NCBI GenBank assembly: GCA_964434225.1
Contig: CAYSUM010000004.1
Span: 45,293 to 109,292 of the forward strand
Length of the DNA: 64,000 bases
Source of the DNA: an uncultured Rhizobium sp.
GTDB taxonomy: Bacteria; Pseudomonadota; Alphaproteobacteria; Rickettsiales; UBA1997
Direction: 5' to 3'
In this document: positions 1 through 64,000 of the stretch, piece after piece
Layout of the letters: each line of letters opens with the position of its first letter
How positions within the stretch are numbered: the first letter of the stretch is position 1
Translations under genes and position numbers: made by a program
Notes under the pieces: model-generated
Told to the model about the DNA's origin: nothing
Databases searched by the model: none
The model's input: only the letters and a program-made list of their open reading frames with translations

Positions 1-2
1 CC

Positions 3-839
3 GCCGCTGCCGATATTGATCCAAAAATTATTGCGCGCGGAACTCCTGGATTTGCTGGCGCCGATTTAGCGAACTTAGTAAATGAAGGCGCATTAATGGC
101 CGCTCGCAAAAGTCAGCGTATGGTGACGATGCAAAATCTGGAAGAAGCTAAAGATAAGATCATGATGGGAACCGAAAGAAAATCGATGGTAATGATGAAA
201 TCGGAAAAAGAATTAACTGCGTATCACGAAGCTGGACACGCAATCACCGCACTTAATTGCAAAAATTCTGACCCAATCCACAAAGCTACAATCATCCCAA
301 GAGGACGCGCTTTGGGATTGGTTATGCGTTTGCCAGAAACCGATCGTTTTTCTGTTACTCGCGCCAAACTTCATGACGATTTAGTTGTGGCAATGGGCGG
401 ACGAGCTGCAGAAGAATTAATTTTTGGCTACGATCAAGTCACGACTGGCGCATCTTCTGATATTACCCAAGCAACTAATATGGCGCGTGGAATGGTAACG
501 CGCTGGGGTTTGAGCGACAAAGTTGGAACTATTGATTATTCTGAGGAAGATAGTTCGAAATTTTACGCCGCACAAAAAACTTTTTCAGAAGAGACTGGAA
601 AAGTTATTGATGACGAAGTTAAAAGAATTGTATCCGAAGCCTTGCAGCGCGCTAAACAAATTTTAGCTGAGAAAAAAGCTGATTTAGAAAAACTAGCACA
701 AAATCTTTTGGAATATGAAACTTTAAGCGGCGATGAAATCAAAGACTTATTGGCTGGAAAAGAAATCAGAAAAATTGCGATTGAAGATTCTGTCGTTCCA
801 GCAATTAATCATAGCCTAGTTCCAAAGGTTTCGGGTTAG
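3..839 (+). CDS. ftsH: ATP-dependent zinc metalloprotease FtsH, C-terminal part (5' end outside window)
   Basis: Frame is open from nt 3 (AAADIDPKIIARGTPGFAGADLANLVNEGAL...), followed by the HEAGHA zinc motif and M41 peptidase region. The listed ORF 96..839 is only the Met-initiated tail. Confidence 0.95.
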   Translation, partial: AAADIDPKIIARGTPGFAGADLANLVNEGALMAARKSQRMVTMQNLEEAKDKIMMGTERKSMVMMKSEKELTAYHEAGHAITALNCKNSDPIHKATIIPRGRALGLVMRLPETDRFSVTRAKLHDDLVVAMGGRAAEELIFGYDQVTTGASSDITQATNMARGMVTRWGLSDKVGTIDYSEEDSSKFYAAQKTFSEETGKVIDDEVKRIVSEALQRAKQILAEKKADLEKLAQNLLEYETLSGDEIKDLLAGKEIRKIAIEDSVVPAINHSLVPKVSG

Positions 840-853
840 AATTAATCAAAGTA

Positions 854-2668
854 ATGAAGAAAATAATCGCGACAATCCTGCTGCTAAGTTGCTCGGTAAG
901 CGCTTACGCAGCAACGGAAAGCGAACAACAAAACATCACCAATCAGCAAAATCAGGTTATTCAAAACCAGAGGCAGATTGAACATGAAAAAGAATTACAA
1001 GTTGAGCTCAAGCAAGTTATTACTGATCAGACCAAAAAAGAAGCGGAAGAAAAATTTGAACAAGATGATCTCTCGTATAATGACGGAAAAGTCGTGCAAA
1101 ATCTAAGATCAATCCAATGTTTTCGGCCGCGTATAATTACCTTTTCAAAAAATAATTTACTCACCTCGGCTGAAGAAAAATCGCTTTCAGAAAAATATCT
1201 CAACAAATGTTTGACTTTGGATTGGTTGCCAAAATTTGATCAAGAAGTTGCGGATCTTTTGTCTAGCAAAGGTTATATAACATCACGCTCGAGCAGCTCG
1301 CAGCAAAGCTTGATCGATGGTGATATGAAGGTACAGGTGATCGAATCTTACATCGAAAAAATTATTATTAATGACGATAACTTTCTCGACAAAGCACAGA
1401 TAAAAACAGTTTTTGGTTTTGATGATTTGCCCAAAGGCGGAAAGATTTTAAATATACACGATATCGAGCCAGCAATTGAGCGCATTAATCGCCTGTCTTC
1501 AAATAAGGCGACGGTAAAAATTATTCAAGGCAGCGCACCAAATAAGTCGATTGTTGTGATTGAAAATCATCCAAAAAATACCAGCAGATTAAATCTTTAT
1601 TATGATAATATTGGAAGCAAAACAACGGGCGTAAGGCGCGAAACTATTGCATTAGCGCAAGACAATTTATTGCATTTGAACGATAGTTTTAATTTAAGCA
1701 GAACGGCAAATGATTTCGATCCCAAAAATGACAAGCGCTACAACAACTCAACAAATGGCAGTTGGTCGGTGCCTTTTGGTAAACATATTTTTACTTTTAG
1801 CGGTGGAAAAAATTCCTATTTCTTTTTAACAGGATCAACTGGAAACGTTCGCGCCAGCGGCTTTACACTAACAAAAGCCGTTGCGATGGAAAGCGGTTTG
1901 ATCAAAGAAAAAACCTACAAAATCAATTCCAATTTCTCTTTAAATAATCGCGACAATCAAATTTTCACCGACGAATTGCGCAACGAAACTCAAAGCAGAA
2001 AATCTACAATCGCTACTCTGGCGATATCCAATACTTTGTTGCTTGATTCGGCGACATTATTTTTAAAACCCTCTTACAGCAAATCTTTAAATATTTTGAA
2101 TGCCAAACAAGATGATGACACAACCGCGCAATTCATGCCTCACGCTGATTTGAATATTTTTAGATTTTATGCAAATTATGCTAAAAAATTTGTGATTTTA
2201 AAATCAAAAACTCCAGCTTCTTACAATTTTAGTTTCGACAGTCAGATGTCAAAAAATCATCTTTATATCATTGATCAATTTTCTTCTGGTGGTTTTTATT
2301 CTGTACGCGGATTCAGGCAGGGCAGCATTTCAGGCGATTCTGGTTTTAATATTCGTAACGAATTTACCATAAATTTAGGTCAATTAATTTTGCCTCAAAT
2401 TAGTGAAGAAAAAAAATCTGCCAATCTTGCGCGCCTAAATTATTTTTCTGCGACGCCATTTTATGATTACGGCCATGTGCAAAATCGCGGTATCGCCAAC
2501 GGCGGTCGTTTAAGCAGCGCGGGTTTAAAAATTGGGTTTAGCAAACAAAACATCAAGGCATCAATGACTTTTGCGCATACAATATCTCGCTCAAGAATGT
2601 TGACGCGAGGTTATGGCGAAGGAGATACAGTCTATTTTGATTTAGGAACGGAATTGAGTTTTTTTTAG
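854..2668 (+). CDS. ShlB/FhaC/HecB-family two-partner-secretion outer-membrane transporter (TpsB)
   Basis: 604 aa with a signal peptide (LLLSCSVSAYA). Family-typical motifs YYDNIGSKTTG and GGFYSVRGF...GDSGF are present, and the C-terminus is aromatic (LSFF). Confidence 0.8.
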   Translation: MKKIIATILLLSCSVSAYAATESEQQNITNQQNQVIQNQRQIEHEKELQVELKQVITDQTKKEAEEKFEQDDLSYNDGKVVQNLRSIQCFRPRIITFSKNNLLTSAEEKSLSEKYLNKCLTLDWLPKFDQEVADLLSSKGYITSRSSSSQQSLIDGDMKVQVIESYIEKIIINDDNFLDKAQIKTVFGFDDLPKGGKILNIHDIEPAIERINRLSSNKATVKIIQGSAPNKSIVVIENHPKNTSRLNLYYDNIGSKTTGVRRETIALAQDNLLHLNDSFNLSRTANDFDPKNDKRYNNSTNGSWSVPFGKHIFTFSGGKNSYFFLTGSTGNVRASGFTLTKAVAMESGLIKEKTYKINSNFSLNNRDNQIFTDELRNETQSRKSTIATLAISNTLLLDSATLFLKPSYSKSLNILNAKQDDDTTAQFMPHADLNIFRFYANYAKKFVILKSKTPASYNFSFDSQMSKNHLYIIDQFSSGGFYSVRGFRQGSISGDSGFNIRNEFTINLGQLILPQISEEKKSANLARLNYFSATPFYDYGHVQNRGIANGGRLSSAGLKIGFSKQNIKASMTFAHTISRSRMLTRGYGEGDTVYFDLGTELSFF

Positions 2669-2679
2669 AAGATTTGGTG

Positions 2680-2731
2680 CTGCGCTTGCAATGACGGGTA
2701 AGTTTGAGGCAGTTGTGACGCGCAGATTTTT
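2680..2731 (+). terminator. Imperfect hairpin plus ATTTTT between convergent genes
   Basis: ctgcgc (2680-2685) pairs with gcgcag (2720-2725), with partial inner pairing, followed by attttt. Confidence 0.35.
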
Positions 2732-2734
2732 CAC

Positions 2735-3301
2735 TCAAAAAAAATCACAGGAAATTTTCTCTTCATTTTCTTTCAGCCATTTAGAAGCGACAAAATAACT
2801 AGAACTTTTGCGCGACTCTTCTTTAAAAACTTCATCCAAAACAATGTCTTCGCGCGAAAGAAATAATATTTTTCTTTCGGCCAAATCACCAATCAAGTCA
2901 ATGCGATCATTTTTCGCGAGGTTGTTGCGACTTTCTTCAATTAATTTTCCAGCGCAAATTCCAAACAAATTATTTCCCAAATCTTTCATCATTTCCAGAG
3001 TTGAATCTTGATGTGGTTTAAAAATGACTTCGGCGATTTCGTTAGTTTTTCCCAAAAAAATTGTGATATTTTTTGCAGCATTTTCGGTGAAGAAAAAAGT
3101 TCGAAATGTCGAATAAATTAAACTTGCGGCATAAGCGTGTTTTACTGCATTCGCAGTAGATTTTGGCATTGATCTTTCTAAGACTTCTTTGGTTGCAATT
3201 TTTTCAAAAAATAAATTGTTAGAAAGCACGACAGAAATTTCAGCTGCGGCAAGAAAAAGTGCCGTGAAAACAAAAATATTTTTTAATTTTTTACGAAACA
3301 T
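2735..3301 (-). CDS. Hypothetical membrane-anchored protein
   Basis: 188-aa ORF with an N-terminal hydrophobic helix (IFVFTALFLAAAEISVVL). I recognise no family with confidence. Confidence 0.5.
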   Translation of the reverse strand: MFRKKLKNIFVFTALFLAAAEISVVLSNNLFFEKIATKEVLERSMPKSTANAVKHAYAASLIYSTFRTFFFTENAAKNITIFLGKTNEIAEVIFKPHQDSTLEMMKDLGNNLFGICAGKLIEESRNNLAKNDRIDLIGDLAERKILFLSREDIVLDEVFKEESRKSSSYFVASKWLKENEEKISCDFF

Positions 3302-3387
3302 TTAAGGAAAAATTAATTAAGAGATCTTAAAAAGATTGTGACGGAAGACTCGCCAACAAAGCCCAGCGGAATTATCAAAATAACAAA

Positions 3388-5019
3388 ATGCTGAAGAAAA
3401 ATATTTTTATGATCAAAATTACGGATCTTTTTTTAATAATTATCAGTTCGATTTTAATCGGAATTTTTTACAATCTCAAAACTATCGAATCCGAATTTTT
3501 ACTATGTTTTCAAGATTTGTCATTCTTGAAGATTGCAACATTCTTGCTGGAAATTGCTGCGATTATTTCGGTGCTTTTGGTGTTTTTTTTGGCACTTAGT
3601 TTTAACAAAATTTTGTTAAAAACTTTTCTGATTTTAACTATTTTTATTTCAACTGGCTATCTTTACGTTCTAAATAAATTTGGCACTATCCTTGACGGAG
3701 CCATGATTGCCAATGCTTTGGAAAGCGCTGGTCATGCCGATGAAGTTATTGATTATTCTTTGGGAATTTATTTTTTCTTTTTCGCTTTAGTTCCAGCGTT
3801 GCTGATTTTTCGAGTTGAAATTTCTAAAATTAATCTTCGCAAAAAAATTATTATCAGCGTCGCCAATATAATATTTCTTGCTTTTTTGCAGGTGACATTT
3901 TCTGCCGATAAAATCTTAAAAATTGCCTTTGTGCAATATTCTCCCGCAAATTATGGCACTGCAATTTATGAATATTTTGATCGCTTCCACAATCAATTGC
4001 GGCAAGGAAAAGATCGTCGTTCTTTAAGCGAATTTTATAAATTTCAGCGCGAAAAAGATCCAAAAAATTTTAATGTAATATTGATTATTGGTGAATCTCT
4101 GCGCGCAGATCATTTGGGCTTGAATGGTTACGAAAGAAATACCACGCCGCTTTTATCAGCAACTCCTAATCTTCTAAATTATACAATTTCAGCTTCATTT
4201 AACACCACAACAAGGTCGGTAACTTCAATGTTATCCCATCGCACCAAAGATAATTTTGTTGATATTCCGCCAGAAAAAAGTGTGGTTTCGGTGTTCAAAG
4301 ATTTGGGATTTAAAACTTATTGGTATTCGGCGCAAAGTTCGAAAGAATTTCATAACGGCATGTTAAATATTATGGCGGCGGAAGCTGACGACTATTTTTT
4401 TCGCGATCGCTTATTATCTTCACTTAGATCTCACAAAATTTATGACGAAGCTTTGATTCCTCATTTGCAAAGCGCGCTAAAAAATGGCGGACATAATTTT
4501 ATCGTGCTCCATAGCTTTGGTAATCACATAAGATTTCACGAAAGACATCCTGAAAGCTTTACTGTCTATGTCCCAGAATGTCAGTTGCTGCCGTCTTCTT
4601 GTCCGAAAAAAGATGTGAATAATAGTTACGATAATAGCGTTTTATACACCGATTATTTTGTCTCGAGTGTCATCAAATCTTTGGAAGGCACTAATTCAAT
4701 TTTATTTTTTGCATCCGATCACGGAGCGTTTCTGGGAGAAAATGGTATTTACGCCAATGGCGGCGGAGATGTTGCAAATCTTGATCCGGTCAAAAAAGTT
4801 CCGATGTTTTTTTATATGACCGATCAATTGCGGCGCGATAAGTTTTTCCACAAAAAATTTGTGTCCGCTGCAAAAAAAACCAAACTTACAAATTTGTCGC
4901 ACGATAATTTATTTGATTCTCTACTCGATTGTTCTGGCGTAAAATCTGAATTATTTGATCGAGATTTGAGTATTTGTAAAACCGATCGCAGTAACGAAAG
5001 ATTTTTGAGGAAAAACTAA
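3388..5019 (+). CDS. eptA: Phosphoethanolamine transferase (EptA/sulfatase family, lipid A/LPS modification)
   Basis: 543 aa. The N-terminal part has multiple TM helices, followed by a sulfatase domain with the GESLRADHLGLNGYERNTTP motif typical of EptA-type enzymes. Confidence 0.75.
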   Translation: MLKKNIFMIKITDLFLIIISSILIGIFYNLKTIESEFLLCFQDLSFLKIATFLLEIAAIISVLLVFFLALSFNKILLKTFLILTIFISTGYLYVLNKFGTILDGAMIANALESAGHADEVIDYSLGIYFFFFALVPALLIFRVEISKINLRKKIIISVANIIFLAFLQVTFSADKILKIAFVQYSPANYGTAIYEYFDRFHNQLRQGKDRRSLSEFYKFQREKDPKNFNVILIIGESLRADHLGLNGYERNTTPLLSATPNLLNYTISASFNTTTRSVTSMLSHRTKDNFVDIPPEKSVVSVFKDLGFKTYWYSAQSSKEFHNGMLNIMAAEADDYFFRDRLLSSLRSHKIYDEALIPHLQSALKNGGHNFIVLHSFGNHIRFHERHPESFTVYVPECQLLPSSCPKKDVNNSYDNSVLYTDYFVSSVIKSLEGTNSILFFASDHGAFLGENGIYANGGGDVANLDPVKKVPMFFYMTDQLRRDKFFHKKFVSAAKKTKLTNLSHDNLFDSLLDCSGVKSELFDRDLSICKTDRSNERFLRKN

Positions 5020-5063
5020 AAAGACAAAGTTAATGCGATCAATGGATTTGTGGTTCGGTATAG
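4984..5063. repeat. Short copy of the palindromic element family also seen at 6127-6287; overlaps the 3' end of the eptA-like gene
   Basis: gatcgcagtaacgaaagatttttgaggaaaaactaa...gttaatgcgatcaatggatttgtggttcggtata is near-identical to both arms of the 6127-6287 element. The central hairpin is missing. Confidence 0.7.
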
Positions 5064-5080
5064 TTCTTTCTTTATTTTGT

Positions 5081-5118
5081 AGCGCAGCAACCCATTATTA
5101 TTAACGGTTTGCTGCGCT
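5081..5118. terminator. Hairpin between convergent genes (possible bidirectional terminator)
   Basis: agcgcagcaacc (5081-5092) pairs with ggtttgctgcgct (5106-5118). The flanks are T-rich. Confidence 0.5.
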
Positions 5119-5135
5119 TAGTTTGCGAGTAGGAA

Positions 5136-5735
5136 TTATTTTTTCTTCGCCAGTTTCACAACAATTTGATTATCTTTGCGAATAATTTCTGGCTCTTTTT
5201 TTAAGTCATATTGAGGCACTAAAAAAGAATAATAAAAACTTGTCGACAAGCTTGAATCTAGCTCTTTATCACTTTCCGATTTTTTATTTTCTGCAAAAAA
5301 ATTCAGAACATTATTTTTGATTGCCACCACGATTTCTTCTTTTTTAAATCCAGAAAAATCGAGTTGATAATAATAGCTGTCGGAATCGTCGCTGGAGGTA
5401 ACTTTCGAAACATTGCCGCGCTCAGAATCTTTTTGCGCTCTATCAAAAATTTCTCTCATATGTCTTTGGTGATTCGCTAAATCTTCATTTATCTTTTTTT
5501 CCATTTCGCGCATATCGGCAAAAGCTATGCTGGGGAAAAAGGGAAAATCATCTTGAACTAAAAAATATTGCTGTCGCGTTTTAGAGAAATTTTGGACGGC
5601 TAAAGTTGATCCAACGCCAAGCAAAAAGCAGATTACAATAATTAATGGTTTTGATGGATGAAAATTTTTCCAGCAGCTTTTTAGTTTTTTAAAAATGCTT
5701 CGAAGATTTTGTGGGTTTTGATTAATTTCGCTCAT
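5136..5735 (-). CDS. Hsp20/alpha-crystallin-domain protein with N-terminal TM anchor
   Basis: YYYQLDFSGFKKEEIVVAIKNNVLNFFAENKK matches the alpha-crystallin-domain pattern. There is a hydrophobic helix LIIVICFLLGVGSTLAV. Confidence 0.55.
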   Translation of the reverse strand: MSEINQNPQNLRSIFKKLKSCWKNFHPSKPLIIVICFLLGVGSTLAVQNFSKTRQQYFLVQDDFPFFPSIAFADMREMEKKINEDLANHQRHMREIFDRAQKDSERGNVSKVTSSDDSDSYYYQLDFSGFKKEEIVVAIKNNVLNFFAENKKSESDKELDSSLSTSFYYSFLVPQYDLKKEPEIIRKDNQIVVKLAKKK

Positions 5736-5767
5736 AAAAAAATGAATTGGATTAATAAAACATTTTA

Positions 5768-5940
5768 ACCCAGATCTGTTATTAAAAATTCAGGATACTT
5801 CGGCTAAAGCTTGAAAATGAAGGGCAAAACAATGTTTTTAAACCGAAGCTTAATTGTAAGTGCGGATTTAAAACATTGTTTCAACCGCGCAGTTTCAAGA
5901 TCTGGACGAAGTAGGCGAATTTCTAATGACAGATCTAGGT
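5768..5940. repeat. 173-bp nested palindromic element (MITE/RPE-like)
   Basis: Terminal inverted repeat acccagatctgttattaaaaattc / gaatttctaatgacagatctaggt (21/24 complementary). An inner inverted repeat is aaacaatgtttttaaa / tttaaaacattgttt. Confidence 0.7.
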
Positions 5941-6126
5941 TTGACGGCTGTAGTTCTTACAACTTACCAACGATCTAATTTTGCTTTTTGCGAATTTCAA
6001 GAGCGGTGTCGTAAATTTTTTTATAAGCCAGAAGCTTTATTCTTGTGATCTGAGGTCTTTAATTTGCTGGTTTTTCTAATGTTAATTTGTGACATTCCAC
6101 AATCTTTCAAAATTTTTTTAAGAGAC

Positions 6127-6287
6127 TATACCAAACTACAAATCTATTGATCGTAGTAACGAAGTATTTTTGAGGAAAAACTAAAACTTAAAAAACTTGC
6201 TGTATCAATATACCGCTGGTTTTTTAAGTTTTAGTTTTTACCAAAAAAACGAAGTTAATGCGATCAATAGATCTGTAGTTTGGTATA
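6127..6287. repeat. 161-bp nested palindromic element (MITE/RPE-like), full-length copy
   Basis: Terminal IR tataccaaactacaaatctattgatcg / cgatcaatagatctgtagtttggtata has 1 mismatch. The inner IR is aaaaactaaaacttaaaaaac / ggttttttaagttttagttttt. Confidence 0.8.
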
Positions 6288-6388
6288 ACTTGTTTATTTG
6301 CTTTTCTGCCTAAACTAGCAAAAGCTAAGTTGACGAAGGCTCATCAGTAAGTTATTCTTGTCATCGATTAACAAAATTTCTCTTATTT

Positions 6389-6757
6389 ATGGAAAATAAT
6401 AACGCTACCAAGGGTGTTCAAAAAGCTATCGATGTCGAATTTTTGCGCAGCATCATCGAAAACGATTTTGAATTTGAGAAAGAGCTTTTTGCAATTTTTA
6501 CCGATAACGCTCAGCACAATATTGAAAAAATGGAAGATGCGATAAAAAAATCAAACGACAATTCTTGGTACATGGCGTCTCACGCGTTTAAAGGCGCCTC
6601 AGCTTCGATTGGTGCTTTTGATTTGTCAAAAATTTTGGAATATGCTCAAAAACATCCTGATGAAAATTACGAACAAAAAACGAAATTGTTGAATAAAATT
6701 AAAGACGAATTGAGTTTGGTAATAAAATTTATCAACGAAGAAGCGCCAAAGAGATAA
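6389..6757 (+). CDS. Histidine phosphotransfer (Hpt) domain protein
   Basis: 122 aa with the Hpt signature HAFKGASASIGA. Confidence 0.7.
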   Translation: MENNNATKGVQKAIDVEFLRSIIENDFEFEKELFAIFTDNAQHNIEKMEDAIKKSNDNSWYMASHAFKGASASIGAFDLSKILEYAQKHPDENYEQKTKLLNKIKDELSLVIKFINEEAPKR

Positions 6758-6765
6758 TAAATTTA

Positions 6766-6799
6766 AAAGCCCGAGCGCATCAAGTGTCTTGGGCTTTTT
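6766..6799 (+). terminator. Rho-independent terminator after the Hpt gene
   Basis: aagcccgag...cttgggctt stem followed by tttttgtt. Confidence 0.65.
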
Positions 6800-6873
6800 G
6801 TTGCGCCTTGTTATTTTGACCGAAGATTCTACTTTGCTGACCTTCCTATTTTGCTGATAAAACTTAATTCAAA

Positions 6874-7806
6874 ATGAATATTATTCTTGCCAAGCCGCGC
6901 GGATTTTGCGCTGGCGTTACTCGCGCGATTGAAACTGTAGAGAAGGCAATCGCCAAATTTGGCGCTCCCGTTTATGTGCGTCACGAAATTGTTCATAATA
7001 AATTTGTCGTTGAATCGCTGCGTAAAAAAGGCGCGATTTTTGTTGATGAGGTTGATCAAATTCCAGTTGGCGCGATCACAATTTTTTCAGCTCACGGTGT
7101 TTCAGATCGCGTAGAAGAAGATTCTCTTAAACGTGGATTAGACGTAATTGACGCCACTTGTCCTTTGGTTAGCAAAGTTCATCGCGAAGCAAAAAAATAC
7201 GAAGAAGAAGGTTACGAAATTATTCTGATTGGACATCGCGGACATCCCGAAGTTGAAGGCACGTCAGGTCGCGTAAAGAAAGAAGTAATTTTGGTGACCG
7301 ACGAAAATGATGCGCGCACGATTGAAATCAAAAATCCTGAGAAAATTTCTTACGTTACGCAAACCACTTTGAGTGTCGATGATACGCAAAAAATTGTACG
7401 GATTCTAGAGCAAAGATTTCCACAAATGCAGCAAGGTTTAGCGACGAAAGATATTTGCTACGCAACACAAAACAGACAAGATGCAGTTCGCGATCTTTCG
7501 AAAATGGTTGATGTTTTGTTGGTAATTGGTGCGGCAAATAGTTCAAATTCGAATCGTCTGCGCGATCTTGGCGAAGAATGTGGTTTAAAATCTTATTTAA
7601 TTAATGGCGCGATCGATATTGATCCGAAATGGCTGGATAATGCAAAAAATATTGGGCTTACCGCCGGAGCCTCGGCGCCAGAGGTTTTGGTGCAGGAAGT
7701 AATTAATAAAATTAAAGAGCTTTCGCCGACAGAAGTTGTGGTTTCAGATATGAACGGCATTACGGAAAATACTTTTTTTGTGTTGCCAAGAAAGGTTAGA
7801 AAATAA
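6874..7806 (+). CDS. ispH: 4-hydroxy-3-methylbut-2-enyl diphosphate reductase
   Basis: MNIILAKPRGFCAGVTRAIETVEKA plus conserved IspH/LytB blocks (HEIVHN, ATCPLVSKVH, SSNSNRL). Confidence 0.95.
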   Translation: MNIILAKPRGFCAGVTRAIETVEKAIAKFGAPVYVRHEIVHNKFVVESLRKKGAIFVDEVDQIPVGAITIFSAHGVSDRVEEDSLKRGLDVIDATCPLVSKVHREAKKYEEEGYEIILIGHRGHPEVEGTSGRVKKEVILVTDENDARTIEIKNPEKISYVTQTTLSVDDTQKIVRILEQRFPQMQQGLATKDICYATQNRQDAVRDLSKMVDVLLVIGAANSSNSNRLRDLGEECGLKSYLINGAIDIDPKWLDNAKNIGLTAGASAPEVLVQEVINKIKELSPTEVVVSDMNGITENTFFVLPRKVRK

Positions 7807-8067
7807 CTCTGCGCTTGGCGACGAACTATCAGATAAAAATTATTGCAGTTTTACCTAGTCAAAAGATACTGGGGGCGCCTGCAAATTTCGGCATCAAAGT
7901 TTTTTAAAAAAATGACCAAGCTTCAAATCACTTCACATCAATATTCTCGCCTCTTCGCATCCCTTCGCGCTGCCGCTTCTTTAAGCTGTTGTTGTTAATT
8001 CTCCTCTAGTTTTCTTCTCTTCTTATTTTCCTCGCGTCAAATTTAAGACGCTTTCTTCGCAATATTT

Positions 8068-8436
8068 ATGTTCACAAAAACTCTCTCAGCTCTTGCTATT
8101 ATAGCATTTGGGCAAATTAATTTTCTTATACAAAGCCACGAATTTTTGTCGCAAAAGATCAGAGAAACTAATTATAAAATCGCGCAGAATCCGCACTGGC
8201 CTAAGGACGATAAAGATAGCAAAAAATTTTCTACCAATCCACAAAAGCAATTTTCGACTCGAATCAGAAAGTTAAAACAGCCAGATTTGCAGAAAATTTT
8301 ATTATTAGGTGTGGAGCAAGAAGATGAGCAAATATTGATCGCAAAGGTCAAAGCATTTGCTAAATATGAAGTGCGCGTGGTGCGCGACTTCAATGTAGAA
8401 AAACTAGTTTTGTTTGGTTGTTGTTTACTGAGCTAA
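8068..8436 (+). CDS. Hypothetical protein (doubtful ORF)
   Basis: This is the only ORF in a 620-bp gap. It has no recognisable motifs and its end overlaps the convergent lipoprotein gene. Confidence 0.2.
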   Translation: MFTKTLSALAIIAFGQINFLIQSHEFLSQKIRETNYKIAQNPHWPKDDKDSKKFSTNPQKQFSTRIRKLKQPDLQKILLLGVEQEDEQILIAKVKAFAKYEVRVVRDFNVEKLVLFGCCLLS

Positions 8437-8988
8437 CGTTTTTAATAAATCAGGATTGCTCAAAATATCGTGAGTGATTTCTTGCAACATGCCGTTAATC
8501 GTAGATGAATCGGTTGATTCAAGCGGCGCGATAAAATGTTTATTATTTAGCGATAAGCTAAAATTCTTAGTCACGACAGATTTGTTTTTGGTATTTTTAA
8601 CCACAACTTTAACCACCGCAATTCCTTCTGAAGTTCCGACCGGAAATCCGCGTTTTGCCAGATAATGCAGCTGCTCAAGATGAATTTCGACAACCTTATC
8701 ATTTCCCTTTTTAAAGCCTTTTGCGATTAAATTTTGCTCAACTTTTTGAGTTAATAAAAGCGCAACATTTTCTTGGCTGATGATTTTAATTTTTTCATCA
8801 CTGCTAAATTCTTTAGTACCAAGAATGCTGTCATTGGCGCGCTCGTCAAACACCATCAAATCTAGTTTGGCGCCATTTCCGATATTAGATTTTGTATCGT
8901 CAAGACGAAGAGTCAGATTGATTTTTTGATTCTCATGGGTGCATGAAGTTCCTAAAAATAAAACTGCAACCAGTAATAATTTTTTCAT
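8425..8988 (-). CDS. YajG-like lipoprotein
   Basis: Lipobox LFLGTSC. Length and block pattern resemble E. coli YajG as I recall it. Confidence 0.45.
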   Translation of the reverse strand: MKKLLLVAVLFLGTSCTHENQKINLTLRLDDTKSNIGNGAKLDLMVFDERANDSILGTKEFSSDEKIKIISQENVALLLTQKVEQNLIAKGFKKGNDKVVEIHLEQLHYLAKRGFPVGTSEGIAVVKVVVKNTKNKSVVTKNFSLSLNNKHFIAPLESTDSSTINGMLQEITHDILSNPDLLKTLAQ

Positions 8989-9000
8989 AAATTCCTAAAT

Positions 9001-9558
9001 TTATTTTTCGGCGGTAACTGAAAACGAAATTTCAATTTCGTCTTTTACGCCATTGGCTTTCTTGGCATCGCTGTTTCCAACTGCAAAATCACTACGTTTA
9101 ATTTTAGCTTTACCAACCGCGTGGGCTTTGGTGGCGCTATATTCGTCGAAAGAAAATTCTAAATTTAACGGAACGGTTTTGCCTTTAAGAGTTAAATTGC
9201 CATCAGCACGAAAAGATTTTCCAGCGGTGCTAAATTTTTCTGCTGTAAAAATTGCTTTCGGAAAAGCTTTTGTTGAAAGCCATTCGGGGCTTTGCAGAGT
9301 TCCAGCTGCTTCAGAAAGAGAGGCTGTAACTGAAGAGGTGTCGATATTAATCACAACTTTGCTTTTGCTCAATTGTGTTTTGTCAAAATTAATTGTGCCG
9401 CCAAATTTTGCGAAAGATCCGCTTATTATTGAACTATCTTGCGCAACCTTAAACTCGATTTTGCTTTGCGCTGGAATGATCTTCCAAGCCATATTTTCTG
9501 CGGCTTGCGCCGAGGTTACAAAAAATATTACCGCGAAAATTATCAGGATTTTTTTCAT
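9001..9558 (-). CDS. YceI-family periplasmic protein
   Basis: Signal peptide, then WKIIPAQSKIEFKV...G.F..F.G.I.FD and ...RSDF..G typical of YceI. Confidence 0.8.
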   Translation of the reverse strand: MKKILIIFAVIFFVTSAQAAENMAWKIIPAQSKIEFKVAQDSSIISGSFAKFGGTINFDKTQLSKSKVVINIDTSSVTASLSEAAGTLQSPEWLSTKAFPKAIFTAEKFSTAGKSFRADGNLTLKGKTVPLNLEFSFDEYSATKAHAVGKAKIKRSDFAVGNSDAKKANGVKDEIEISFSVTAEK

Positions 9559-9878
9559 AAGTATTTTATTTTTGAGATTTTTCGTTGCTGCGAGTTTTAA
9601 ATTTTAAAAAAGAAAATTCTATCAATTTAATCCTCGGTTTATCTCTTCATTTAAAGCAAAAAAGAGTGCGGATCGTCTTTGGTGATAAAAATCTCAAAAA
9701 ACATCATAAAAAAGAAAGTTTTTGTGCGGACGCAAAAACTTGTGATTATATTTTTAAAGTCATAGGTCGCCAAGAATAGACTTTTAGAGGTTGGTTCGAT
9801 TTTTGCTTAAAAGAATCTTAAACCTCTGAAATTCCAGAAAGGATTTAAAAAAAATTAACTTGTCGCAAATTTTGTAAG

Positions 9879-10406
9879 TTACTTTTTAGCGCGATCAATT
9901 CCTTCTTGAATCAAAGATCTGGCCTTCGCGGCGTCTTCAAAACCAGTGACTTTCACCCATTTGCCTTTTTCTAAATCTTTATAATGTTCAAAGAAATGTT
10001 TGATTTTATTGATCAAGCTTTCTGGCAAATCTTTGTAAGATTCGATGCTTTCAAACTGTGAATTCAGCTTCTTTCCTGGAACGGCGATGATTTTTTCATC
10101 CATACCTTTTTCATCTTCCATAATCAAAACTCCAACTGGTTTGGCTGAAATTACAGCACCAGGAACAACTGGATAATCCGACACAACCAGAACATCGCAA
10201 GGGTCGCCATCATCCGACAAAGTATTGGGAATAAATCCATAATTGCACGGATAATACATTGGAGTTGCGATGAAGCGATCAACAAAAATCGCGCCAGAAT
10301 CTTTATCCATTTCATACTTCACCGGATCAGCATTCATAGGCACTTCGATGATTACGTTAACATAATTTGGCGCATCTTTTCCGATCGCAATTTTTTCGAT
10401 ATTCAT
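9879..10406 (-). CDS. ppa: Inorganic pyrophosphatase
   Basis: 175 aa with the family I PPase motifs (VIIEVPMN...[14 protein letters not shown]). Confidence 0.95.
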
Positions 10407-10443
10407 AATTTTTGTTTAATAGAGGTTTATAATTTTAATACTT

Positions 10444-11736
10444 TTACTTAACTTCCAGAATCACCGCGCCGCCTTGTCCGCCGCCAATGCAAAGTGCTGC
10501 AAAGCCACGATTTTTGCCGCGTCTTTTTAATTCACGAAGTGCGTGAATTACAATTCTTGCTCCCGACATTCCAACTGGATGACCTAAGGCAACGCCGCCG
10601 CCATTTACGTTGATAATTTCAGGATTTATTTCACCCAAAGCTTTATCCAAACCAAGATATTTTTGAGCAAATTCATCTGAAGCAAAGGCGCGCTGACAGC
10701 CAATTACTTGGGCAGCAAAGGCTTCATTAATTTCAAATAGATCAATGTCTTTTACGCCCAAACCGCTTTTGTCAAAAAGTTTTTTTGCAGCAAAAACCGG
10801 CCCCAAACCCATGCGCGAAGGATCTAAACCAGCGTAAGCAAATTCGCGAATGTAACCTAAAACTTCTAAACCCATTTCTTTTGCTTTTGATTCACGCATT
10901 AAAACTGCAAAAGCCGCGCCGTCAGTCACTTGCGACGAGTTTGCAACTGTGACGGTGCCCGTGCCTTTTTCAAAATAAGGTTTTAATTTTGCCAAAGCCT
11001 CAATGGTTTGGCCCTTACGCACGCCTTCGTCTTCTTCAATCATCAAAGAATTATTTTCGTCGTTGTTGAACACGGGAATAATTTCTTCTTTGAAAATTCC
11101 AGTCGCAATTGCCTTCTCAGCTTTTTGATGCGAACGCAAAGAAAACTCGTCTTGTTCTTGGCGAGTAATTTTAAAATCTTTCGCCACATTTTCTGCGGTG
11201 CAGCCCATGATTAACCCAGAAATTGGATCGGTAAGACCTTGAACCAGCCCCACAACTGGCGTTAAAAAGTTCAGTCTAAAAGTTAAAATTGTCGAAATTT
11301 TTTGCTGCAAAGTTTTTGCTTTCATCAAATTAGCAAAAAGTGCCGTCATTTTTTTGCCAAACATTAGCGGAATATTGCTCATTGATTCAACACCGCCGGC
11401 CAAAATAATTTCAGCCTCGCCATTTAAAATTTTTGACGCCGCAGTTGTCATTGCCTCCATTCCCGAAGCGCAATTTCTGTGCACGGTAAAAGCTGGCACG
11501 CTTTCTGGAATTCCAGCTTTTAGCGCAATTACGCGCGCAATATTGGCCGCTTCAGCTGGTTGCGCCACATTGCCAATAATTACTTCGTCAATTTGCTTGG
11601 GATCAACTTTTGACCTGATTAAAACTTCTTTAACAATGCGCGCGCCAAGATCGTGAGCCTTAACATTTTTTAAAACTCCACCAGCCTTACCCATTGGCGA
11701 TCTGAAGCCAGCAACAATTGCGATACGTTCTTTCAT
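10444..11736 (-). CDS. Acetyl-CoA C-acyltransferase (thiolase)
   Basis: Thiolase blocks are present: active-site NCASGM, C-terminal NVNGGGVALGHPVGMSGARI and GFAALCIGGGQG. Confidence 0.9.
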   Translation of the reverse strand: MKERIAIVAGFRSPMGKAGGVLKNVKAHDLGARIVKEVLIRSKVDPKQIDEVIIGNVAQPAEAANIARVIALKAGIPESVPAFTVHRNCASGMEAMTTAASKILNGEAEIILAGGVESMSNIPLMFGKKMTALFANLMKAKTLQQKISTILTFRLNFLTPVVGLVQGLTDPISGLIMGCTAENVAKDFKITRQEQDEFSLRSHQKAEKAIATGIFKEEIIPVFNNDENNSLMIEEDEGVRKGQTIEALAKLKPYFEKGTGTVTVANSSQVTDGAAFAVLMRESKAKEMGLEVLGYIREFAYAGLDPSRMGLGPVFAAKKLFDKSGLGVKDIDLFEINEAFAAQVIGCQRAFASDEFAQKYLGLDKALGEINPEIINVNGGGVALGHPVGMSGARIVIHALRELKRRGKNRGFAALCIGGGQGGAVILEVK

Positions 11737-11824
11737 TTCAATTAAGATTTTAGATTTAGGATTTTGGAATTTATGATTTGTTGAGAACTGTTTTAGACCT
11801 GAAATAATTAAATCAAATTAATTT

Positions 11825-12610
11825 ATGCTTACTCAAGAAATCATCGATTTCGCAAATTATCTGGCAGATATTTCACAGCCAATTGCTAAACAATATTTTC
11901 GTGTAAATAACGGCGAAGTGGCGAAGGACGATGATTCTCCTGTCACCAAAGCTGATCGCGAAATTGAAAAAATTATTCGCGAAGCAATCGAAAAAAAATT
12001 TCCTGATCATGGAATTATCGGCGAAGAATTTGGCAATAAAAATATCGATGCCGATTTTATTTGGGTTTTAGATCCCATCGACGGCACTTCTTCTTTTATT
12101 ATTGGCCGTGCAATTTTTGGAACTTTAATCGCATTAATTCACCAAGGAAAACCCCTCTTGGGAATTATGAATCAACCAATCTCAAACGAGCGCTGGATTG
12201 GAATTGAAGGCCAAGGATCAAGCTTTCAGGGTAAAAAAATTTCTACCCGAAATTGTACAGAAATTTCTGATGCGGTAATGTGTTCCGCCTCATCTTTTTA
12301 TTTCCAAAATGGCGAAGAAAAAATCTTAGAAAAAATTTCTAGCCTGACAAAATACCAAAAAATCGGTGGCGTAATTTACGGTGGAGATTGCTATTCTTAT
12401 GCGTCGCTGGCTTCTGGCTTTGTTGATATTGTGATTGATAGCGGACTTAAAATTTACGATTACGCAGCACTAATTCCAATTATTAAAAATGCCGGCGGCG
12501 TTGTAAGCGACTGGGCAGGAAATGATTTAAAATTAAAATCTGATGTGCGTTTGGTGGCTTGTGCGAATAAAAAATTGCACGAGAAAGTTTTGAAAGTTTT
12601 GAATTTTTAG
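11825..12610 (+). CDS. Inositol monophosphatase family protein (IMPase/HisN-like)
   Basis: IMPase motifs are present (VTKADREIE, WVLDPIDGTSSF, GGDCYSYA). Confidence 0.8.
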   Translation: MLTQEIIDFANYLADISQPIAKQYFRVNNGEVAKDDDSPVTKADREIEKIIREAIEKKFPDHGIIGEEFGNKNIDADFIWVLDPIDGTSSFIIGRAIFGTLIALIHQGKPLLGIMNQPISNERWIGIEGQGSSFQGKKISTRNCTEISDAVMCSASSFYFQNGEEKILEKISSLTKYQKIGGVIYGGDCYSYASLASGFVDIVIDSGLKIYDYAALIPIIKNAGGVVSDWAGNDLKLKSDVRLVACANKKLHEKVLKVLNF

Positions 12611-12617
12611 AGGCGCT

Positions 12618-13223
12618 CTAGAAAGAATAAACCGTTCCCAACTTCACCACTTCTGATCGAACTTGCGCACCACCAACTGCGCTACTCTCAAATTGCTGTT
12701 GGCTATACATAAATTTTATACCAAAACTGTTGGAAATATTAATCTGCGAACCAATTCCAACCGAGCTGCTAGTTGCTTTATTTGAACCAATCACAACTGT
12801 TTTCTGTCCTGGATTATAAGCAAAACTTCCCAAATCATAACTAACAAATCCCGAAACATAGCGATTAAATTCGTAACCAACATTGGCTTTTACGTCGTAA
12901 GTAACTCCTGGAATTCCGCCAACTTGATTTGGCGTTGAGCTATTCGTTGAAGAACCGCCATTTTGCACGGGAGCAACATTGTTGCCCTTTTGCATAAAAA
13001 CTTCTGGCGCTAAGAAAAATCCGTTACCGCTAAATTTATAACCGTAATAACGATCTTCTGCAATCTTACTATCAAGCGAAACCGCATTATTAACATTACC
13101 AATTTTATTATTAGTTTTTGACGGATCGACACCAACATAAAAACCATTTCCATCCTCAGAATAAGCGGCGACATTCGCTGTGATGCCAATAAAAATCAGA
13201 AAAAATATCAGAAAATTTTTCAT
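12618..13223 (-). CDS. Small outer-membrane beta-barrel protein
   Basis: Signal peptide, alternating beta-strand pattern, and a C-terminal ...LGTVYSF beta-signal ending in Phe. Confidence 0.65.
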   Translation of the reverse strand: MKNFLIFFLIFIGITANVAAYSEDGNGFYVGVDPSKTNNKIGNVNNAVSLDSKIAEDRYYGYKFSGNGFFLAPEVFMQKGNNVAPVQNGGSSTNSSTPNQVGGIPGVTYDVKANVGYEFNRYVSGFVSYDLGSFAYNPGQKTVVIGSNKATSSSVGIGSQINISNSFGIKFMYSQQQFESSAVGGAQVRSEVVKLGTVYSF

Positions 13224-13360
13224 AATTTTGTTCTGAGAAAAATTTTTGAATTTAAAGAATCTCTAAAAAACCAAGATTTTTCGAGGGATTTTGCACTCAA
13301 AAAAGACGGTTTTTCAGAGATTCTTTATAAATTGCTTATTTTCGATCTTAATTAATCTAA

Positions 13361-14902
13361 TTAATGTTTGAAATGCCTAGTTTCAATAAAGTAAAGAGCC
13401 ACTCCTTTTTCATCAGCTTTGGCAATTACTTCTGCGTCGCGCATTGAGCCACCCGGAGCGATAATTGCTTTAATGCCAAAAGATGCGGCGATTTCGATGT
13501 TATCAGCAAAAGGAAAAAAGGCGTCAGAGGCTAAAAATCCGCCACTGGCTTTATTAACATTTTTTTCACCATCAAAAAATTCCGCCGCTTTTTTGCAGGC
13601 AATTTCGCATGAATCAACGCGGCTCATTTGACCAGCGCCAATGCCCACAGTTTGAAAATCTTGCACCACAATAATCGCGTTTGATTTCACGTGTTTACAG
13701 ACATTCATGGCAAAAATTAATTGCTCGATTTCGGTTTCATTTGCTGAATTTTTTGTGACTAATTTTAGGTCATTTTCTGTGATATTTTTGCGGTCTAATT
13801 CTTGAATTAAAAACCCGCCAGAAACTGATTTTACTTGGATTTCAGCTGATGTTTTAAAGTCAGCAATAAGCACACGCAGATTTTTTTTCGCCGCCAAAAT
13901 CACTTGCGCTTTTTCATCAATTTCACGCGCGATAATTACTTCAAAAAACATTTTTGAAAGCTCAAGCGCCAAGGCTTCATCGATTTTTCCATTTAACGCC
14001 ACAATGCCACCAAAAGCTGATTTTGGATCGGACGAAAGCGCTCGCGTGTAGGCTTCAAGCAATGTCGCGCCAATTGCAGTTCCGCATGGATTTGCATGTT
14101 TAATAATTGCGCAAGCCGGTTTTTGAAATTCTAAAACCAAATTATAAGCTGCGTCTGAATCGTTTAAATTATTGTAGCTAAGCTCTTTGCCTTGCAGCTG
14201 TTTGGCATTGACAATTCCTGAATTTGAAGTGGAAAAAACCGCCGCTTTTTGGTGTGAATTTTCGCCGTAACGCAATTCCTGTTTTAAATTTCCGCGCAGC
14301 GAAAAATCGCTCTTATTAAACCAGCAAGAAATTGCCAAATCGTAATCAGCAATATTTTTGAAAGCCGCTGCGGCCATGTTTTTCCTGAATTCAAAGGATG
14401 TCGCGTTAGAATTTTTTTCCATCTCCGCAATCAAATTTTGATATTGCGACGCATCAGTAATTACCGTTTTGTAAGCAAAATTTTTCGAAGCCGAACGCAC
14501 CATTGCCGGCCCGCCAATGTCGATATTTTCGATGATTTCTTCTTCGTCAGTAGTTTTGGCAACCGTTTCAACAAACGGATAAAGATTAATGATCAGCAAG
14601 TCGATTGATTCAATTCCGTGCGCCTTTGCCGCCGCCACATGCTGCGAATTATCAAGCACCGCAAGCAACGCGCCGTGCACTTTTGGGTGCAAAGTTTTTA
14701 CACGACCATCCATCATTTCGGGAAATCCGGTGAACTCAGAAATATCTTTTACCGGAATTTTTTTCTCCGCCAAAAGTTTGCAAGTGCCGCCCGTTGAAAT
14801 TATTTCAACACCACGCGCAACCAGATTTTGCGCTAGCTCAACGATGCCGCTTTTGTCTGAAACTGAAATTAAACAACGAGAGATTTTTTGTAAGTTTTGC
14901 AT
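13361..14902 (-). CDS. purH: Bifunctional AICAR transformylase / IMP cyclohydrolase
   Basis: 513 aa with an MGS-like N-terminal domain (ISVSDKSGIVELA...GGT) and an AICARFT domain (KHANPCG, GIGAGQMSRVDS). Confidence 0.95.
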   Translation of the reverse strand: MQNLQKISRCLISVSDKSGIVELAQNLVARGVEIISTGGTCKLLAEKKIPVKDISEFTGFPEMMDGRVKTLHPKVHGALLAVLDNSQHVAAAKAHGIESIDLLIINLYPFVETVAKTTDEEEIIENIDIGGPAMVRSASKNFAYKTVITDASQYQNLIAEMEKNSNATSFEFRKNMAAAAFKNIADYDLAISCWFNKSDFSLRGNLKQELRYGENSHQKAAVFSTSNSGIVNAKQLQGKELSYNNLNDSDAAYNLVLEFQKPACAIIKHANPCGTAIGATLLEAYTRALSSDPKSAFGGIVALNGKIDEALALELSKMFFEVIIAREIDEKAQVILAAKKNLRVLIADFKTSAEIQVKSVSGGFLIQELDRKNITENDLKLVTKNSANETEIEQLIFAMNVCKHVKSNAIIVVQDFQTVGIGAGQMSRVDSCEIACKKAAEFFDGEKNVNKASGGFLASDAFFPFADNIEIAASFGIKAIIAPGGSMRDAEVIAKADEKGVALYFIETRHFKH

Positions 14903-14964
14903 TTTTTTTAAGAGTTAATTTTAAAAGAATTTTTTATGAAATAATTGTTTGCTCAATGATGAAA

Positions 14965-15831
14965 TCAATTTTTTGCCTTTCTGATTCTATTTGTTTTTTG
15001 ATTATTTATTGAGGTTTGTGGCAAGAAATTTTCTCGGCTCACAACTTTTTTGTTAGTTTTTTCTTCTAAAGCTAATCTGGCATCTTTGGCAATTTTGCCG
15101 CCTTTTTGCGCTGGAGATTTATTTTCTTCCAAACCCTTAGCCTGCATATTTTCAGCAATTTGGCGGGTGGAAACTTCGGCTAGAGCGGTAAAAATTAGCT
15201 CAACTTCGCTCATGTGGTCACGTAAGTTGTGGTTTTTTAATCCTTTAAGATTTTTGTGTTCAGAAACGCTCAAACCGCTCCATTCTTGGTGAATAATATT
15301 GGTGAGAATGGCAAATTCTTCACCTTTCTTCACACCACTTTCTTGCCAATAGTCAGTAAGTTTATTGCGGGTTTCTTGACCCATCATTCTTTGCTGAATC
15401 CACTTTTGGCTTCTGCCATGTTTTTGCCAATTTTCTCTAGCGCGGTTCAAAGATTGTTCGGGGTCGGAAATTTCTTGAATTCTTTCATTACCAACTTTTG
15501 CTAACCACATTTTGATTGGCTCAGCTTTTGGGCTTGGGATCGATTGAATTAAGCGGAAAATCGATTCAAGATCAGCAACGTCGGTAAGCCTCATTTTTCC
15601 ATCTTCAGCAACCATTTTCAACTGGTCACAATTTGTGACCACTTCACTTCCTTCTTGCTTCAAGCGGCTTTTTAGAGTTGTCCAATAGCTCTTTGCCTTC
15701 TTGTAATCACTTTGCTCAGTTAAAGCGGCAACAATGTCGATAACCGAGAAAAACCATTTTTGAGTTTTTTCATCAAAAGATTTACGGATTTTAAATTTTT
15801 CAAAAATTGCGAGGCTTTGTTGTTGGTTCAT
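14965..15831 (-). CDS. Bro-N domain protein with DinD-like C-terminal region
   Basis: WFFSVIDIVAALTE...LIQSIPSPKAEPIKMWLAKVGNERI matches the widespread Bro-N family. The C-terminal NLKGLKNHNLRDHMSEVEL resembles the DinD C-terminal half. Confidence 0.7.
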   Translation of the reverse strand: MNQQQSLAIFEKFKIRKSFDEKTQKWFFSVIDIVAALTEQSDYKKAKSYWTTLKSRLKQEGSEVVTNCDQLKMVAEDGKMRLTDVADLESIFRLIQSIPSPKAEPIKMWLAKVGNERIQEISDPEQSLNRARENWQKHGRSQKWIQQRMMGQETRNKLTDYWQESGVKKGEEFAILTNIIHQEWSGLSVSEHKNLKGLKNHNLRDHMSEVELIFTALAEVSTRQIAENMQAKGLEENKSPAQKGGKIAKDARLALEEKTNKKVVSRENFLPQTSINNQKTNRIRKAKN

Positions 15832-15904
15832 GGGTTAGATTTGGTTGATTTGCCTTAAAAAAACCTACGAAAAGACGGTTTTTTAAGAAGCTTCTTGGAC
15901 AATG

Positions 15905-16513
15905 TTAGCTAATTATTTTCAGAATTTTCTGAAAACTTTCCTCAATCGTTAAATTTCCATTATCAATTACAACCGCGTCTGGCGCGATTTTAAGTGGTGC
16001 GTCGGCGCGACCAAAATCATTTTCGTCGCGTCTTTTTAGCTGCGCTAAAATTTCTTCGTAATTGCTTTGCAGCTGATTAAAGCGGCGTTTGGCGCGAATT
16101 TCAACATCAGCCGTAACGAAAAATTTAAAGTCGGCATCCGCAGCAATTACCGTTGTCGTATCACGCCCATCAAGCACCGCGCCTTTTTCTGATTTTACAA
16201 AATCACGCTGCAAATCAAAAAGTGCGGCGCGCAATTTTGGATTTTTTGCAATAATTGAAGCAACCGCCCCAACCTTTTCGCTAAATAATTCTTCCAGCTC
16301 AAGATCACTTTCCGAAATATTTTTCACCAATTCGCCAATATTTTTTTCAAACTCACTTGGCTCAATTTTGCGCTCCATCACGCGCCACGCCACCAGCCGA
16401 TAAAGCGCGCCAGTATTAAGATAAGGCAAGTCAAAATGCGCCGCCAACTTTTTTGCCAACGTGCCTTTTCCCGAAGCCGAAGGACCGTCGATTGCGATTA
16501 CTAAATTTTTCAT
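15905..16513 (-). CDS. cmk: Cytidylate kinase
   Basis: IAIDGPSASGKGT P-loop followed by the LDGRD motif. Confidence 0.9.
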   Translation of the reverse strand: MKNLVIAIDGPSASGKGTLAKKLAAHFDLPYLNTGALYRLVAWRVMERKIEPSEFEKNIGELVKNISESDLELEELFSEKVGAVASIIAKNPKLRAALFDLQRDFVKSEKGAVLDGRDTTTVIAADADFKFFVTADVEIRAKRRFNQLQSNYEEILAQLKRRDENDFGRADAPLKIAPDAVVIDNGNLTIEESFQKILKIIS

Positions 16514-16520
16514 TTTTTAC

Positions 16521-17210
16521 TTATGATTGTTGCGAAGAGTTTTCCAGCCAGCTTACCCAAGCATCAAAAAGCGGACATTTTTCTCTGATTTCTTTCAAGC
16601 CAATATCTTCAGCTAAAGGAATTCCATCAGCTGTTTTTGAATAGCCGAAAACCATCTTTTCAATTCTTTTGCTAGGAGCTGTTTCTTTGCTGTCATTTAT
16701 TTCTTCTGGTGATTTTTCCTCTAAAATTTTTCCAAATTCACTTTGGATTTTTTGCTCAACTTTGCTGTCTCCATCACTCAACCTAGAAGACATTTTTTTA
16801 ATATTTGAAAACAACAAACCTTCAAACTCATACATTTGAATATAAGGCTTGAACCTTCTTGCTGCGGTATCTCCAGCTTTTTCTTTTACCGCTTCAAAAA
16901 TTGCATCTTCAACAATTTGCTTTTTCTCTTTGTGAGTGTTGTTGCTTTTTACTTTGCCTTTTCCGGGAACGTCAGACTTCATTCCATAGAAATCAAAGAA
17001 GGTTGTGCATAAAGCGTTTTTGTCACTTTGCAAAAGAGTGGTGATATCTCCAAGAATTCTTGCCTCTTTGACATCGCCGCCTTTTTTACCGGGCCTTCCA
17101 AGTATCGGAGAAGAAACATTGATTCCAAATCCCAATAAATACGGAGAAACTATTTTTTTTACAAAATCCCTTTCGGTTGAGCCCTCGCAAATAATTAACA
17201 CTCGAGTCAT
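16521..17210 (-). CDS. DUF4276-like (Toprim-like) protein, partner of the upstream ABC ATPase
   Basis: MTRVLIICEGSTERDFV... matches the DUF4276 N-terminal EGxxE pattern as I recall it. I prefer the ATG at 17210 because it forms an ATGA overlap with the ATPase stop codon; the track ORF extends to 17243. Confidence 0.6.
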   Translation of the reverse strand: MTRVLIICEGSTERDFVKKIVSPYLLGFGINVSSPILGRPGKKGGDVKEARILGDITTLLQSDKNALCTTFFDFYGMKSDVPGKGKVKSNNTHKEKKQIVEDAIFEAVKEKAGDTAARRFKPYIQMYEFEGLLFSNIKKMSSRLSDGDSKVEQKIQSEFGKILEEKSPEEINDSKETAPSKRIEKMVFGYSKTADGIPLAEDIGLKEIREKCPLFDAWVSWLENSSQQS

Positions 17211-18316
17211 TGCGGCATTCCTCCAAAAATGTCTTTTTCCCACAATTCACCAAGCGTGTAATCTTCAAGCCAGCGATCTAAATCTTCTTTGCTTAAACCA
17301 CCTTCTTCGCTTTTGTCAGGCAATCTACGGAACACCGTTTCATCATTTTTACGATCAGCAATTATCAAATCTTCAGGATCAAATTGACTAATGAGATTTG
17401 TGCTTTGAGTTGCAATTATTACTTGTTTTTTGGAAGCCTTAATTAACTCAGATAGAATGTTTAAAGCGTAAGGATGAAGACCAAGTTCTGGTTCGTCAAT
17501 AATGATGGTTTCTGGCTGAAATTCTTCTGGTTGCAAAAATACCGTTGCTAAACAAATAAAACGTAAAGTTCCGTCAGACAAAGCGTGAATACTCATTGGA
17601 AAGTCTTTACCACGCTCAAACCAATTAAGAACTATCCTATCGCCCAAAGAAGAGAAGGTAAAATTTCCAAAAAACGGTGCGACCAACCTAACAACTTCAA
17701 CTATTTTGTCATAATATTTTTTGTGCTTTTCCTGTAAATTTATTAGAAATGAAGCCAAATTTTCGGCATCAAATCTTAAAAAATTGTAATCACTTGTAAG
17801 TGAAGCCTGTTTAACTTTCGCATCTCTTCCAATATCATGAAAATGATAAGGTTGCCAAGTTCGCATCGCATTTAAAACATATTTATAAACCCCATTATCA
17901 TTTCCACGCTCTTCAATTTTACTTTCTTCGTGACCAGAGCCGCATGAGTAATCTCCCCCCAAATTCCAATAAGCACATTCTTTAGCAAAAACCATTTTAT
18001 TATTTTGCGTAGGAGACAACTCAAATTTGTAGCCGTTATTTCCAAAATATAATTCTCCATTTATTTGCCCCGTAACTTTTCTTCCATATCGCAACAATGC
18101 ATCAGGACCATTTCTAGCAACGGCAAATTGAAAATAAGTCTTAACACCATCTGGCTTGTAAAGCATCGTATTCACCATCTTAAGAAACCCAATAAAATTA
18201 GATTTCCCAGCGCCATTAGCGCCAATAAGAATATTTGTTTTTCTAAGCTCTAAATCACATTCCTTAATAGATTTGTAACCAGAAATTTTTATGCGCGTTA
18301 GTTGTTTTTCATTCAT
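17207..18316 (-). CDS. SMC/RecF-like ABC-type ATPase (AAA_15/21-like)
   Basis: Walker A GANGAGKSN, signature-like LSDGTLRF, Walker B IIIDEPELGLHP, H-loop ATQS. The start ATG overlaps the stop codon of the upstream gene (ATGA). Confidence 0.8.
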   Translation of the reverse strand: MNEKQLTRIKISGYKSIKECDLELRKTNILIGANGAGKSNFIGFLKMVNTMLYKPDGVKTYFQFAVARNGPDALLRYGRKVTGQINGELYFGNNGYKFELSPTQNNKMVFAKECAYWNLGGDYSCGSGHEESKIEERGNDNGVYKYVLNAMRTWQPYHFHDIGRDAKVKQASLTSDYNFLRFDAENLASFLINLQEKHKKYYDKIVEVVRLVAPFFGNFTFSSLGDRIVLNWFERGKDFPMSIHALSDGTLRFICLATVFLQPEEFQPETIIIDEPELGLHPYALNILSELIKASKKQVIIATQSTNLISQFDPEDLIIADRKNDETVFRRLPDKSEEGGLSKEDLDRWLEDYTLGELWEKDIFGGMPQ

Positions 18317-18882
18317 ATAATTTGAAAGAATTGCGTTTCTTGATAGCCGTGATTTTGAAAGATTGCGTAATCAAGAGAATTAATCACACCTGCCTCTTTT
18401 GCCGCTGAAGCAAGGTAAGTATTGTGCCTCATCAACTCTTTGCGCAAAAATAATCTTTTTTCGTCTTCAGAAGAAATTTTGTTAAATTCTTCCATTTTTT
18501 GAATTTCTTGCAAACGAGTTTGCACAGCAAAATAGCTCTGACCCATTGCCACTACTTCTTTTGCAGGGTCTGAGTTTTGCAAAATTAAATAGCAGGCATA
18601 ACGCGATAATTTTATATTAGAAAGCTCGCGAACCGCTCCACTACCGATCTCAACCATTTCGAGGATATCCTCGAAATGGTCTAAAGCCTTTTGTTTACTG
18701 TTATGGCAAGATTCTTGCGCTTTTGCAACCACTGGTAAGAAGTGGCGATATTCTGAATATTCTAAAATTTTCGCCAACTCGCGCGCCGTCCAAAATTCAT
18801 TACCATTTTCGTCAATTTTTCTGCTTTGTTCGAAAATTTTTAGCGCTGAGTTTGTTAATTTTTTTGGTGTGAGTTTTTTCAT
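18313..18882 (-). CDS. DinD-like (DNA-damage-inducible protein D family) protein lacking the C-terminal third
   Basis: It tracks E. coli DinD as recalled (YSEYRHF.PV..A...C, LSRYACYL..QN.DPAK, YFA.QTR, DEKRLFLR.EL, AIFQNHGYQ). After GYQ it diverges (ETQFFQII*) and ends inside the ATPase start codon. Confidence 0.7.
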   Translation of the reverse strand: MKKLTPKKLTNSALKIFEQSRKIDENGNEFWTARELAKILEYSEYRHFLPVVAKAQESCHNSKQKALDHFEDILEMVEIGSGAVRELSNIKLSRYACYLILQNSDPAKEVVAMGQSYFAVQTRLQEIQKMEEFNKISSEDEKRLFLRKELMRHNTYLASAAKEAGVINSLDYAIFQNHGYQETQFFQII

Positions 18883-18940
18883 GATTTAACTTGGTTAAAA
18901 ATTGGATATTCCTTATCCCGAATTGGCGTTTAAAACAGCG

Positions 18941-20806
18941 TTAGCCAAGTGTTTTGGGATTAGATTCTTTAGAAATCTGAGTGTTATAAATTGTATTAAT
19001 CACACTTGATGGCTTTTTTTTGTCTACATAATCATTGCTTGGTTTTTGACCTTCCAATATTGGATTATATGATACTGAATTCTGTTCTGACTCTTCAAAT
19101 AAAATATCCTTTAAGTTCAACCCTTCTTCAGAATCAATTACACTCCTCAAAACTCTATTTGCAGTCTTCTTTATAAGATCATTTGCAGCTGTAACATGAC
19201 CAACAGTTCTGCGGAAAAAATGAGGGGTTAATTTTTCAAACAATGTTTTTTGTCTCAATCCAAAATCTTCAGCCATTCTATTGGCATCGAACTTGTATTC
19301 TTTTAGAAGATTAATTCTGATTGTTATCTCCAATTTATCTATCTGCCCTTCTTCTATCTGAGCTTCTGGTGACTCTTTTATAACGGAAGTTATCGATTTT
19401 GCTATTTCCTCAGCACGCTCTCCAGCGTCTAAAATTTTTCTAATTTCGAGGTTGCGAACCTCTGGCACAGAAGGAGTTGGCAATCCTAGCTCAAGCAATG
19501 TTTTTAAAAAATCAACTCTGCCATATTTTGCAGCTTGAACGGTGAGTAAAGGATCAGAATCACGAACTGCAAGACTCATAGGATAAACAAAACTAGAGTC
19601 CCCTATTTCTTTTAAAATGCTTGTTAGGGGTCTTGAGTTATAGAGCCCTATTGTTATTGGTACAGCCATTAATGGTAAAAGCGCGACGTTGATCGTGCCG
19701 TGCAAGAAAGCGCCAACTGCTTTGATTGGCCTTGTCACGTAATCGGAAAATGCCGATCTTTCATCTTCAGTTCTAATTTCACGCTCCAACAAATAATCAA
19801 AAATTTCTGCATTTCCCTCTTTAATAGCTTCATGAATTGGTCTTTCGTTGAACTCATTTTTTTCGTCTAGCGTTGCCCCATATTCTGCTAGTAGTTTTAA
19901 TGAATTGAGATCACCATTGCTTACAGCAGTATGTGCTAAACTTTGATCGTTTGCATCAAGATCAAATCCCAATTCTGCCAAGAACTTTATATCCTCGACC
20001 TTTTCCTCAATATTACCTCTTAAAACCGCGTCATGCAATGTCGTTACAAAAAACTTCTTCTCGGGCAAAGTTCTATTTTCTAAATCTTTAATTTTTTTGA
20101 TTAGCTCTTCTCTGTGCGGTATTTGCAAAAGGGTATTTACAAAATCATATTGTTGTCGTTTTACCAACTCTTGAGTTAAAAAATTCTCCAAGAAAAAGGC
20201 TATTTTTTCTGACCCTAGCTCTGAACCTTCGACCTGATTTTGTATAAAAGTTTTCAGTATTTTAATTTGTAAAGAATCATCAAAAGATACCGCTTTTTCT
20301 TTAAGCTTTTGCAGAACTTCGATATCATTTAATAATGGCAACAACAGCATTGATTTCTCTTCGCTGGATCGAATGATTTCTACAAAATCTTTTTGAATGT
20401 CATTACTAGCGCGCCTTTCAATATATTTTAAAAATATATTCTGACCTTGAAATATTTCCTGACCTTGATCGATCTCAAAAAAATCGGATAACGAAATTTT
20501 TCTAATGTTGATTAAGTAATTAAGAATCTTGCTATCTGGACGCTGTTTTACAGTTTGAGAAGTTTGAGAAAATTCTCCCTCCAATATTTCAGAAGAGGTG
20601 CCGTCGCAATAATTCATAATATCTTGAGTTGTTGCACCAACACTTAACAAAACTTGTAAAGATATTTGTTGCCCTTGCTCTAAAGCAAAAGCATTGCGGG
20701 CATTTACATCTGGATCCCTAGAAAGAGATTCTATTGAGGCTTGATTTTGTCTTTGCTCTTCAAAAATTTTTTCTTTAACCTGTTCCTGATTCATAGAGAC
20801 CTTCAA
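18941..20806 (-). CDS. Ankyrin-repeat protein (candidate host-interaction effector)
   Basis: 621 aa. Ankyrin-type repeats are visible: TTLHDAVLRGNIE..., HTAVSNGDLNSLKLLAEYGATLDEKN, RPIHEAIKEGNAEIFDYLLE. An internal hydrophobic segment follows. Confidence 0.75.
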   Translation of the reverse strand: MKVSMNQEQVKEKIFEEQRQNQASIESLSRDPDVNARNAFALEQGQQISLQVLLSVGATTQDIMNYCDGTSSEILEGEFSQTSQTVKQRPDSKILNYLINIRKISLSDFFEIDQGQEIFQGQNIFLKYIERRASNDIQKDFVEIIRSSEEKSMLLLPLLNDIEVLQKLKEKAVSFDDSLQIKILKTFIQNQVEGSELGSEKIAFFLENFLTQELVKRQQYDFVNTLLQIPHREELIKKIKDLENRTLPEKKFFVTTLHDAVLRGNIEEKVEDIKFLAELGFDLDANDQSLAHTAVSNGDLNSLKLLAEYGATLDEKNEFNERPIHEAIKEGNAEIFDYLLEREIRTEDERSAFSDYVTRPIKAVGAFLHGTINVALLPLMAVPITIGLYNSRPLTSILKEIGDSSFVYPMSLAVRDSDPLLTVQAAKYGRVDFLKTLLELGLPTPSVPEVRNLEIRKILDAGERAEEIAKSITSVIKESPEAQIEEGQIDKLEITIRINLLKEYKFDANRMAEDFGLRQKTLFEKLTPHFFRRTVGHVTAANDLIKKTANRVLRSVIDSEEGLNLKDILFEESEQNSVSYNPILEGQKPSNDYVDKKKPSSVINTIYNTQISKESNPKTLG

Positions 20807-20846
20807 ATAAATTTATGTTTTGGTATAAGTAATAGAGTTTATCTTT

Positions 20847-22505
20847 TTAAAGCATCTCCCCCATTTTTTTCGTTTTCAAAATCTCGCGCGCTTTGGCGTA
20901 TTTTTCGTCGTGCCAGAACATTAAGCAGCCGTTGCAGCCTTTGCCGCAGCAGCCGTCTTTGCCGATTCTTGGGGTTCTTGGGGAGGTTTGTTCGTCGCCA
21001 ACCTCGAGCGCGGCGAAATATTTTTTTCGTTTATTTTCATATTTTTCTTCACGCACATCACCTGCTTCTAATTGGTGCGAAAGTTGGCGCGATTCTACTT
21101 TTAGTTTTTCGCTTTCGATGTTGCTTTTTTCTTTACGAATTAGCGAAAGCGCGGGCAAAAGTTCTTTGATTTTTTCATTTGTAAATAAATGAAAATCGGC
21201 GGCTGCAATCTTAAATAGCGGCCTTTGACCGGCGTGTAATTTATCAGAAATTTCATGCTCAACATATTTGCCTTCCGAGTTTAATTTAATTTTTTTGAAC
21301 TCGTAAATTCTCAGCAAAATTGGTTCGCGTTGATGAGGTGACAAAAATTCTAAAACATCGCCCGCATCCATGCGGTTCTTGCCTTCAACGATTAAATCAT
21401 CACCCACCCATTCCACAACGCGCGCGGCATATTCGTAAAAACTTGTCGAACCCGTGCTTTCATAATCATGCGCCAAGTTAGTCAGGCGGCCGTCGTGAAA
21501 GGCTAAAGTGTAGCCACGATTGGCGATGGAATTTATTTCATCCATGTAATCGTCAGCATTCCAGCTTTGGGGATTTTCCATGTAATCATCAATGGCGGCG
21601 CGGTAAACGCGGGCTACGGAACCTGCGTAAAACTCGGTTTTATTGCGGCCCTCAACTTTAAAAGAATCTAAACCCATTTTGATATATTCGTCGAGTTTTG
21701 GCAGCAAACACAAATCTTTCGAATTCAAAATGTAAGAGCCGTGAACATCTTCTTCAAAAGGCAACAACTGGCCCGGGCGCACTTCTTCTTCTAAGAAAAA
21801 ATCGAACATTTCTTTGTTGCTTTCGTTAATTTCAATTTCGTGTTCGGTATTGTCTTTGAGTTTAATTTTTAATTTATAACCCCAGCGGCATGAATGCGCA
21901 CAGCTGCCCTGATTGGCGCCACGCTCGGCCAAAAAATTCGAAAGTAGGCAGCGCCCCGAATATGTCATACAAAGTGAACCGTGGATGAAAGTTTCGATTT
22001 TAATATTTGGGCATTTTTCGCGGATTACGGCAAGCTCTTCAAAACTAACTTCACGCGCCATCACCACCAAACTGGCACCCTGTTTTTGCCAAAAATCAAC
22101 CGTCAACCACGAGCAAACATTGGCTTGAGTTGAAATGTGCAACTCCAACTCGGGTGCTCGCTCTTTGACAAATTGGAAAACACCGGGATCAGAAACAATC
22201 AAGCCATCAGGTTTAACTTTTTTTACGGTGTCGATAAATTCAGGAAGTTTTTCGATGTCTTTATTGTGCGAAAAAAGATTGAGCGTGAGATAAACTTTTT
22301 TGCCGCGCGCATGAGCAAATTCAATGCCTTCAACAACATCTTCCAAAGTGAAGCCAGACTTGACTCGAAGCGACATATCAGGCGTGCCGCAATAAACCGC
22401 ATCGGCACCGTAAAGAATTGCGGTTTTAAGGCGATCGAGGGTTCCAGCAGGAAGAAGGAGTTCTGGTTTTTTCATAAATTGAATTTGTTTTAGTCCGCTT
22501 TGCAA
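20847..22505 (-). CDS. U32-family (peptidase-like, Fe-S) protein with Cys-rich C-terminal extension
   Basis: KPELLLPAGTLDRLKTAILYGADAVYCG N-terminus. A C-x6-C-x15-C-x3-C motif is present (CMTYSGRCLL...GSCAHSC). The true start may be Met11 at 22475. Confidence 0.8.
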   Translation of the reverse strand: MQSGLKQIQFMKKPELLLPAGTLDRLKTAILYGADAVYCGTPDMSLRVKSGFTLEDVVEGIEFAHARGKKVYLTLNLFSHNKDIEKLPEFIDTVKKVKPDGLIVSDPGVFQFVKERAPELELHISTQANVCSWLTVDFWQKQGASLVVMAREVSFEELAVIREKCPNIKIETFIHGSLCMTYSGRCLLSNFLAERGANQGSCAHSCRWGYKLKIKLKDNTEHEIEINESNKEMFDFFLEEEVRPGQLLPFEEDVHGSYILNSKDLCLLPKLDEYIKMGLDSFKVEGRNKTEFYAGSVARVYRAAIDDYMENPQSWNADDYMDEINSIANRGYTLAFHDGRLTNLAHDYESTGSTSFYEYAARVVEWVGDDLIVEGKNRMDAGDVLEFLSPHQREPILLRIYEFKKIKLNSEGKYVEHEISDKLHAGQRPLFKIAAADFHLFTNEKIKELLPALSLIRKEKSNIESEKLKVESRQLSHQLEAGDVREEKYENKRKKYFAALEVGDEQTSPRTPRIGKDGCCGKGCNGCLMFWHDEKYAKAREILKTKKMGEML

Positions 22506-22512
22506 AAGAAGG

Positions 22513-24012
22513 TTAAAAATTAGAAATTAATTGCTTCGTATAAGAATTTTTTGGATCTGAAATGATCTGCAATTTTTTACCAAGCTCGACAATTTGTCCA
22601 GCCTTTAAAACCATGACGTCATCGGCAATTTGTGAAACCACTTCCAAATCGTGCGAAATCAAAATGTAAGAGATTTTTTGTTGAGATTGAATTTCGACAA
22701 GAAGTTTTAAAATCTCATTTTGTGTAGATGTATCAAGTGCCGAGGTCGGTTCGTCTAAAATTAAAATCTGCGGATTTAAAATCAAAGCTCGAGCAATCGC
22801 CACGCGCTGACGCTGTCCGCCCGAGAGTTGGTGCGGATAGCGGTTTTGAAGATTGTAATCGAGATAGAGTCGCTTCATTATTGTTGCAACGTCGCCAGAA
22901 ATTTTATGTATCAACAAACCTTCCGCGATAATATCTTTTACCAACATGCGCGGATTAAGGCTGGAGAATGGATCTTGAAAAATAATTTGTACATCGCGAC
23001 GCAAATCAAAATTATTTTTCGCCCAAGTTTTTTCACCGAAAAATTTTATCTCGCCGCTGGAAGAAATTAAATTTAATAAAGCGAGCGCAAGCGTTGATTT
23101 TCCTGATCCGCTTTCACCAATTACGCCAAGATTTTGACCAGAATTTAGCAGAAAATTAATGTCAGAAATTATCGTATGTTTTTTGTAAGCAACTGAGAGG
23201 TTTTTTACAGTCAGAATTTGCGCCTCAGCAGATCTTGCAACAAATGCGGAGTGAATTTTAGAGATCGGCACAACATCATCTTGAACCATAACAACATTGT
23301 TACTTTGCACTTGTTGCGGCGTTATCCGCCCTTCTTTCATCTCAATAATTTCATCAGCAATTTTTGCCACTGCGCGTAAATTGTGCGTGATGAATAAAAC
23401 CGCAATCTCTTGCTCATTTTTCAAGCGCAAAATTAAATTCAGGATATCATTCTGAATCGTCACATCCAGCGCTGTTGTTGGCTCGTCCGCAATTAGAATT
23501 TTTGGATTATTCGCCAGCGCAATCGCAATCATCACGCGCTGTTTTTGTCCGCCCGAAAGTTGATGCGGATAATCATTAAGCCTTGAAATCAAAGACTCTA
23601 GCTCCACCATTTTCAATAATTCTGCGACACGTTTTTCTAAATCTTTTTTAGAAATTTTTGGATTATGAATCGTAATCGCTTCCGAAATTTGTACACCAAT
23701 TTTATGCAGCGGATTCAGCGAAGCGTTGGGATCTTGAAAAATAAAACCAATTTGTTGCCCACGAATTTTACCAAGTTTTTCTTGTGATAATTTCAGTAAA
23801 TTTTGCTCATCAAAAATAATTTCGCCCAAGATTTTTGCCTTGGGCAATAAATTGACAATCGCTAGAGCAGTAACCGATTTGCCCGATCCACTTTGACCAA
23901 CCAAGGCTGTAATTTTTTTAGGAAATAGCCGAAAAGAAACATCATCAACAACAAGGTGACCAGCAAAAGAAATAGAGAGATTTTTTATGCAAAGAAGTGG
24001 CATGAAATTCAA
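22513..24012 (-). CDS. ABC transporter ATP-binding protein with two fused ATPase domains (YejF/DppDF-like)
   Basis: Two Walker A motifs (GQSGSGKS, GESGSGKS), two LSGGQ signatures and two Walker B motifs. Confidence 0.85.
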   Translation of the reverse strand: MNFMPLLCIKNLSISFAGHLVVDDVSFRLFPKKITALVGQSGSGKSVTALAIVNLLPKAKILGEIIFDEQNLLKLSQEKLGKIRGQQIGFIFQDPNASLNPLHKIGVQISEAITIHNPKISKKDLEKRVAELLKMVELESLISRLNDYPHQLSGGQKQRVMIAIALANNPKILIADEPTTALDVTIQNDILNLILRLKNEQEIAVLFITHNLRAVAKIADEIIEMKEGRITPQQVQSNNVVMVQDDVVPISKIHSAFVARSAEAQILTVKNLSVAYKKHTIISDINFLLNSGQNLGVIGESGSGKSTLALALLNLISSSGEIKFFGEKTWAKNNFDLRRDVQIIFQDPFSSLNPRMLVKDIIAEGLLIHKISGDVATIMKRLYLDYNLQNRYPHQLSGGQRQRVAIARALILNPQILILDEPTSALDTSTQNEILKLLVEIQSQQKISYILISHDLEVVSQIADDVMVLKAGQIVELGKKLQIISDPKNSYTKQLISNF

Positions 24013-24050
24013 AATAGGTTCCCAAGTTTTTTGCTCGGGAACCCTTGATT

Positions 24051-24977
24051 TTATTTACCTTGGTAAATCTTAATGATATTTTCGAGCATTTTTAAAGCTT
24101 CTGCGCGTGGACGTTGGAAAACGTTACGACCAATGATTGAGCCATTCGCGCCACCTTTATAAATTTCGCGAATTTCGCTATAAACATCTTGTTCGCTTTT
24201 AGCCGCGCCGCCAGAGAAGATAACAATACGACGATTGTTAAAAGTAGCTTTCATCACGTGACGAGTGCGTTCTTCTAAAGTTGAAACTGGAATTTTTAAT
24301 TTTTCGTAAACTTTTACTGCTTCAAGATTTTCAAGAGCTTGAGTTGGTGGCTTAACTTTAATAAAATGAGCGCCAAGAAGAGCCGCCATGTGGGCTGCGT
24401 AAGTACAAATATCCATTGCGGTTTCACCGATTTTTGAAAGATCGCCACCGCGAGGATAAGACCAAATTACCACCGCCAATCCGTGTGATTTAGCCTCTTC
24501 AGCCATTTCACGAATTTCTTCAAACATATCGAAAGCAGCGTCAGATCCAGGATAAATCGTAAATCCAATTGCAGAACATCCCAAGCGCAAAGCATCTTTA
24601 ACCGAAGCCGTAGTAGCTTGATGTGGCGCTGTTCCGCCATTGTGAAGAGAGTTAGAAGAATTAACTTTTAAAATAGTTGGAATCGCACCAGCAAAAGTAT
24701 CTGCTCCGGCTTCAATCATGCCGAGTGGCGCTGCGTAAGCGTTCAAACCAGCATCAATTGCAAGTTTAAAATGGTAATGCGGATCGTAAGCTTCAGGATT
24801 CATGGCGAAACTTCGATCTGGTCCATGCTCAAAACCTTGGTCAACCGGAAGGATTACAACTTTGCCAGTTCCAGCAAGTTTGCCGTGCATTAAAATGCGT
24901 GCAATATTGGTCTTGGTGCCAACGTTGTCAGATTCATAGCACGACAAAATATTTTTAACTTTTGAGGTAATTTTCAT
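24051..24977 (-). CDS. fbaB: Class I fructose-bisphosphate aldolase (FbaB/DhnA type)
   Basis: GKLAGTGKVVILPVDQGFEHGP and downstream blocks resemble E. coli FbaB. I prefer Met42 (ATG at 24977) because it leaves about 150 bp to the divergent rsmG; the track ORF extends to 25100. Confidence 0.8.
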   Translation of the reverse strand: MKITSKVKNILSCYESDNVGTKTNIARILMHGKLAGTGKVVILPVDQGFEHGPDRSFAMNPEAYDPHYHFKLAIDAGLNAYAAPLGMIEAGADTFAGAIPTILKVNSSNSLHNGGTAPHQATTASVKDALRLGCSAIGFTIYPGSDAAFDMFEEIREMAEEAKSHGLAVVIWSYPRGGDLSKIGETAMDICTYAAHMAALLGAHFIKVKPPTQALENLEAVKVYEKLKIPVSTLEERTRHVMKATFNNRRIVIFSGGAAKSEQDVYSEIREIYKGGANGSIIGRNVFQRPRAEALKMLENIIKIYQGK

Positions 24978-25127
24978 ATTTTTTGGAAATTTTTTTGGGA
25001 GGGAAAACGCTGACGAAATTTTTATATTGCTTCCCGCCAGCGTCAAGTTTTTAGTTTTTGTGATTGATAAGTTTTTGACGAGATTTAAAAAATCGCCCAA
25101 TCTTCAACGGGAACCTCTGAAAAATCC

Positions 25128-25751
25128 ATGCTACTCGAAATAAAAAAAGACGCAGCTCTTGCTGAAATAAGAAAATTTTCTACGCTTTCCGCTAATCAAA
25201 TAAAATCTCTCGAAGACTTTGTTATTCTGCTTCTGCAAGAAAATGACAAATTCAATTTTATCGGAAAATCTACCGTCGATAATGTTTGGGAACGCCATAT
25301 TTTAGACAGCGCGCAACTATTAAAATTCATCGATAATAAAAATGTAAAATTCGCTGATTTCGGTACTGGCGCTGGTTTTCCTGGAATGGTTTTGTCGATG
25401 CTTGGTATTAAAGAAATTCATTTAGTTGAAAAAGCTTTTCGTAAAACTGAATTTTTACGTCGCGCCAAATTACTTTCACAAAATCGTGTTTTTATTCACC
25501 AATCTAAACTCGAAGAATTATCGAATTTAGAATTTGATTGTATCGTGTCGCGCGCCTTAGCTCCGCTAGACAAACTACTTGGCTATACTAAAAAATTCTT
25601 AAAAAAAGATGGCTATTGTTTATTTTTGAAAGGAAAGAATTTGGAGCAAGAAATCGAGCTTGCCAAAAAAACTTTTCAATTTGAATATGAACTTCACCGT
25701 TCTCAGACGTCGCAAGAAAGCAACATCATTAAAATTTCAAAAATCTCTTAA
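25128..25751 (+). CDS. rsmG: 16S rRNA (guanine527-N7)-methyltransferase
   Basis: GidB pattern: NLIGKST...WERHILDS, then the DFGTGAGFPG SAM motif. Confidence 0.9.
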   Translation: MLLEIKKDAALAEIRKFSTLSANQIKSLEDFVILLLQENDKFNFIGKSTVDNVWERHILDSAQLLKFIDNKNVKFADFGTGAGFPGMVLSMLGIKEIHLVEKAFRKTEFLRRAKLLSQNRVFIHQSKLEELSNLEFDCIVSRALAPLDKLLGYTKKFLKKDGYCLFLKGKNLEQEIELAKKTFQFEYELHRSQTSQESNIIKISKIS

Positions 25752-25787
25752 AAATTTATACTAACTCAAAATAAAACAGGAGCACCT

Positions 25788-26900
25788 ATGCTTATTGGCA
25801 TTCCAAAAGAAATTAAAGATCATGAATATCGTGTTGGCGCTACGCCATCAGGCGTTCGCGAATTAGTCAACGCTGGACATCAAGTTTTAGTCCAAAAAGA
25901 CGCCGGAACCGCTATAGATTTCGCTGACGAACAATATGTTGCTGCTGGCGCTAAAATCGCCACTTCAGCTGCCGAAGTTTATGAAAAAGCTGAAATGATT
26001 TTGAAGGTTAAAGAACCGCAAGAATCTGAATGCAAAATGATTCGCCAAGGTCAAATTATTTTCTCTTATTTACACTTGGCAGCTGAACCACATTTGACCG
26101 AAATGTTGATCAAATCTGGTTGCGTAGCAATCGCCTTTGAAACTGTAAGTGCAGCTGATCGCTCACTTCCGCTTTTGGCTCCAATGTCAGAAGTTGCAGG
26201 AAAATTATCAATTCAAGCTGGCGCGCGCGCTTTAGAAAAAGCTCAAGGCGGACGCGGCATTCTTCTTGGTGGCGTTCCTGGAGTTGCTCGCGGTAAAGTT
26301 ACAATTCTTGGTGGCGGCGTTTCAGGAACCAACGCAGCAAAAGTTGCAATTGGTATGGGCGCTGAAGTTGTGATCTTGGATAAATCTTTGGCTCGTATTC
26401 GTTATTTATGCGATATTTTCGGAAATTCTGCCGAAGTTCTTTACGCTTCGCTAGAAAATATCGAAAAAAATGTCATCACTTCCGACGTAGTTGTTGGCGC
26501 GGTTCTTATTCCAGGTGCTGCGGCTCCAAAATTGATTTCTGCTGCAACTGTGAAAAAAATGAAACACGGTGCAGTTATGGTTGATATTTCAATCGATCAA
26601 GGCGGCTGTTTTGAAACTTCTAAACCAACTTCACATTCAAACCCAACTTACACAGTTGATGGCGTAGTTCACTATTGCGTTACTAACATGCCAGGTGCAG
26701 TTGCAAGAACTTCTACTCAAGCTTTAGAAAATTCTACATTACCTTTCTCTTTGGCAATTGCTTCTAAGGGCTACAAAAAAGCCTTAACTGACGACGTTCA
26801 TTTGAGAAATGGTTTGAACGTAATTAACGGAAAAGTTACCTACAAAGCCGTTGCTGAAGCTTTAGGTCACGCTTTCTGCGAAGCTGAAAAAGCTTTATAA
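25788..26900 (+). CDS. ald: Alanine dehydrogenase
   Basis: [17 protein letters not shown]... and the [10 protein letters not shown] Rossmann motif. A clear AGGAG Shine-Dalgarno sequence lies upstream. Confidence 0.95.
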
Positions 26901-26932
26901 TTTTAAGAGAATGCGGGAATTTGAGGGCGCTG

Positions 26933-26953
26933 GTCGGGGTTTGCAACCCCGAC
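26933..26953 (+). terminator. GC-rich hairpin downstream of ald
   Basis: gtcgggg-tttgc-aaccccgac. No T-tract follows, so terminator function is uncertain. Confidence 0.4.
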
Positions 26954-27038
26954 TAAAACGTTCAGTTCAAATTTAAACAAAAACATGAACGTATGAACGA
27001 GGTTAAAAACCCGTCCAGCCACAGATCACATCTCAATT

Positions 27039-27860
27039 ATGACCCTTCCCTCAACTTCCGAGTTAATCAAAAAATATAGCCTTAACGCTAAAAAATCTCT
27101 TGGACAAAATTTCATTCTCGACAAAAATTTTACCGACAAAATCGCGCGCGCTGCTGGCGATTTAAGTGATTACGAAGTGCTGGAAGTTGGTCCAGGTCCA
27201 GGAAGTTTGACGCGCTCAATTTTAGATGCTGGCGCCAAAAAACTTTCATCAATTGAAATGGATGAAAGATGTATTGAGGCTCTAAAAGAGCTCAAAGAAT
27301 TTTACGGTGATCGTTTTGAAATTATTCAAGGCGATGCGTTGAAAATTGATGAATTGGAAATTTTCTTGAGCGAAAAAAAAATTAAAATCATCGCCAATTT
27401 ACCTTACAATATCGGCACAGTTCTGATCTTTAAATGGCTAAAAATCGCACCAAAAATTCAGTCGATGCATTTAATGTTGCAAAAAGAAGTGGTCGAAAGA
27501 ATCACCGCCAAACCCAATGACAATCATTACGGAAGACTTGCGGTGATGGTGAATTTTTTATGCGAAACCAAAATGGTTTTTACGGTGAGCAAAACCGTTT
27601 TTACTCCACCACCAAAAGTTACTTCCGCAATTGTTGAAATTATTCCGCGCACAAAACCACTTGCAGATGTTGAATTTTCTAAGTTGGAAAAAGTTGTCGC
27701 CGCCGCTTTCAACCAACGTCGTAAAATGATTAAATCAAGTTTGAAAAGTATTTTTGAAAATCCTGAGGAAGTTTTAGAAAGCTGTGGGATAAGGCCAGAT
27801 CTAAGACCAGAGAATTTGAGGATTGAAGAATTTTGTAAACTTGCACAAAAACTAAAATAA
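27039..27860 (+). CDS. rsmA: 16S rRNA (adenine1518/1519-N6)-dimethyltransferase
   Basis: KKSLGQNFI, EVGPGPGSLT and NLPYNI motifs. Confidence 0.95.
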   Translation: MTLPSTSELIKKYSLNAKKSLGQNFILDKNFTDKIARAAGDLSDYEVLEVGPGPGSLTRSILDAGAKKLSSIEMDERCIEALKELKEFYGDRFEIIQGDALKIDELEIFLSEKKIKIIANLPYNIGTVLIFKWLKIAPKIQSMHLMLQKEVVERITAKPNDNHYGRLAVMVNFLCETKMVFTVSKTVFTPPPKVTSAIVEIIPRTKPLADVEFSKLEKVVAAAFNQRRKMIKSSLKSIFENPEEVLESCGIRPDLRPENLRIEEFCKLAQKLK

Positions 27861-27861
27861 A

Positions 27862-28079
27862 GTCGTCATTGCGAGTACAGCTCGGCAACCCAAAAAGGCG
27901 CTGTCGCGTAAACCAAGTTTTTCTAAGAAATTTTTGTGATTCAAATTTTTTTGGAAGGTAAGCGTACCCATATGTACGTGCGTTCCAAAAAAATTTGAAT
28001 TGCGAAAAGTTCGACGAAAAAGTTGGTTTACGCGACAGCGCCAGAAACTGAGTTACCGCACTTCCCTCGCAATGACGAC
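27862..28079. repeat. 218-bp nested palindromic element (RPE-like)
   Basis: Perfect 14-nt termini gtcgtcattgcgag / ctcgcaatgacgac. Inner perfect IRs are ggcgctgtcgcgtaaaccaa / ttggtttacgcgacagcgcc and attcaaatttttttggaa / ttccaaaaaaatttgaat. Confidence 0.85.
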
Positions 28080-28087
28080 ATAAAAAA

Positions 28088-28120
28088 GGCTCCCAAACAA
28101 TTTGTCTGGGAGCCTTTTTT
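28088..28120. terminator. Bidirectional rho-independent terminator between rsmA and rpsD
   Basis: aaaaaa-ggctccca...tgggagcc-tttttt. An A-run and a T-run flank the stem. Confidence 0.8.
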
Positions 28121-28144
28121 CGAATGCTTTTGAAAAAATAAAAA

Positions 28145-28762
28145 CTATCGAGAGTAAAATTCTGTGATGAAATGAGGTTGCATTTCAACAGCGTACGGAA
28201 CTTCCGCGAAAGTGGCTTTGGCAGCAACTTTGATTGAAAGAGCATCTTTATCTAAAGTTAAATAAGATGGCACATCACGCTCCATTTTTTGAAGTGATTC
28301 CATGACGATTGTAAGTTTACGAGATTTTTCGCGAACTTGCACAACGTCACCAACTTTCAAGCGGTAAGAAGGAATATTTACAGTCTTTCCGTTAACTGTA
28401 ACATGTTTGTGGTTCACAAATTGTCTTGCTGCAAAAACAGTAGGAACAAAGTTAGCGCGATATACAACCGCATCCAATCTGCTTTCAAGAAGGCCAACGA
28501 AGTTTTCACTAACGTCACCCTTCATTTTTGAAGCTAGAGTGAAAGAATTGAAAAATTGTCTTTCAGAAATGTTTCCGTAGTAAAATTTCATTCTTTGTTT
28601 AGCGCGAAGCTGAATACCATAGTCACTGACTCTTCCTTTTGAAGAAGCGCCGTGTTGACCCGGTTTAGAATTTCTTTTGGTAAATGGATCTTTAACTTGA
28701 CCCCAAAGGCTGGCGCCCAATTTTCTGCTAATTTTTTTCTTAGCGGTTAATCTTTTTGTCAT
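28145..28762 (-). CDS. rpsD: 30S ribosomal protein S4
   Basis: KLSDYG.QLR.KQ..K..YG and S4 RNA-binding domain blocks are present; 205 aa. Confidence 0.95.
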   Translation of the reverse strand: MTKRLTAKKKISRKLGASLWGQVKDPFTKRNSKPGQHGASSKGRVSDYGIQLRAKQRMKFYYGNISERQFFNSFTLASKMKGDVSENFVGLLESRLDAVVYRANFVPTVFAARQFVNHKHVTVNGKTVNIPSYRLKVGDVVQVREKSRKLTIVMESLQKMERDVPSYLTLDKDALSIKVAAKATFAEVPYAVEMQPHFITEFYSR

Positions 28763-28969
28763 TTTTCGACTCGATTAATGATTAATATTCAATATTTCTT
28801 AAGAGAATTTTGCTTAAGAAATTTCCGTAAAAACACAAAGTCAAAACAGACGCACGTCTTTTAAAACGCAGCTTTGTAAAGATTTAAAATTTTATGATTT
28901 TTTCAGAAGAGCTTCATCAAATAAGAGGAAGGCCGCGCATTTTTAAGATTAAGACTTGCTTGTCAACCC

Positions 28970-29857
28970 TTAAATCTTGATTGGAACGGCGTAAGATCCG
29001 AGCACTTTTGCGTAAGGACGTATTTTTGATTTAGAGAAATTTTTAATCGCCGCATCTTCTTCGGTGTAAAAACCTTCGAGTTCAATCAAATAAAACATCA
29101 CATCATCAACTTGCGCTAATTTTAGAGATTTTAAAATTGAGGCTTTCAAATCTTGTTCTTCAAGAGCTGAGATCACCTGCGAGCGTGAAATTTCTTTTTT
29201 AACTTCAACGTAAAGTAGCGAATTATCTTCTTGAGATTTTTCTGCCGCTTTAATTGCAACCGCGACCAGATTGATCTTATCGACTGATTTATCATCAGTT
29301 TCAACAAAAGGAATTTTGGCAAAAACTTTTATTCCCGATCGGTTATTGGCCAAATTAATCCACCAATTTTCACCCATATCACTTTTTTCGCGATCGTCAT
29401 TGGCTTGCGGAAGCGAGAAAACTCCAATTTGAGCCGTGCCTTTTTCAATTTCAGAAACCACATTAGTTGTACTGTCGTGCGAATTTATTGGCACTGCGTC
29501 GTAATAATATTCACGCAATAAATACGCATAATCAGAAATATTTTTTGGATTATGTAGCGCAATATTCAGACTTTGTTCGTGCATATTTGCTGAGGCGATA
29601 ATCTTGCGCCAAATGCTGACAATCGCACTTTTGGGAAAATTTGAGTCCGATTTTTTAATCAAATCTTTAATCATATCCGCTTCGCGACTGGAACGGATGA
29701 AAAACTTTTCGTTGTTATTTTTTTTCAATTCACCAACACGATCGATGACCCGCATTCTTTTACCAAGAAGCTCAATCATCTGATTGTCAATCGCGTCAAT
29801 CTCTTGTCTTAGAGCCAGCAAAGCCAGTTCGGGAGCTTTATTATGTTGATTTTCCAT
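28970..29857 (-). CDS. Chorismate mutase domain protein with prephenate-dehydratase-like C-terminal region
   Basis: N-terminal CM type 2 pattern LRQEIDAIDNQMIELLGKRMRVIDRVGELKK. The remaining 200 aa only loosely resemble a PDT domain. Confidence 0.55.
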   Translation of the reverse strand: MENQHNKAPELALLALRQEIDAIDNQMIELLGKRMRVIDRVGELKKNNNEKFFIRSSREADMIKDLIKKSDSNFPKSAIVSIWRKIIASANMHEQSLNIALHNPKNISDYAYLLREYYYDAVPINSHDSTTNVVSEIEKGTAQIGVFSLPQANDDREKSDMGENWWINLANNRSGIKVFAKIPFVETDDKSVDKINLVAVAIKAAEKSQEDNSLLYVEVKKEISRSQVISALEEQDLKASILKSLKLAQVDDVMFYLIELEGFYTEEDAAIKNFSKSKIRPYAKVLGSYAVPIKI

Positions 29858-29911
29858 TGAGTGAAATTTAGAAATTCTATGAGAGAACGATAATAATTCG
29901 ATTTAGAAAGA

Positions 29912-31066
29912 ATGAAAGTTAAGTCAAGTTTTGGGCCCGCTTACAAAGAATTTGAGATTGGTGAAATTGTTTTTTTAGCAAAAGAAATTCCTCTTAAACT
30001 GAGCAATGGTACAGAAATAAAAAATTTTCCTCTCGCCTATCAAACCTACGGCGAGTTGAATGCCGATCGATCTAACGCAATTTTAATTTGCCACGCTTTA
30101 ACTGGCGACCAATATGTCGCATCAAAAAATCCAGTCACCGGAAAAGATGGTTGGTGGAACTCGATGGTTGGTCTAAACAAACCAATTGATACCAAAAAAT
30201 TCTTTGTAATTTGCTCCAATATTATCGGCGGCTGCATGGGTTCTTGGGGACCAAAAACTATTAATCCTGAAACTGGCGAACCTTACGCCTTAAGTTTTCC
30301 GATGGTGACAATTCAAGATATGGTGCAAGCGCAAAATCTTTTGATCGAGCATTTTGGCATCAAAAAACTACACGCCGTAATTGGTGGTTCAACAGGCGGA
30401 ATGCAGGCAATGTATTGGTCGGTGCTTTATCCACAAAAAATGAAATCGGTAATTTTACTTGCCACTTCTTATCGCCATTCTCCGCAAAATATCGCGTTTC
30501 ACGAAGCGGGAAGACAAGCGATTATGGCCGATCCTGAGTGGCGCGGTGGCAAATATTTGCTCGAAAAAAAATATCCAACAAAAGGCTTGGCCGTTGCGCG
30601 CATGATTGCTCACATTACTTATCTTTCCAAAAATTCTTTGCAGAATAAATTTGGTCGTAACTTGCAAAATAAAGGCTCTTTTTCATTTAATTTTGATCCA
30701 GAATTTCAAGTTGAAAGTTATCTGCATCATCAAGGCATGAGCTTTGTTGAACGCTTCGATGCCAACTCTTATTTATACACCACCAAAGCCATAAATTATT
30801 TTGATTTAGAATCAGATTTTGGTGGAAAATTAAGTAATGCCTTTATTGATTTTGCTAAAAATAAAGGCGGAAAATTTTGTTTGATTTCATTTTCTGACGA
30901 CTGGCTTTTTGAACCTTCTGACACTAAAAAAATTGCTCACGCCTTAATTGCTTGCGGCGTTGACGCCAGTAATGTCATGATTGAAAGCCACCACGGTCAC
31001 GATTCGTTTCTAATTGAAAGCGAAGCTTTGACCAGCACAATTTCTGGATTTATCAACCAATCTTAA
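29912..31066 (+). CDS. metX: Homoserine O-acyltransferase (MetX family)
   Basis: NAILICHALTGD, GGSTGGMQA nucleophile elbow and C-terminal GHDSFL are present. Confidence 0.9.
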   Translation: MKVKSSFGPAYKEFEIGEIVFLAKEIPLKLSNGTEIKNFPLAYQTYGELNADRSNAILICHALTGDQYVASKNPVTGKDGWWNSMVGLNKPIDTKKFFVICSNIIGGCMGSWGPKTINPETGEPYALSFPMVTIQDMVQAQNLLIEHFGIKKLHAVIGGSTGGMQAMYWSVLYPQKMKSVILLATSYRHSPQNIAFHEAGRQAIMADPEWRGGKYLLEKKYPTKGLAVARMIAHITYLSKNSLQNKFGRNLQNKGSFSFNFDPEFQVESYLHHQGMSFVERFDANSYLYTTKAINYFDLESDFGGKLSNAFIDFAKNKGGKFCLISFSDDWLFEPSDTKKIAHALIACGVDASNVMIESHHGHDSFLIESEALTSTISGFINQS

Positions 31067-31073
31067 AACACCA

Positions 31074-31814
31074 ATGAAAGCAATCGGCGACTCAATCATT
31101 AAACATAAAATTCGTTACGATCTCGAAATTATCGCACAATTAATTAAACCTAATTCCAAGGTTTTAGATATTGGCTGCGGCGATGGTGAACTTCTGGAAT
31201 TTTTAAAAAAAACCAAAAATGTTGATGCTCGTGGTTTAGAAATTTCACAAATGCAAGTCAGTAAAGCCTTAAGTCGCGGTATTTCTGCCATTCAAGGCGA
31301 TGCTGAAAATGATTTAACTTTTTATCCCAGTCGTAATTTTGATTACGCAATTTTAAGCCAAACCATTCAATCGACTCAACGCCCGAAAGAAATTTTACAA
31401 GAAATGTTACGCGTTGCTGAATATGCCGTAGTTTCGCTGCCGAATTTTGCTCACATTAAAAATCGCCTGCATTTACTCTTCAAAGGCACGATGCCGGTTA
31501 ATAAAAATATTCCTTATCAATGGTATGACACGCCAAATATTCATTTTTGCTCGGTCGATGATTTTGAAAAACTTTGCAAAGAGTTAAATTTTACAGTTGA
31601 GCGTAAAATTTTTCTCACCAATAAACATCGTTTAATCAGCTTTTTTGGCCATAAATTTATCTCAAATTTATTTGCTCAATACGGAATTTTCTTAATTAAG
31701 AAAAATCATTTTGCAGCAACCAACCAAGAAGAATTCGCCTTTTCGCCGAAAAATTTTTTCTCCAAAGGCCTCGCCACCAACTTTGCTTTTGATGCCAAAA
31801 GCACCACGAATTAG
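31074..31814 (+). CDS. metW: Methionine biosynthesis protein MetW (with about 45-aa C-terminal extension)
   Basis: VLDIGCGDGELL SAM motif, ...LPNFAHIKNRL... and position directly after metX. Confidence 0.85.
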   Translation: MKAIGDSIIKHKIRYDLEIIAQLIKPNSKVLDIGCGDGELLEFLKKTKNVDARGLEISQMQVSKALSRGISAIQGDAENDLTFYPSRNFDYAILSQTIQSTQRPKEILQEMLRVAEYAVVSLPNFAHIKNRLHLLFKGTMPVNKNIPYQWYDTPNIHFCSVDDFEKLCKELNFTVERKIFLTNKHRLISFFGHKFISNLFAQYGIFLIKKNHFAATNQEEFAFSPKNFFSKGLATNFAFDAKSTTN

Positions 31815-31831
31815 TAACAAAAAATAAAAGA

Positions 31832-32515
31832 ATGAGAAAATTATTTCCGATTATCGCAGCAGCTTCTTTATTGTCTTCTTGCGAAAGTATGAGCACTAGT
31901 CCAGATCCTTCAAAATCGAACCGCAGTTTCAGCAATATTGATCGGGTTTCTCACAATAAATTTCACAAAAAAACCGCACCAAATACTAAGTTGACAAACT
32001 TAGAACCAACCGATTTAACGAAATATAATCTCAATAATTTTTACGACAATCCCAGACAAGATAACGCACAAACCAATCAAAGCGCCGTGTTCAATTCTGA
32101 TGGGCGTTATCAAGGATATTTTAAAGTGGGAAATCCTTATGAAATTCAAGGAGTTTCTTACTTTCCACAAAATTATGAAGAGTTTGAAGAAAGCGGCGTT
32201 GCCTCGTGGTACGGCCCTGATTTTCACGGCAAACCAACTGCCAATGGCGAGGTTTATGATTCTTACACCATGACCGCTGCACACCCTACTTTACCACTTC
32301 CATCAATGGTTCGCGTAACTAATTTACGCAATGGTAAAAATGTAATTGTCCGCGTTAATGACCGCGGCCCTTTTTCTAAAAATCGTATTATTGACGTTTC
32401 GGAAAAAGCTGCCGATGAGTTAGGATTTAAACAATATGGCACGACAACTGTGCGCATTCAATTGCTGCGCAATGATACGGATGAACTTTTAGAGAAGTTG
32501 AAAATTAAGAATTAA
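31832..32515 (+). CDS. rlpA: Septal ring lytic transglycosylase RlpA-family lipoprotein
   Basis: Lipobox LLSSC. DPBB block GVASWYGPDFHGKPTANGEVYD...TAAHPTLPLPSMVRVTNL.NGK.V.VRVNDRGPF. Confidence 0.9.
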   Translation: MRKLFPIIAAASLLSSCESMSTSPDPSKSNRSFSNIDRVSHNKFHKKTAPNTKLTNLEPTDLTKYNLNNFYDNPRQDNAQTNQSAVFNSDGRYQGYFKVGNPYEIQGVSYFPQNYEEFEESGVASWYGPDFHGKPTANGEVYDSYTMTAAHPTLPLPSMVRVTNLRNGKNVIVRVNDRGPFSKNRIIDVSEKAADELGFKQYGTTTVRIQLLRNDTDELLEKLKIKN

Positions 32516-32601
32516 GACATTTTTTAGAGAGAAAAATTTCTTGCATCGATTTTGCATTCGAAGTCAACTGATGTGCAACGCTTACAAATAAATTCCCTAC
32601 C

Positions 32602-33798
32602 ATGAATTACAAAAACAAACCAATCGATTTCAAAAACCTGCATCTTGAAACCAAAATGGTGCGTGGCGGAACTCTGCGCTCTAACTTCGGCGAAACTTCG
32701 GAAGCAATTTTTCTAAATTCTGGCTATTGCTATAACGACGCTGAAACCGCTGAAAAACGCTTCAATGGCGAAGATCCCAGCTTTGTTTATTCGCGCTATT
32801 TGAATCCAAGTTTAAAAATGCTCGAAGATAGAATGGCTTTACTTGAAGGCGCGCAAGCCGCTTGTGTCATGGGTTCAGGCATGGCAGCAGTTTTTGCATC
32901 AATCATGTGTCAGATCAAAGCGGGCGATCATTTTATCGCTTCAAAAGTTTTATTTAGTTCGTGTTTTTATATCGCGACCAAAATTTTACCAAATTACGGA
33001 ATTGAAGTTACTTTAGTTGATGGACCAAATGAAGACGAGTGGCGCAAGGCTTTTAAAAAAAATACCAAAGTAGTTTTTATCGAAACTCCCGCCAATCCAA
33101 CGCTAGAAATTGTCGATATTAAATTTGTCGCTGACCTTTGCAAACAGCACGGCGCCAGCTTTATCGTCGATAATATTTTCGCTTCACCATTCAGTCAAAG
33201 TCCGTTTGAATTTGGCGCCGATATTGTAGTTCATTCAACCACCAAACATATTGACGGCCAAGGTCGAACTTTAGGCGGCTGCGTTCTTGGTTCGCAACAT
33301 TTTATCAAAGAAATTTTGCTACCTTTCCATCGCCACACTGGTCCGGCGCTTAGTCCTTTCAACGCTTGGATCGCACTCAAATCTTTAGAAACTTTTGGAT
33401 TGCGCATGGAACGCCACTGCGAAAATGCCAAAAAAATTGCCGAATTTTTGGAAAATCATCCAAAAATTAAACGCGTTTTCTATCCAACATTAAAATCGCA
33501 TCCACAATTCAAAACAGCGCAAAAGCAGATGAAAAACGGCGGCTCGATGATGGCTTTTGAAATTCACGGCGACAAAAAAGATGCTTTCGCTTTTATGAAT
33601 CGCCTAGAACTTGTTGACATTTCTAACAATATGGGCGATTCCAAATCACTAATAACGCATCCCGCAACCAGCACTCATTTTAGCATGGGTCGTGCGGAGC
33701 AAGAAAAAATTGGCATCACTGAATCAATGTGCAGACTTTCCGTTGGCCTTGAACATGTTGACGACTTGATTGCAGATTTAAAACAAGCCTTAATTTAA
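32602..33798 (+). CDS. metZ: O-succinylhomoserine sulfhydrylase (Cys/Met PLP enzyme)
   Basis: YSRYLNPS... and STTKHIDGQGR (PLP lysine) are present; length is 398 aa. Confidence 0.85.
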   Translation: MNYKNKPIDFKNLHLETKMVRGGTLRSNFGETSEAIFLNSGYCYNDAETAEKRFNGEDPSFVYSRYLNPSLKMLEDRMALLEGAQAACVMGSGMAAVFASIMCQIKAGDHFIASKVLFSSCFYIATKILPNYGIEVTLVDGPNEDEWRKAFKKNTKVVFIETPANPTLEIVDIKFVADLCKQHGASFIVDNIFASPFSQSPFEFGADIVVHSTTKHIDGQGRTLGGCVLGSQHFIKEILLPFHRHTGPALSPFNAWIALKSLETFGLRMERHCENAKKIAEFLENHPKIKRVFYPTLKSHPQFKTAQKQMKNGGSMMAFEIHGDKKDAFAFMNRLELVDISNNMGDSKSLITHPATSTHFSMGRAEQEKIGITESMCRLSVGLEHVDDLIADLKQALI

Positions 33799-33810
33799 CT
33801 TTAAAAAACT

Positions 33811-34302
33811 ATGCCAAGCTTTGACGTCGTCTCAAAAATTGATACTCAAGAAATCGATAATGCAGTAAATTCAGTACTGCGAGAACTTACAAACCGTTAC
33901 GATTTCAAAGGTGTAACTTTTTCAATCGAGTTAAAATTAAAAGATAATCTAATTTTGATTGCCGCCGAAGATGATTATAAATTAACCGCGATTGGCGAAT
34001 CTTTAAAAGTGTTTTGCGTCAAGCGTGGAATTGATCCGCGAGCTTTAGATTTTCAAGAAAAACAAAAAGCTGGCGGAAATTCTCTAAGACAAGAAGTGAA
34101 ATTGCGTAATGGAATTGAACAAGAAGTTGCTAAAAAAATCGTTAAGCAATTTAAAGATTTGAAGATGAAAGTTCAGGCTTCAATCAAAGGCGATGAAGTT
34201 CGCGTTGACGGAAAAAAACGTGATGATTTGCAAGAAGCTATGGCAATTTTACGCAGCACAACTTACGAAGTTCCGTTACAATTTATTAATTTTAGAGACT
34301 AA
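33811..34302 (+). CDS. yajQ: YajQ-family nucleotide-binding protein
   Basis: MPSFDVVSKIDTQEIDNAVN... is the canonical YajQ N-terminus; 163 aa. Confidence 0.9.
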   Translation: MPSFDVVSKIDTQEIDNAVNSVLRELTNRYDFKGVTFSIELKLKDNLILIAAEDDYKLTAIGESLKVFCVKRGIDPRALDFQEKQKAGGNSLRQEVKLRNGIEQEVAKKIVKQFKDLKMKVQASIKGDEVRVDGKKRDDLQEAMAILRSTTYEVPLQFINFRD

Positions 34303-34306
34303 TTTT

Positions 34307-34774
34307 ATGGCAGGAAGAAGAGCGCAACCAGTAACACTGGCTTCAATTGGCAAAGGAATTTTCTCTGCCTTATTTTTTCCACTGAACTTTCTTGTAACTT
34401 CCTGCGCTTATGTAGGAACAAAATGCGCGGAATATGGTCATTTTATTGCAGCGTTTTTTACCGGAAAAGATAGTTGGATTGGCAGAACTTTAAATGCGAG
34501 TCCATTCTTCAAAAGTATTTACGACAATTCCAAAAAATTTCTTGATAGCGTAGCTGGATTTACTTTCTTTGCCGCCACCGAACCTCTAAAACATGTTAAT
34601 GAAACTTCAAACAGGGTTCTTCATCACGTAACTCCTTTGGTGTCGGAAAATCATCATACTCCACATCGTCTTTCCGACAAAGAAGATATAAAAAATCACT
34701 CAAGACCGTCGCCAGATTGCCAACCCACATCCTGTCTTGGCTTTATTACAAAAGTGTTTGGACTTGGTAAATAA
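34307..34774 (+). CDS. Hypothetical membrane protein
   Basis: I take the start at ATG 34307 (MAGRRAQP...), just after the yajQ stop. Two hydrophobic segments; no family recognised. Confidence 0.4.
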   Translation: MAGRRAQPVTLASIGKGIFSALFFPLNFLVTSCAYVGTKCAEYGHFIAAFFTGKDSWIGRTLNASPFFKSIYDNSKKFLDSVAGFTFFAATEPLKHVNETSNRVLHHVTPLVSENHHTPHRLSDKEDIKNHSRPSPDCQPTSCLGFITKVFGLGK

Positions 34775-34791
34775 AGGCACTGTCGCAAATC

Positions 34792-35001
34792 TTATCCACC
34801 GCCAATAAAATGCACAATCTCAACTCGAGCACCTTCATCCAACATCACTTCTGAAAATTGGTTGGGATTTACGATTTCCAAATCTTTTTCCACCGCAATT
34901 TTTTTTACATCTAAGCCTAACTCCAAAATCAAATCAGCCACCGTCATTTTACGTGACAAAATTTTTTCTTCACCGTTAAGAATAATTTTTATTTCTGACA
35001 T
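34792..35001 (-). CDS. thiS: ThiS/MoaD-like sulfur carrier protein
   Basis: 69 aa from Met24 of the track ORF (MSEIKIILNGEE...VEIVHFIGGG), ending in the GG C-terminus. Confidence 0.75.
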   Translation of the reverse strand: MSEIKIILNGEEKILSRKMTVADLILELGLDVKKIAVEKDLEIVNPNQFSEVMLDEGARVEIVHFIGGG

Positions 35002-35075
35002 ATAAGAATTTAAAATTTTGAATTTAGAATTTTGCATCTTAATCGCCCGAATTTTTAAACTAAATCGCAAATCTT

Positions 35076-36176
35076 TTGAAACTCTATTCCCGCTACATTT
35101 TTCATAAAATATTAATCGGCTTTGCTGGCTGTATCTCGATTTTAATTTCGCTGATCTGGTTTTCGCGCGCTATTAGTTTCGTGAAATATGTCACTGAAAA
35201 TGGCATTGCCATTGACCAATTTTTCTATCTTTTTGTCCTTATTTTGCCGTGGTTGCTGATTTTTATTATCCCGATTTCTTTAATGATTTCGATTCTGATA
35301 ATTTATAACCGACTGATCTCCAGCAATGAAATGGCGATCTTAAAAAATTCTGGTCTGACGAAATTTTCGCTCAGCAAACCCGCCGCTTATTTGACGATAT
35401 TTTGCACAATATTTTGCTTTGCAATTTCGTTTTATTTTATGCCTTACGCCAATAAAAAATTGCGACTTTCTAGAACTGATTTGCGCAATAATTACACCAA
35501 TCTTTCGATTAATCCGCAAACTTTCGAAAGTTTAAAAAGCATGACAATGTATGTAAAAAATCGCAATGAAGACAATCGTCTTTTTGGAATTTTATTGCAT
35601 GACGAACGCGCCGCAGAATATTCCACCACCATCACGGCAGAAACTGGAAATATTGTCGCTCAAGATAATTCTGCCTTACTTTACATGGAAAATGGCACGG
35701 TGCAAAAATTTAATTACAGCAACCAAAAATCAGAGATTCTGCATTTCGATAATTACGTTTTTAATTTGACCGAAGGCCGAGAAAGCATCGATAAATTTTC
35801 TTGGAAATCAAAAGAGCGCTACCTTGATGAATTGATTAATTATGAACCCGAAACCCCCGATTACGACATCGCCAGATTTCGCACCGAAATTCACCAAAGA
35901 TTTACTTACCCTTTATTGCCGATGATTTTTGCGACCATCTCTTTAGCCTGCATTATGCGCGGTTCATTCAGCCGCAGAGGAAATTCTTCCAACATTATTT
36001 TGGCAGTTTTTGTTTCGACAATTTTTTTGATTTTAACGATCTTGCTTTACAACGCCATGGAATCATCGCCAAAAATAACTCCGCTGCTTTACCTAAATTT
36101 TCTGTTATTTTTTGGCGGCGGATTGCATTTCTTACACGAAGCAAGTCGCAAATCCGAACATAAAACCAACTCGTAG
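35076..36176 (+). CDS. lptF: LPS export ABC permease LptF
   Basis: TTG start. YIFHKIL N-terminus, six TM segments with a large periplasmic loop, and pairing with lptG. Confidence 0.85.
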   Translation: MKLYSRYIFHKILIGFAGCISILISLIWFSRAISFVKYVTENGIAIDQFFYLFVLILPWLLIFIIPISLMISILIIYNRLISSNEMAILKNSGLTKFSLSKPAAYLTIFCTIFCFAISFYFMPYANKKLRLSRTDLRNNYTNLSINPQTFESLKSMTMYVKNRNEDNRLFGILLHDERAAEYSTTITAETGNIVAQDNSALLYMENGTVQKFNYSNQKSEILHFDNYVFNLTEGRESIDKFSWKSKERYLDELINYEPETPDYDIARFRTEIHQRFTYPLLPMIFATISLACIMRGSFSRRGNSSNIILAVFVSTIFLILTILLYNAMESSPKITPLLYLNFLLFFGGGLHFLHEASRKSEHKTNS

Positions 36177-36178
36177 AA

Positions 36179-37294
36179 ATGAAATTTTTTAAAAAGATCA
36201 ATCGCTATATTGCTGGTCATTTTTTGACCAAATTTTTGCAAATTACTTGCGGATTTTCGTTGCTGATTTTTCTAATTAATCTTTTGGATACGATTGAAAA
36301 AGTTCGCGGTTCTGACGAAGTTCCTTTTGCGATCACCGCTTTTATGGCTTTCTTACAAATTCCTGATTTTTTAAACGAGATTGCGCCTTCATTAATTCTG
36401 ATCGCCGCAATCACAACTTTCTTTTTTCTTTCTTCCAAAAGCGAAGTTACAATCATTCGTTCCAGCGGATTTTCTTTGTGGCAAGTCTTACAGCCAATTG
36501 CTTTTTCAGCTTTATTATTGGGGATTTTTTGGGTGATAGTTTTCGGACCAATTTCGGTGATGATGGGCGAAAAATTTAATAATCTTGAAGGCAAATATGT
36601 TCGCAAAGAAAGACGTGAAATGGTCGCGCCCGCCAACGGAATTTGGCTTAAACAAATCAACGTCAATAATCCCGAAGAAGATATTATTATTCAGGCAAAA
36701 AAAGTTGTGAAAAACACGCTAGAATTGGACGATGTGACTTTGTGGTTCTTCGATAAAAATGGTCAATTTTATCAAAAAATCGACGCCGAAAATATGTTTT
36801 TAGAAAACCACGATTGGCTGCTGCAAAATATCACGATTAACGATTCCAAAGATCTAAACAAAAAACTTAAAGCCTACGTCGTTCCCACCAATCTTGAGGC
36901 TGATTTTATTACTCAAACCGTAATTAATAATTTCCAAAACGTAAAATTATTCTCAGTTTTTCAACTGCCAAAATTGATTAATGACTTACAGTCATCTGGT
37001 TTTGCTTCGACAAAATTTAGGGTTTATTTCAATTCGCTTTTAAGCAAACCATTTCTGTTTGTGGCAATGACATTAATCGCCTGCTTCTTTGGCATTACTC
37101 ACACCAGAAATAATAAATCGATTTTTATGATGTTTGTCGGAATCACTTTAGGATTAATTTTATATATCACCTCTGGCATCGTTAATGCGCTTGGATCTTC
37201 TGGCTTAATTCCGATCTTCGCTTCCACTTGGACAATCGCAATTATCTGTCTTTCGATTGGTATTTTATTGATCTATCGCAAAGAAAAATTTTAG
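36179..37294 (+). CDS. lptG: LPS export ABC permease LptG
   Basis: Same YjgP/YjgQ architecture, directly after lptF. Confidence 0.85.
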   Translation: MKFFKKINRYIAGHFLTKFLQITCGFSLLIFLINLLDTIEKVRGSDEVPFAITAFMAFLQIPDFLNEIAPSLILIAAITTFFFLSSKSEVTIIRSSGFSLWQVLQPIAFSALLLGIFWVIVFGPISVMMGEKFNNLEGKYVRKERREMVAPANGIWLKQINVNNPEEDIIIQAKKVVKNTLELDDVTLWFFDKNGQFYQKIDAENMFLENHDWLLQNITINDSKDLNKKLKAYVVPTNLEADFITQTVINNFQNVKLFSVFQLPKLINDLQSSGFASTKFRVYFNSLLSKPFLFVAMTLIACFFGITHTRNNKSIFMMFVGITLGLILYITSGIVNALGSSGLIPIFASTWTIAIICLSIGILLIYRKEKF

Positions 37295-37414
37295 CGAAAT
37301 CACCTTTAGTCTTGTAATTTTTACTTTGAAAAATATCTTGTCTCGACTCTTTGTTTTCTAGCAAGAGCAGCTTTTACGCCTCATCAACATCCCAAACTTC
37401 AACAAAGCAAATTT

Positions 37415-38032
37415 ATGAAAAATAAAATCCTCATCGCGATTTCAATCGTCGCTTTAACTTTCTCTTCTTCTTGCAGCAAAGGTGGAAAACCCACTGAAGT
37501 CAAAAATAACAATTTATCAAATCTACCTTCTTGGGTTTTAGATCCTAACATGCCAGAAGGCGTTGCCGCTGTTGGTATTGCCAGCCCATCAAAAGGCGGA
37601 ATTAAATTTCAAATTCCTGCTGCCGAGCTTGATGCTAAAGCAAATATCGCCGCCACAATTCAATCTGAAATTAGTCGCGTAACCAAAGATTCTCTAAGAT
37701 CAGCTAATGTCAACGGAGCTGATGACGTTGAACAATTCTTCGCTCAAGCCAGCAAAGAAGTGGTAAAAAATCTGCCACTTTCTGGTGTCAAAAGAATCAA
37801 CATTTTCCAAGCCAATGACGGCACACTTTACGTGCACATGATCTTGAAAAACGAAGATTACAGCAAGTTCTTAAACGACAGCGAAAAATCTATGGGCGCT
37901 CAATTAAAAAAATCTGGTTTAGCCCGCGATAACATCAAAAAAAGTGAAGAAGCCAGCAAAGCTATTTTTGATGAATTAGAAAAAGAAAGAGGCAACAAAT
38001 CTTCTGCCGCAGAAAAACCTAAAGCTGAATAA
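37415..38032 (+). CDS. LPP20-family lipoprotein
   Basis: Lipobox LTFSSSC. PSWVLDP...GVAAVGIA...AAELDAKANIAATIQSEI is typical of LPP20/FlgP-like domains. Confidence 0.7.
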   Translation: MKNKILIAISIVALTFSSSCSKGGKPTEVKNNNLSNLPSWVLDPNMPEGVAAVGIASPSKGGIKFQIPAAELDAKANIAATIQSEISRVTKDSLRSANVNGADDVEQFFAQASKEVVKNLPLSGVKRINIFQANDGTLYVHMILKNEDYSKFLNDSEKSMGAQLKKSGLARDNIKKSEEASKAIFDELEKERGNKSSAAEKPKAE

Positions 38033-38083
38033 TAAAATACTCCATCCACTTGATTGGATGGAGTACATCACAACTCAAAATTT

Positions 38084-38251
38084 ATGAAAAAACTTCTCAC
38101 TATTTTAGCACTTCTAGCAATCGTTTCCTGCGCTTCCGAAACCGTCGCTCAAAAAGAAATCACCAAAACCATCAAACATCGAGGCGCTTCTGAACGTATT
38201 AACTCAACCAACAACAACAGTGACAATCTTTTTAAAGAAATGGATCAGTAA
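38084..38251 (+). CDS. Small lipoprotein (55 aa)
   Basis: MKKLLTILALLAIVSCAS lipobox. The start is taken at the internal ATG 38084 of the track ORF. Confidence 0.5.
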   Translation: MKKLLTILALLAIVSCASETVAQKEITKTIKHRGASERINSTNNNSDNLFKEMDQ

Positions 38252-39224
38252 AAATCTAGCGTTCTTAGCGCTAGTTATTTTTAGCCTCATATCCTGCAGC
38301 GGCAATAATAAAGCCAACGCGGATACTCCGTCATGGTATATTTCACCAAAACAAAATAATACCCAAAATCTTTACGGCGTTGCCGCTGGTGCAAATTTAG
38401 AAGAAGCTACCAAATCGGCTTTGGCTGATGCCGCAGCTCGATTGATGACCAGCATTTCATCAGAATCAAGCTTGTTGCGCGAAGAAGATAAAAGCGGCGT
38501 CAACGAAGAAATGCGCCAACAAGTCAAACAAAATATCGAAAAAATTGATTTCACCAATTTCAAAGTTTCAAATAGTAAACAAGCTGGTCCGCAGCTTTTT
38601 GTTGAGGTTGAAATTGCACGCTCACCTTTTATTTCTGATCAAAAAGACAAAGTCAGCTTTGCTGAAATTCAAGTCTCAAATTTAGAGAAAAACCTCAGCA
38701 ACGCCAATCCAATTCAAAAGCGCGTTAACTTGATAAAAATTCTTGATTTGGAAAAACAAATTGAGCTTTCCAGCCGCATTCTGCAAGGATCTGGGGAAGA
38801 AATGCATTTAAAAGATAAATTAAATCGTATCGCAGAATTTCAAAATCAATTCAATCAATTAACCGACAAAATTGAATTTTATTTCGAAATAAATTCTCCA
38901 AAAGAAATCTCGCAAGTGATTCGTACTGCGCTAAATAAAGAAAAAATCAAAATCGCCAATGCGCGCAGCAACAGCGCAAATCAAATTGTAATTGCGATTC
39001 GTTCTTCATTCAACAGCAACGAAATTTACGGCGCTCATATCACAAAATTAAAAATTAATTTTGAAAATTTATCGGGCGGAAAAACCGTCGCCAGCAACTC
39101 GGTTGAAGTTACCGGAAGTTCAGCAATTTCTAAAAAAGAATCTTATTTCGCTTCGGTTAAAGCCCTAGAAGACAAAATTTCGCAAGATGGAATTTTAAAA
39201 GTACTTGGGATTATTAATTACTAA
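38220..39224 (+). CDS. LPP20-like N-terminal domain lipoprotein (334 aa)
   Basis: GTG start. Lipobox FSLISCSG. PSWYISP...LYGVAAGANLEEATKSALADAAARL repeats the LPP20-like pattern. Confidence 0.6.
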   Translation: MTIFLKKWISKNLAFLALVIFSLISCSGNNKANADTPSWYISPKQNNTQNLYGVAAGANLEEATKSALADAAARLMTSISSESSLLREEDKSGVNEEMRQQVKQNIEKIDFTNFKVSNSKQAGPQLFVEVEIARSPFISDQKDKVSFAEIQVSNLEKNLSNANPIQKRVNLIKILDLEKQIELSSRILQGSGEEMHLKDKLNRIAEFQNQFNQLTDKIEFYFEINSPKEISQVIRTALNKEKIKIANARSNSANQIVIAIRSSFNSNEIYGAHITKLKINFENLSGGKTVASNSVEVTGSSAISKKESYFASVKALEDKISQDGILKVLGIINY

Positions 39225-39260
39225 GAACAAACCGTAAAACCACTAAACAACTAAAAATTT

Positions 39261-40313
39261 ATGAAATTTAAAAATCTCGCACTTCTTTTATTTCTCAGCT
39301 CTTGCTCTACAACCATAAGCCATTTCGACGATTATCAAAAACAATTTTTGAGCAAAACTAAATTCATGCCAACGCCAGAAAATATTGCCGGCAAAGCACC
39401 TAAAGTTGTAGTTTTTGCGCTCGATCAAAATAATAACGAGATCGCCAATCAAACCAATTTAGGCGATTCTTTAGCCAATAATGTTGAAAATGTTTTAAGT
39501 AAAAATCGTTTAGGCGAAATCGTTGATCGCAAAGCTGCTGGCAAATTACAAAAAGAAATTTCTCTGGCTGAAATGAATAAAACCGGTTCTTACAAAGGCC
39601 CGATTGTCGCTGATTATGCGGTTTCTGGCGCTATTTCTAATGCTGGATTTACTAGCAAATATTCTAGCGGTTCAACCTATTACAACCCACAAAGCCGCCA
39701 GATGGTTTCAATTCCACCAAAATATACTTACTCTTCCGATGTCGCTGGAAATCTTAAAGTATATGAATTGCCATCTTTAGCGGTTGTTGAATCAATCGAA
39801 TTTGCTGGCAAAAAAAGCCGCTCGGAAGCTGTCCAACAAGATGGCGGATTCGCTCTTGGCGGAATTCAAATTGGCGGTAAAAAAGTTGAAGGCACAAAAC
39901 GCGACGACAGCTTGGTGCGCAAAGCTGGTGAAGATGCAATCTCTGAAATCGAAGTTGATATCAAAAATTTCTTCGCCAAAAAAGGTTATATTTTGGAAAA
40001 ACGCATGCTGAAAGATAAAGCAATTTTCAAGATCTCTTTGGGCTCAACCGATGGCATTAAACAAGACGATAAATTTGAAGTTAGCGGCCAATATGAATCT
40101 GAAAACGCCCTAACCAACCAAGTGGAAATTGAGCGCAGAATTATTGGCATGGGGTCAGTTTCTGATATTATCGATCCAAAAACCGCTTGGGTGGTGATAG
40201 ATGATGCTAAAAAAGCTGAAACCATTCGTTTGGGAGATTCGGTCAAAATGAAATATAAAAAAGGTCGCTTCGCTGGAGTCACAAAACTTGCAACTTCAAT
40301 GTTGGAACAATAA
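39261..40313 (+). CDS. CsgG/LpoB/TolB-N-like fold lipoprotein with C-terminal beta-rich domain
   Basis: Lipobox LFLSSCST. KVVVFALDQNN...LGDSLANNVENVLSKNRLGEIVDRKAAGKLQKEISLAE matches the CsgG-family N-terminal pattern. Confidence 0.55.
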   Translation: MKFKNLALLLFLSSCSTTISHFDDYQKQFLSKTKFMPTPENIAGKAPKVVVFALDQNNNEIANQTNLGDSLANNVENVLSKNRLGEIVDRKAAGKLQKEISLAEMNKTGSYKGPIVADYAVSGAISNAGFTSKYSSGSTYYNPQSRQMVSIPPKYTYSSDVAGNLKVYELPSLAVVESIEFAGKKSRSEAVQQDGGFALGGIQIGGKKVEGTKRDDSLVRKAGEDAISEIEVDIKNFFAKKGYILEKRMLKDKAIFKISLGSTDGIKQDDKFEVSGQYESENALTNQVEIERRIIGMGSVSDIIDPKTAWVVIDDAKKAETIRLGDSVKMKYKKGRFAGVTKLATSMLEQ

Positions 40314-41176
40314 TGCAATTTAAAAATAATATCCGCGAACTTGCTGATCTTTACGATTATTTTGTTTTTGACGTTTGGGGCGTAATTCATGACGGCACTT
40401 CGTCCTACGCTGGCGCTGCCGATGCAATTAAATTCCTGCGCGCCAAAAATAAAAAAATCTGCTTCCTATCAAACGCACCGCGCCGCGCTTTTAAAGTTGC
40501 CGCGGTTCTACAAAAATACGATATTTCCAGCGATCTTTACGATTTCATCTTAACTTCTGGAGAAGCTGCATATTTTGATTTTACAAAAAATCAGAGAAAT
40601 AATTTCGCTGATTTCGGTCCAAATTATTTTTATATCGGCCCAAAAAAAGACGCCGATTTACTTGACGGGCTCAATTACAAAATGGTTGAAGATGCCTCTT
40701 GCGCCAACATCGCCATCACCACCGGATTCGACAAAGACGACTCAACTTTAGAAGAAAAAATGTCGCAAATTTTGTTGGCAAAAAAATTCAATCTACCGTT
40801 GATCTGTGTCAATCCCGATTTGATTGTAGTTAAACAAAATGGCGCCGAATTGCTTTGCGCTGGCGCAATCGCAGCTGAATATAAAAAACTTGGCGGCAAA
40901 GTTTCATATTATGGCAAACCTTATCAAACCGTTTACAAAATAGTTTGTGAAATGTTTGGCTGCGATTCTCATCAAAAAATCCTCGCAATTGGCGATGGCA
41001 TGGAAACCGACATTAAAGGCGCCAATGATTTTGGCATTGACTCCGCGTTAATTACGGGCGGAATTTTATCAAATATTCTTGGCGTAAAATATGGCGAAAT
41101 TGCTGATAAAAATAAACTCGAAACCGTTTGCAAAAATTACCAGCTTTTTCCAAAATTCGTCATTCCTGGTTTATAA
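40313..41176 (+). CDS. HAD-superfamily IIA hydrolase
   Basis: YDYFVFDVWGVIHDG (DxWG motif), LSNAPR and GDGMETDIKGA. The start overlaps the upstream stop codon (TAATG). Confidence 0.8.
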   Translation: MQFKNNIRELADLYDYFVFDVWGVIHDGTSSYAGAADAIKFLRAKNKKICFLSNAPRRAFKVAAVLQKYDISSDLYDFILTSGEAAYFDFTKNQRNNFADFGPNYFYIGPKKDADLLDGLNYKMVEDASCANIAITTGFDKDDSTLEEKMSQILLAKKFNLPLICVNPDLIVVKQNGAELLCAGAIAAEYKKLGGKVSYYGKPYQTVYKIVCEMFGCDSHQKILAIGDGMETDIKGANDFGIDSALITGGILSNILGVKYGEIADKNKLETVCKNYQLFPKFVIPGL

Positions 41177-41203
41177 ATCTTAACTTCAACTAACTCACAA
41201 TTT

Positions 41204-42316
41204 ATGTTGCCTTATCCTTCAAGAAAAAAGAAATCCAAAAAATTATTCGTTGTCGCAACAATCGCTGCAGCCTGTATTTTTAGCGGTTCGTACTATGTTC
41301 TTACTAACACTTCTAGCGATGAAGTTGTAGCAAAAATCAACGGTCAAAAAATCTACAAATCAGAAATTGAATTAAGATTGCACGACGTTTTTGAAGGCCA
41401 AGAAGCTTCTGTCAACTCGCCCGAAGTAAGCAAATTACCAAAAGAAATTATCGAAATTTTGGTTAAAGAAGTTTATCTGGAAAAAGAATTAACCAAAGAA
41501 GCGCTAAGATCTGACGCGGTTAAAACCAAAGAAGTAAAAGAAAAAATCGCTGATTCAAAAAACAAAATTTTACGTCAGGCTTACATCGACTCAATCATTA
41601 AAAAAGAAATCACTGCCGACAAAATTAATAATAAATATCTTGAACTTAGCAAAGAATTAGAAGGCAAAAAAGAATATCAAATTTTCCACATCGTGGTGAA
41701 AACCAAGGAAGAAGCTGAAAAACTTGCTAAAGAATTAAAATACAAAAAAAGCCCCGCCAAATTTGCAGAATTGGCAAAAAAATATTCAATCGACCAAGAA
41801 ACTGCTGCCAAAGGCGGCGAGATTGATTATACTCTTGAGGATAGCATGATTAAAGAAGTTGCGGCAGTGATTACAACTTTGGACAAAGACCAAATTTCCG
41901 AACCAATTCAAACTAAATTTGGCTGGCATCTGGTAAAAGTTGGCGATGTTCGCGAAGCTAAAGCTTTGTCTTTCGAATCTGTAAAAGACAATATTCGCGA
42001 CCAATTGATTCAAGATCGCGTTAACGAGATCAATAATAAAATCATCAATAATGCTAAGGTTCAGATTTTGATTCAGTTAAACAAAAATGAAAAATCTAAA
42101 GGCTCTGAAGTCGCTCCAAAAGACGTTTCAATGGACGCATCTCCTTCAGAAGAAGTTCAAGCCAACAACAATAAAACTGAAGTTGAAATTGTTTCTAACG
42201 AGGCCACTTCAAAAGAAATGAAAGAAGAAACAGATCAAGCCGATGAAGAAAAAGATGCAGACAATAAAAATAAATCACATGCAAAACAAAAGAATTACAA
42301 AAAATCAAAAAGGTAA
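41204..42316 (+). CDS. Parvulin-type peptidyl-prolyl isomerase (membrane-anchored, SurA/PrsA-like) with charged low-complexity tail
   Basis: Rotamase block YQIFHIVVKTKEEAE...AKGGEIDY...FGWHLVKV, plus an N-terminal TM helix. Confidence 0.8.
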   Translation: MLPYPSRKKKSKKLFVVATIAAACIFSGSYYVLTNTSSDEVVAKINGQKIYKSEIELRLHDVFEGQEASVNSPEVSKLPKEIIEILVKEVYLEKELTKEALRSDAVKTKEVKEKIADSKNKILRQAYIDSIIKKEITADKINNKYLELSKELEGKKEYQIFHIVVKTKEEAEKLAKELKYKKSPAKFAELAKKYSIDQETAAKGGEIDYTLEDSMIKEVAAVITTLDKDQISEPIQTKFGWHLVKVGDVREAKALSFESVKDNIRDQLIQDRVNEINNKIINNAKVQILIQLNKNEKSKGSEVAPKDVSMDASPSEEVQANNNKTEVEIVSNEATSKEMKEETDQADEEKDADNKNKSHAKQKNYKKSKR

Positions 42317-43094
42317 TAACAGAAACGAAGCATCTTACAGCCAGAACACAATCTGGCTGTATGGCAAACATGCAGTATTTGCGGCACTACAAAAAAAACG
42401 CCGCAAAATTTTTCAAATTCTTGTCACTAAAAATACACTGAGCGAACTTGAAAAATTACTTCAAAAAAATCCCTCTCTTGCACAATTAGAAAATTCGATA
42501 AAATTAGTTGATGGCGAATTCATCAGCTCAATCATTGGTCGCGATCAACTTCATCAAGGTATCGCTTTAAACTGTTCGCGCCTGCCATTTAAAAATCAAA
42601 ACGATTTACTGGAAGAGCTTTACGCTTTGGAAAAAAGCCAATTACCGACTTTAATTTTACTCGATCAATTGACCGATCCGCAAAATATCGGCGCAATTAT
42701 TCGTAGCGCCATTTCTTTTGGCGTAAAAAAAATAATTTTCTGCGAACATAGCGCGCCAAAAGAAAGTGCTGCAATGTGCAGATCTTCAGCCGGAACTATT
42801 GAATTGGCCGATTTGGTTGTGGTGGTAAATTTCAATAATTTAATTGAGAAACTAAAAAAAATTGGCTATTGGTGCATCGGTTTAGATGGCACTTCTGCCA
42901 CCCCGATTAGCGAAATAAAAACTTACGATCGTGTCGCTTTAGTTGTTGGCTCAGAAGGCGACGGAATTCGTGATTTGGTCAAAAAGAACTGCGACATTCT
43001 TGCAAAAATAAATATCGATCCAAACGTGGAAAGCCTTAACGCCTCGGTCGCCACTTCAATTGCGCTTTATGAATTATCTCAGAAAATAAAATGA
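42279..43094 (+). CDS. TrmH/SpoU-family rRNA 2'-O-methyltransferase (RlmB-like)
   Basis: WLYGKHAVFAAL..., LDQLTDPQNIGAIIRSA, GSEGDGIR, LNASVATSIALYE. The start is uncertain, since the track ORF begins at 42243; either start overlaps the upstream gene. Confidence 0.8.
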   Translation: MQNKRITKNQKGNNRNEASYSQNTIWLYGKHAVFAALQKKRRKIFQILVTKNTLSELEKLLQKNPSLAQLENSIKLVDGEFISSIIGRDQLHQGIALNCSRLPFKNQNDLLEELYALEKSQLPTLILLDQLTDPQNIGAIIRSAISFGVKKIIFCEHSAPKESAAMCRSSAGTIELADLVVVVNFNNLIEKLKKIGYWCIGLDGTSATPISEIKTYDRVALVVGSEGDGIRDLVKKNCDILAKINIDPNVESLNASVATSIALYELSQKIK

Positions 43095-43876
43095 AAAGAA
43101 TCGCCGTAATTGCCGCCAAAAATAATTCCCGCGCTTTAGAGAAAAAAAATCTTCTAGTCGAAAAATACGGTTTGACTGATTTAACCACCAAACATCAAGA
43201 TGTTGCCGGAATTGATGTGGTTGTAGCGATCGGTGGCGATGGTTTAATGCTACATTTACTACACGAATACGAAAAATCACAAACCTCAGTTTATGGCGTT
43301 AATTGTGGCACCGTGGGCTTTTTGATGAATTCTTTTCGCGAAGAAAATTTTTTGGAAAATTTAGAAAAGGCAAAAGAATCAAGGCTTTTTCCACTACGGA
43401 TGAATGTTACCGATGTTGACGGAAAATTACACAGCCACGTTGCGATCAATGAAATAGCGCTTCTACGCCAATCAAGCCAAGCCGCAAAAATCAGAGTTGC
43501 AGTTAATGGCTATGAAAGAATTTCGAGTTTAGCTGCTGACGGAATTTTAGTGGCAACTGCCGCCGGAAGCACGGCTTACAACCTTTCCGCCGGTGGCCCG
43601 ATCATTCCTTTTGGTTCTAAAATTCTCGCCCTAACCCCAATCAGCCCTTTTCGTCCACGCAATTGGAATGGCGCGCTTTTACCAGCAGATAGCAAAATTA
43701 AATTGGAAGTTTTAAAATCTAATTCACGTCCCGTCAGCGCTACCGCTGATTTCAACTCAGTGCAAAATGTTAAAGAAGTAGAAATTTTTGAAGATCGTTC
43801 GCTTTATTTTAAAATTCTTTTCGATCCAAATCACTCATTGGAAGAAAGAATTATTCGCGAACAATTTAACAATTAG
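43091..43876 (+). CDS. nadK: NAD kinase
   Basis: GGDGLMLH and TAAGSTAYNLSAGGPI motifs. ATGA overlap with the upstream gene. Confidence 0.9.
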   Translation: MKRIAVIAAKNNSRALEKKNLLVEKYGLTDLTTKHQDVAGIDVVVAIGGDGLMLHLLHEYEKSQTSVYGVNCGTVGFLMNSFREENFLENLEKAKESRLFPLRMNVTDVDGKLHSHVAINEIALLRQSSQAAKIRVAVNGYERISSLAADGILVATAAGSTAYNLSAGGPIIPFGSKILALTPISPFRPRNWNGALLPADSKIKLEVLKSNSRPVSATADFNSVQNVKEVEIFEDRSLYFKILFDPNHSLEERIIREQFNN

Positions 43877-44062
43877 TCGAATTATAAGCGCCAGCGCAGT
43901 ATTCTGATTCATGCGCAACAAGCTTAAGAGAGCCTCAAATGCGTTTAATGGATAATTACCCAAACTTCTTAAAACAAATATTTGACTTTTGTCTGACCAT
44001 TCATAAATTGCCGCGCCTCTTGCGTTTGTAAAAAATTTCCTCACAAAAAGAAAAGTTTATTT

Positions 44063-44139
44063 GGGTCTGTAGCTCAGTTGGTTAGAGTGCGCGCCTGATA
44101 AGTGCGAGGTCGGTGGTTCAAGTCCACCCAGACCCACCA
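44063..44139 (+). tRNA. tRNA-Ile (anticodon GAU)
   Basis: Acceptor stem gggtctg/cagaccc, D-arm agctcagttggttagag, anticodon loop ctGATaa, T-arm ggttcaagtcc, encoded CCA. Confidence 0.9.
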
Positions 44140-44153
44140 TTTAAACTTTTATT

Positions 44154-45893
44154 TCAAAAACTTTTTAGAATTTCTCCGAATAATTTCGCTGGCAAAGATC
44201 CGCCCGTCACCTTATTCGTCGCAGAATTGTCATCATTTCCGATCCAAACTCCAACAACATAATCATCGTTAAAGCCAACAAACCAAGCATCGCGATAATC
44301 TTGGCTGGTTCCAGTTTTTCCATAAATATTTTGTGCGACATTAGCATTTTTTCCGGTTCCAGATTCTACAACCGCGCGCAAAACTTCCTTTATTTTCTCT
44401 TGAGCTTTCTGAGAAATTACATTGCCAATCCCAGAAGATTCACGGTCGTAGAGCGATTCGTCTTTGTCATTTTTTATCGAAATTATCGAATAAGGAATCA
44501 CCGCTTCGCCGCCATTGGCAATTGTAGCGTAAGCGCTAGTAAGCTCGAACAGACTTACTTCCGTGGTTCCCAGCGCAATCGTTAAATCGTTTTTTTCAAT
44601 TTTCGAAATAATTCCCAAACGTCTTGCGGTTTGGGCAATCGCACCTTTTTCCTGTTGACGCGCCAATTGTATTGCCACCGAATTTAGAGATTCCGCGAAA
44701 GCGCGCTTCAACGTAACTTCGCCCAAATAATGATTGTTGTAATTTTCTGGCAACCAAACTCCAACATTGATCTTTTTATCTTCAATACTGTCATCGACAG
44801 CAGCGCCATTTTCAAAAGCGGTTAAATAAACGAAAGTTTTGAACGCCGATCCAGCCTGTCTTTTGGCATAAACTGCGCGATTAAACTGACTTTTTTGATA
44901 GTCTTTGCCGCCAGACATTGCTAGCACCGCACCATCTTTCATCATTACCACAATCGCGATTTCTGACTTACCGATTTTGTCAGAATTTTTTGCAACAAAT
45001 TCATTTTCAACTTCCTCTAACTTGGCCTGAAGTCTTTCTTCCAGAGTTGTGGTGACGATAATTTTTTTATCCCGCAAATTCTTTTTTGAAATAAAGTCAG
45101 CAAATTGATCATGTACGAAGTCAGCAAAATAAAGCCTTTGTGACTTTTCAACTTTGTAAGAAACATCTTGAGCAACTTCTGATAAATTTTTGGCGCTCAA
45201 AAATCCAGCTTCAGCCATATTCTCTAAAACCTCGTCAGCTCTGGTTTGCGCCAATTCCATATTATTTTTTGGTGAAAATTTTGACGGCGCCTTCAATAAA
45301 CCAGCCAACATCGCAGCTTCGTTTAAATTAATATTGGCAACATTTTTGCCAAAATAAAATTTTGCCGCATTGCCCACGCCATAGTTTCCGGCGCCAAAAT
45401 AAGCGCGATTTAAATAGCAGGTAATAATTTGTTCTTTGGTGAATTTACGTTCCAATTGCAACGCCAGCAAAATTTCTTGGATTTTGCGTTTGAAATTTCG
45501 ATCTGGCGTTAAGAATAATAATTTCGCCAATTGCTGCGTGATTGTACTGCCGCCTTGCACAATATGACCAGCTTCGTGATTGGCGTACGAAGCGCGTAAA
45601 ATGCCAAAAATATCAATTCCGTAATGCGAAAAAAAACGGCGATCTTCAGTCGCAATTACTGCATTTATAAGGTTTGATGGCAATTCATAAAAATCAATTT
45701 CGCTGCCGTAAATGCCGCCGAATTTTGTAATTGGCTCGTCGTCAGAATAATTTATTTCAATGGTTTGGCGATTTTTTTGTGCCTCCATTTCGCTCAAACT
45801 TGGTAAATCGTGAAGATAATAAACTAGCGCCATCGCGCCAAAAATCGTGATCCAGATTGAGAAAATAAATCCCCACTTCAAAATGAATTTCAT
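44154..45893 (-). CDS. Bifunctional class A penicillin-binding protein (GT51 transglycosylase + transpeptidase)
   Basis: GT51 motifs EDRRFFSHYGID and GGSTITQQL. Transpeptidase motifs SAFK, SLN and KTGT. Confidence 0.9.
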   Translation of the reverse strand: MKFILKWGFIFSIWITIFGAMALVYYLHDLPSLSEMEAQKNRQTIEINYSDDEPITKFGGIYGSEIDFYELPSNLINAVIATEDRRFFSHYGIDIFGILRASYANHEAGHIVQGGSTITQQLAKLLFLTPDRNFKRKIQEILLALQLERKFTKEQIITCYLNRAYFGAGNYGVGNAAKFYFGKNVANINLNEAAMLAGLLKAPSKFSPKNNMELAQTRADEVLENMAEAGFLSAKNLSEVAQDVSYKVEKSQRLYFADFVHDQFADFISKKNLRDKKIIVTTTLEERLQAKLEEVENEFVAKNSDKIGKSEIAIVVMMKDGAVLAMSGGKDYQKSQFNRAVYAKRQAGSAFKTFVYLTAFENGAAVDDSIEDKKINVGVWLPENYNNHYLGEVTLKRAFAESLNSVAIQLARQQEKGAIAQTARRLGIISKIEKNDLTIALGTTEVSLFELTSAYATIANGGEAVIPYSIISIKNDKDESLYDRESSGIGNVISQKAQEKIKEVLRAVVESGTGKNANVAQNIYGKTGTSQDYRDAWFVGFNDDYVVGVWIGNDDNSATNKVTGGSLPAKLFGEILKSF

Positions 45894-45923
45894 CTTATTT
45901 TGTAATTAAAATTTCTTAAGCAA

Positions 45924-46718
45924 ATGCCGAACTACATCTTCAAAAATCAGCAACTGCTGGAAGAAAAACAAGCGCATATTTCAATTCATGAACGCGGCTT
46001 GCTTTTTGGCGATGGGATTTTTGAAACTTGTAAAATTGTCGAAGGTAAAATTAGAAATTTTAAAGCTCACGAAGCCAGAATAAAAGCTGGTTTGAAGACA
46101 TTGAAATTTCAGGCGGATCTTGCTGATTTAGAAAAAAAATCACTGCAATTAATCGAAAAAAATAAAATTACCGATGGAATTTTAAAAATCCTTATCAGTC
46201 GCGGAAGTGGTAGTTTGGGCTATTTGCCAACTTACGAATCGGAATCATTAATTTTAATTCAAACTTTTTTACCACGCGAATTACCAAAAAAAATCACCCT
46301 AGGAATTTCTTCCCAAATCGCTCCCGCCCAAAATCTTGGCAAAACCCTCAATTCTCTGCCTTACGTCTTAGCAAAAATTGAAGCACAAGAGAAAAATCTT
46401 TTTGACTGTATACTGCTTTCCAAAGAGAAATTTATCGCCGAGACTTCTTCTTCCAATATTTTTTGGGTAAAAAATGGACGAGTTTTTACCGCCGCAAAAT
46501 CTTGTGGAATCGTTATGGGAACTACTCGCACTAGGTTACTAAAAATCTCTTCAGTAAAAATTTTTGAAGTTGAAGCGAAAATTTCAGCATTAAAAAATGC
46601 CGATGAAATTTTTCTGACTAACGCTTCTTTCTCAATTCTGCCCGTTGATGAATTTTTGGGACGAAAATTACAAAAAAACTTTGGCCAACTTTTCTTAAAA
46701 TTATTTAACAAAATTTAA
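45924..46718 (+). CDS. pabC: Aminodeoxychorismate lyase / class IV aminotransferase-fold protein
   Basis: HERGLLFGDGIFET..., ...ETSSSNIFWV... pattern, and operon context with pabB. Confidence 0.7.
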   Translation: MPNYIFKNQQLLEEKQAHISIHERGLLFGDGIFETCKIVEGKIRNFKAHEARIKAGLKTLKFQADLADLEKKSLQLIEKNKITDGILKILISRGSGSLGYLPTYESESLILIQTFLPRELPKKITLGISSQIAPAQNLGKTLNSLPYVLAKIEAQEKNLFDCILLSKEKFIAETSSSNIFWVKNGRVFTAAKSCGIVMGTTRTRLLKISSVKIFEVEAKISALKNADEIFLTNASFSILPVDEFLGRKLQKNFGQLFLKLFNKI

Positions 46719-47593
46719 TGGCAAAATTCGCACCAAAAAAACAGGGATTTTCTTTAGTTGAGCTGGCGTTGGTAATTTTGATTACCGGCATTTTGATCGT
46801 GGCTGTGATGCAGGCGACAACCATGATTCGCTCTTTCAAAATTATGGGCGCACGCGCTCAAACTAAAAGCTCTTCGGTTAACGGAATTTCTGGAATTGTC
46901 GCTTGGTTTGACACTGTTTCTGAGAAAAGTTTTAACAAAAAAGAAGCGTTGGATGGTAAAAAAATTTCGCAATGGAACGATATTAACAGCCAATCTGTTG
47001 TTGGAAATAACGCCACTCAAACTGGCAATGCGCGACCAATTTATATCTTTGATCCTTCAGTTGCCAACGGACTTCCTGTTTTAAGATTTGATGGTAATGA
47101 TTTTTTCAATTTGCCCGACGGCACAGTTCCTAGCAGCGATTATGATTATACTTTTTTCTTCACAATGCGCGTACCAAATATTACCGAGTCCTTTGGCGTG
47201 CTTGGTTCGGGAGATTATATTACCGAGAATGGTTCAAATATGATCAGCTTTCGCGCTGGCGGATTTGTTGAAAATAACTGGCAGAAAAATACTTTACTGA
47301 CTCAAACTATCTGCGTTTCCGCAACAAAAATGCAGGTTTTTACTTTTCTTTACGACAATACTTTGGGCCGTAAAATTTATGTGAATAGTGTCTTTAAAGG
47401 CGAAGATCGTGAAGTTAATCATAAAGGACTTCCAACTAACAATACCATTGGCAAAGTTATGGTCACTAATATTCCCGACATTTATTTTAAAGGCGATATT
47501 GGCGAAATTATTCTCTTCGGACGTGCGCTTTCCAGAGATGAAAGACAAATGGTAGAGAAATATTTAGCAAAAAAATGGGCGATAACTCTGTAA
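46718..47593 (+). CDS. Prepilin-type N-terminal methylation-domain protein with LamG-like C-terminal domain
   Basis: KKQG/FSLVELALVILITGILI is a class III (type IV pilin) signal. C-terminal GDIGEIILFGRALSRDERQMVEKYL is a LamG/concanavalin-type ending. Confidence 0.75.
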   Translation: MAKFAPKKQGFSLVELALVILITGILIVAVMQATTMIRSFKIMGARAQTKSSSVNGISGIVAWFDTVSEKSFNKKEALDGKKISQWNDINSQSVVGNNATQTGNARPIYIFDPSVANGLPVLRFDGNDFFNLPDGTVPSSDYDYTFFFTMRVPNITESFGVLGSGDYITENGSNMISFRAGGFVENNWQKNTLLTQTICVSATKMQVFTFLYDNTLGRKIYVNSVFKGEDREVNHKGLPTNNTIGKVMVTNIPDIYFKGDIGEIILFGRALSRDERQMVEKYLAKKWAITL

Positions 47594-48891
47594 AAATTGA
47601 CTGGCTAGATCCTCTAAATTTCGCACAAAAAATTGCTGCAAATTATGCCGACGAAAGCTGGATTTTCCTATATTCAGCACTCAACAATAAAGTCAAAAAC
47701 TCTTCTTCTTACATCGCAATTTTTCCTGAAGAAAAAATTATTTGTGACGATTTTTTTAGTGCCGAAAAAATTATAAAAAGCAGTGATAAAAAGTGGTTTG
47801 GGTATTTCGCCTACGAAGTTGGAAACGAGTTTGAAAAATTACCAAAAACTAAAAAATCTTTTGTCGATTTACCAAAAATTTGGCTAACAAAATTTGCAGT
47901 GGTTTTGGAATTTGATCATAAGAAAAAAAGCGTGACAGCGGTTTTTTCGGATAAAAAAAAGTTAGAGAAAATTTTAAAATTGATCCCACCATGCGACGGG
48001 GTGATAAAATCGAAGGAAGCCTTTTGTCCACACATATTTGTCACCCCTTCGCATGATGGGGTCGATTCCAACTTCACCGATAAATCCTACCTCGCCGCCA
48101 TTTCCGACATTCGTAAAAAAATCAGCGCTGGAGAATTTTATCAAACCAACTTAACCCGAAAATTTTTCGGAGAGTTCTCGCAAAAACAAAATCAGCAACA
48201 AGCTTTTCAGCTATTTTTTGACCTTACAAAATTAAGCCCTGCCAACTATTCATCATTTTTAAAACTTGGAGAAAATTATGTGATTTCTTCAAGTCCAGAA
48301 TTATTTTTATCAGCAAAAAATGGTAAAATTTTTTCACGTCCAATCAAAGGCACCACACCGCGCGGCAACACTTTAGCTCAAGATAAAAAAAATAAACTTT
48401 TCCTCAAAAACAACGCCAAAGAACGCGCCGAAAATTTGATGATTGTTGATCTGGTGAGAAACGATCTATCCAGAATTTGCAAGGCGGGAAGCGTTGTCGT
48501 AAAAAAACTTTTTGCGATTACTTCTTATCAAAATATTCACCACATGTCGAGTGAGGTTCATGGAAAAATCACTAAAAATTTCTGTGCTTTTGATGCGCTC
48601 AAAACCTGCTTTCCCGCTGGTTCAATGACTGGCGCGCCAAAAATTAAAGCGATAGAAATTGCTGCAAAAAAAGAAAAATTAGATCGCGGAATTTACAGCG
48701 GCACGATTGGTTTTTTTTCGCGCGACGAAATTAATTGCTCTGTCGTGATTCGTACCTTAGTTTTGCGCGGTAAAAAATTTGAATTTCAAGTTGGCGGTGC
48801 AATTACTTTTGATTCTGATCCCAAATCTGAACTGGAAGAAATTTTTAACAAGGCAAGAGGAATTTTGAATTTACTGAAAATAAAATTGTAA
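47575..48891 (+). CDS. pabB: Aminodeoxychorismate synthase component I
   Basis: GEFYQTNLTRKF, SSPELFL, PIKGT.PRG, ENLMIVDL.RND and GSMTGAPK chorismate-binding motifs. Confidence 0.9.
   Translation: MGDNSVKIDWLDPLNFAQKIAANYADESWIFLYSALNNKVKNSSSYIAIFPEEKIICDDFFSAEKIIKSSDKKWFGYFAYEVGNEFEKLPKTKKSFVDLPKIWLTKFAVVLEFDHKKKSVTAVFSDKKKLEKILKLIPPCDGVIKSKEAFCPHIFVTPSHDGVDSNFTDKSYLAAISDIRKKISAGEFYQTNLTRKFFGEFSQKQNQQQAFQLFFDLTKLSPANYSSFLKLGENYVISSSPELFLSAKNGKIFSRPIKGTTPRGNTLAQDKKNKLFLKNNAKERAENLMIVDLVRNDLSRICKAGSVVVKKLFAITSYQNIHHMSSEVHGKITKNFCAFDALKTCFPAGSMTGAPKIKAIEIAAKKEKLDRGIYSGTIGFFSRDEINCSVVIRTLVLRGKKFEFQVGGAITFDSDPKSELEEIFNKARGILNLLKIKL
47985..48060. repeat. 76-bp GC-richer palindrome lying in frame inside pabB
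   Basis: cccaccatgcgacggggtgataaa (47985-48008) vs tttgtcaccccttcgcatgatggg (48037-48060), 21/24 complementary. Confidence 0.7.
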
Positions 48892-49001
48892 ATTTTAAAG
48901 CCTTGGAAACAAAGAACTTGTGCCGTATTTGCGTCAAAAAAAATCCACCCAGAAAGATCGAACTAGACAAATAATTTTCTCCAAAATAAAAATCACAAAA
49001 A

Positions 49002-49046
49002 ACAAGATATAGTGTGGTTTTGGTAAAAAATGCCACTAGATGTAGT
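49002..49046 (+). promoter_or_regulatory. Putative tandem NrdR boxes upstream of nrdA
   Basis: acaagatatagtgt (49002-49015) and ccactagatgtagt (49033-49046), spaced 31 bp centre to centre. They resemble the NrdR-box palindrome acacNaNatNtNgtgt. Confidence 0.45.
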
Positions 49047-49096
49047 TTTATCCAAGCAGCGCTTGGTTCGAAAACAAAATCGTAATTTTTTATTTC

Positions 49097-50983
49097 ATGT
49101 CAAAAAAGTCAGCCCTCAAAACACTCAAAGATTCTGGCAGTTCCAGCATTATAAAAACTGCGCCAAAGAAAAAATTCGCCGTAAAAGTTGATCACAAAAA
49201 AGATGAAGGACTAAGCAATTTCGGCAAAGCAGTTTTGAAAGATCGTTATTTAATACCCGGCGAATCTTACCAAGATTTATTCGCTCGCGTTGCCGCTTAT
49301 TACGCCGACGATCAAGATCACGCCAATCGTCTTTACGAATATATTTCCAACTTATGGTTTATGCCGGCAACTCCAGTTTTAAGCAACGGCGGAACTGATC
49401 GTGGACTTCCGATTTCCTGTTTTTTAAATGAATCAAGCGATTCTCTTGAAGGAATTGTCAACTTGTGGAATGAAAATGTTTGGCTTGCCTCCAAAGGCGG
49501 CGGCATCGGCAGCTATTGGGGAAATTTGCGTTCAATTGGCGAAACCGTACGTGGCAATGGCAAAACTTCTGGCATAGTTCCGTTTATCAAAGTTATGGAT
49601 TCACAAACTTTGGCAATCTCGCAAGGCAGCTTGCGTCGCGGTTCAGCAGCAGTTTATTTGCCAATCAATCATCCAGAAATCGAAGAATTTATCGACATCA
49701 GAAGGCCAGTTGGTGGCGATCCGAATCGCCGCTCTTTAAATTTACATCACGGCGTTGCAGTGACTGATGAATTTATGAAAGCTGTTGAAAAAGACGGAAA
49801 TTTCGATTTGAAAAGTCCTTACACTGGCAAAACCATTGAAACCATTAAAGCGCGCGCTTTGTGGATTAAACTCTTAACCACAAGAATTGAAACTGGCGAA
49901 CCTTACATTTTATTCATCGACGCCGTGAATAGAGCTATTCCAGAGCATCATAAAAAACTTGGACTGAAAGTTAAAACTTCAAATCTATGCAGCGAAATCA
50001 CTCTTCCAACCGGAATCGATCATTTAGGAAAAGATCGCACAGCCGTTTGCTGTCTGTCTTCGCTCAATTTAGAATTTTACGATCAATGGAAAGATAACGA
50101 TAAAATCATCGATGACATCATGCGTTTCCTTGATAACGTCTTGCAAGATTTCATCGACAAAGCGCCAGATTTGATGTATAAAGCTAAATATTCTGCAATG
50201 CGCGAACGCTCGGTCGGACTTGGCGTGATGGGCTTTCATTCTTTCTTGCAAAGCAAAAATGTGCCGATGGAATCTGCCATGAGCAAAGTGTGGAATAAGA
50301 AAATTTTTAACCATATCAAAGCTGGCGTTGACAAAGCTTCGCATATTTTAGCGAAAGAAAGAGGAGCTTGTCCAGACGCGATTGATGCGGGTTCTGAAGA
50401 AAGATTCTCAAACAAATTGGCCATCGCGCCAACCGCTTCGATCTCGATCATCGCCAATAATTCTTCTCCGGGTATTGAGCCTTTCGCTGCCAATTCTTTC
50501 ACACAAAAAACTTTGACGGGATCGTTTAATGTCCGTAACAAAAACTTGGTGAAATTGCTTGAATCAAAAGGTCGCAACACCGAAGACATTTGGTCCTCAA
50601 TTACAATTAACGAAGGCTCGGTTCAGCATTTAGATTTCCTTGATGAGCACGAGAAATTGGTTTTCAAAACCGCTCAAGAAATTGACCAAAGATGGATTGT
50701 TGATCTATCCGCAGAACGTCAGGAATATATTTGCCAAGCTCAAAGCTTGAACTTGTTTATGCCAGGAAACGTCTCGAAAAAAGAATTACACGAAATTCAC
50801 TTCAGAGCTTGGCAGAAAGGCTTGAAGAGCCTTTATTATTGCCGCTCAACTTCAATTCAACGCGCCGATAAAGTGTCGAATAAAGTTGTAAATGACGAAA
50901 TGTTTAAAAAAGTAGAATCGGAAGCCACGGCTCAAGTTGCAGCTTCAGACAGCAAATATGAAGAATGTTTGGCTTGTCAGTAA
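49097..50983 (+). CDS. nrdA: Ribonucleoside-diphosphate reductase, alpha (large) subunit
   Basis: SNLCSEITLPT active-site block, PTASIS, YYCRS and a C-terminal CxxC tail (ECLACQ). Confidence 0.9.
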   Translation: MSKKSALKTLKDSGSSSIIKTAPKKKFAVKVDHKKDEGLSNFGKAVLKDRYLIPGESYQDLFARVAAYYADDQDHANRLYEYISNLWFMPATPVLSNGGTDRGLPISCFLNESSDSLEGIVNLWNENVWLASKGGGIGSYWGNLRSIGETVRGNGKTSGIVPFIKVMDSQTLAISQGSLRRGSAAVYLPINHPEIEEFIDIRRPVGGDPNRRSLNLHHGVAVTDEFMKAVEKDGNFDLKSPYTGKTIETIKARALWIKLLTTRIETGEPYILFIDAVNRAIPEHHKKLGLKVKTSNLCSEITLPTGIDHLGKDRTAVCCLSSLNLEFYDQWKDNDKIIDDIMRFLDNVLQDFIDKAPDLMYKAKYSAMRERSVGLGVMGFHSFLQSKNVPMESAMSKVWNKKIFNHIKAGVDKASHILAKERGACPDAIDAGSEERFSNKLAIAPTASISIIANNSSPGIEPFAANSFTQKTLTGSFNVRNKNLVKLLESKGRNTEDIWSSITINEGSVQHLDFLDEHEKLVFKTAQEIDQRWIVDLSAERQEYICQAQSLNLFMPGNVSKKELHEIHFRAWQKGLKSLYYCRSTSIQRADKVSNKVVNDEMFKKVESEATAQVAASDSKYEECLACQ

Positions 50984-50989
50984 ACCCAA

Positions 50990-51020
50990 CCGTCATCCTA
51001 AATAAAGCGAAGGATGACGG
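50990..51020 (+). terminator. Hairpin after nrdA
   Basis: ccgtcatcct (50990-50999) pairs with aggatgacgg (51011-51020), followed by an AT-rich tract. Confidence 0.55.
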
Positions 51021-51150
51021 CATTATTATTTAATTTTTTAAAGAAGAATCTTGCACTTTTAAAACCACTACATAACTTGCGCCGCTCGTTTTTCGTACCT
51101 TCACCACTGCTTTAAATCTCTCTTCTGAAAAATTTCCAAATTTTCTCAGG

Positions 51151-51225
<75 letters not shown>

Positions 51226-51269
51226 TCCGCTTGTTCTTTCAAGCGCGACTAGTTGCCAACAATCTTCTG

Positions 51270-51680
51270 ATGAACATTATTTCCACGATAAAAAATCTGG
51301 CTCAACGTTATCACCTAACTCGTCAGGCTTTTACTTTTATTATTGTTGGAGGACTTTCTACAATCATCAGCTACACAACTTTTATCATTTGTTTACACGA
51401 ACTTAAATTACACTATCTCGTCGCCAACGTCGCTGGATTTTGTATCAGCATCGGATTCAATTATCAGTGCAATAAGCGCTTCACTTTTAAAGCCCAAGAT
51501 TCGGGATATTTTCGTCGCTATCTTTCGCTTTATTTAGTTTCTTTGGGCCTTAGCAGCATCTTGCTTCGCGTCTTTGTTGAATTTTGCGGAATCATTCCTG
51601 AAATCTCCAACATCATCACCATTATTCTCATTACTGCTTTTAATTTTTTCGGGGCCAAATTTTTGGTTTTCAAAAAATAA
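51270..51680 (+). CDS. GtrA-family membrane protein
   Basis: FIIVGGLSTIISY...VANVAGFCISIGFNYQCNKRFTFK is the GtrA pattern. The start is moved to ATG 51270 because the upstream part of the track ORF overlaps tRNA-Glu. Confidence 0.75.
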   Translation: MNIISTIKNLAQRYHLTRQAFTFIIVGGLSTIISYTTFIICLHELKLHYLVANVAGFCISIGFNYQCNKRFTFKAQDSGYFRRYLSLYLVSLGLSSILLRVFVEFCGIIPEISNIITIILITAFNFFGAKFLVFKK

Positions 51681-54066
51681 AAAAACTGCCGTCATATTTA
51701 AAAAACTGCCCGCCTTTTAGATAAAAATCTTTGTTATCAATTTTGATTTTATTTTCTGCAATACATTCTGGAAACTTGTATTTCGCGGTTAAATTCACAA
51801 TCACATCAAAATCATTTTTACAAATTTCAGAAATTTTGCTGCGCTTTAACAAAACCAGAAATTTTTTATTTTTTGCAATCTCGCAATGATTTTCATCGCA
51901 AAAAATTTCTTGCTGCGGATGACTTTGAAGGGATTTGAATTCTTCTTCATTCATCTTATTCATCCATATTTGACGGCCCTTCGAAGGCCTTAGATTTTTT
52001 GAAAAGATCAAACCGTCAGAAGTGTTTACAGCGAAGAATTTTTGCTTCGATTCGAATAAAATATCTGGCTTTGCCACAAAAAATATTGTTGAAAAAGACA
52101 GAAAAAATATCGCAATTCCAACAAAACGAAAACAACTTTGCAGTAAACAAAATAGCAATAATCCGATCGCAGCCAAAGTGATGCCAAAGCTTGAAATTGT
52201 TGGACTGGCAAGATGTGAAAAATTTAAATCAGCAACAAAAATGGCCAAGTTTTCAATTAAAAAAATTCCCTTCCCCATCAAAATCAAAACATATTTTTCC
52301 AAACCAAAAATCATAAAAAACAGCGCCAAAAAACCTAGTGGCATGATGATAAAACTGCTCAAAGGAATTGCGATAATATTGGCAATAAAACCAAACAAGA
52401 CAGTGCTCTGGAAAGATCGCATCAAAAACGGCGTAGTGGCAATTTGAATGGCAATTGAGATCAAAATAATCTGCATAAAGTAATTCCAGAAACGTCGCAG
52501 AAAATGTAAATGTGGATCGTAATTTTTATCGCCAGAAAAATTTACCAAAACTAAAATCGCGGCAAAAGTGAGTTGAAAACTGATATTAAAAACTGCGAAT
52601 GGATTCAACAAAATCAAGCCTAGAGCCGCTGTCATTGCGGCACGTTTGGCATTAATTTTTTCACCAACAAAAAGCGCAATTAAAACCAAAACCACCATCA
52701 CAAAAGCGCGCTGCGCCGGAAGTGGCGAGGCAGCAATTTTTAGATAAAAATAAGTTCCAAAAATTGCCGCAATCGCAGCGAATTTTTTAAGATCAAAACG
52801 CAAAGTTAAATATTCGCTGCGCGATAAAAGAAAACGCGTTGCGATGAAGCAAATCGCGCTTGCAAGCGATAGATGAAATCCTGAAATTGACAACAAATGA
52901 GCCAAACCAGAATTTCTGATTTTATTCATCATATCTTTTGAAATCTGACTTTGATCGCCGATTAAAAAAGCCAAAGCGATTGCAGCTTCGTCGCCTGAAA
53001 TTGTGTTTAAAATTTTACCGCGAATTTTTTCACGCAAAGATAAAAACCATTCATCCGAGCTTGATATTTCTGCTTCGCGCATGGTTTTAACTTGGTCGAT
53101 CACAAATCCATAAGCGCCGATTTTTTTAAATTTAGCGTCGAGATTGAAATCAAAATCATCGGGAAATTCTCGCGCTTTTGGCGGCTGCAACATGGCGCGA
53201 AAAGCGATTACATCATTCACTTTTAACTGCGCAGAATTTTTGATTAGATTGAGAGAAATTTTTTGCGGCGGATTAGGAAAAACTTCGCGATCCTTTATTT
53301 TAAGCCATTCGACTTGCTGATAATTTTTTGAGTAATCTAAAAACTCGCGATCAATTTCTTGGTAACCCGCAAGATTAACGAAATTTTTTTGGATGGTTTT
53401 TTCGCTAATTGGTTTCTTTTTTTTAGGCTTTTTTTTCTTAGGTTTTTTCTTTTTTTCCTTCATCTCAAACCCGTCAGTAAATCCCGTTAGAGGTTTGAGG
53501 TGGCAGCGCTCCGAGAGAAATGATGGGTCAATTTTTTCTTCTTCCAAAATTGTCCTCTCGCACTTTTTGCGCGACTTTCTATTTTTCTTTTCTTTCTTAT
53601 TTTTTTTCTTCTTTGCTTTTCTCTTCTTAATTTTTTTCTGCTTCTCCACAAATTTTGACTTATAAAGCTTCGGCTCCGAAATCACTAAATTCGCACCTGT
53701 AACGCCATTTACTGGATTAACAAATTTCTGAATCGCTACAATTTTTCCAACTCCATCAACGTAAACTTTTCCTGTAATTTTAGTCTGATTTAGAAAAATT
53801 TTCTGATAAAAATATCCATAAAAACTTCCCGCCAAAAACAGCGCACAAGCTAGAAATACAAGAAATCTAAGCGAATATCGATTTAAAAAAGAAAGTAGCA
53901 GAGCGGCAAAAAATAACGCAGCCAAAATATCAAAATTCACCAAAAAGCTTTCTTCGAACGAAAAATAAAAAACGACTCCAAACCCCAATAATACTGGCAC
54001 GAACAGCCATAAATTATCTCTTTCTGTCGCATAAATATTTAAAAAAAATGTGGTGATTTTTTTCAT
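51670..54066 (-). CDS. comEC: ComEC/Rec2-family competence membrane protein with lysine-rich insertion
   Basis: N-terminal ERDNLWLFVPVLLGFG and core GLAHLLSISGFHL motif, with many TM segments. Confidence 0.8.
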   Translation of the reverse strand: MKKITTFFLNIYATERDNLWLFVPVLLGFGVVFYFSFEESFLVNFDILAALFFAALLLSFLNRYSLRFLVFLACALFLAGSFYGYFYQKIFLNQTKITGKVYVDGVGKIVAIQKFVNPVNGVTGANLVISEPKLYKSKFVEKQKKIKKRKAKKKKNKKEKKNRKSRKKCERTILEEEKIDPSFLSERCHLKPLTGFTDGFEMKEKKKKPKKKKPKKKKPISEKTIQKNFVNLAGYQEIDREFLDYSKNYQQVEWLKIKDREVFPNPPQKISLNLIKNSAQLKVNDVIAFRAMLQPPKAREFPDDFDFNLDAKFKKIGAYGFVIDQVKTMREAEISSSDEWFLSLREKIRGKILNTISGDEAAIALAFLIGDQSQISKDMMNKIRNSGLAHLLSISGFHLSLASAICFIATRFLLSRSEYLTLRFDLKKFAAIAAIFGTYFYLKIAASPLPAQRAFVMVVLVLIALFVGEKINAKRAAMTAALGLILLNPFAVFNISFQLTFAAILVLVNFSGDKNYDPHLHFLRRFWNYFMQIILISIAIQIATTPFLMRSFQSTVLFGFIANIIAIPLSSFIIMPLGFLALFFMIFGLEKYVLILMGKGIFLIENLAIFVADLNFSHLASPTISSFGITLAAIGLLLFCLLQSCFRFVGIAIFFLSFSTIFFVAKPDILFESKQKFFAVNTSDGLIFSKNLRPSKGRQIWMNKMNEEEFKSLQSHPQQEIFCDENHCEIAKNKKFLVLLKRSKISEICKNDFDVIVNLTAKYKFPECIAENKIKIDNKDFYLKGGQFFKYDGSFFIF

Positions 54067-54214
54067 CCGCTCCGCCTTATTTTATAGTACGCTGATTTGC
54101 CACGCTGCGCTCGTAATGACGATGTTGGAAGGATAGCGATATGGCTTTTAAGAGCTGCTGGTTTGACATGTTTTTTGGTGTTTGGTTGGTGTTATTTTAG
54201 CACTTAGATGAACT

Positions 54215-54916
54215 TTAAAAACCCCACAAATTGGTTTTAAAATTTTTCTTAATGAATTCCTGATGTTTTTCTAAATCTGCTTCTGAAACAGGAAAGTCGC
54301 GCTTTGGCAAAGTTCTTCTTATTTGTGGTGCGACAATTTGAGCAGTAATTTCTTTGGCAGTTTGAGAATTATTTTTGGCACTTGACCCAAAAGATAATCC
54401 AGTTTGCGCACCGCCCATCAGCTCAACATAAACATCGCAAAGCAGTTCAGTATCTAAGAGCGCGCCGTGTTTAGCCCGCTTGGATAAATCGATGTTAAAT
54501 CTTTTACAAAGTGCGTCGAGCGAAGCGGGCGATCCAGGAAATTTATTGCGAGCGATAATTAATGAATCGATCACATTATTCATGTTCAATGTAGGCAAGC
54601 CAAGGATTCGCAGCTCGTGATTAAGAAATTTGGTGTCAAATGCAGCGTTATGAATAATGATTTTATCGTCTTTGATGAAGTCTAAAAATTTACGCGCGAC
54701 ATGATCAAAAATTGGTTTGTCTTGCAAAAATTCTGAAGAAATTCCGTGAATCTTAAAAGCCTCCTGAGGCATGTCGCGCCTAGGATTAACATAAGTATGA
54801 AAAAATTCACCCGTTTTAACTTTGTTATGCAATTCAACAACGGCGATCTCGACAATTTTATCGCCAGTGCGCGGATCAAGGCCCGTCGTTTCAATATCCA
54901 GACAGAGTTCGCGCAT
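54215..54916 (-). CDS. dnaQ: DNA polymerase III epsilon subunit (3'-5' exonuclease)
   Basis: LDIETTGLD (Exo I), HNAAFD (Exo II) and HGALLDTELL (Exo III). Confidence 0.95.
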   Translation of the reverse strand: MRELCLDIETTGLDPRTGDKIVEIAVVELHNKVKTGEFFHTYVNPRRDMPQEAFKIHGISSEFLQDKPIFDHVARKFLDFIKDDKIIIHNAAFDTKFLNHELRILGLPTLNMNNVIDSLIIARNKFPGSPASLDALCKRFNIDLSKRAKHGALLDTELLCDVYVELMGGAQTGLSFGSSAKNNSQTAKEITAQIVAPQIRRTLPKRDFPVSEADLEKHQEFIKKNFKTNLWGF

Positions 54917-55725
54917 TATTCTTCTGAATTAAAATTACCTTTTGGCTTACAAAAAGCGCGAGCAGTTTCAGACTTTACGAAAGCCGCAACATCTTGAACA
55001 GTTTGACTCGGGAAGCTTTTAGCCGCATCTTCAACACGAGTAGAAAAATTAGAATCATTCTTAGCGAAAACTTGCTTGAAGAAGTTACGCAGAGCGTGAA
55101 TATCTTCGCGCGCAATGCCGCGACGTTTCATGCCGACGATATTCAAACCAGCTAGCGAAGCGCGTTCGCCTATCACTAAACCATTTGGAATAACATCATT
55201 CTCAACGCCAGACATGCCGCCGATCATGGCGCCTTTCCCGATTCTGGCGAATTGATGAACCGCAGAAAGTCCGCCAATTATAACATGGTCACCAACTTCA
55301 ACATGGCCAGCAAGCGTGGCATTATTGGCTAAAATCACATGATTGCCAATGATGCAATCGTGAGCGACATGAGATCCAACCATAAACAAACAATTGTTGC
55401 CAATGGTTGTAATCATTGCGCCATCTTCGGTACCAAGATGAATCGTCACATGTTCGCGAATTTTATTATTGTCGCCGATAACTAATTTTGCTTTTTCGCC
55501 TTTAAATTTTAAATCTTGTGGAACCATACCAATAGAGGCGAAAGGAAAGATAACGTTATTTTTTCCGATTGTTGTATCGCCTTCAATCACGACGTGAGAT
55601 TTGATTATTGTGCCTTCGCCAATTTTTACATCGTCGCCGATAATCGAGTAAGGACCAATTTCAACATTATCAGCAATCTGCGCCGCTTGGCTGACAATCG
55701 CGGTTGGATGAATTTTTTGCGTCAT
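54916..55725 (-). CDS. lpxA: Acyl-ACP--UDP-N-acetylglucosamine O-acyltransferase
   Basis: IHPTAIV...hexapeptide repeats and the ...GLNIVGMKRRG block. The start is taken at ATG 55725, one nt after the fabZ stop codon. Confidence 0.9.
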   Translation of the reverse strand: MTQKIHPTAIVSQAAQIADNVEIGPYSIIGDDVKIGEGTIIKSHVVIEGDTTIGKNNVIFPFASIGMVPQDLKFKGEKAKLVIGDNNKIREHVTIHLGTEDGAMITTIGNNCLFMVGSHVAHDCIIGNHVILANNATLAGHVEVGDHVIIGGLSAVHQFARIGKGAMIGGMSGVENDVIPNGLVIGERASLAGLNIVGMKRRGIAREDIHALRNFFKQVFAKNDSNFSTRVEDAAKSFPSQTVQDVAAFVKSETARAFCKPKGNFNSEE

Positions 55726-55726
55726 A

Positions 55727-56188
55727 TTATTTTTTTTCTTTATCGACAATCATTGCAGAAAGTTGTGCTTCTGAAACTTTTTGGCCATCAACAATCGCTA
55801 CAGCTGAAAGCTTCCAAACTGGTCCACGATTTTGCACAACTTCAACATGCAATTCCAAAACATCGCCTGGAATTACTGGTTTTCTAAACTTCGCGCCATC
55901 AATTGACATAAAATAAACTAATTTTTCTTCCGCTTTAAATCCCGGTGCGGCAGTCACCATCAAGGCTCCGGCTTGAGCCATCGCTTCAATAATTAAAACA
56001 CCCGGCATGATTGGATGATTAGGAAAATGTCCCATAAAATGCGGCTCGTTAAAAGTGACATTTTTGATCGCGACAATTTTTTTACCAATTTCCAGTTCAA
56101 CAACCTTGTCAACCAATAAAAGCGGGTAGCGATGCGGTAAAGATTGCAGAATTTTTTCAATACCAATGATTGTTGTGTGATTAGTCAT
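55727..56188 (-). CDS. fabZ: 3-hydroxyacyl-ACP dehydratase FabZ
   Basis: LPHRYPLLLVD, FFMGHFPNHPIMPGVLIIEAMAQ. Confidence 0.95.
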   Translation of the reverse strand: MTNHTTIIGIEKILQSLPHRYPLLLVDKVVELEIGKKIVAIKNVTFNEPHFMGHFPNHPIMPGVLIIEAMAQAGALMVTAAPGFKAEEKLVYFMSIDGAKFRKPVIPGDVLELHVEVVQNRGPVWKLSAVAIVDGQKVSEAQLSAMIVDKEKK

Positions 56189-56424
56189 AATTTGAGATTT
56201 TCAATTGTTAGAAATTTTTTAGGCAGAAAAAACAGACTGCACCAAAATATTTTTTAAAGGCAAAAAAGCAACCAACGAATTATTGCAGCACTGGCGCGAT
56301 TGGCAACAGCAGGCGATGTTTTACAAGTTATAATTGCTGCACAAACCAGATAATTTTGCTTGATTAGAAACCTTGCCGCCACTTAAATCGCAAGCCTTCC
56401 TGAAGCATTATTTTTTCCTTAAAA

Positions 56425-58197
56425 ATGACAGATCAAAAATTTCACAATAAATTTGCGGGCGCAGAAATTATCGTTAAAGCTTTTATTAACGAGGGCGTAG
56501 ACACGATTTTCGGCTATCCCGGCGGCGCGATTTTGCCTTTTTACGATGCGCTTTTTACGCAAACAAAATTGCATCATATTTTAACTCGTCACGAACAAGC
56601 CGCTGCACATGCAGCTGAGGGCTATGCTCGATCAACGGGAAAAGTTGGTGTAATTACAGTCACTTCTGGACCAGGAGCAACTAATGCAATTACAGGCCTT
56701 ACAGATGCTTATCTTGATTCCATTCCTTTGGTTTGCATTTCTGGACAAGTTGCCACTTCTTTAATCGGAACTGACGGCTTCCAAGAGGCTGATATTACTG
56801 GCTTAACACGCTCTTGCACCAAATATAATTATCTCGTTAAAGATGTTAACGAATTGGGTTACATAATTCACGAAGCCTTTCACATCGCGCGCTCTGGTCG
56901 TCCCGGACCAGTTTTGATCGACATTCCAAAAGACGTCCAAAACAACCACGGAATTTACGAAGGCAAAATGGCGATCAATCGCGCTTCTTACCAAATTCAA
57001 GAACGTCGTTTAGAAATTAATCGCGATGCCGTTTCCAAAGCTGTTGATTTACTTGAAAAAGCCCAGCGCCCAATATTTTACACCGGTGGCGGCATTATTA
57101 ATTCTGGCGAAAAAGCCAGCGAACTTTTACTAAAATTAGTTCACGAAACTGGCTATCCCATCACCAACACTTTGATGGGTTTGGGCGGATTTCCAGCTTC
57201 CGACCCACATTTTATCGGCATGCTTGGTATGCACGGAACCTATGAAGCCAATATGGCGATGTATGATTGCGACGTGATGATTGGCATCGGCGCGCGCTTT
57301 GATGATCGCGTGACTGGCCGCGTTTCTGGCTTCTCGCCAAATTCGAAAAAAATTCACGTTGATGTTGACGATTGCTCAATCGACAAAATTATTAAAGTTG
57401 ATGTTCCTATTGTTGGCGACGCGGCGATTGTTCTTGAGGTAATTCTTGATGAATGGAGATCGCGCAAATTAAAAAACCGCCAAAAAGAAATTTCAGCTTG
57501 GTGGGAAAAGATTAAAAAATGGCAAGCGATCGATTCGCTTTCTTACGAGAAAAGCGACAGCATCATCAAACCCGGATTTGCTTTGCAGCGCTTGAATGAA
57601 TTGACCAAAACTAAAAAACCTTTTATTTCCACCGACGTCGGCCAGCACCAAATGTGGGCGGCGCAATATTTGCATTTTGACCATCCAAAAAAATGGTTAA
57701 CTTCTGGCGGACTTGGAACTATGGGTTACGGCGTTCCAGCAGCAATTGGCGCGCAATTGGCCAATCCAAAAGATTTAGTTATGTGCATCAGCGGTGACGC
57801 ATCTTTTATGATGAATATGCAAGAATTGGCCACGATCAAACAGTATAATTTGCCAGTAAAAATCATCATTTTGAACAATCGCTACATGGGAATGGTGCGT
57901 CAATGGCAGGAATTAATTTACCAAAAACGCGAAAGCCAATCTTACATGGAATCACTTCCTGATTTTGTCAAACTTGCTGAAGCCTTCGGTATCAAGGGAA
58001 TGGAATGTTCAAACCCAGCGCAACTTGACCAAAAATTTATCGAAATGATCGATCATCAAGGTCCAGTTTTATTTAATTGCGTCATCGAAAAATCAGAAAA
58101 TGTTTTCCCGATGATTCCAGCTGGAGCAGCTCACAACGAAATTCTTCTTGGTTCGCAAGCAAAACAATATGTTCAAAAAGACATTAACGCCGTTTAG
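56425..58197 (+). CDS. ilvB: Acetolactate synthase large subunit
   Basis: ThDP enzyme blocks are present (GYPGGAILPFYDAL, GPGATNA, GLGTMGYGVPAAIGA, NN..MGMVRQWQ). Confidence 0.95.
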   Translation: MTDQKFHNKFAGAEIIVKAFINEGVDTIFGYPGGAILPFYDALFTQTKLHHILTRHEQAAAHAAEGYARSTGKVGVITVTSGPGATNAITGLTDAYLDSIPLVCISGQVATSLIGTDGFQEADITGLTRSCTKYNYLVKDVNELGYIIHEAFHIARSGRPGPVLIDIPKDVQNNHGIYEGKMAINRASYQIQERRLEINRDAVSKAVDLLEKAQRPIFYTGGGIINSGEKASELLLKLVHETGYPITNTLMGLGGFPASDPHFIGMLGMHGTYEANMAMYDCDVMIGIGARFDDRVTGRVSGFSPNSKKIHVDVDDCSIDKIIKVDVPIVGDAAIVLEVILDEWRSRKLKNRQKEISAWWEKIKKWQAIDSLSYEKSDSIIKPGFALQRLNELTKTKKPFISTDVGQHQMWAAQYLHFDHPKKWLTSGGLGTMGYGVPAAIGAQLANPKDLVMCISGDASFMMNMQELATIKQYNLPVKIIILNNRYMGMVRQWQELIYQKRESQSYMESLPDFVKLAEAFGIKGMECSNPAQLDQKFIEMIDHQGPVLFNCVIEKSENVFPMIPAGAAHNEILLGSQAKQYVQKDINAV

Positions 58198-58203
58198 AAA
58201 TTT

Positions 58204-58719
58204 ATGACTGATATCATTAAAAAACACGTAATCGCAATTTTAGTCGACAATGAATTCGGGGCTTTGGCGCGGATTGTCGAACTCTTTTCGGCGCGCGGCT
58301 ATAATATCGAATCGCTGAATGTTGCACCAACTTCAATCGATAAAAAACTCTCGCGCATCACTATCACAACTTTTGGAACTACCAAAACTATTGATCTGAT
58401 TTGCAAACTTTTAAAACGCATTATTCCAGTTCACACCGCGGCAGAATTGACTCGCGAGCAAGGTTATATCGAGCGCGAATTAGCTTTAATTCAAATTATT
58501 GCTGACGAATCAAGACGCGAAAAAGCCTTGGGAGTTGTTGATAAATATCGCTCCAGCGTGGTTGATATTGCTGGCGATTCAATCGTTTTTGAAGTGATTG
58601 GAAATTCAGAAATTATCGACGAGCTTTTGCTAAAACTGGTTCCGTATGGTTTAGAATCGGTATCAAGAACTGGAATTGCCGCTGGATTTAAAGGTGAAAA
58701 AAAATTAGCGAATAGTTAG
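58204..58719 (+). CDS. ilvN: Acetolactate synthase small (regulatory) subunit
   Basis: ACT domain HVIAILVDNEFGALARIVELFSARGYNIESL, directly after ilvB. Confidence 0.9.
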   Translation: MTDIIKKHVIAILVDNEFGALARIVELFSARGYNIESLNVAPTSIDKKLSRITITTFGTTKTIDLICKLLKRIIPVHTAAELTREQGYIERELALIQIIADESRREKALGVVDKYRSSVVDIAGDSIVFEVIGNSEIIDELLLKLVPYGLESVSRTGIAAGFKGEKKLANS

Positions 58720-58721
58720 CC

Positions 58722-58751
58722 CTAGAGCCTGTATTAAAATTCAGGCTCTAG
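58722..58751 (+). terminator. Hairpin after ilvN
   Basis: ctagagcctg / caggctctag is a perfect 10-bp stem. No clear T-tract follows. Confidence 0.45.
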
Positions 58752-58839
58752 ACAATCTTTAAAGTAATGCTTGACTGATTGATTGCCAAAAATATCTTGC
58801 GCCCCTCTTTTTTAACTCCCCCAAATATTTAGGTAAAAT

Positions 58840-59034
58840 ATGGCTGGAAAACCAAAGGCTTCAAAGTCTAAAAGAAATTCTATTTTGTTCAAATTGGTTA
58901 GCTCTGCTGGCACTGGATTCTTCTATCTTGCGCGCCGCAATCCAAAACAAAAACAAGAAAAAATGGTGTTTACAAAATACGATCCCGTTGTTCGTAAGCA
59001 TGTAGAATTCAAAGAGCAGAAGCTTTCGAGCTAA
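58840..59034 (+). CDS. rpmG: 50S ribosomal protein L33
   Basis: LVSSAGTGFFYLARRNPKQ..EKM...KYDPVVRKHVEFKE is the L33 pattern. Confidence 0.9.
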   Translation: MAGKPKASKSKRNSILFKLVSSAGTGFFYLARRNPKQKQEKMVFTKYDPVVRKHVEFKEQKLSS

Positions 59035-59047
59035 GCTCTTGAAAAAA

Positions 59048-59082
59048 GGCGGACTCGCCAAAATCGAGTCCGCCTTTTTTTT
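59048..59082 (+). terminator. Rho-independent terminator after rpmG
   Basis: ggcggactcg...cgagtccgcc followed by tttttttt. Confidence 0.85.
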
Positions 59083-59107
59083 GTCTAAAAATCCTATCTT
59101 TTGAAAT

Positions 59108-60046
59108 ATGTTAACTCCCCTGACCTCGCAAATTATTGAAGTTGTAGAAAAAGCCGCAATTGCTTGTTACGATTGGATTGGCAAAGGTGATAATATGGCT
59201 GCCGATAAAGCTGCGGTTGAATCAATGCGCGCAACTTTGAATCAAATGAACATCCAAGGAACTATCGTAATTGGCGAAGGCGAACGCGATGAAGCGCCGA
59301 TGCTTTATATCGGCGAAGAAGTTGGCAAAGGTGGAATTGAAGTTGATATTGCGCTTGATCCACTTGAGGGAACTACAATTTGCGCCAATGCTGGCGAGTC
59401 TTCTTTGGCAGTAATTGCTTTTGCAAAAAAAGGCGGATTTTTACACGCTCCCGACGTTTACATGGAAAAAATTGCGGTTGGCGCAGGACTTCCCGAAGGC
59501 GTAATCGATCTTGATAATTCGGCGAAAGTGAATTTGGCCAACATCGCGCAAGCTAAGAAATGCTCTATTTCTGATTTAACCGTGATGATTCTTGAGCGCT
59601 CGCGTCACGAAGAATTGATTGCCAAAGTCCGCGAAGCTGGAGCTCGCATTCGTTTAATCGGCGATGGCGACGTTGCTGGAGTTATCGCTTGCACCAATCA
59701 ATCGGTTCGAATTGACGCCTACATGGGAACTGGCGGCGCGCCTGAAGGAGTTTTGGCAGCAGCTGGACTTCGCGTAATTGGCGGACAAATGATGGGTCGC
59801 TTAATTTTTGGCGGCAATCAAAAACAAATTGAGCGCGCCAAAAAAATGGGAATTTCTGATTTGAATAAAAAATATACCGCCAATGAAATGGCTCGCGGCG
59901 ACGTAATTTTCGCCTGCGCTGGCGTAACTGACGGCTATTTGTTGAATGGAATTAAAAAATGCAGCGGCAAAATTTTTGTCAATTCATTAATCATGGATTC
60001 AGCCGCCAAAAGAGTTCTGCGCACTAATTCAGAATTTCTTGTATAA
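59108..60046 (+). CDS. glpX: Fructose-1,6-bisphosphatase class II
   Basis: GKGDNMAADKAAV..MR, IGEGERDEAPMLYIGE and DPLEGT motifs are present. Confidence 0.9.
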   Translation: MLTPLTSQIIEVVEKAAIACYDWIGKGDNMAADKAAVESMRATLNQMNIQGTIVIGEGERDEAPMLYIGEEVGKGGIEVDIALDPLEGTTICANAGESSLAVIAFAKKGGFLHAPDVYMEKIAVGAGLPEGVIDLDNSAKVNLANIAQAKKCSISDLTVMILERSRHEELIAKVREAGARIRLIGDGDVAGVIACTNQSVRIDAYMGTGGAPEGVLAAAGLRVIGGQMMGRLIFGGNQKQIERAKKMGISDLNKKYTANEMARGDVIFACAGVTDGYLLNGIKKCSGKIFVNSLIMDSAAKRVLRTNSEFLV

Positions 60047-60340
60047 AAATAATAATCACCACCACTCCTTCTTAAACTTACCCTCATAACCATTCACAAA
60101 GGTTATTTTAAAACGTTGACTTATACCCAAAATCAATTCTAGGCCGAACTATCGCTTCTTGGTAACTAACTCATTTGAAATCCATTAAGTTTAGATGAAG
60201 TTAAAAATTTCTTATCTCCAAACGAATAATTTTTCGTTCCTGATTTTTCATAACGCTGTTGTTGTTAGCACATCTTTTGCTTTTTTTTCTTTCTAAATTC
60301 CGCCCTCGTTGCGGATTTTATAAACTAAAATTCTAAATTT

Positions 60341-61171
60341 ATGTCTATTTTATCTCAACGCCAAGACCAATTAACCTCAGTTTTACAAGCTTGGAATAGC
60401 CTTGCTGAAAAAACACAAAAAGACACCATCAATTTGGTGATGCCTTTAATTGAGAGCGCCAGTCTTTTTACAAAAATTTCTCCAAGCCAAGCTCTGGAAG
60501 CAGAACTTGAGGCTTTCAAAAACAATTATAGCTCAATTTATCAAACCGACATTTCAGCTTTAGGAGCTTCCGATTTCTCTCCCGAGTCAATGCTAATTCT
60601 TGAAAAAATTCACGATATCGATTGTTTGGAAGAAAAATCGTCCGAAGAAAAAAGAGAATTAGTCGTCGCGCATCTTACAGCAGAAGCTGGCTTGACACTG
60701 TCAGAATTCAGAAAAAAACTTCTCAAAGAGCTCGACCATAAATATCAACATGCTCACGCCCGCATTTCGTGGAATTATGGAAAATTGTCCGACGCCATTC
60801 TTCTTCACAATAACCAAGGCGGATTGTCAGCAAAGTTCAATAAAATTGGCGCCATTGAAGATGAGCGAGAATTTTTCTCACAACTGGTTGACCTAAGCAG
60901 AACCATCAACATTCCTGGCAATTTCGATCTTTTAAAAACGCAGTTTGGAATTGATGGAATTGAAGAACATACCGTAATTAATCAAGGCACTTTATATCGC
61001 GCCAATCTTGATAATCCTGCTTTGATTCATCAAATCGAAGGCACCGAAAATGGAGAAAATCTTTTCACAAAAACGCAGGAATTTTTTACTCTACAATCTC
61101 AAAAAAAAGCATCAAAACTGATATCGAAGCCTTGGGAGAAAAATTGGGAGTCACCGATCCCAAAACCATAA
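60341..61171 (+). CDS. Hypothetical protein, probably the 5' part of a split or frameshifted gene
   Basis: No family recognised. The frame ends 63 nt after an A8 run, and the -1 frame continues into the next ORF. Confidence 0.5.
   Translation: MSILSQRQDQLTSVLQAWNSLAEKTQKDTINLVMPLIESASLFTKISPSQALEAELEAFKNNYSSIYQTDISALGASDFSPESMLILEKIHDIDCLEEKSSEEKRELVVAHLTAEAGLTLSEFRKKLLKELDHKYQHAHARISWNYGKLSDAILLHNNQGGLSAKFNKIGAIEDEREFFSQLVDLSRTINIPGNFDLLKTQFGIDGIEEHTVINQGTLYRANLDNPALIHQIEGTENGENLFTKTQEFFTLQSQKKASKLISKPWEKNWESPIPKP
61102..61108 (+). other. A_AAA_AAA slippery heptamer within an A8 run (61101-61108): candidate -1 frameshift or indel site
   Basis: The zero-frame codons are CAA AAA AAA GCA. The -1 frame is open from 60979 and reads ...SKKSIKTDIEALGEKLGVTDPK into ORF 61132..62571. 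Confidence 0.55.
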
Positions 61172-62571
61172 AAACTTGGCAAGACGATTATGTGGCCAAT
61201 GTTAAACCCAATGTCGCGCTGACTATTGGATATGAAATGGAATTTTTATTATTGCCAGTCGGCGGTCCAGCTGGCGCAGCGCAATATTATGAAGAGCAAA
61301 GCGATTTTGAAAAATTGATTAAAGGTTCTGCCGATTTGGATTCCAGAAAGAAAATGCGGGAAAATTATGGCTTTCCACGCGGATATATAGAAGACGCGCC
61401 ACACCTTTTATTGGCTCACACTCCGAATATTTTGCTGCTTTTTTCCAAAGGAGAATTGCAAGAAATTGCGCAGAAAAATAATCAAATAAATCGCGATAAA
61501 AGAGGCGATGTAAAATCTTTCTTGGTCAATAGAAAAACTGGCGATGCCGCAAAAGATAAACTATTTGATGCCGCAATTGGAAACATCGATCTTTTATCCA
61601 GCGAAGAAATTTTCTTTTTCGATCTTTTATTTTTGCGCAGCGATCAAGCAGCCGCATGTAAAATCGAGCTTGATGGCGTATTTGAATTTGACAAAACTAT
61701 TCAAGAAAATTTAGCCAATATTCTTCCCAACATTGCCCATAAAGCCTCTTTTTATTCACAAACTCTCGACATGATTCGCGCTCACGAAGTTTCAATCGGA
61801 CCATTTGAGATTGACGAATCAATCGCCAAAAAAAATATCGCAATCTTTTATTTACGAGGAGTTGCGCAAGAGCATGGTTTGCGCGCAAAAGATCGCGACG
61901 TCCAAATAAATATCGGCGCTTTTCAAGGTGGCAGCGTTTTATTTCAAGTTGATGGAAGTTTAATGACGATTACCGCTCCAAATCAAGAAGCTCAAGTCAA
62001 TGGGTCAACCGCTAAACTGCTTTTAGCAATTCAAAAAGGATTACGAAACGCCATCGAAGATTATCCTTCAATTGCACGCGAAGGCCAAAACGAAGTCAGC
62101 GTTGCGGTTGATCGAAAAAAAGGATTTGATGGCCTTTTGAAAGGAACGCCATTTTATAAATCTTACAGCAAAGAAGCTGGACATTCGGCAGATTCATCAG
62201 CTTTTCTGGTTCATCGCGACAATACTGGAAAATCAGGAATGATACGATTGGCGCGCATCAGCGACAAAATTTCTGTTGCTGAAATCAGACTTATCGGAAA
62301 CAATACTCACGTTCCTAATCATGACGAATCAGTTCGGCTAGTTTTTAACGGAGCTGGAGTTTTGCCAGAAATTATTTTGCCTTACTTAATTACCGAAGTA
62401 AAAAAATTGGGCGATTTATCTGCAGATAGAAACACAGCGGTTTTGGTTGAGCACGACGGTTCAATAACTAAATTGCCTCCCGCAAAAATAGATTACAAAA
62501 AAAGTCGTGATAAACCAAATCCATTTTTAACAACAGTGGAATCTGAAAATGCGACAGATTTACCAAACTAA
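61132..62571 (+). CDS. Hypothetical protein with glutamine-synthetase-like (carboxylate-amine ligase fold) motifs; probably the 3' part of the split gene
   Basis: The only start is a TTG. Motifs TIGYEMEFLL, AHEVSIGPFEI and MIRLARI...AEIRLIGNN recall the GS catalytic blocks ExE, HHEV..GQ.E and R..IR...E.R. Confidence 0.5.
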   Translation: MGEKLGVTDPKTIKTWQDDYVANVKPNVALTIGYEMEFLLLPVGGPAGAAQYYEEQSDFEKLIKGSADLDSRKKMRENYGFPRGYIEDAPHLLLAHTPNILLLFSKGELQEIAQKNNQINRDKRGDVKSFLVNRKTGDAAKDKLFDAAIGNIDLLSSEEIFFFDLLFLRSDQAAACKIELDGVFEFDKTIQENLANILPNIAHKASFYSQTLDMIRAHEVSIGPFEIDESIAKKNIAIFYLRGVAQEHGLRAKDRDVQINIGAFQGGSVLFQVDGSLMTITAPNQEAQVNGSTAKLLLAIQKGLRNAIEDYPSIAREGQNEVSVAVDRKKGFDGLLKGTPFYKSYSKEAGHSADSSAFLVHRDNTGKSGMIRLARISDKISVAEIRLIGNNTHVPNHDESVRLVFNGAGVLPEIILPYLITEVKKLGDLSADRNTAVLVEHDGSITKLPPAKIDYKKSRDKPNPFLTTVESENATDLPN

Positions 62572-62589
62572 AAATTTATTTTTCCCAAA

Positions 62590-63036
62590 ATGTCCAACAT
62601 CAAAGTAATTTCACAATATATCAAAGACCTGTCTTTTGAAGTTCCAAATTCGCCACAAATTTTTTTAAATGCCGCAGTAAAGCCTGACATCGAGCTTTCA
62701 ATCAATATCGACGCCACAAAAATTGCTGAAGAAATTTTTGAAGTAAGTTTAAAAATTTCTGCTGATGCCAAAGGCGATAATCAAAGGATTTTTTTGTGCG
62801 AAATTTCTTACGGCGCGGTATTTTCAATCAAAAATATTGAAGCCGATATGTTGGAGCAAATTCTGTTAATTTATTGTCCGAATTTAATTTTCCCTTACTT
62901 AAGAAGAATTGTTACTAACCTTACTTCTGACGGTGGATTTCCTCCGCTGATGCTTGATCCAATTGATTTTGCCGATCTTTATAATCGCAGAAAATTGGCG
63001 GCAAATTCAACACCGATTAACGATACAAAGAACTGA
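62590..63036 (+). CDS. secB: Protein-export chaperone SecB
   Basis: VISQYIKDLSFEVPNSPQIF is the alphaproteobacterial-type SecB N-terminus; 148 aa. Confidence 0.85.
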   Translation: MSNIKVISQYIKDLSFEVPNSPQIFLNAAVKPDIELSINIDATKIAEEIFEVSLKISADAKGDNQRIFLCEISYGAVFSIKNIEADMLEQILLIYCPNLIFPYLRRIVTNLTSDGGFPPLMLDPIDFADLYNRRKLAANSTPINDTKN

Positions 63037-63101
63037 TATGGCTATTGTATTTATCAGGCACTATTAGCTAAAGAATCTGGTCCAACAAATTAATATTTAA
63101 A

Positions 63102-64000
63102 ATGAAAAAATATCTTCTGTTTTGCGCCGCAATTATTTTTAGCAATATCGCACAAGCAGCTGATATTTATCCGCTTGATCCCAATCACACCAACATCACG
63201 TGGTCGGCCAATCACTTCGGATTTTCCAGCCCATCCGGCAAATTCACCCAATCAACGGGCTATATTATGATTGATGAAAGCCATCCACAAAATAGCTCGG
63301 TTTTTGTCACCATCAAAACCGATTCAGTTCTGACAGGCATTGCCGAATTCGATTCCAAACTCAAAGGCAAAGATTTTTTAAATACGACCAAATATCCAGA
63401 AGCAAGATTCGTCAGCAAAAATATTATCGTACAAGGCAAGCGCGCCAAGATTATCGGCAATTTATCACTTCTTGGCATCACCAACGAAATCACACTTAAC
63501 GCCCAACTCAACCGCATCGGACTTAACAGCTACACTCAAAAGAAAACCGCTGGATTCAGCGCCACCGCCACTATCAAGCGCTCCGATTTTGGCATGGATT
63601 TTGGCATTCCTGGAATTTCAGATAACATAAAAATCGCTATCGAAGTTGAAGGAGTTTTAGATCGCACCGCCAAAATAACGCCCGAAGCCGCCGAAAATAA
63701 AAGCCTGATAAAAGACGATTTATTTACTGGCAACCCTTGGAAAATTGCCACCGCGAACAGCTCAATTAGTTTTGCCGTTACACAAAATAACCTCGCAATT
63801 AATGGCTATTTCACAAATTTTGAAGGAAAAATTGCTTTCGATCCTTCTGATTTAGCGCATTCTGTAATTTCAGTTGACGTCGATATTTCATCGCTAAATT
63901 GTTCTGCAAGAGATGTTGTCGAAGTTCTAAAAAAAGCCGATTGGTTTAACTTATTACAATTTCCACGCGCTAACTTCACCGCCACCAATTTCATCAAAAC
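63102..64000 (+). CDS. Tandem YceI-domain periplasmic protein (3' end outside window)
   Basis: Not in the supplied ORF track because it has no stop codon in the window. My hand translation from ATG 63102 is open to nt 64000. It shows a signal peptide, YPLDPNHTNITWSANHFGFS...IKRSDFGMDFG, then a second YceI-like repeat (WKIATANSSISFAV...FEGKIAFD). Confidence 0.75.
   Translation, partial: MKKYLLFCAAIIFSNIAQAADIYPLDPNHTNITWSANHFGFSSPSGKFTQSTGYIMIDESHPQNSSVFVTIKTDSVLTGIAEFDSKLKGKDFLNTTKYPEARFVSKNIIVQGKRAKIIGNLSLLGITNEITLNAQLNRIGLNSYTQKKTAGFSATATIKRSDFGMDFGIPGISDNIKIAIEVEGVLDRTAKITPEAAENKSLIKDDLFTGNPWKIATANSSISFAVTQNNLAINGYFTNFEGKIAFDPSDLAHSVISVDVDISSLNCSARDVVEVLKKADWFNLLQFPRANFTATNFIK

Follow-up and report, generated by a model that had tools for sequence, protein, structure and literature searches.

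Four co-conserved lipoprotein genes related to the Helicobacter pylori lpp20 operon, and a possible non-flagellar envelope assembly in a Rickettsiales-like bacterium

What might four consecutive lipoprotein genes, lying behind the LPS export permease genes of an uncultured Rickettsiales-like bacterium, have to do with one another? An earlier note on the window (the whole stretch of 64,000 nucleotides analysed here) had described them as same-strand ORFs with signal peptides and lipobox cysteines and had suggested that their products form a distinct envelope-associated complex. The four (+)-strand ORFs at 37415-40313, here called LP1 to LP4, are present as described, each encoding a signal peptide that ends in a lipobox Cys (Table 1), and the cysteines are conserved: Cys20 of LP1 is invariant in 25 orthologues, Cys15 of LP4 in 58, and across 59 orthologues of LP3 the conservation of Cys26 is 90% or higher. 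A loose lipobox pattern occurs in only six of the 62 non-overlapping window ORFs of at least 100 aa, three of the six being adjacent members of this cluster, and because the pattern is this rare and the Cys is kept across orthologues we do not regard it as a product of chance. No lipobox of LP1-LP4 has Asp at +2.

Table 1. Positions of the cluster genes and of neighbouring features in the window (a slash follows the lipobox Cys)
Feature	Position	Strand	Description
lptF + lptG	35076..37294	+	LPS export permeases; Pfam LptF_LptG, E 1e-60 and 3e-56
LP1	37415..38032	+	205 aa; lipobox ...LTFSSSC/SKGG; Lpp20-like lipoprotein, one LPP20/SHS2-type domain
Inverted repeat	38037..38066		12-bp stem; LP1-LP2 spacer; found in terminator/hairpin scan and visible in sequence
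LP2	38084..38251	+	55 aa from ATG; lipobox ...LAIVSC/ASE; small lipoprotein
LP3	38220..39224	+	334 aa from GTG; lipobox ...FSLISC/SGN; three-domain HP1454 homologue
LP4	39261..40313	+	350 aa; lipobox ...LFLSSC/STT; FlgT-like lipoprotein
HAD-IIA hydrolase	40313..41176	+	NCBIfam TIGR01459, 185.7 bits

The genes are closely packed, with spacers of 51 nt and 36 nt and a 32-nt overlap between the 3' end of LP2 (whose mechanical ORF begins upstream of its ATG, at TTG 38054) and the start of LP3, and the terminator/hairpin scan found no convincing terminator inside the cluster. The inverted repeat behind LP1 has no T-run on the + strand and offers no clear terminator for the cluster; it possibly has a role in RNA processing or stability. 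The start of the HAD hydrolase gene overlaps the LP4 stop in the TAATG at 40311-40315, as the earlier note had it, and the hydrolase is a translationally coupled neighbour that we do not consider part of the module; the range 37415-41176 given for the cluster in that note also takes in this gene (40313-41176). The two permease genes are upstream context and likewise outside the module.

Sequence and fold alike identify LP3, a protein of three domains, as a homologue of H. pylori HP1454. Its orthologue profile finds the HP1454 structure (PDB 4kzs) with E 8.5e-8 over profile positions 30-227, and the same entry is the top Foldseek match of its AF2 model (pLDDT 80; E 2e-7, 241 columns). LptE structures come next and match some 125 C-terminal residues (E 3e-5 to 3e-4, TM to target 0.45-0.65). 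In the model an LPP20/SHS2 domain is followed by a middle domain of three helices and by a C-terminal alpha/beta domain that resembles LptE. The insert in its LPP20 domain is predicted to be helical, whereas ring formation by FlgP and FlgT is correlated with a beta-hairpin insert, and this feature speaks against an assembly. The PSW motif reported for two of the ORFs is found in both (LPSWVLDP...GVAAVGIA in LP1, TPSWYISP...YGVAAG in LP3), and the related claim of two LPP20-like genes stands for LP3, which exceeds the Pfam threshold (30.5 bits vs a cutoff of 25.9), whereas LP1 falls under it (17.4 bits, E 6e-3), with an equally weak match in 21 of its 25 orthologues. A profile of LP1 nevertheless aligns with the LPP20 domain of LP3 (hhalign probability 92%, E 5e-7), and by this profile comparison LP1 is related to that domain and both proteins carry domains of the LPP20 type.

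The product of LP2 is a polar protein of about 39 aa when mature; a Pfam search gave no match. In 46 loci the gene is kept in its place behind LP1 and ahead of LP3, and the conserved motif of its product is SASxRINSxxSNSxxxxKELDE. In Campylobacter, PflE, a lipoprotein of 57 aa, is needed for the outer-membrane localisation of FlgP, and the pairing of an LPP20-family protein with a lipoprotein of roughly this size (55 aa for LP2) may recur here. By analogy LP2, as a lineage-specific small lipoprotein, may help to place or stabilise its LPP20-type partners; the comparison is limited by LP1 and LP3 bearing lipoboxes of their own and by the absence of a flagellum, discussed below.

LP4 has no Pfam or NCBIfam match, including to the Pfam CsgG and LpoB models, and belongs to a family without a name that comprises at least 551 clusters at 50% identity (E<=1e-3). 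Its AF2 model (pLDDT 82, pTM 0.74) has a conserved, partly ordered N-terminal segment, an N-terminal domain of the CsgG/LpoB/TolB-N type, a middle part rich in beta structure and a C-terminal domain that resembles FlgT_C. Foldseek aligns this model over its full length, about 370 columns, with Vibrio FlgT (3w1e, E 6e-13; 8z5n, E 9e-13), with CsgG over 200-260 columns (E 1e-6 to 1e-4) and weakly with LptE, so that the predicted fold appears much closer to FlgT than to CsgG. The CsgG-like N-terminus and beta-rich C-terminus described earlier are thus borne out by the model, and a CsgG/LpoB-like fold is indeed predicted, but CsgG gives way to FlgT as the nearest structural match. By sequence the LP4 profile does not detect FlgT; across 113 diverse relatives, in which the lipidated Cys is the sole invariant column, weak Pfam matches are to FlgT_C (19), CsgG (5, the best at 2.7e-7), LpoB (2), FlgO (1) and FlgT_M (1).

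Could an LP4 oligomer then be a CsgG-like outer-membrane secretion channel, with LP1-LP3 as its periplasmic adaptors or substrates? The two proteins have in common lipidation, a periplasmic alpha/beta domain and a common superfold (Foldseek E about 1e-6), and 'CsgG' appears in the source labels of relatives. FlgT, however, beats CsgG by about six orders of magnitude in the Foldseek search, the FlgT_C-like domain is an addition that has no counterpart in CsgG, and plausible transmembrane hairpins are lacking: residues 191-213 (QQDGGFALGGIQIGGKKVEGTKR), at the hairpin position, make up a short, charged, Gly-rich loop that distant relatives do not conserve. No csgA/B/E/F-like gene was found among the larger ORFs of the window or at any locus inspected. 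We judge such a channel quite improbable.

The N-terminal domain of LP4 also has the fold of the outer-membrane lipoprotein LpoB, which raises the question of whether LP4 is an LpoB-type activator of a class A PBP and LP1-LP3 are accessories of cell-wall synthesis. One LP4 relative is labelled 'LpoB' by JGI, HP1457 of the lpp20 operon has been called an LpoB homologue, a gene for a class A PBP follows 3.8 kb downstream (44154-45893), and in four loci (L036, L039, L040, L046) a PBP gene is directly upstream of LP4. That PBP, however, is only 579 aa long, with Transgly and Transpeptidase domains and no room for the UB2H docking domain, and the adjacency is missing in distant taxa. LpoB, moreover, has a long disordered linker where LP4 has its partly ordered segment, LP4 at 350 aa includes the FlgT_C-like domain, and the LpoB model itself matches only the two relatives counted above. 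An activator of this kind therefore seems unlikely.

Do the four genes belong together? Of the 55 related loci that extend 3 kb or more upstream, 38 have LP1-LP2-LP3-LP4 all together, so that the set proved to be co-conserved in relatives and not to break up there. In 13 related loci a highly conserved LP4 has no LPP20 gene within about 10 kb, so that neighbouring partners are not required for LP4 to be encoded, nor perhaps for its action. LP1 averages 72% identity over 19 complete loci, the highest value among the neighbourhood genes, and LP4 averages 70%, compared with 61-64% for LptF/G and 56.5% for PpiC; the cluster genes are under strong purifying selection. Beyond the close relatives, LP3-like and LP4-like genes lie directly side by side in each distant locus that has flanking sequence, among them Thiomargarita (L073), Campylobacterales (L076) and Geomonas oryzisoli (L080) as well as L068, L069, L082, L084, L085-L091, L093-L095 and L097, some from soil or sediment contigs, and an LP1-like gene often adjoins too (L080, L082, L084, L085-L087, L088, L091, L093).

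This distribution bears on the idea that the four lipoproteins are functionally unrelated and merely syntenic in streamlined genomes. The whole neighbourhood from thiS through NAD kinase is indeed conserved in the Gamibacteraceae-type clade, and the 13 loci with LP4 alone would fit as well, but the LP3-LP4 pair, often with the LP1-like gene, recurs in several phyla, in unrelated contexts and in differing gene orders, and inherited synteny therefore does not explain it; we regard the idea as distinctly unlikely. The flanking genes behave otherwise. Wherever a Gamibacteraceae-type locus has the cluster, lptFG directly precede it, and the HAD gene follows LP4 in most loci of this type and in none of the distant loci; no lpt gene lies beside the module in the Geomonas, Thiomargarita, Campylobacterales, soil or sediment loci. 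Both adjacencies are lineage-specific synteny. The position behind lptFG, which the earlier note had found suggestive but perhaps coincidental, is thus a constant of this lineage and not of the distant ones.

That position, together with the LptE-like C-terminal domain of LP3, could be accounted for if the cluster had an accessory role in transporting LPS or in building the outer membrane; LP4 weakly matches LptE too, and LptDE has a small lipoprotein partner, LptM (PDB entries). Besides the missing adjacency in every distant lineage, two loci (L041 and L062) have lptFG without LP1-LP3, there is no Pfam LptE match, the fold is a generic superfold of periplasmic lipoproteins, seen also in PelC, CsgG and TolB-N, and Campylobacterota possess both an LptE (Cj1090c, 7rxu) and an HP1454 homologue. 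We consider this reading improbable.

The kinship of LP4 with FlgT and of LPP20 with FlgP suggests a comparison with the Vibrio H-ring, in which FlgT, FlgP and FlgO form concentric rings tethered to the outer membrane, FlgP and FlgO being lipidated. Here, too, a protein of predicted FlgT fold would be combined with LPP20/SHS2-fold lipoproteins and another small lipoprotein, presumably tethered under the outer membrane; the cluster differs in that LP4 is lipidated, FlgT not being among the motor-tethering lipoproteins listed in the Vibrio structure paper (FlgH, FlgP, FlgO), and in that the partners FlgH, FlgI and MotY and any flagellar context are absent. A Pfam survey of the larger ORFs agrees with the earlier note that the window holds no flagellar or curli genes, and the annotated gene lists of selected loci show no flagellar or curli gene beside the module in the flanks inspected. 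The closest relative is UBA2645 (L005), whose LP4 is 90% identical; its family, Ca. Gamibacteraceae, is said to have 'no flagellar or chemotaxis genes', a preprint statement made for the family and not for the window's own genome. At that level a flagellar system elsewhere, which the note had named as a possible explanation, would be lacking. Flagellar accessories of the FlgT/FlgP/FlgO type, serving a flagellum encoded elsewhere or left over from a lost one, might still be envisaged, as the Rickettsiales ancestor is inferred to have been flagellated, HP1454 and HP1456 bind FlgP and FapH, and a partial LP4-like lipoprotein adjoins fliI in one locus (L078); against this, the strong purifying selection argues against a relic, and hp1456 mutants of H. 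pylori and cj0091 mutants of C. jejuni keep full motility. We therefore hold this explanation to be very improbable.

The FlgP- and CsgG-like kinship proposed in the earlier note holds broadly, but the nearest characterised relative is one that it did not name, the lpp20 operon of H. pylori (HP1454, HP1455, HP1456/Lpp20, HP1457). LP3 is homologous to HP1454 in sequence and fold and has its three-domain plan; LP1, like Lpp20, is a short LPP20-type lipoprotein; a small ORF lies beside the Lpp20-type gene in each (HP1455 flanks lpp20); and each has a lipoprotein of the LpoB/CsgG superfold (HP1457 by description, LP4 in our model). The differences are that Cj0091, the HP1457 orthologue, has 207 aa whereas LP4 is far longer and has its FlgT_C-like domain, that HP1454 is described as secreted whereas LP3 has a lipobox, and that the host family of our cluster is reported to be non-flagellated. 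Studies of the H. pylori proteins have dealt chiefly with their roles as antigens, as cargo of vesicles and as binding partners of motor accessories: HP1454 also interacts with itself, and vesicles contain Lpp20, HP1454 and HP1457 together. Deletion of hp1456 leaves motility, bacitracin resistance and motor structure unchanged, and a Cj0091 mutant grows and swims normally; the known relatives thus give no clear envelope phenotype, an observation that counts against an assembly.

We put at roughly 0.5 the probability that LP1-LP4 make up a periplasmic assembly of lipoproteins that is anchored in the outer membrane, is not flagellar, is related to the Lpp20/HP1454 operon, consists of H-ring-type parts and has a structural role. 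The four genes would be co-expressed and their products lipid-anchored at their N-termini in the inner leaflet of the outer membrane, where they would build a hetero-oligomeric periplasmic scaffold with the HP1454-like LP3 and the FlgT-like LP4 as conserved core and the Lpp20-like LP1 as a frequent third subunit. Co-expression and assembly are supported by the lipid anchors, gene coupling, co-conservation, selection, folds, precedents and non-flagellar context. Of the distinct envelope complex suggested in the earlier note, the co-conservation, the predicted LP4 fold and the non-flagellar family now stand in its favour; the complex itself is what we infer. Its likeliest job would be structural, to stabilise the outer membrane or hold it at a distance from the cell wall, or else to frame another envelope machine; a role in motility, curli secretion or LPS transport is probably not to be expected. 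The module would then be the non-flagellar equivalent of the lpp20 operon of H. pylori. In this freshwater Rickettsiales-like bacterium its lipoproteins have the folds of that operon and of the outer rings of flagellar motors, which points to a widespread outer-membrane complex.

The earlier note had read four consecutive lipoprotein genes on one strand after lptFG, and the ORFs, their lipoboxes and the conservation of the lipidated cysteine confirm this. In all four products (LP1-LP4) a basic and hydrophobic signal sequence ends at the lipobox Cys, and Asp at +2 is absent from each of them. The lipidation Cys is invariant in 58 orthologues of LP4 and, as Cys20, in 25 of LP1, is conserved in at least 90% of 59 orthologues of LP3 (Cys26), and, across 113 aligned diverse LP4-family members, is the only column that never varies; for these three proteins its conservation far exceeds chance. 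LP2 is likewise a real gene: it keeps its place in 46 loci, and its product bears the motif SASxRINSxxSNS...KELDE; we know of no motif resemblance that would make LP2 an LptM-like factor. The genes are tightly packed, with spacers of 51 nt and 36 nt, a 32-nt overlap of LP2 and LP3, and an LP4 stop codon shared in part with the start codon of a HAD-IIA hydrolase gene. A perfect inverted repeat in the 51-nt LP1-LP2 spacer, with a 12-bp stem and no T-run on the + strand, might modulate expression of LP1 relative to the downstream genes; a promoter and terminator scan gave signal no better than in shuffled sequence.

Positions of the lipoprotein cluster and of other features in the window
Feature	Position	Strand	Description
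YajG-like Lipoprotein_16 protein	8425-8988	-	PF03923, E 5.5e-16
Defence-type island	14965-18882	-	small, among housekeeping genes
Bro-N protein	14965-15831	-	PADLOC PDC-S13 match, E 2.7e-122
cmk	15905-16513	-	defence-island region
HEC-01B/DUF4276	16521-17243	-	E 2e-71
HEC-01A AAA_15 ATPase	17207-18316	-	E 2.5e-129
Second Bro-N-like ORF	18313-18882	-	defence-island region
Ankyrin-repeat protein	18941-20806	-	621 aa, adjoining defence island
RlpA-like DPBB_1 protein	31832-32515	+	lipobox
lptF	35076-36176	+	upstream of cluster
lptG	36179-37294	+	upstream of cluster
LP1	37415-38032	+	205 aa; lipobox LTFSSSC
Inverted repeat	38037-38066		LP1-LP2 spacer
LP2	38084-38251	+	55 aa from ATG; lipobox LAIVSC
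LP3	38220-39224	+	334 aa from GTG; lipobox FSLISC
LP4	39261-40313	+	350 aa; lipobox LFLSSC
TAATG	40311-40315		LP4 stop, HAD-IIA start
Two overlapping ORFs	60341-62571	+	276 and 479 aa; upstream of secB; no Pfam match

Co-conservation was counted in 55 related loci with at least 3 kb of sequence upstream of LP4. The order LP1-LP2-LP3-LP4 recurs in 38 of them, and LP4 is encoded alone in 13, where no LPP20-type ORF lies within ~10 kb and the HAD and PpiC genes in most cases still follow LP4 on its 3' side. One sub-lineage (loci L036, L039, L040 and L046, at ~7.6-11 kb in each) has a lone LP4 that directly follows a class A PBP gene and precedes HAD-PpiC, again with LP1-3 not within ~10 kb. We do not read the PBP adjacency as functional evidence, since local rearrangement accounts for it, the genome being streamlined and syntenic. 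Outside the clade, LP3-like and LP4-like genes are immediate neighbours wherever the locus has sufficient flank: L068, L069, L073 from Thiomargarita (in reversed order), L076 from Campylobacterales, L080 from Geomonas oryzisoli, and the sediment and soil contigs L082, L084-L091, L093-L095 and L097. A short LP1-like LPP20 gene also adjoins the pair in L080, L082, L084, L085-87/91, L088 and L093. The genes around these distant pairs vary case by case, and lpt, HAD, flagellar and curli genes are never among them. Because LP3 and LP4 recur beside each other across distant loci while their neighbours differ, they are the conserved core, which LP1 often joins; LP2 occurs in the Gamibacteraceae-type lineage only. 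That the four genes stand together by mere synteny is contradicted by the pair, which turns up again in unrelated contexts and with differing gene orders; it is the adjacency of lptFG and of the HAD gene that is lineage-specific synteny, and the HAD hydrolase, linked to LP4 in this lineage only, was rejected as a member of the system.

Sequence and fold homology that extends beyond the LPP20 domain makes LP3 an HP1454-type three-domain protein. It scores 30.5 bits against Pfam LPP20 (PF02169; gathering cutoff 25.9), a domain present in most of its orthologues, and the orthologue profile, when compared with PDB sequences, finds H. pylori HP1454 (4kzs) at E 8.5e-8 over profile positions 30-227, well past the LPP20 domain. 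The AlphaFold2 model (pLDDT 80) comprises an LPP20/SHS2 domain, a three-helix middle domain and an alpha/beta C-terminal domain, and Foldseek likewise ranks HP1454 first in the PDB (E 2e-7, 241 columns), followed by LptE structures aligned over ~125 C-terminal residues. LP3 was not accepted as an LptE: the similarity is one of C-terminal fold only, there is no Pfam match, and the adjacency to lptFG is confined to one lineage. Beyond such generic fold similarity and a lineage-specific neighbourhood, nothing favours the idea that LP1-LP4 are accessories of LPS transport. Nor does LP3 qualify as a FlgP, since residues 77-113 of the model form a helical, partly low-confidence insert instead of the FlgP-type beta-hairpin. 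LP1 falls below the LPP20 cutoff at 17.4 bits; we tie it to the family because 21 of its 25 orthologues show the same weak match and because hhalign aligns its profile with the LPP20 domain of LP3 (probability 92%, E 5e-7). Both proteins carry the lipobox of the LPP20 family (Cys20 in LP1, Cys26 in LP3). A search of PDB sequences with the LP1 profile did not find Lpp20. When LP3 was compared with the LP4 family by hhalign, only the signal peptides aligned, and at the level of sequence the C-terminal domain of LP3 and the N-terminal domain of LP4 have no detectable relationship.

Pfam and NCBIfam searches with LP4, as with LP2, returned nothing usable, and it is the predicted structure of LP4 (pLDDT 82, pTM 0.74) that places the protein. 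Its best Foldseek matches, over ~370 columns, are to Vibrio alginolyticus FlgT, both in the crystal (3w1e, E 6.3e-13) and in the cryo-EM structure of the LPHT ring (8z5n, E 9.4e-13), and the model has the three-domain FlgT fold; CsgG follows at 1e-6 to 1e-4, and then LptE, PelC, HpaA and GNA1162. The CsgG/LpoB-like N-terminal domain and beta-rich C-terminal domain that the earlier note had anticipated are thus present in the model, the nearest overall architecture being that of FlgT instead. Among the 113 diverse relatives, weak Pfam matches point the same way as the fold: 19 to FlgT_C (best 1.6e-7), five to CsgG, two to LpoB, and one each to FlgO and FlgT_M. By sequence LP4 is not a FlgT, with no Pfam FlgT_N, FlgT_M or FlgT_C match of its own; the LP4 profile had no match among PDB sequences, and neither it nor the profile of distant relatives hit FlgT, CsgG or LpoB there (for FlgT, none at E<=10).

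As an alternative, LP4 as a CsgG-like channel would have to be reconciled with CsgG fold matches much weaker than those to FlgT, with the lack of a Pfam CsgG match (PF03783) in LP4 and the small number of relatives that match it weakly (5/113), with the absence of curli genes from the window and the fetched loci, and with a candidate hairpin loop (residues 191-213) that, by inspection only, is short, Gly-rich, charged and unconserved in distant relatives. The reading of LP4 as an LpoB-like PBP activator draws on its fold and on the nearby PBP genes, but LP4 has no LpoB match (PF13036; 2/113 relatives match weakly), its architecture differs from that of LpoB, and the neighbouring PBP is a minimal 579-aa protein of Transgly and Transpeptidase domains only, with no room for UB2H. 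We describe LP4 as FlgT-like and lipidated, a member of a large family that matches no Pfam or NCBIfam model and on which we found no literature. Clustering at 50% identity gives 551 clusters for the family at a cutoff of E<=1e-3 and 195 at E<=1e-30, its members nearly all 320-360 aa long, with a lipobox, and of metagenomic origin; among 30 cluster representatives looked up, the sole cultured organism named was Geomonas. A 272-aa lipoprotein in a Campylobacterota MAG (L078:9599-12008), convergent with a FliI-type ATPase gene, resembles only the C-terminal part of LP4 (37%, residues 229-330) and may represent a relative that truly is flagellar. The MAG JAZKII01 carries, besides a full cluster (L031), a second, divergent LP4 (50% identity; L065:10001-11038) next to a 1131-aa ankyrin-repeat protein, which is perhaps a true paralogue, or else the product of mixed binning.

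The resemblance to FlgT raises the question of whether LP1-LP4 are flagellar accessories or their relics. Homologues of LP4 come almost entirely from freshwater or other aquatic MAGs labelled 'Rickettsiales' or alphaproteobacterial, the nearest being Rickettsiales bacterium UBA2645 (L005), whose LP4 is 90% identical to that of the window. UBA2645, C-137 (L071) and an aquifer MAG have been assigned to Ca. Gamibacteraceae, a family reported to lack flagella (Schön et al.). Surveyed with Pfam, the ORFs of the window include housekeeping and envelope genes together with one ankyrin protein and a small defence island, and no flagellar or curli genes, which bears out what the earlier note had said of the window; flagellar genes were not seen beside the module in any inspected locus, and csgA/B/E/F occur neither in the window nor in any fetched locus. 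The absence of flagella thus rests on the literature and on the window and inspected loci, and on the same grounds LP4 is not a FlgT by context. In the 19 complete loci, LP1 and LP4 are among the most conserved proteins, with mean identities of 72% and 70% vs 61-64% for LptF/G and 56.5% for PpiC, which argues against decaying relics. Literature, gene contexts and purifying selection all speak against a flagellar accessory or relic.

In a more distant Rickettsiales-type assembly (GCA_038141805.1; L081:6191-9080) the same cluster has its LP3 homologue split into two ORFs and several neighbours fragmented, which suggests a frameshift-rich assembly or pseudogenisation. The window itself encodes two further lipoproteins, of YajG-like and RlpA-like type, and two overlapping ORFs upstream of secB. 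Ankyrin proteins are typical of host-associated Rickettsiales; despite the one next to the defence island, the window also carries many biosynthetic genes. In the window Rfam found two tRNAs only, and no rRNA from which taxonomy could be read.

At least one defining feature of each of FlgT, FlgP, CsgG, LpoB and LptE is missing. The description that suits the cluster best is that of an Lpp20/HP1454-type lipoprotein operon in a non-flagellar variant. In H. pylori, HP1454 and Lpp20 (HP1456) belong to one operon in which HP1455 and HP1457 flank lpp20; LP3 is of the HP1454 type and has the LPP20 domain. HP1457 has been described as an LpoB homologue, with a 207-aa orthologue in C. jejuni (Cj0091). 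HP1454 and Lpp20 bind FlgP and FapH, and Lpp20, HP1454 and HP1457 have been found together in vesicles. In the Vibrio H-ring, FlgT and the lipoproteins FlgP (of LPP20/SHS2 fold) and FlgO make up concentric rings fixed to the outer membrane, in which a loop of FlgP fits into the clefts between FlgT subunits, and in C. jejuni a 57-aa lipoprotein, PflE, is required for FlgP to reach the outer membrane. A literature search found no paper on the LP3-LP4 pairing.

By analogy with these relatives, LP1-LP4 would be held under the outer membrane by their lipid anchors and likely assemble as a hetero-oligomeric periplasmic scaffold with LP3-LP4 as its core and perhaps LP2 as a small helper; where flagella are reportedly lacking, as in this lineage, such a scaffold would probably have a structural role, supporting or spacing the envelope or framing another machine. 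Against this stand the genomes in which LP4 is encoded alone, the helical insert in the LPP20 domain of LP3 in place of the beta-hairpin that correlates with ring formation, and the hp1456 and cj0091 mutants, which have no motility, growth or bacitracin phenotype. It is tempting to go further and to speculate that the LP3-LP4(-LP1) module forms a free-standing lattice, ring- or disk-like in shape, beneath the outer membrane, including in lineages reported without flagella, and represents the non-flagellar lineage from which, or alongside which, the proteins of the flagellar H-ring and basal disk (FlgT, FlgP) arose, but we regard this as unlikely.

These results define a family of LP4-type lipoproteins with at least 551 sequence clusters, almost entirely metagenomic, that share a FlgT-like architecture and whose genes almost always adjoin one for an HP1454-type protein. 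For decades the lpp20 operon of H. pylori has figured as an antigen locus with no function assigned. It is here placed in a broader context that is neither pathogenic nor flagellar, and its basic role is therefore probably related to the envelope and not to the host or to motility. The findings also provide a concrete candidate for the pool of outer-membrane lipoproteins to which the outer rings of high-torque flagellar motors are related and from which they may have arisen. Geomonas oryzisoli is a cultured carrier with an LP3-like, LP4-like and LP1-like trio, which makes direct testing feasible. If the ring or disk lattice were real, it would be an unrecognised and widespread envelope structure, currently found almost only in uncultured bacteria.
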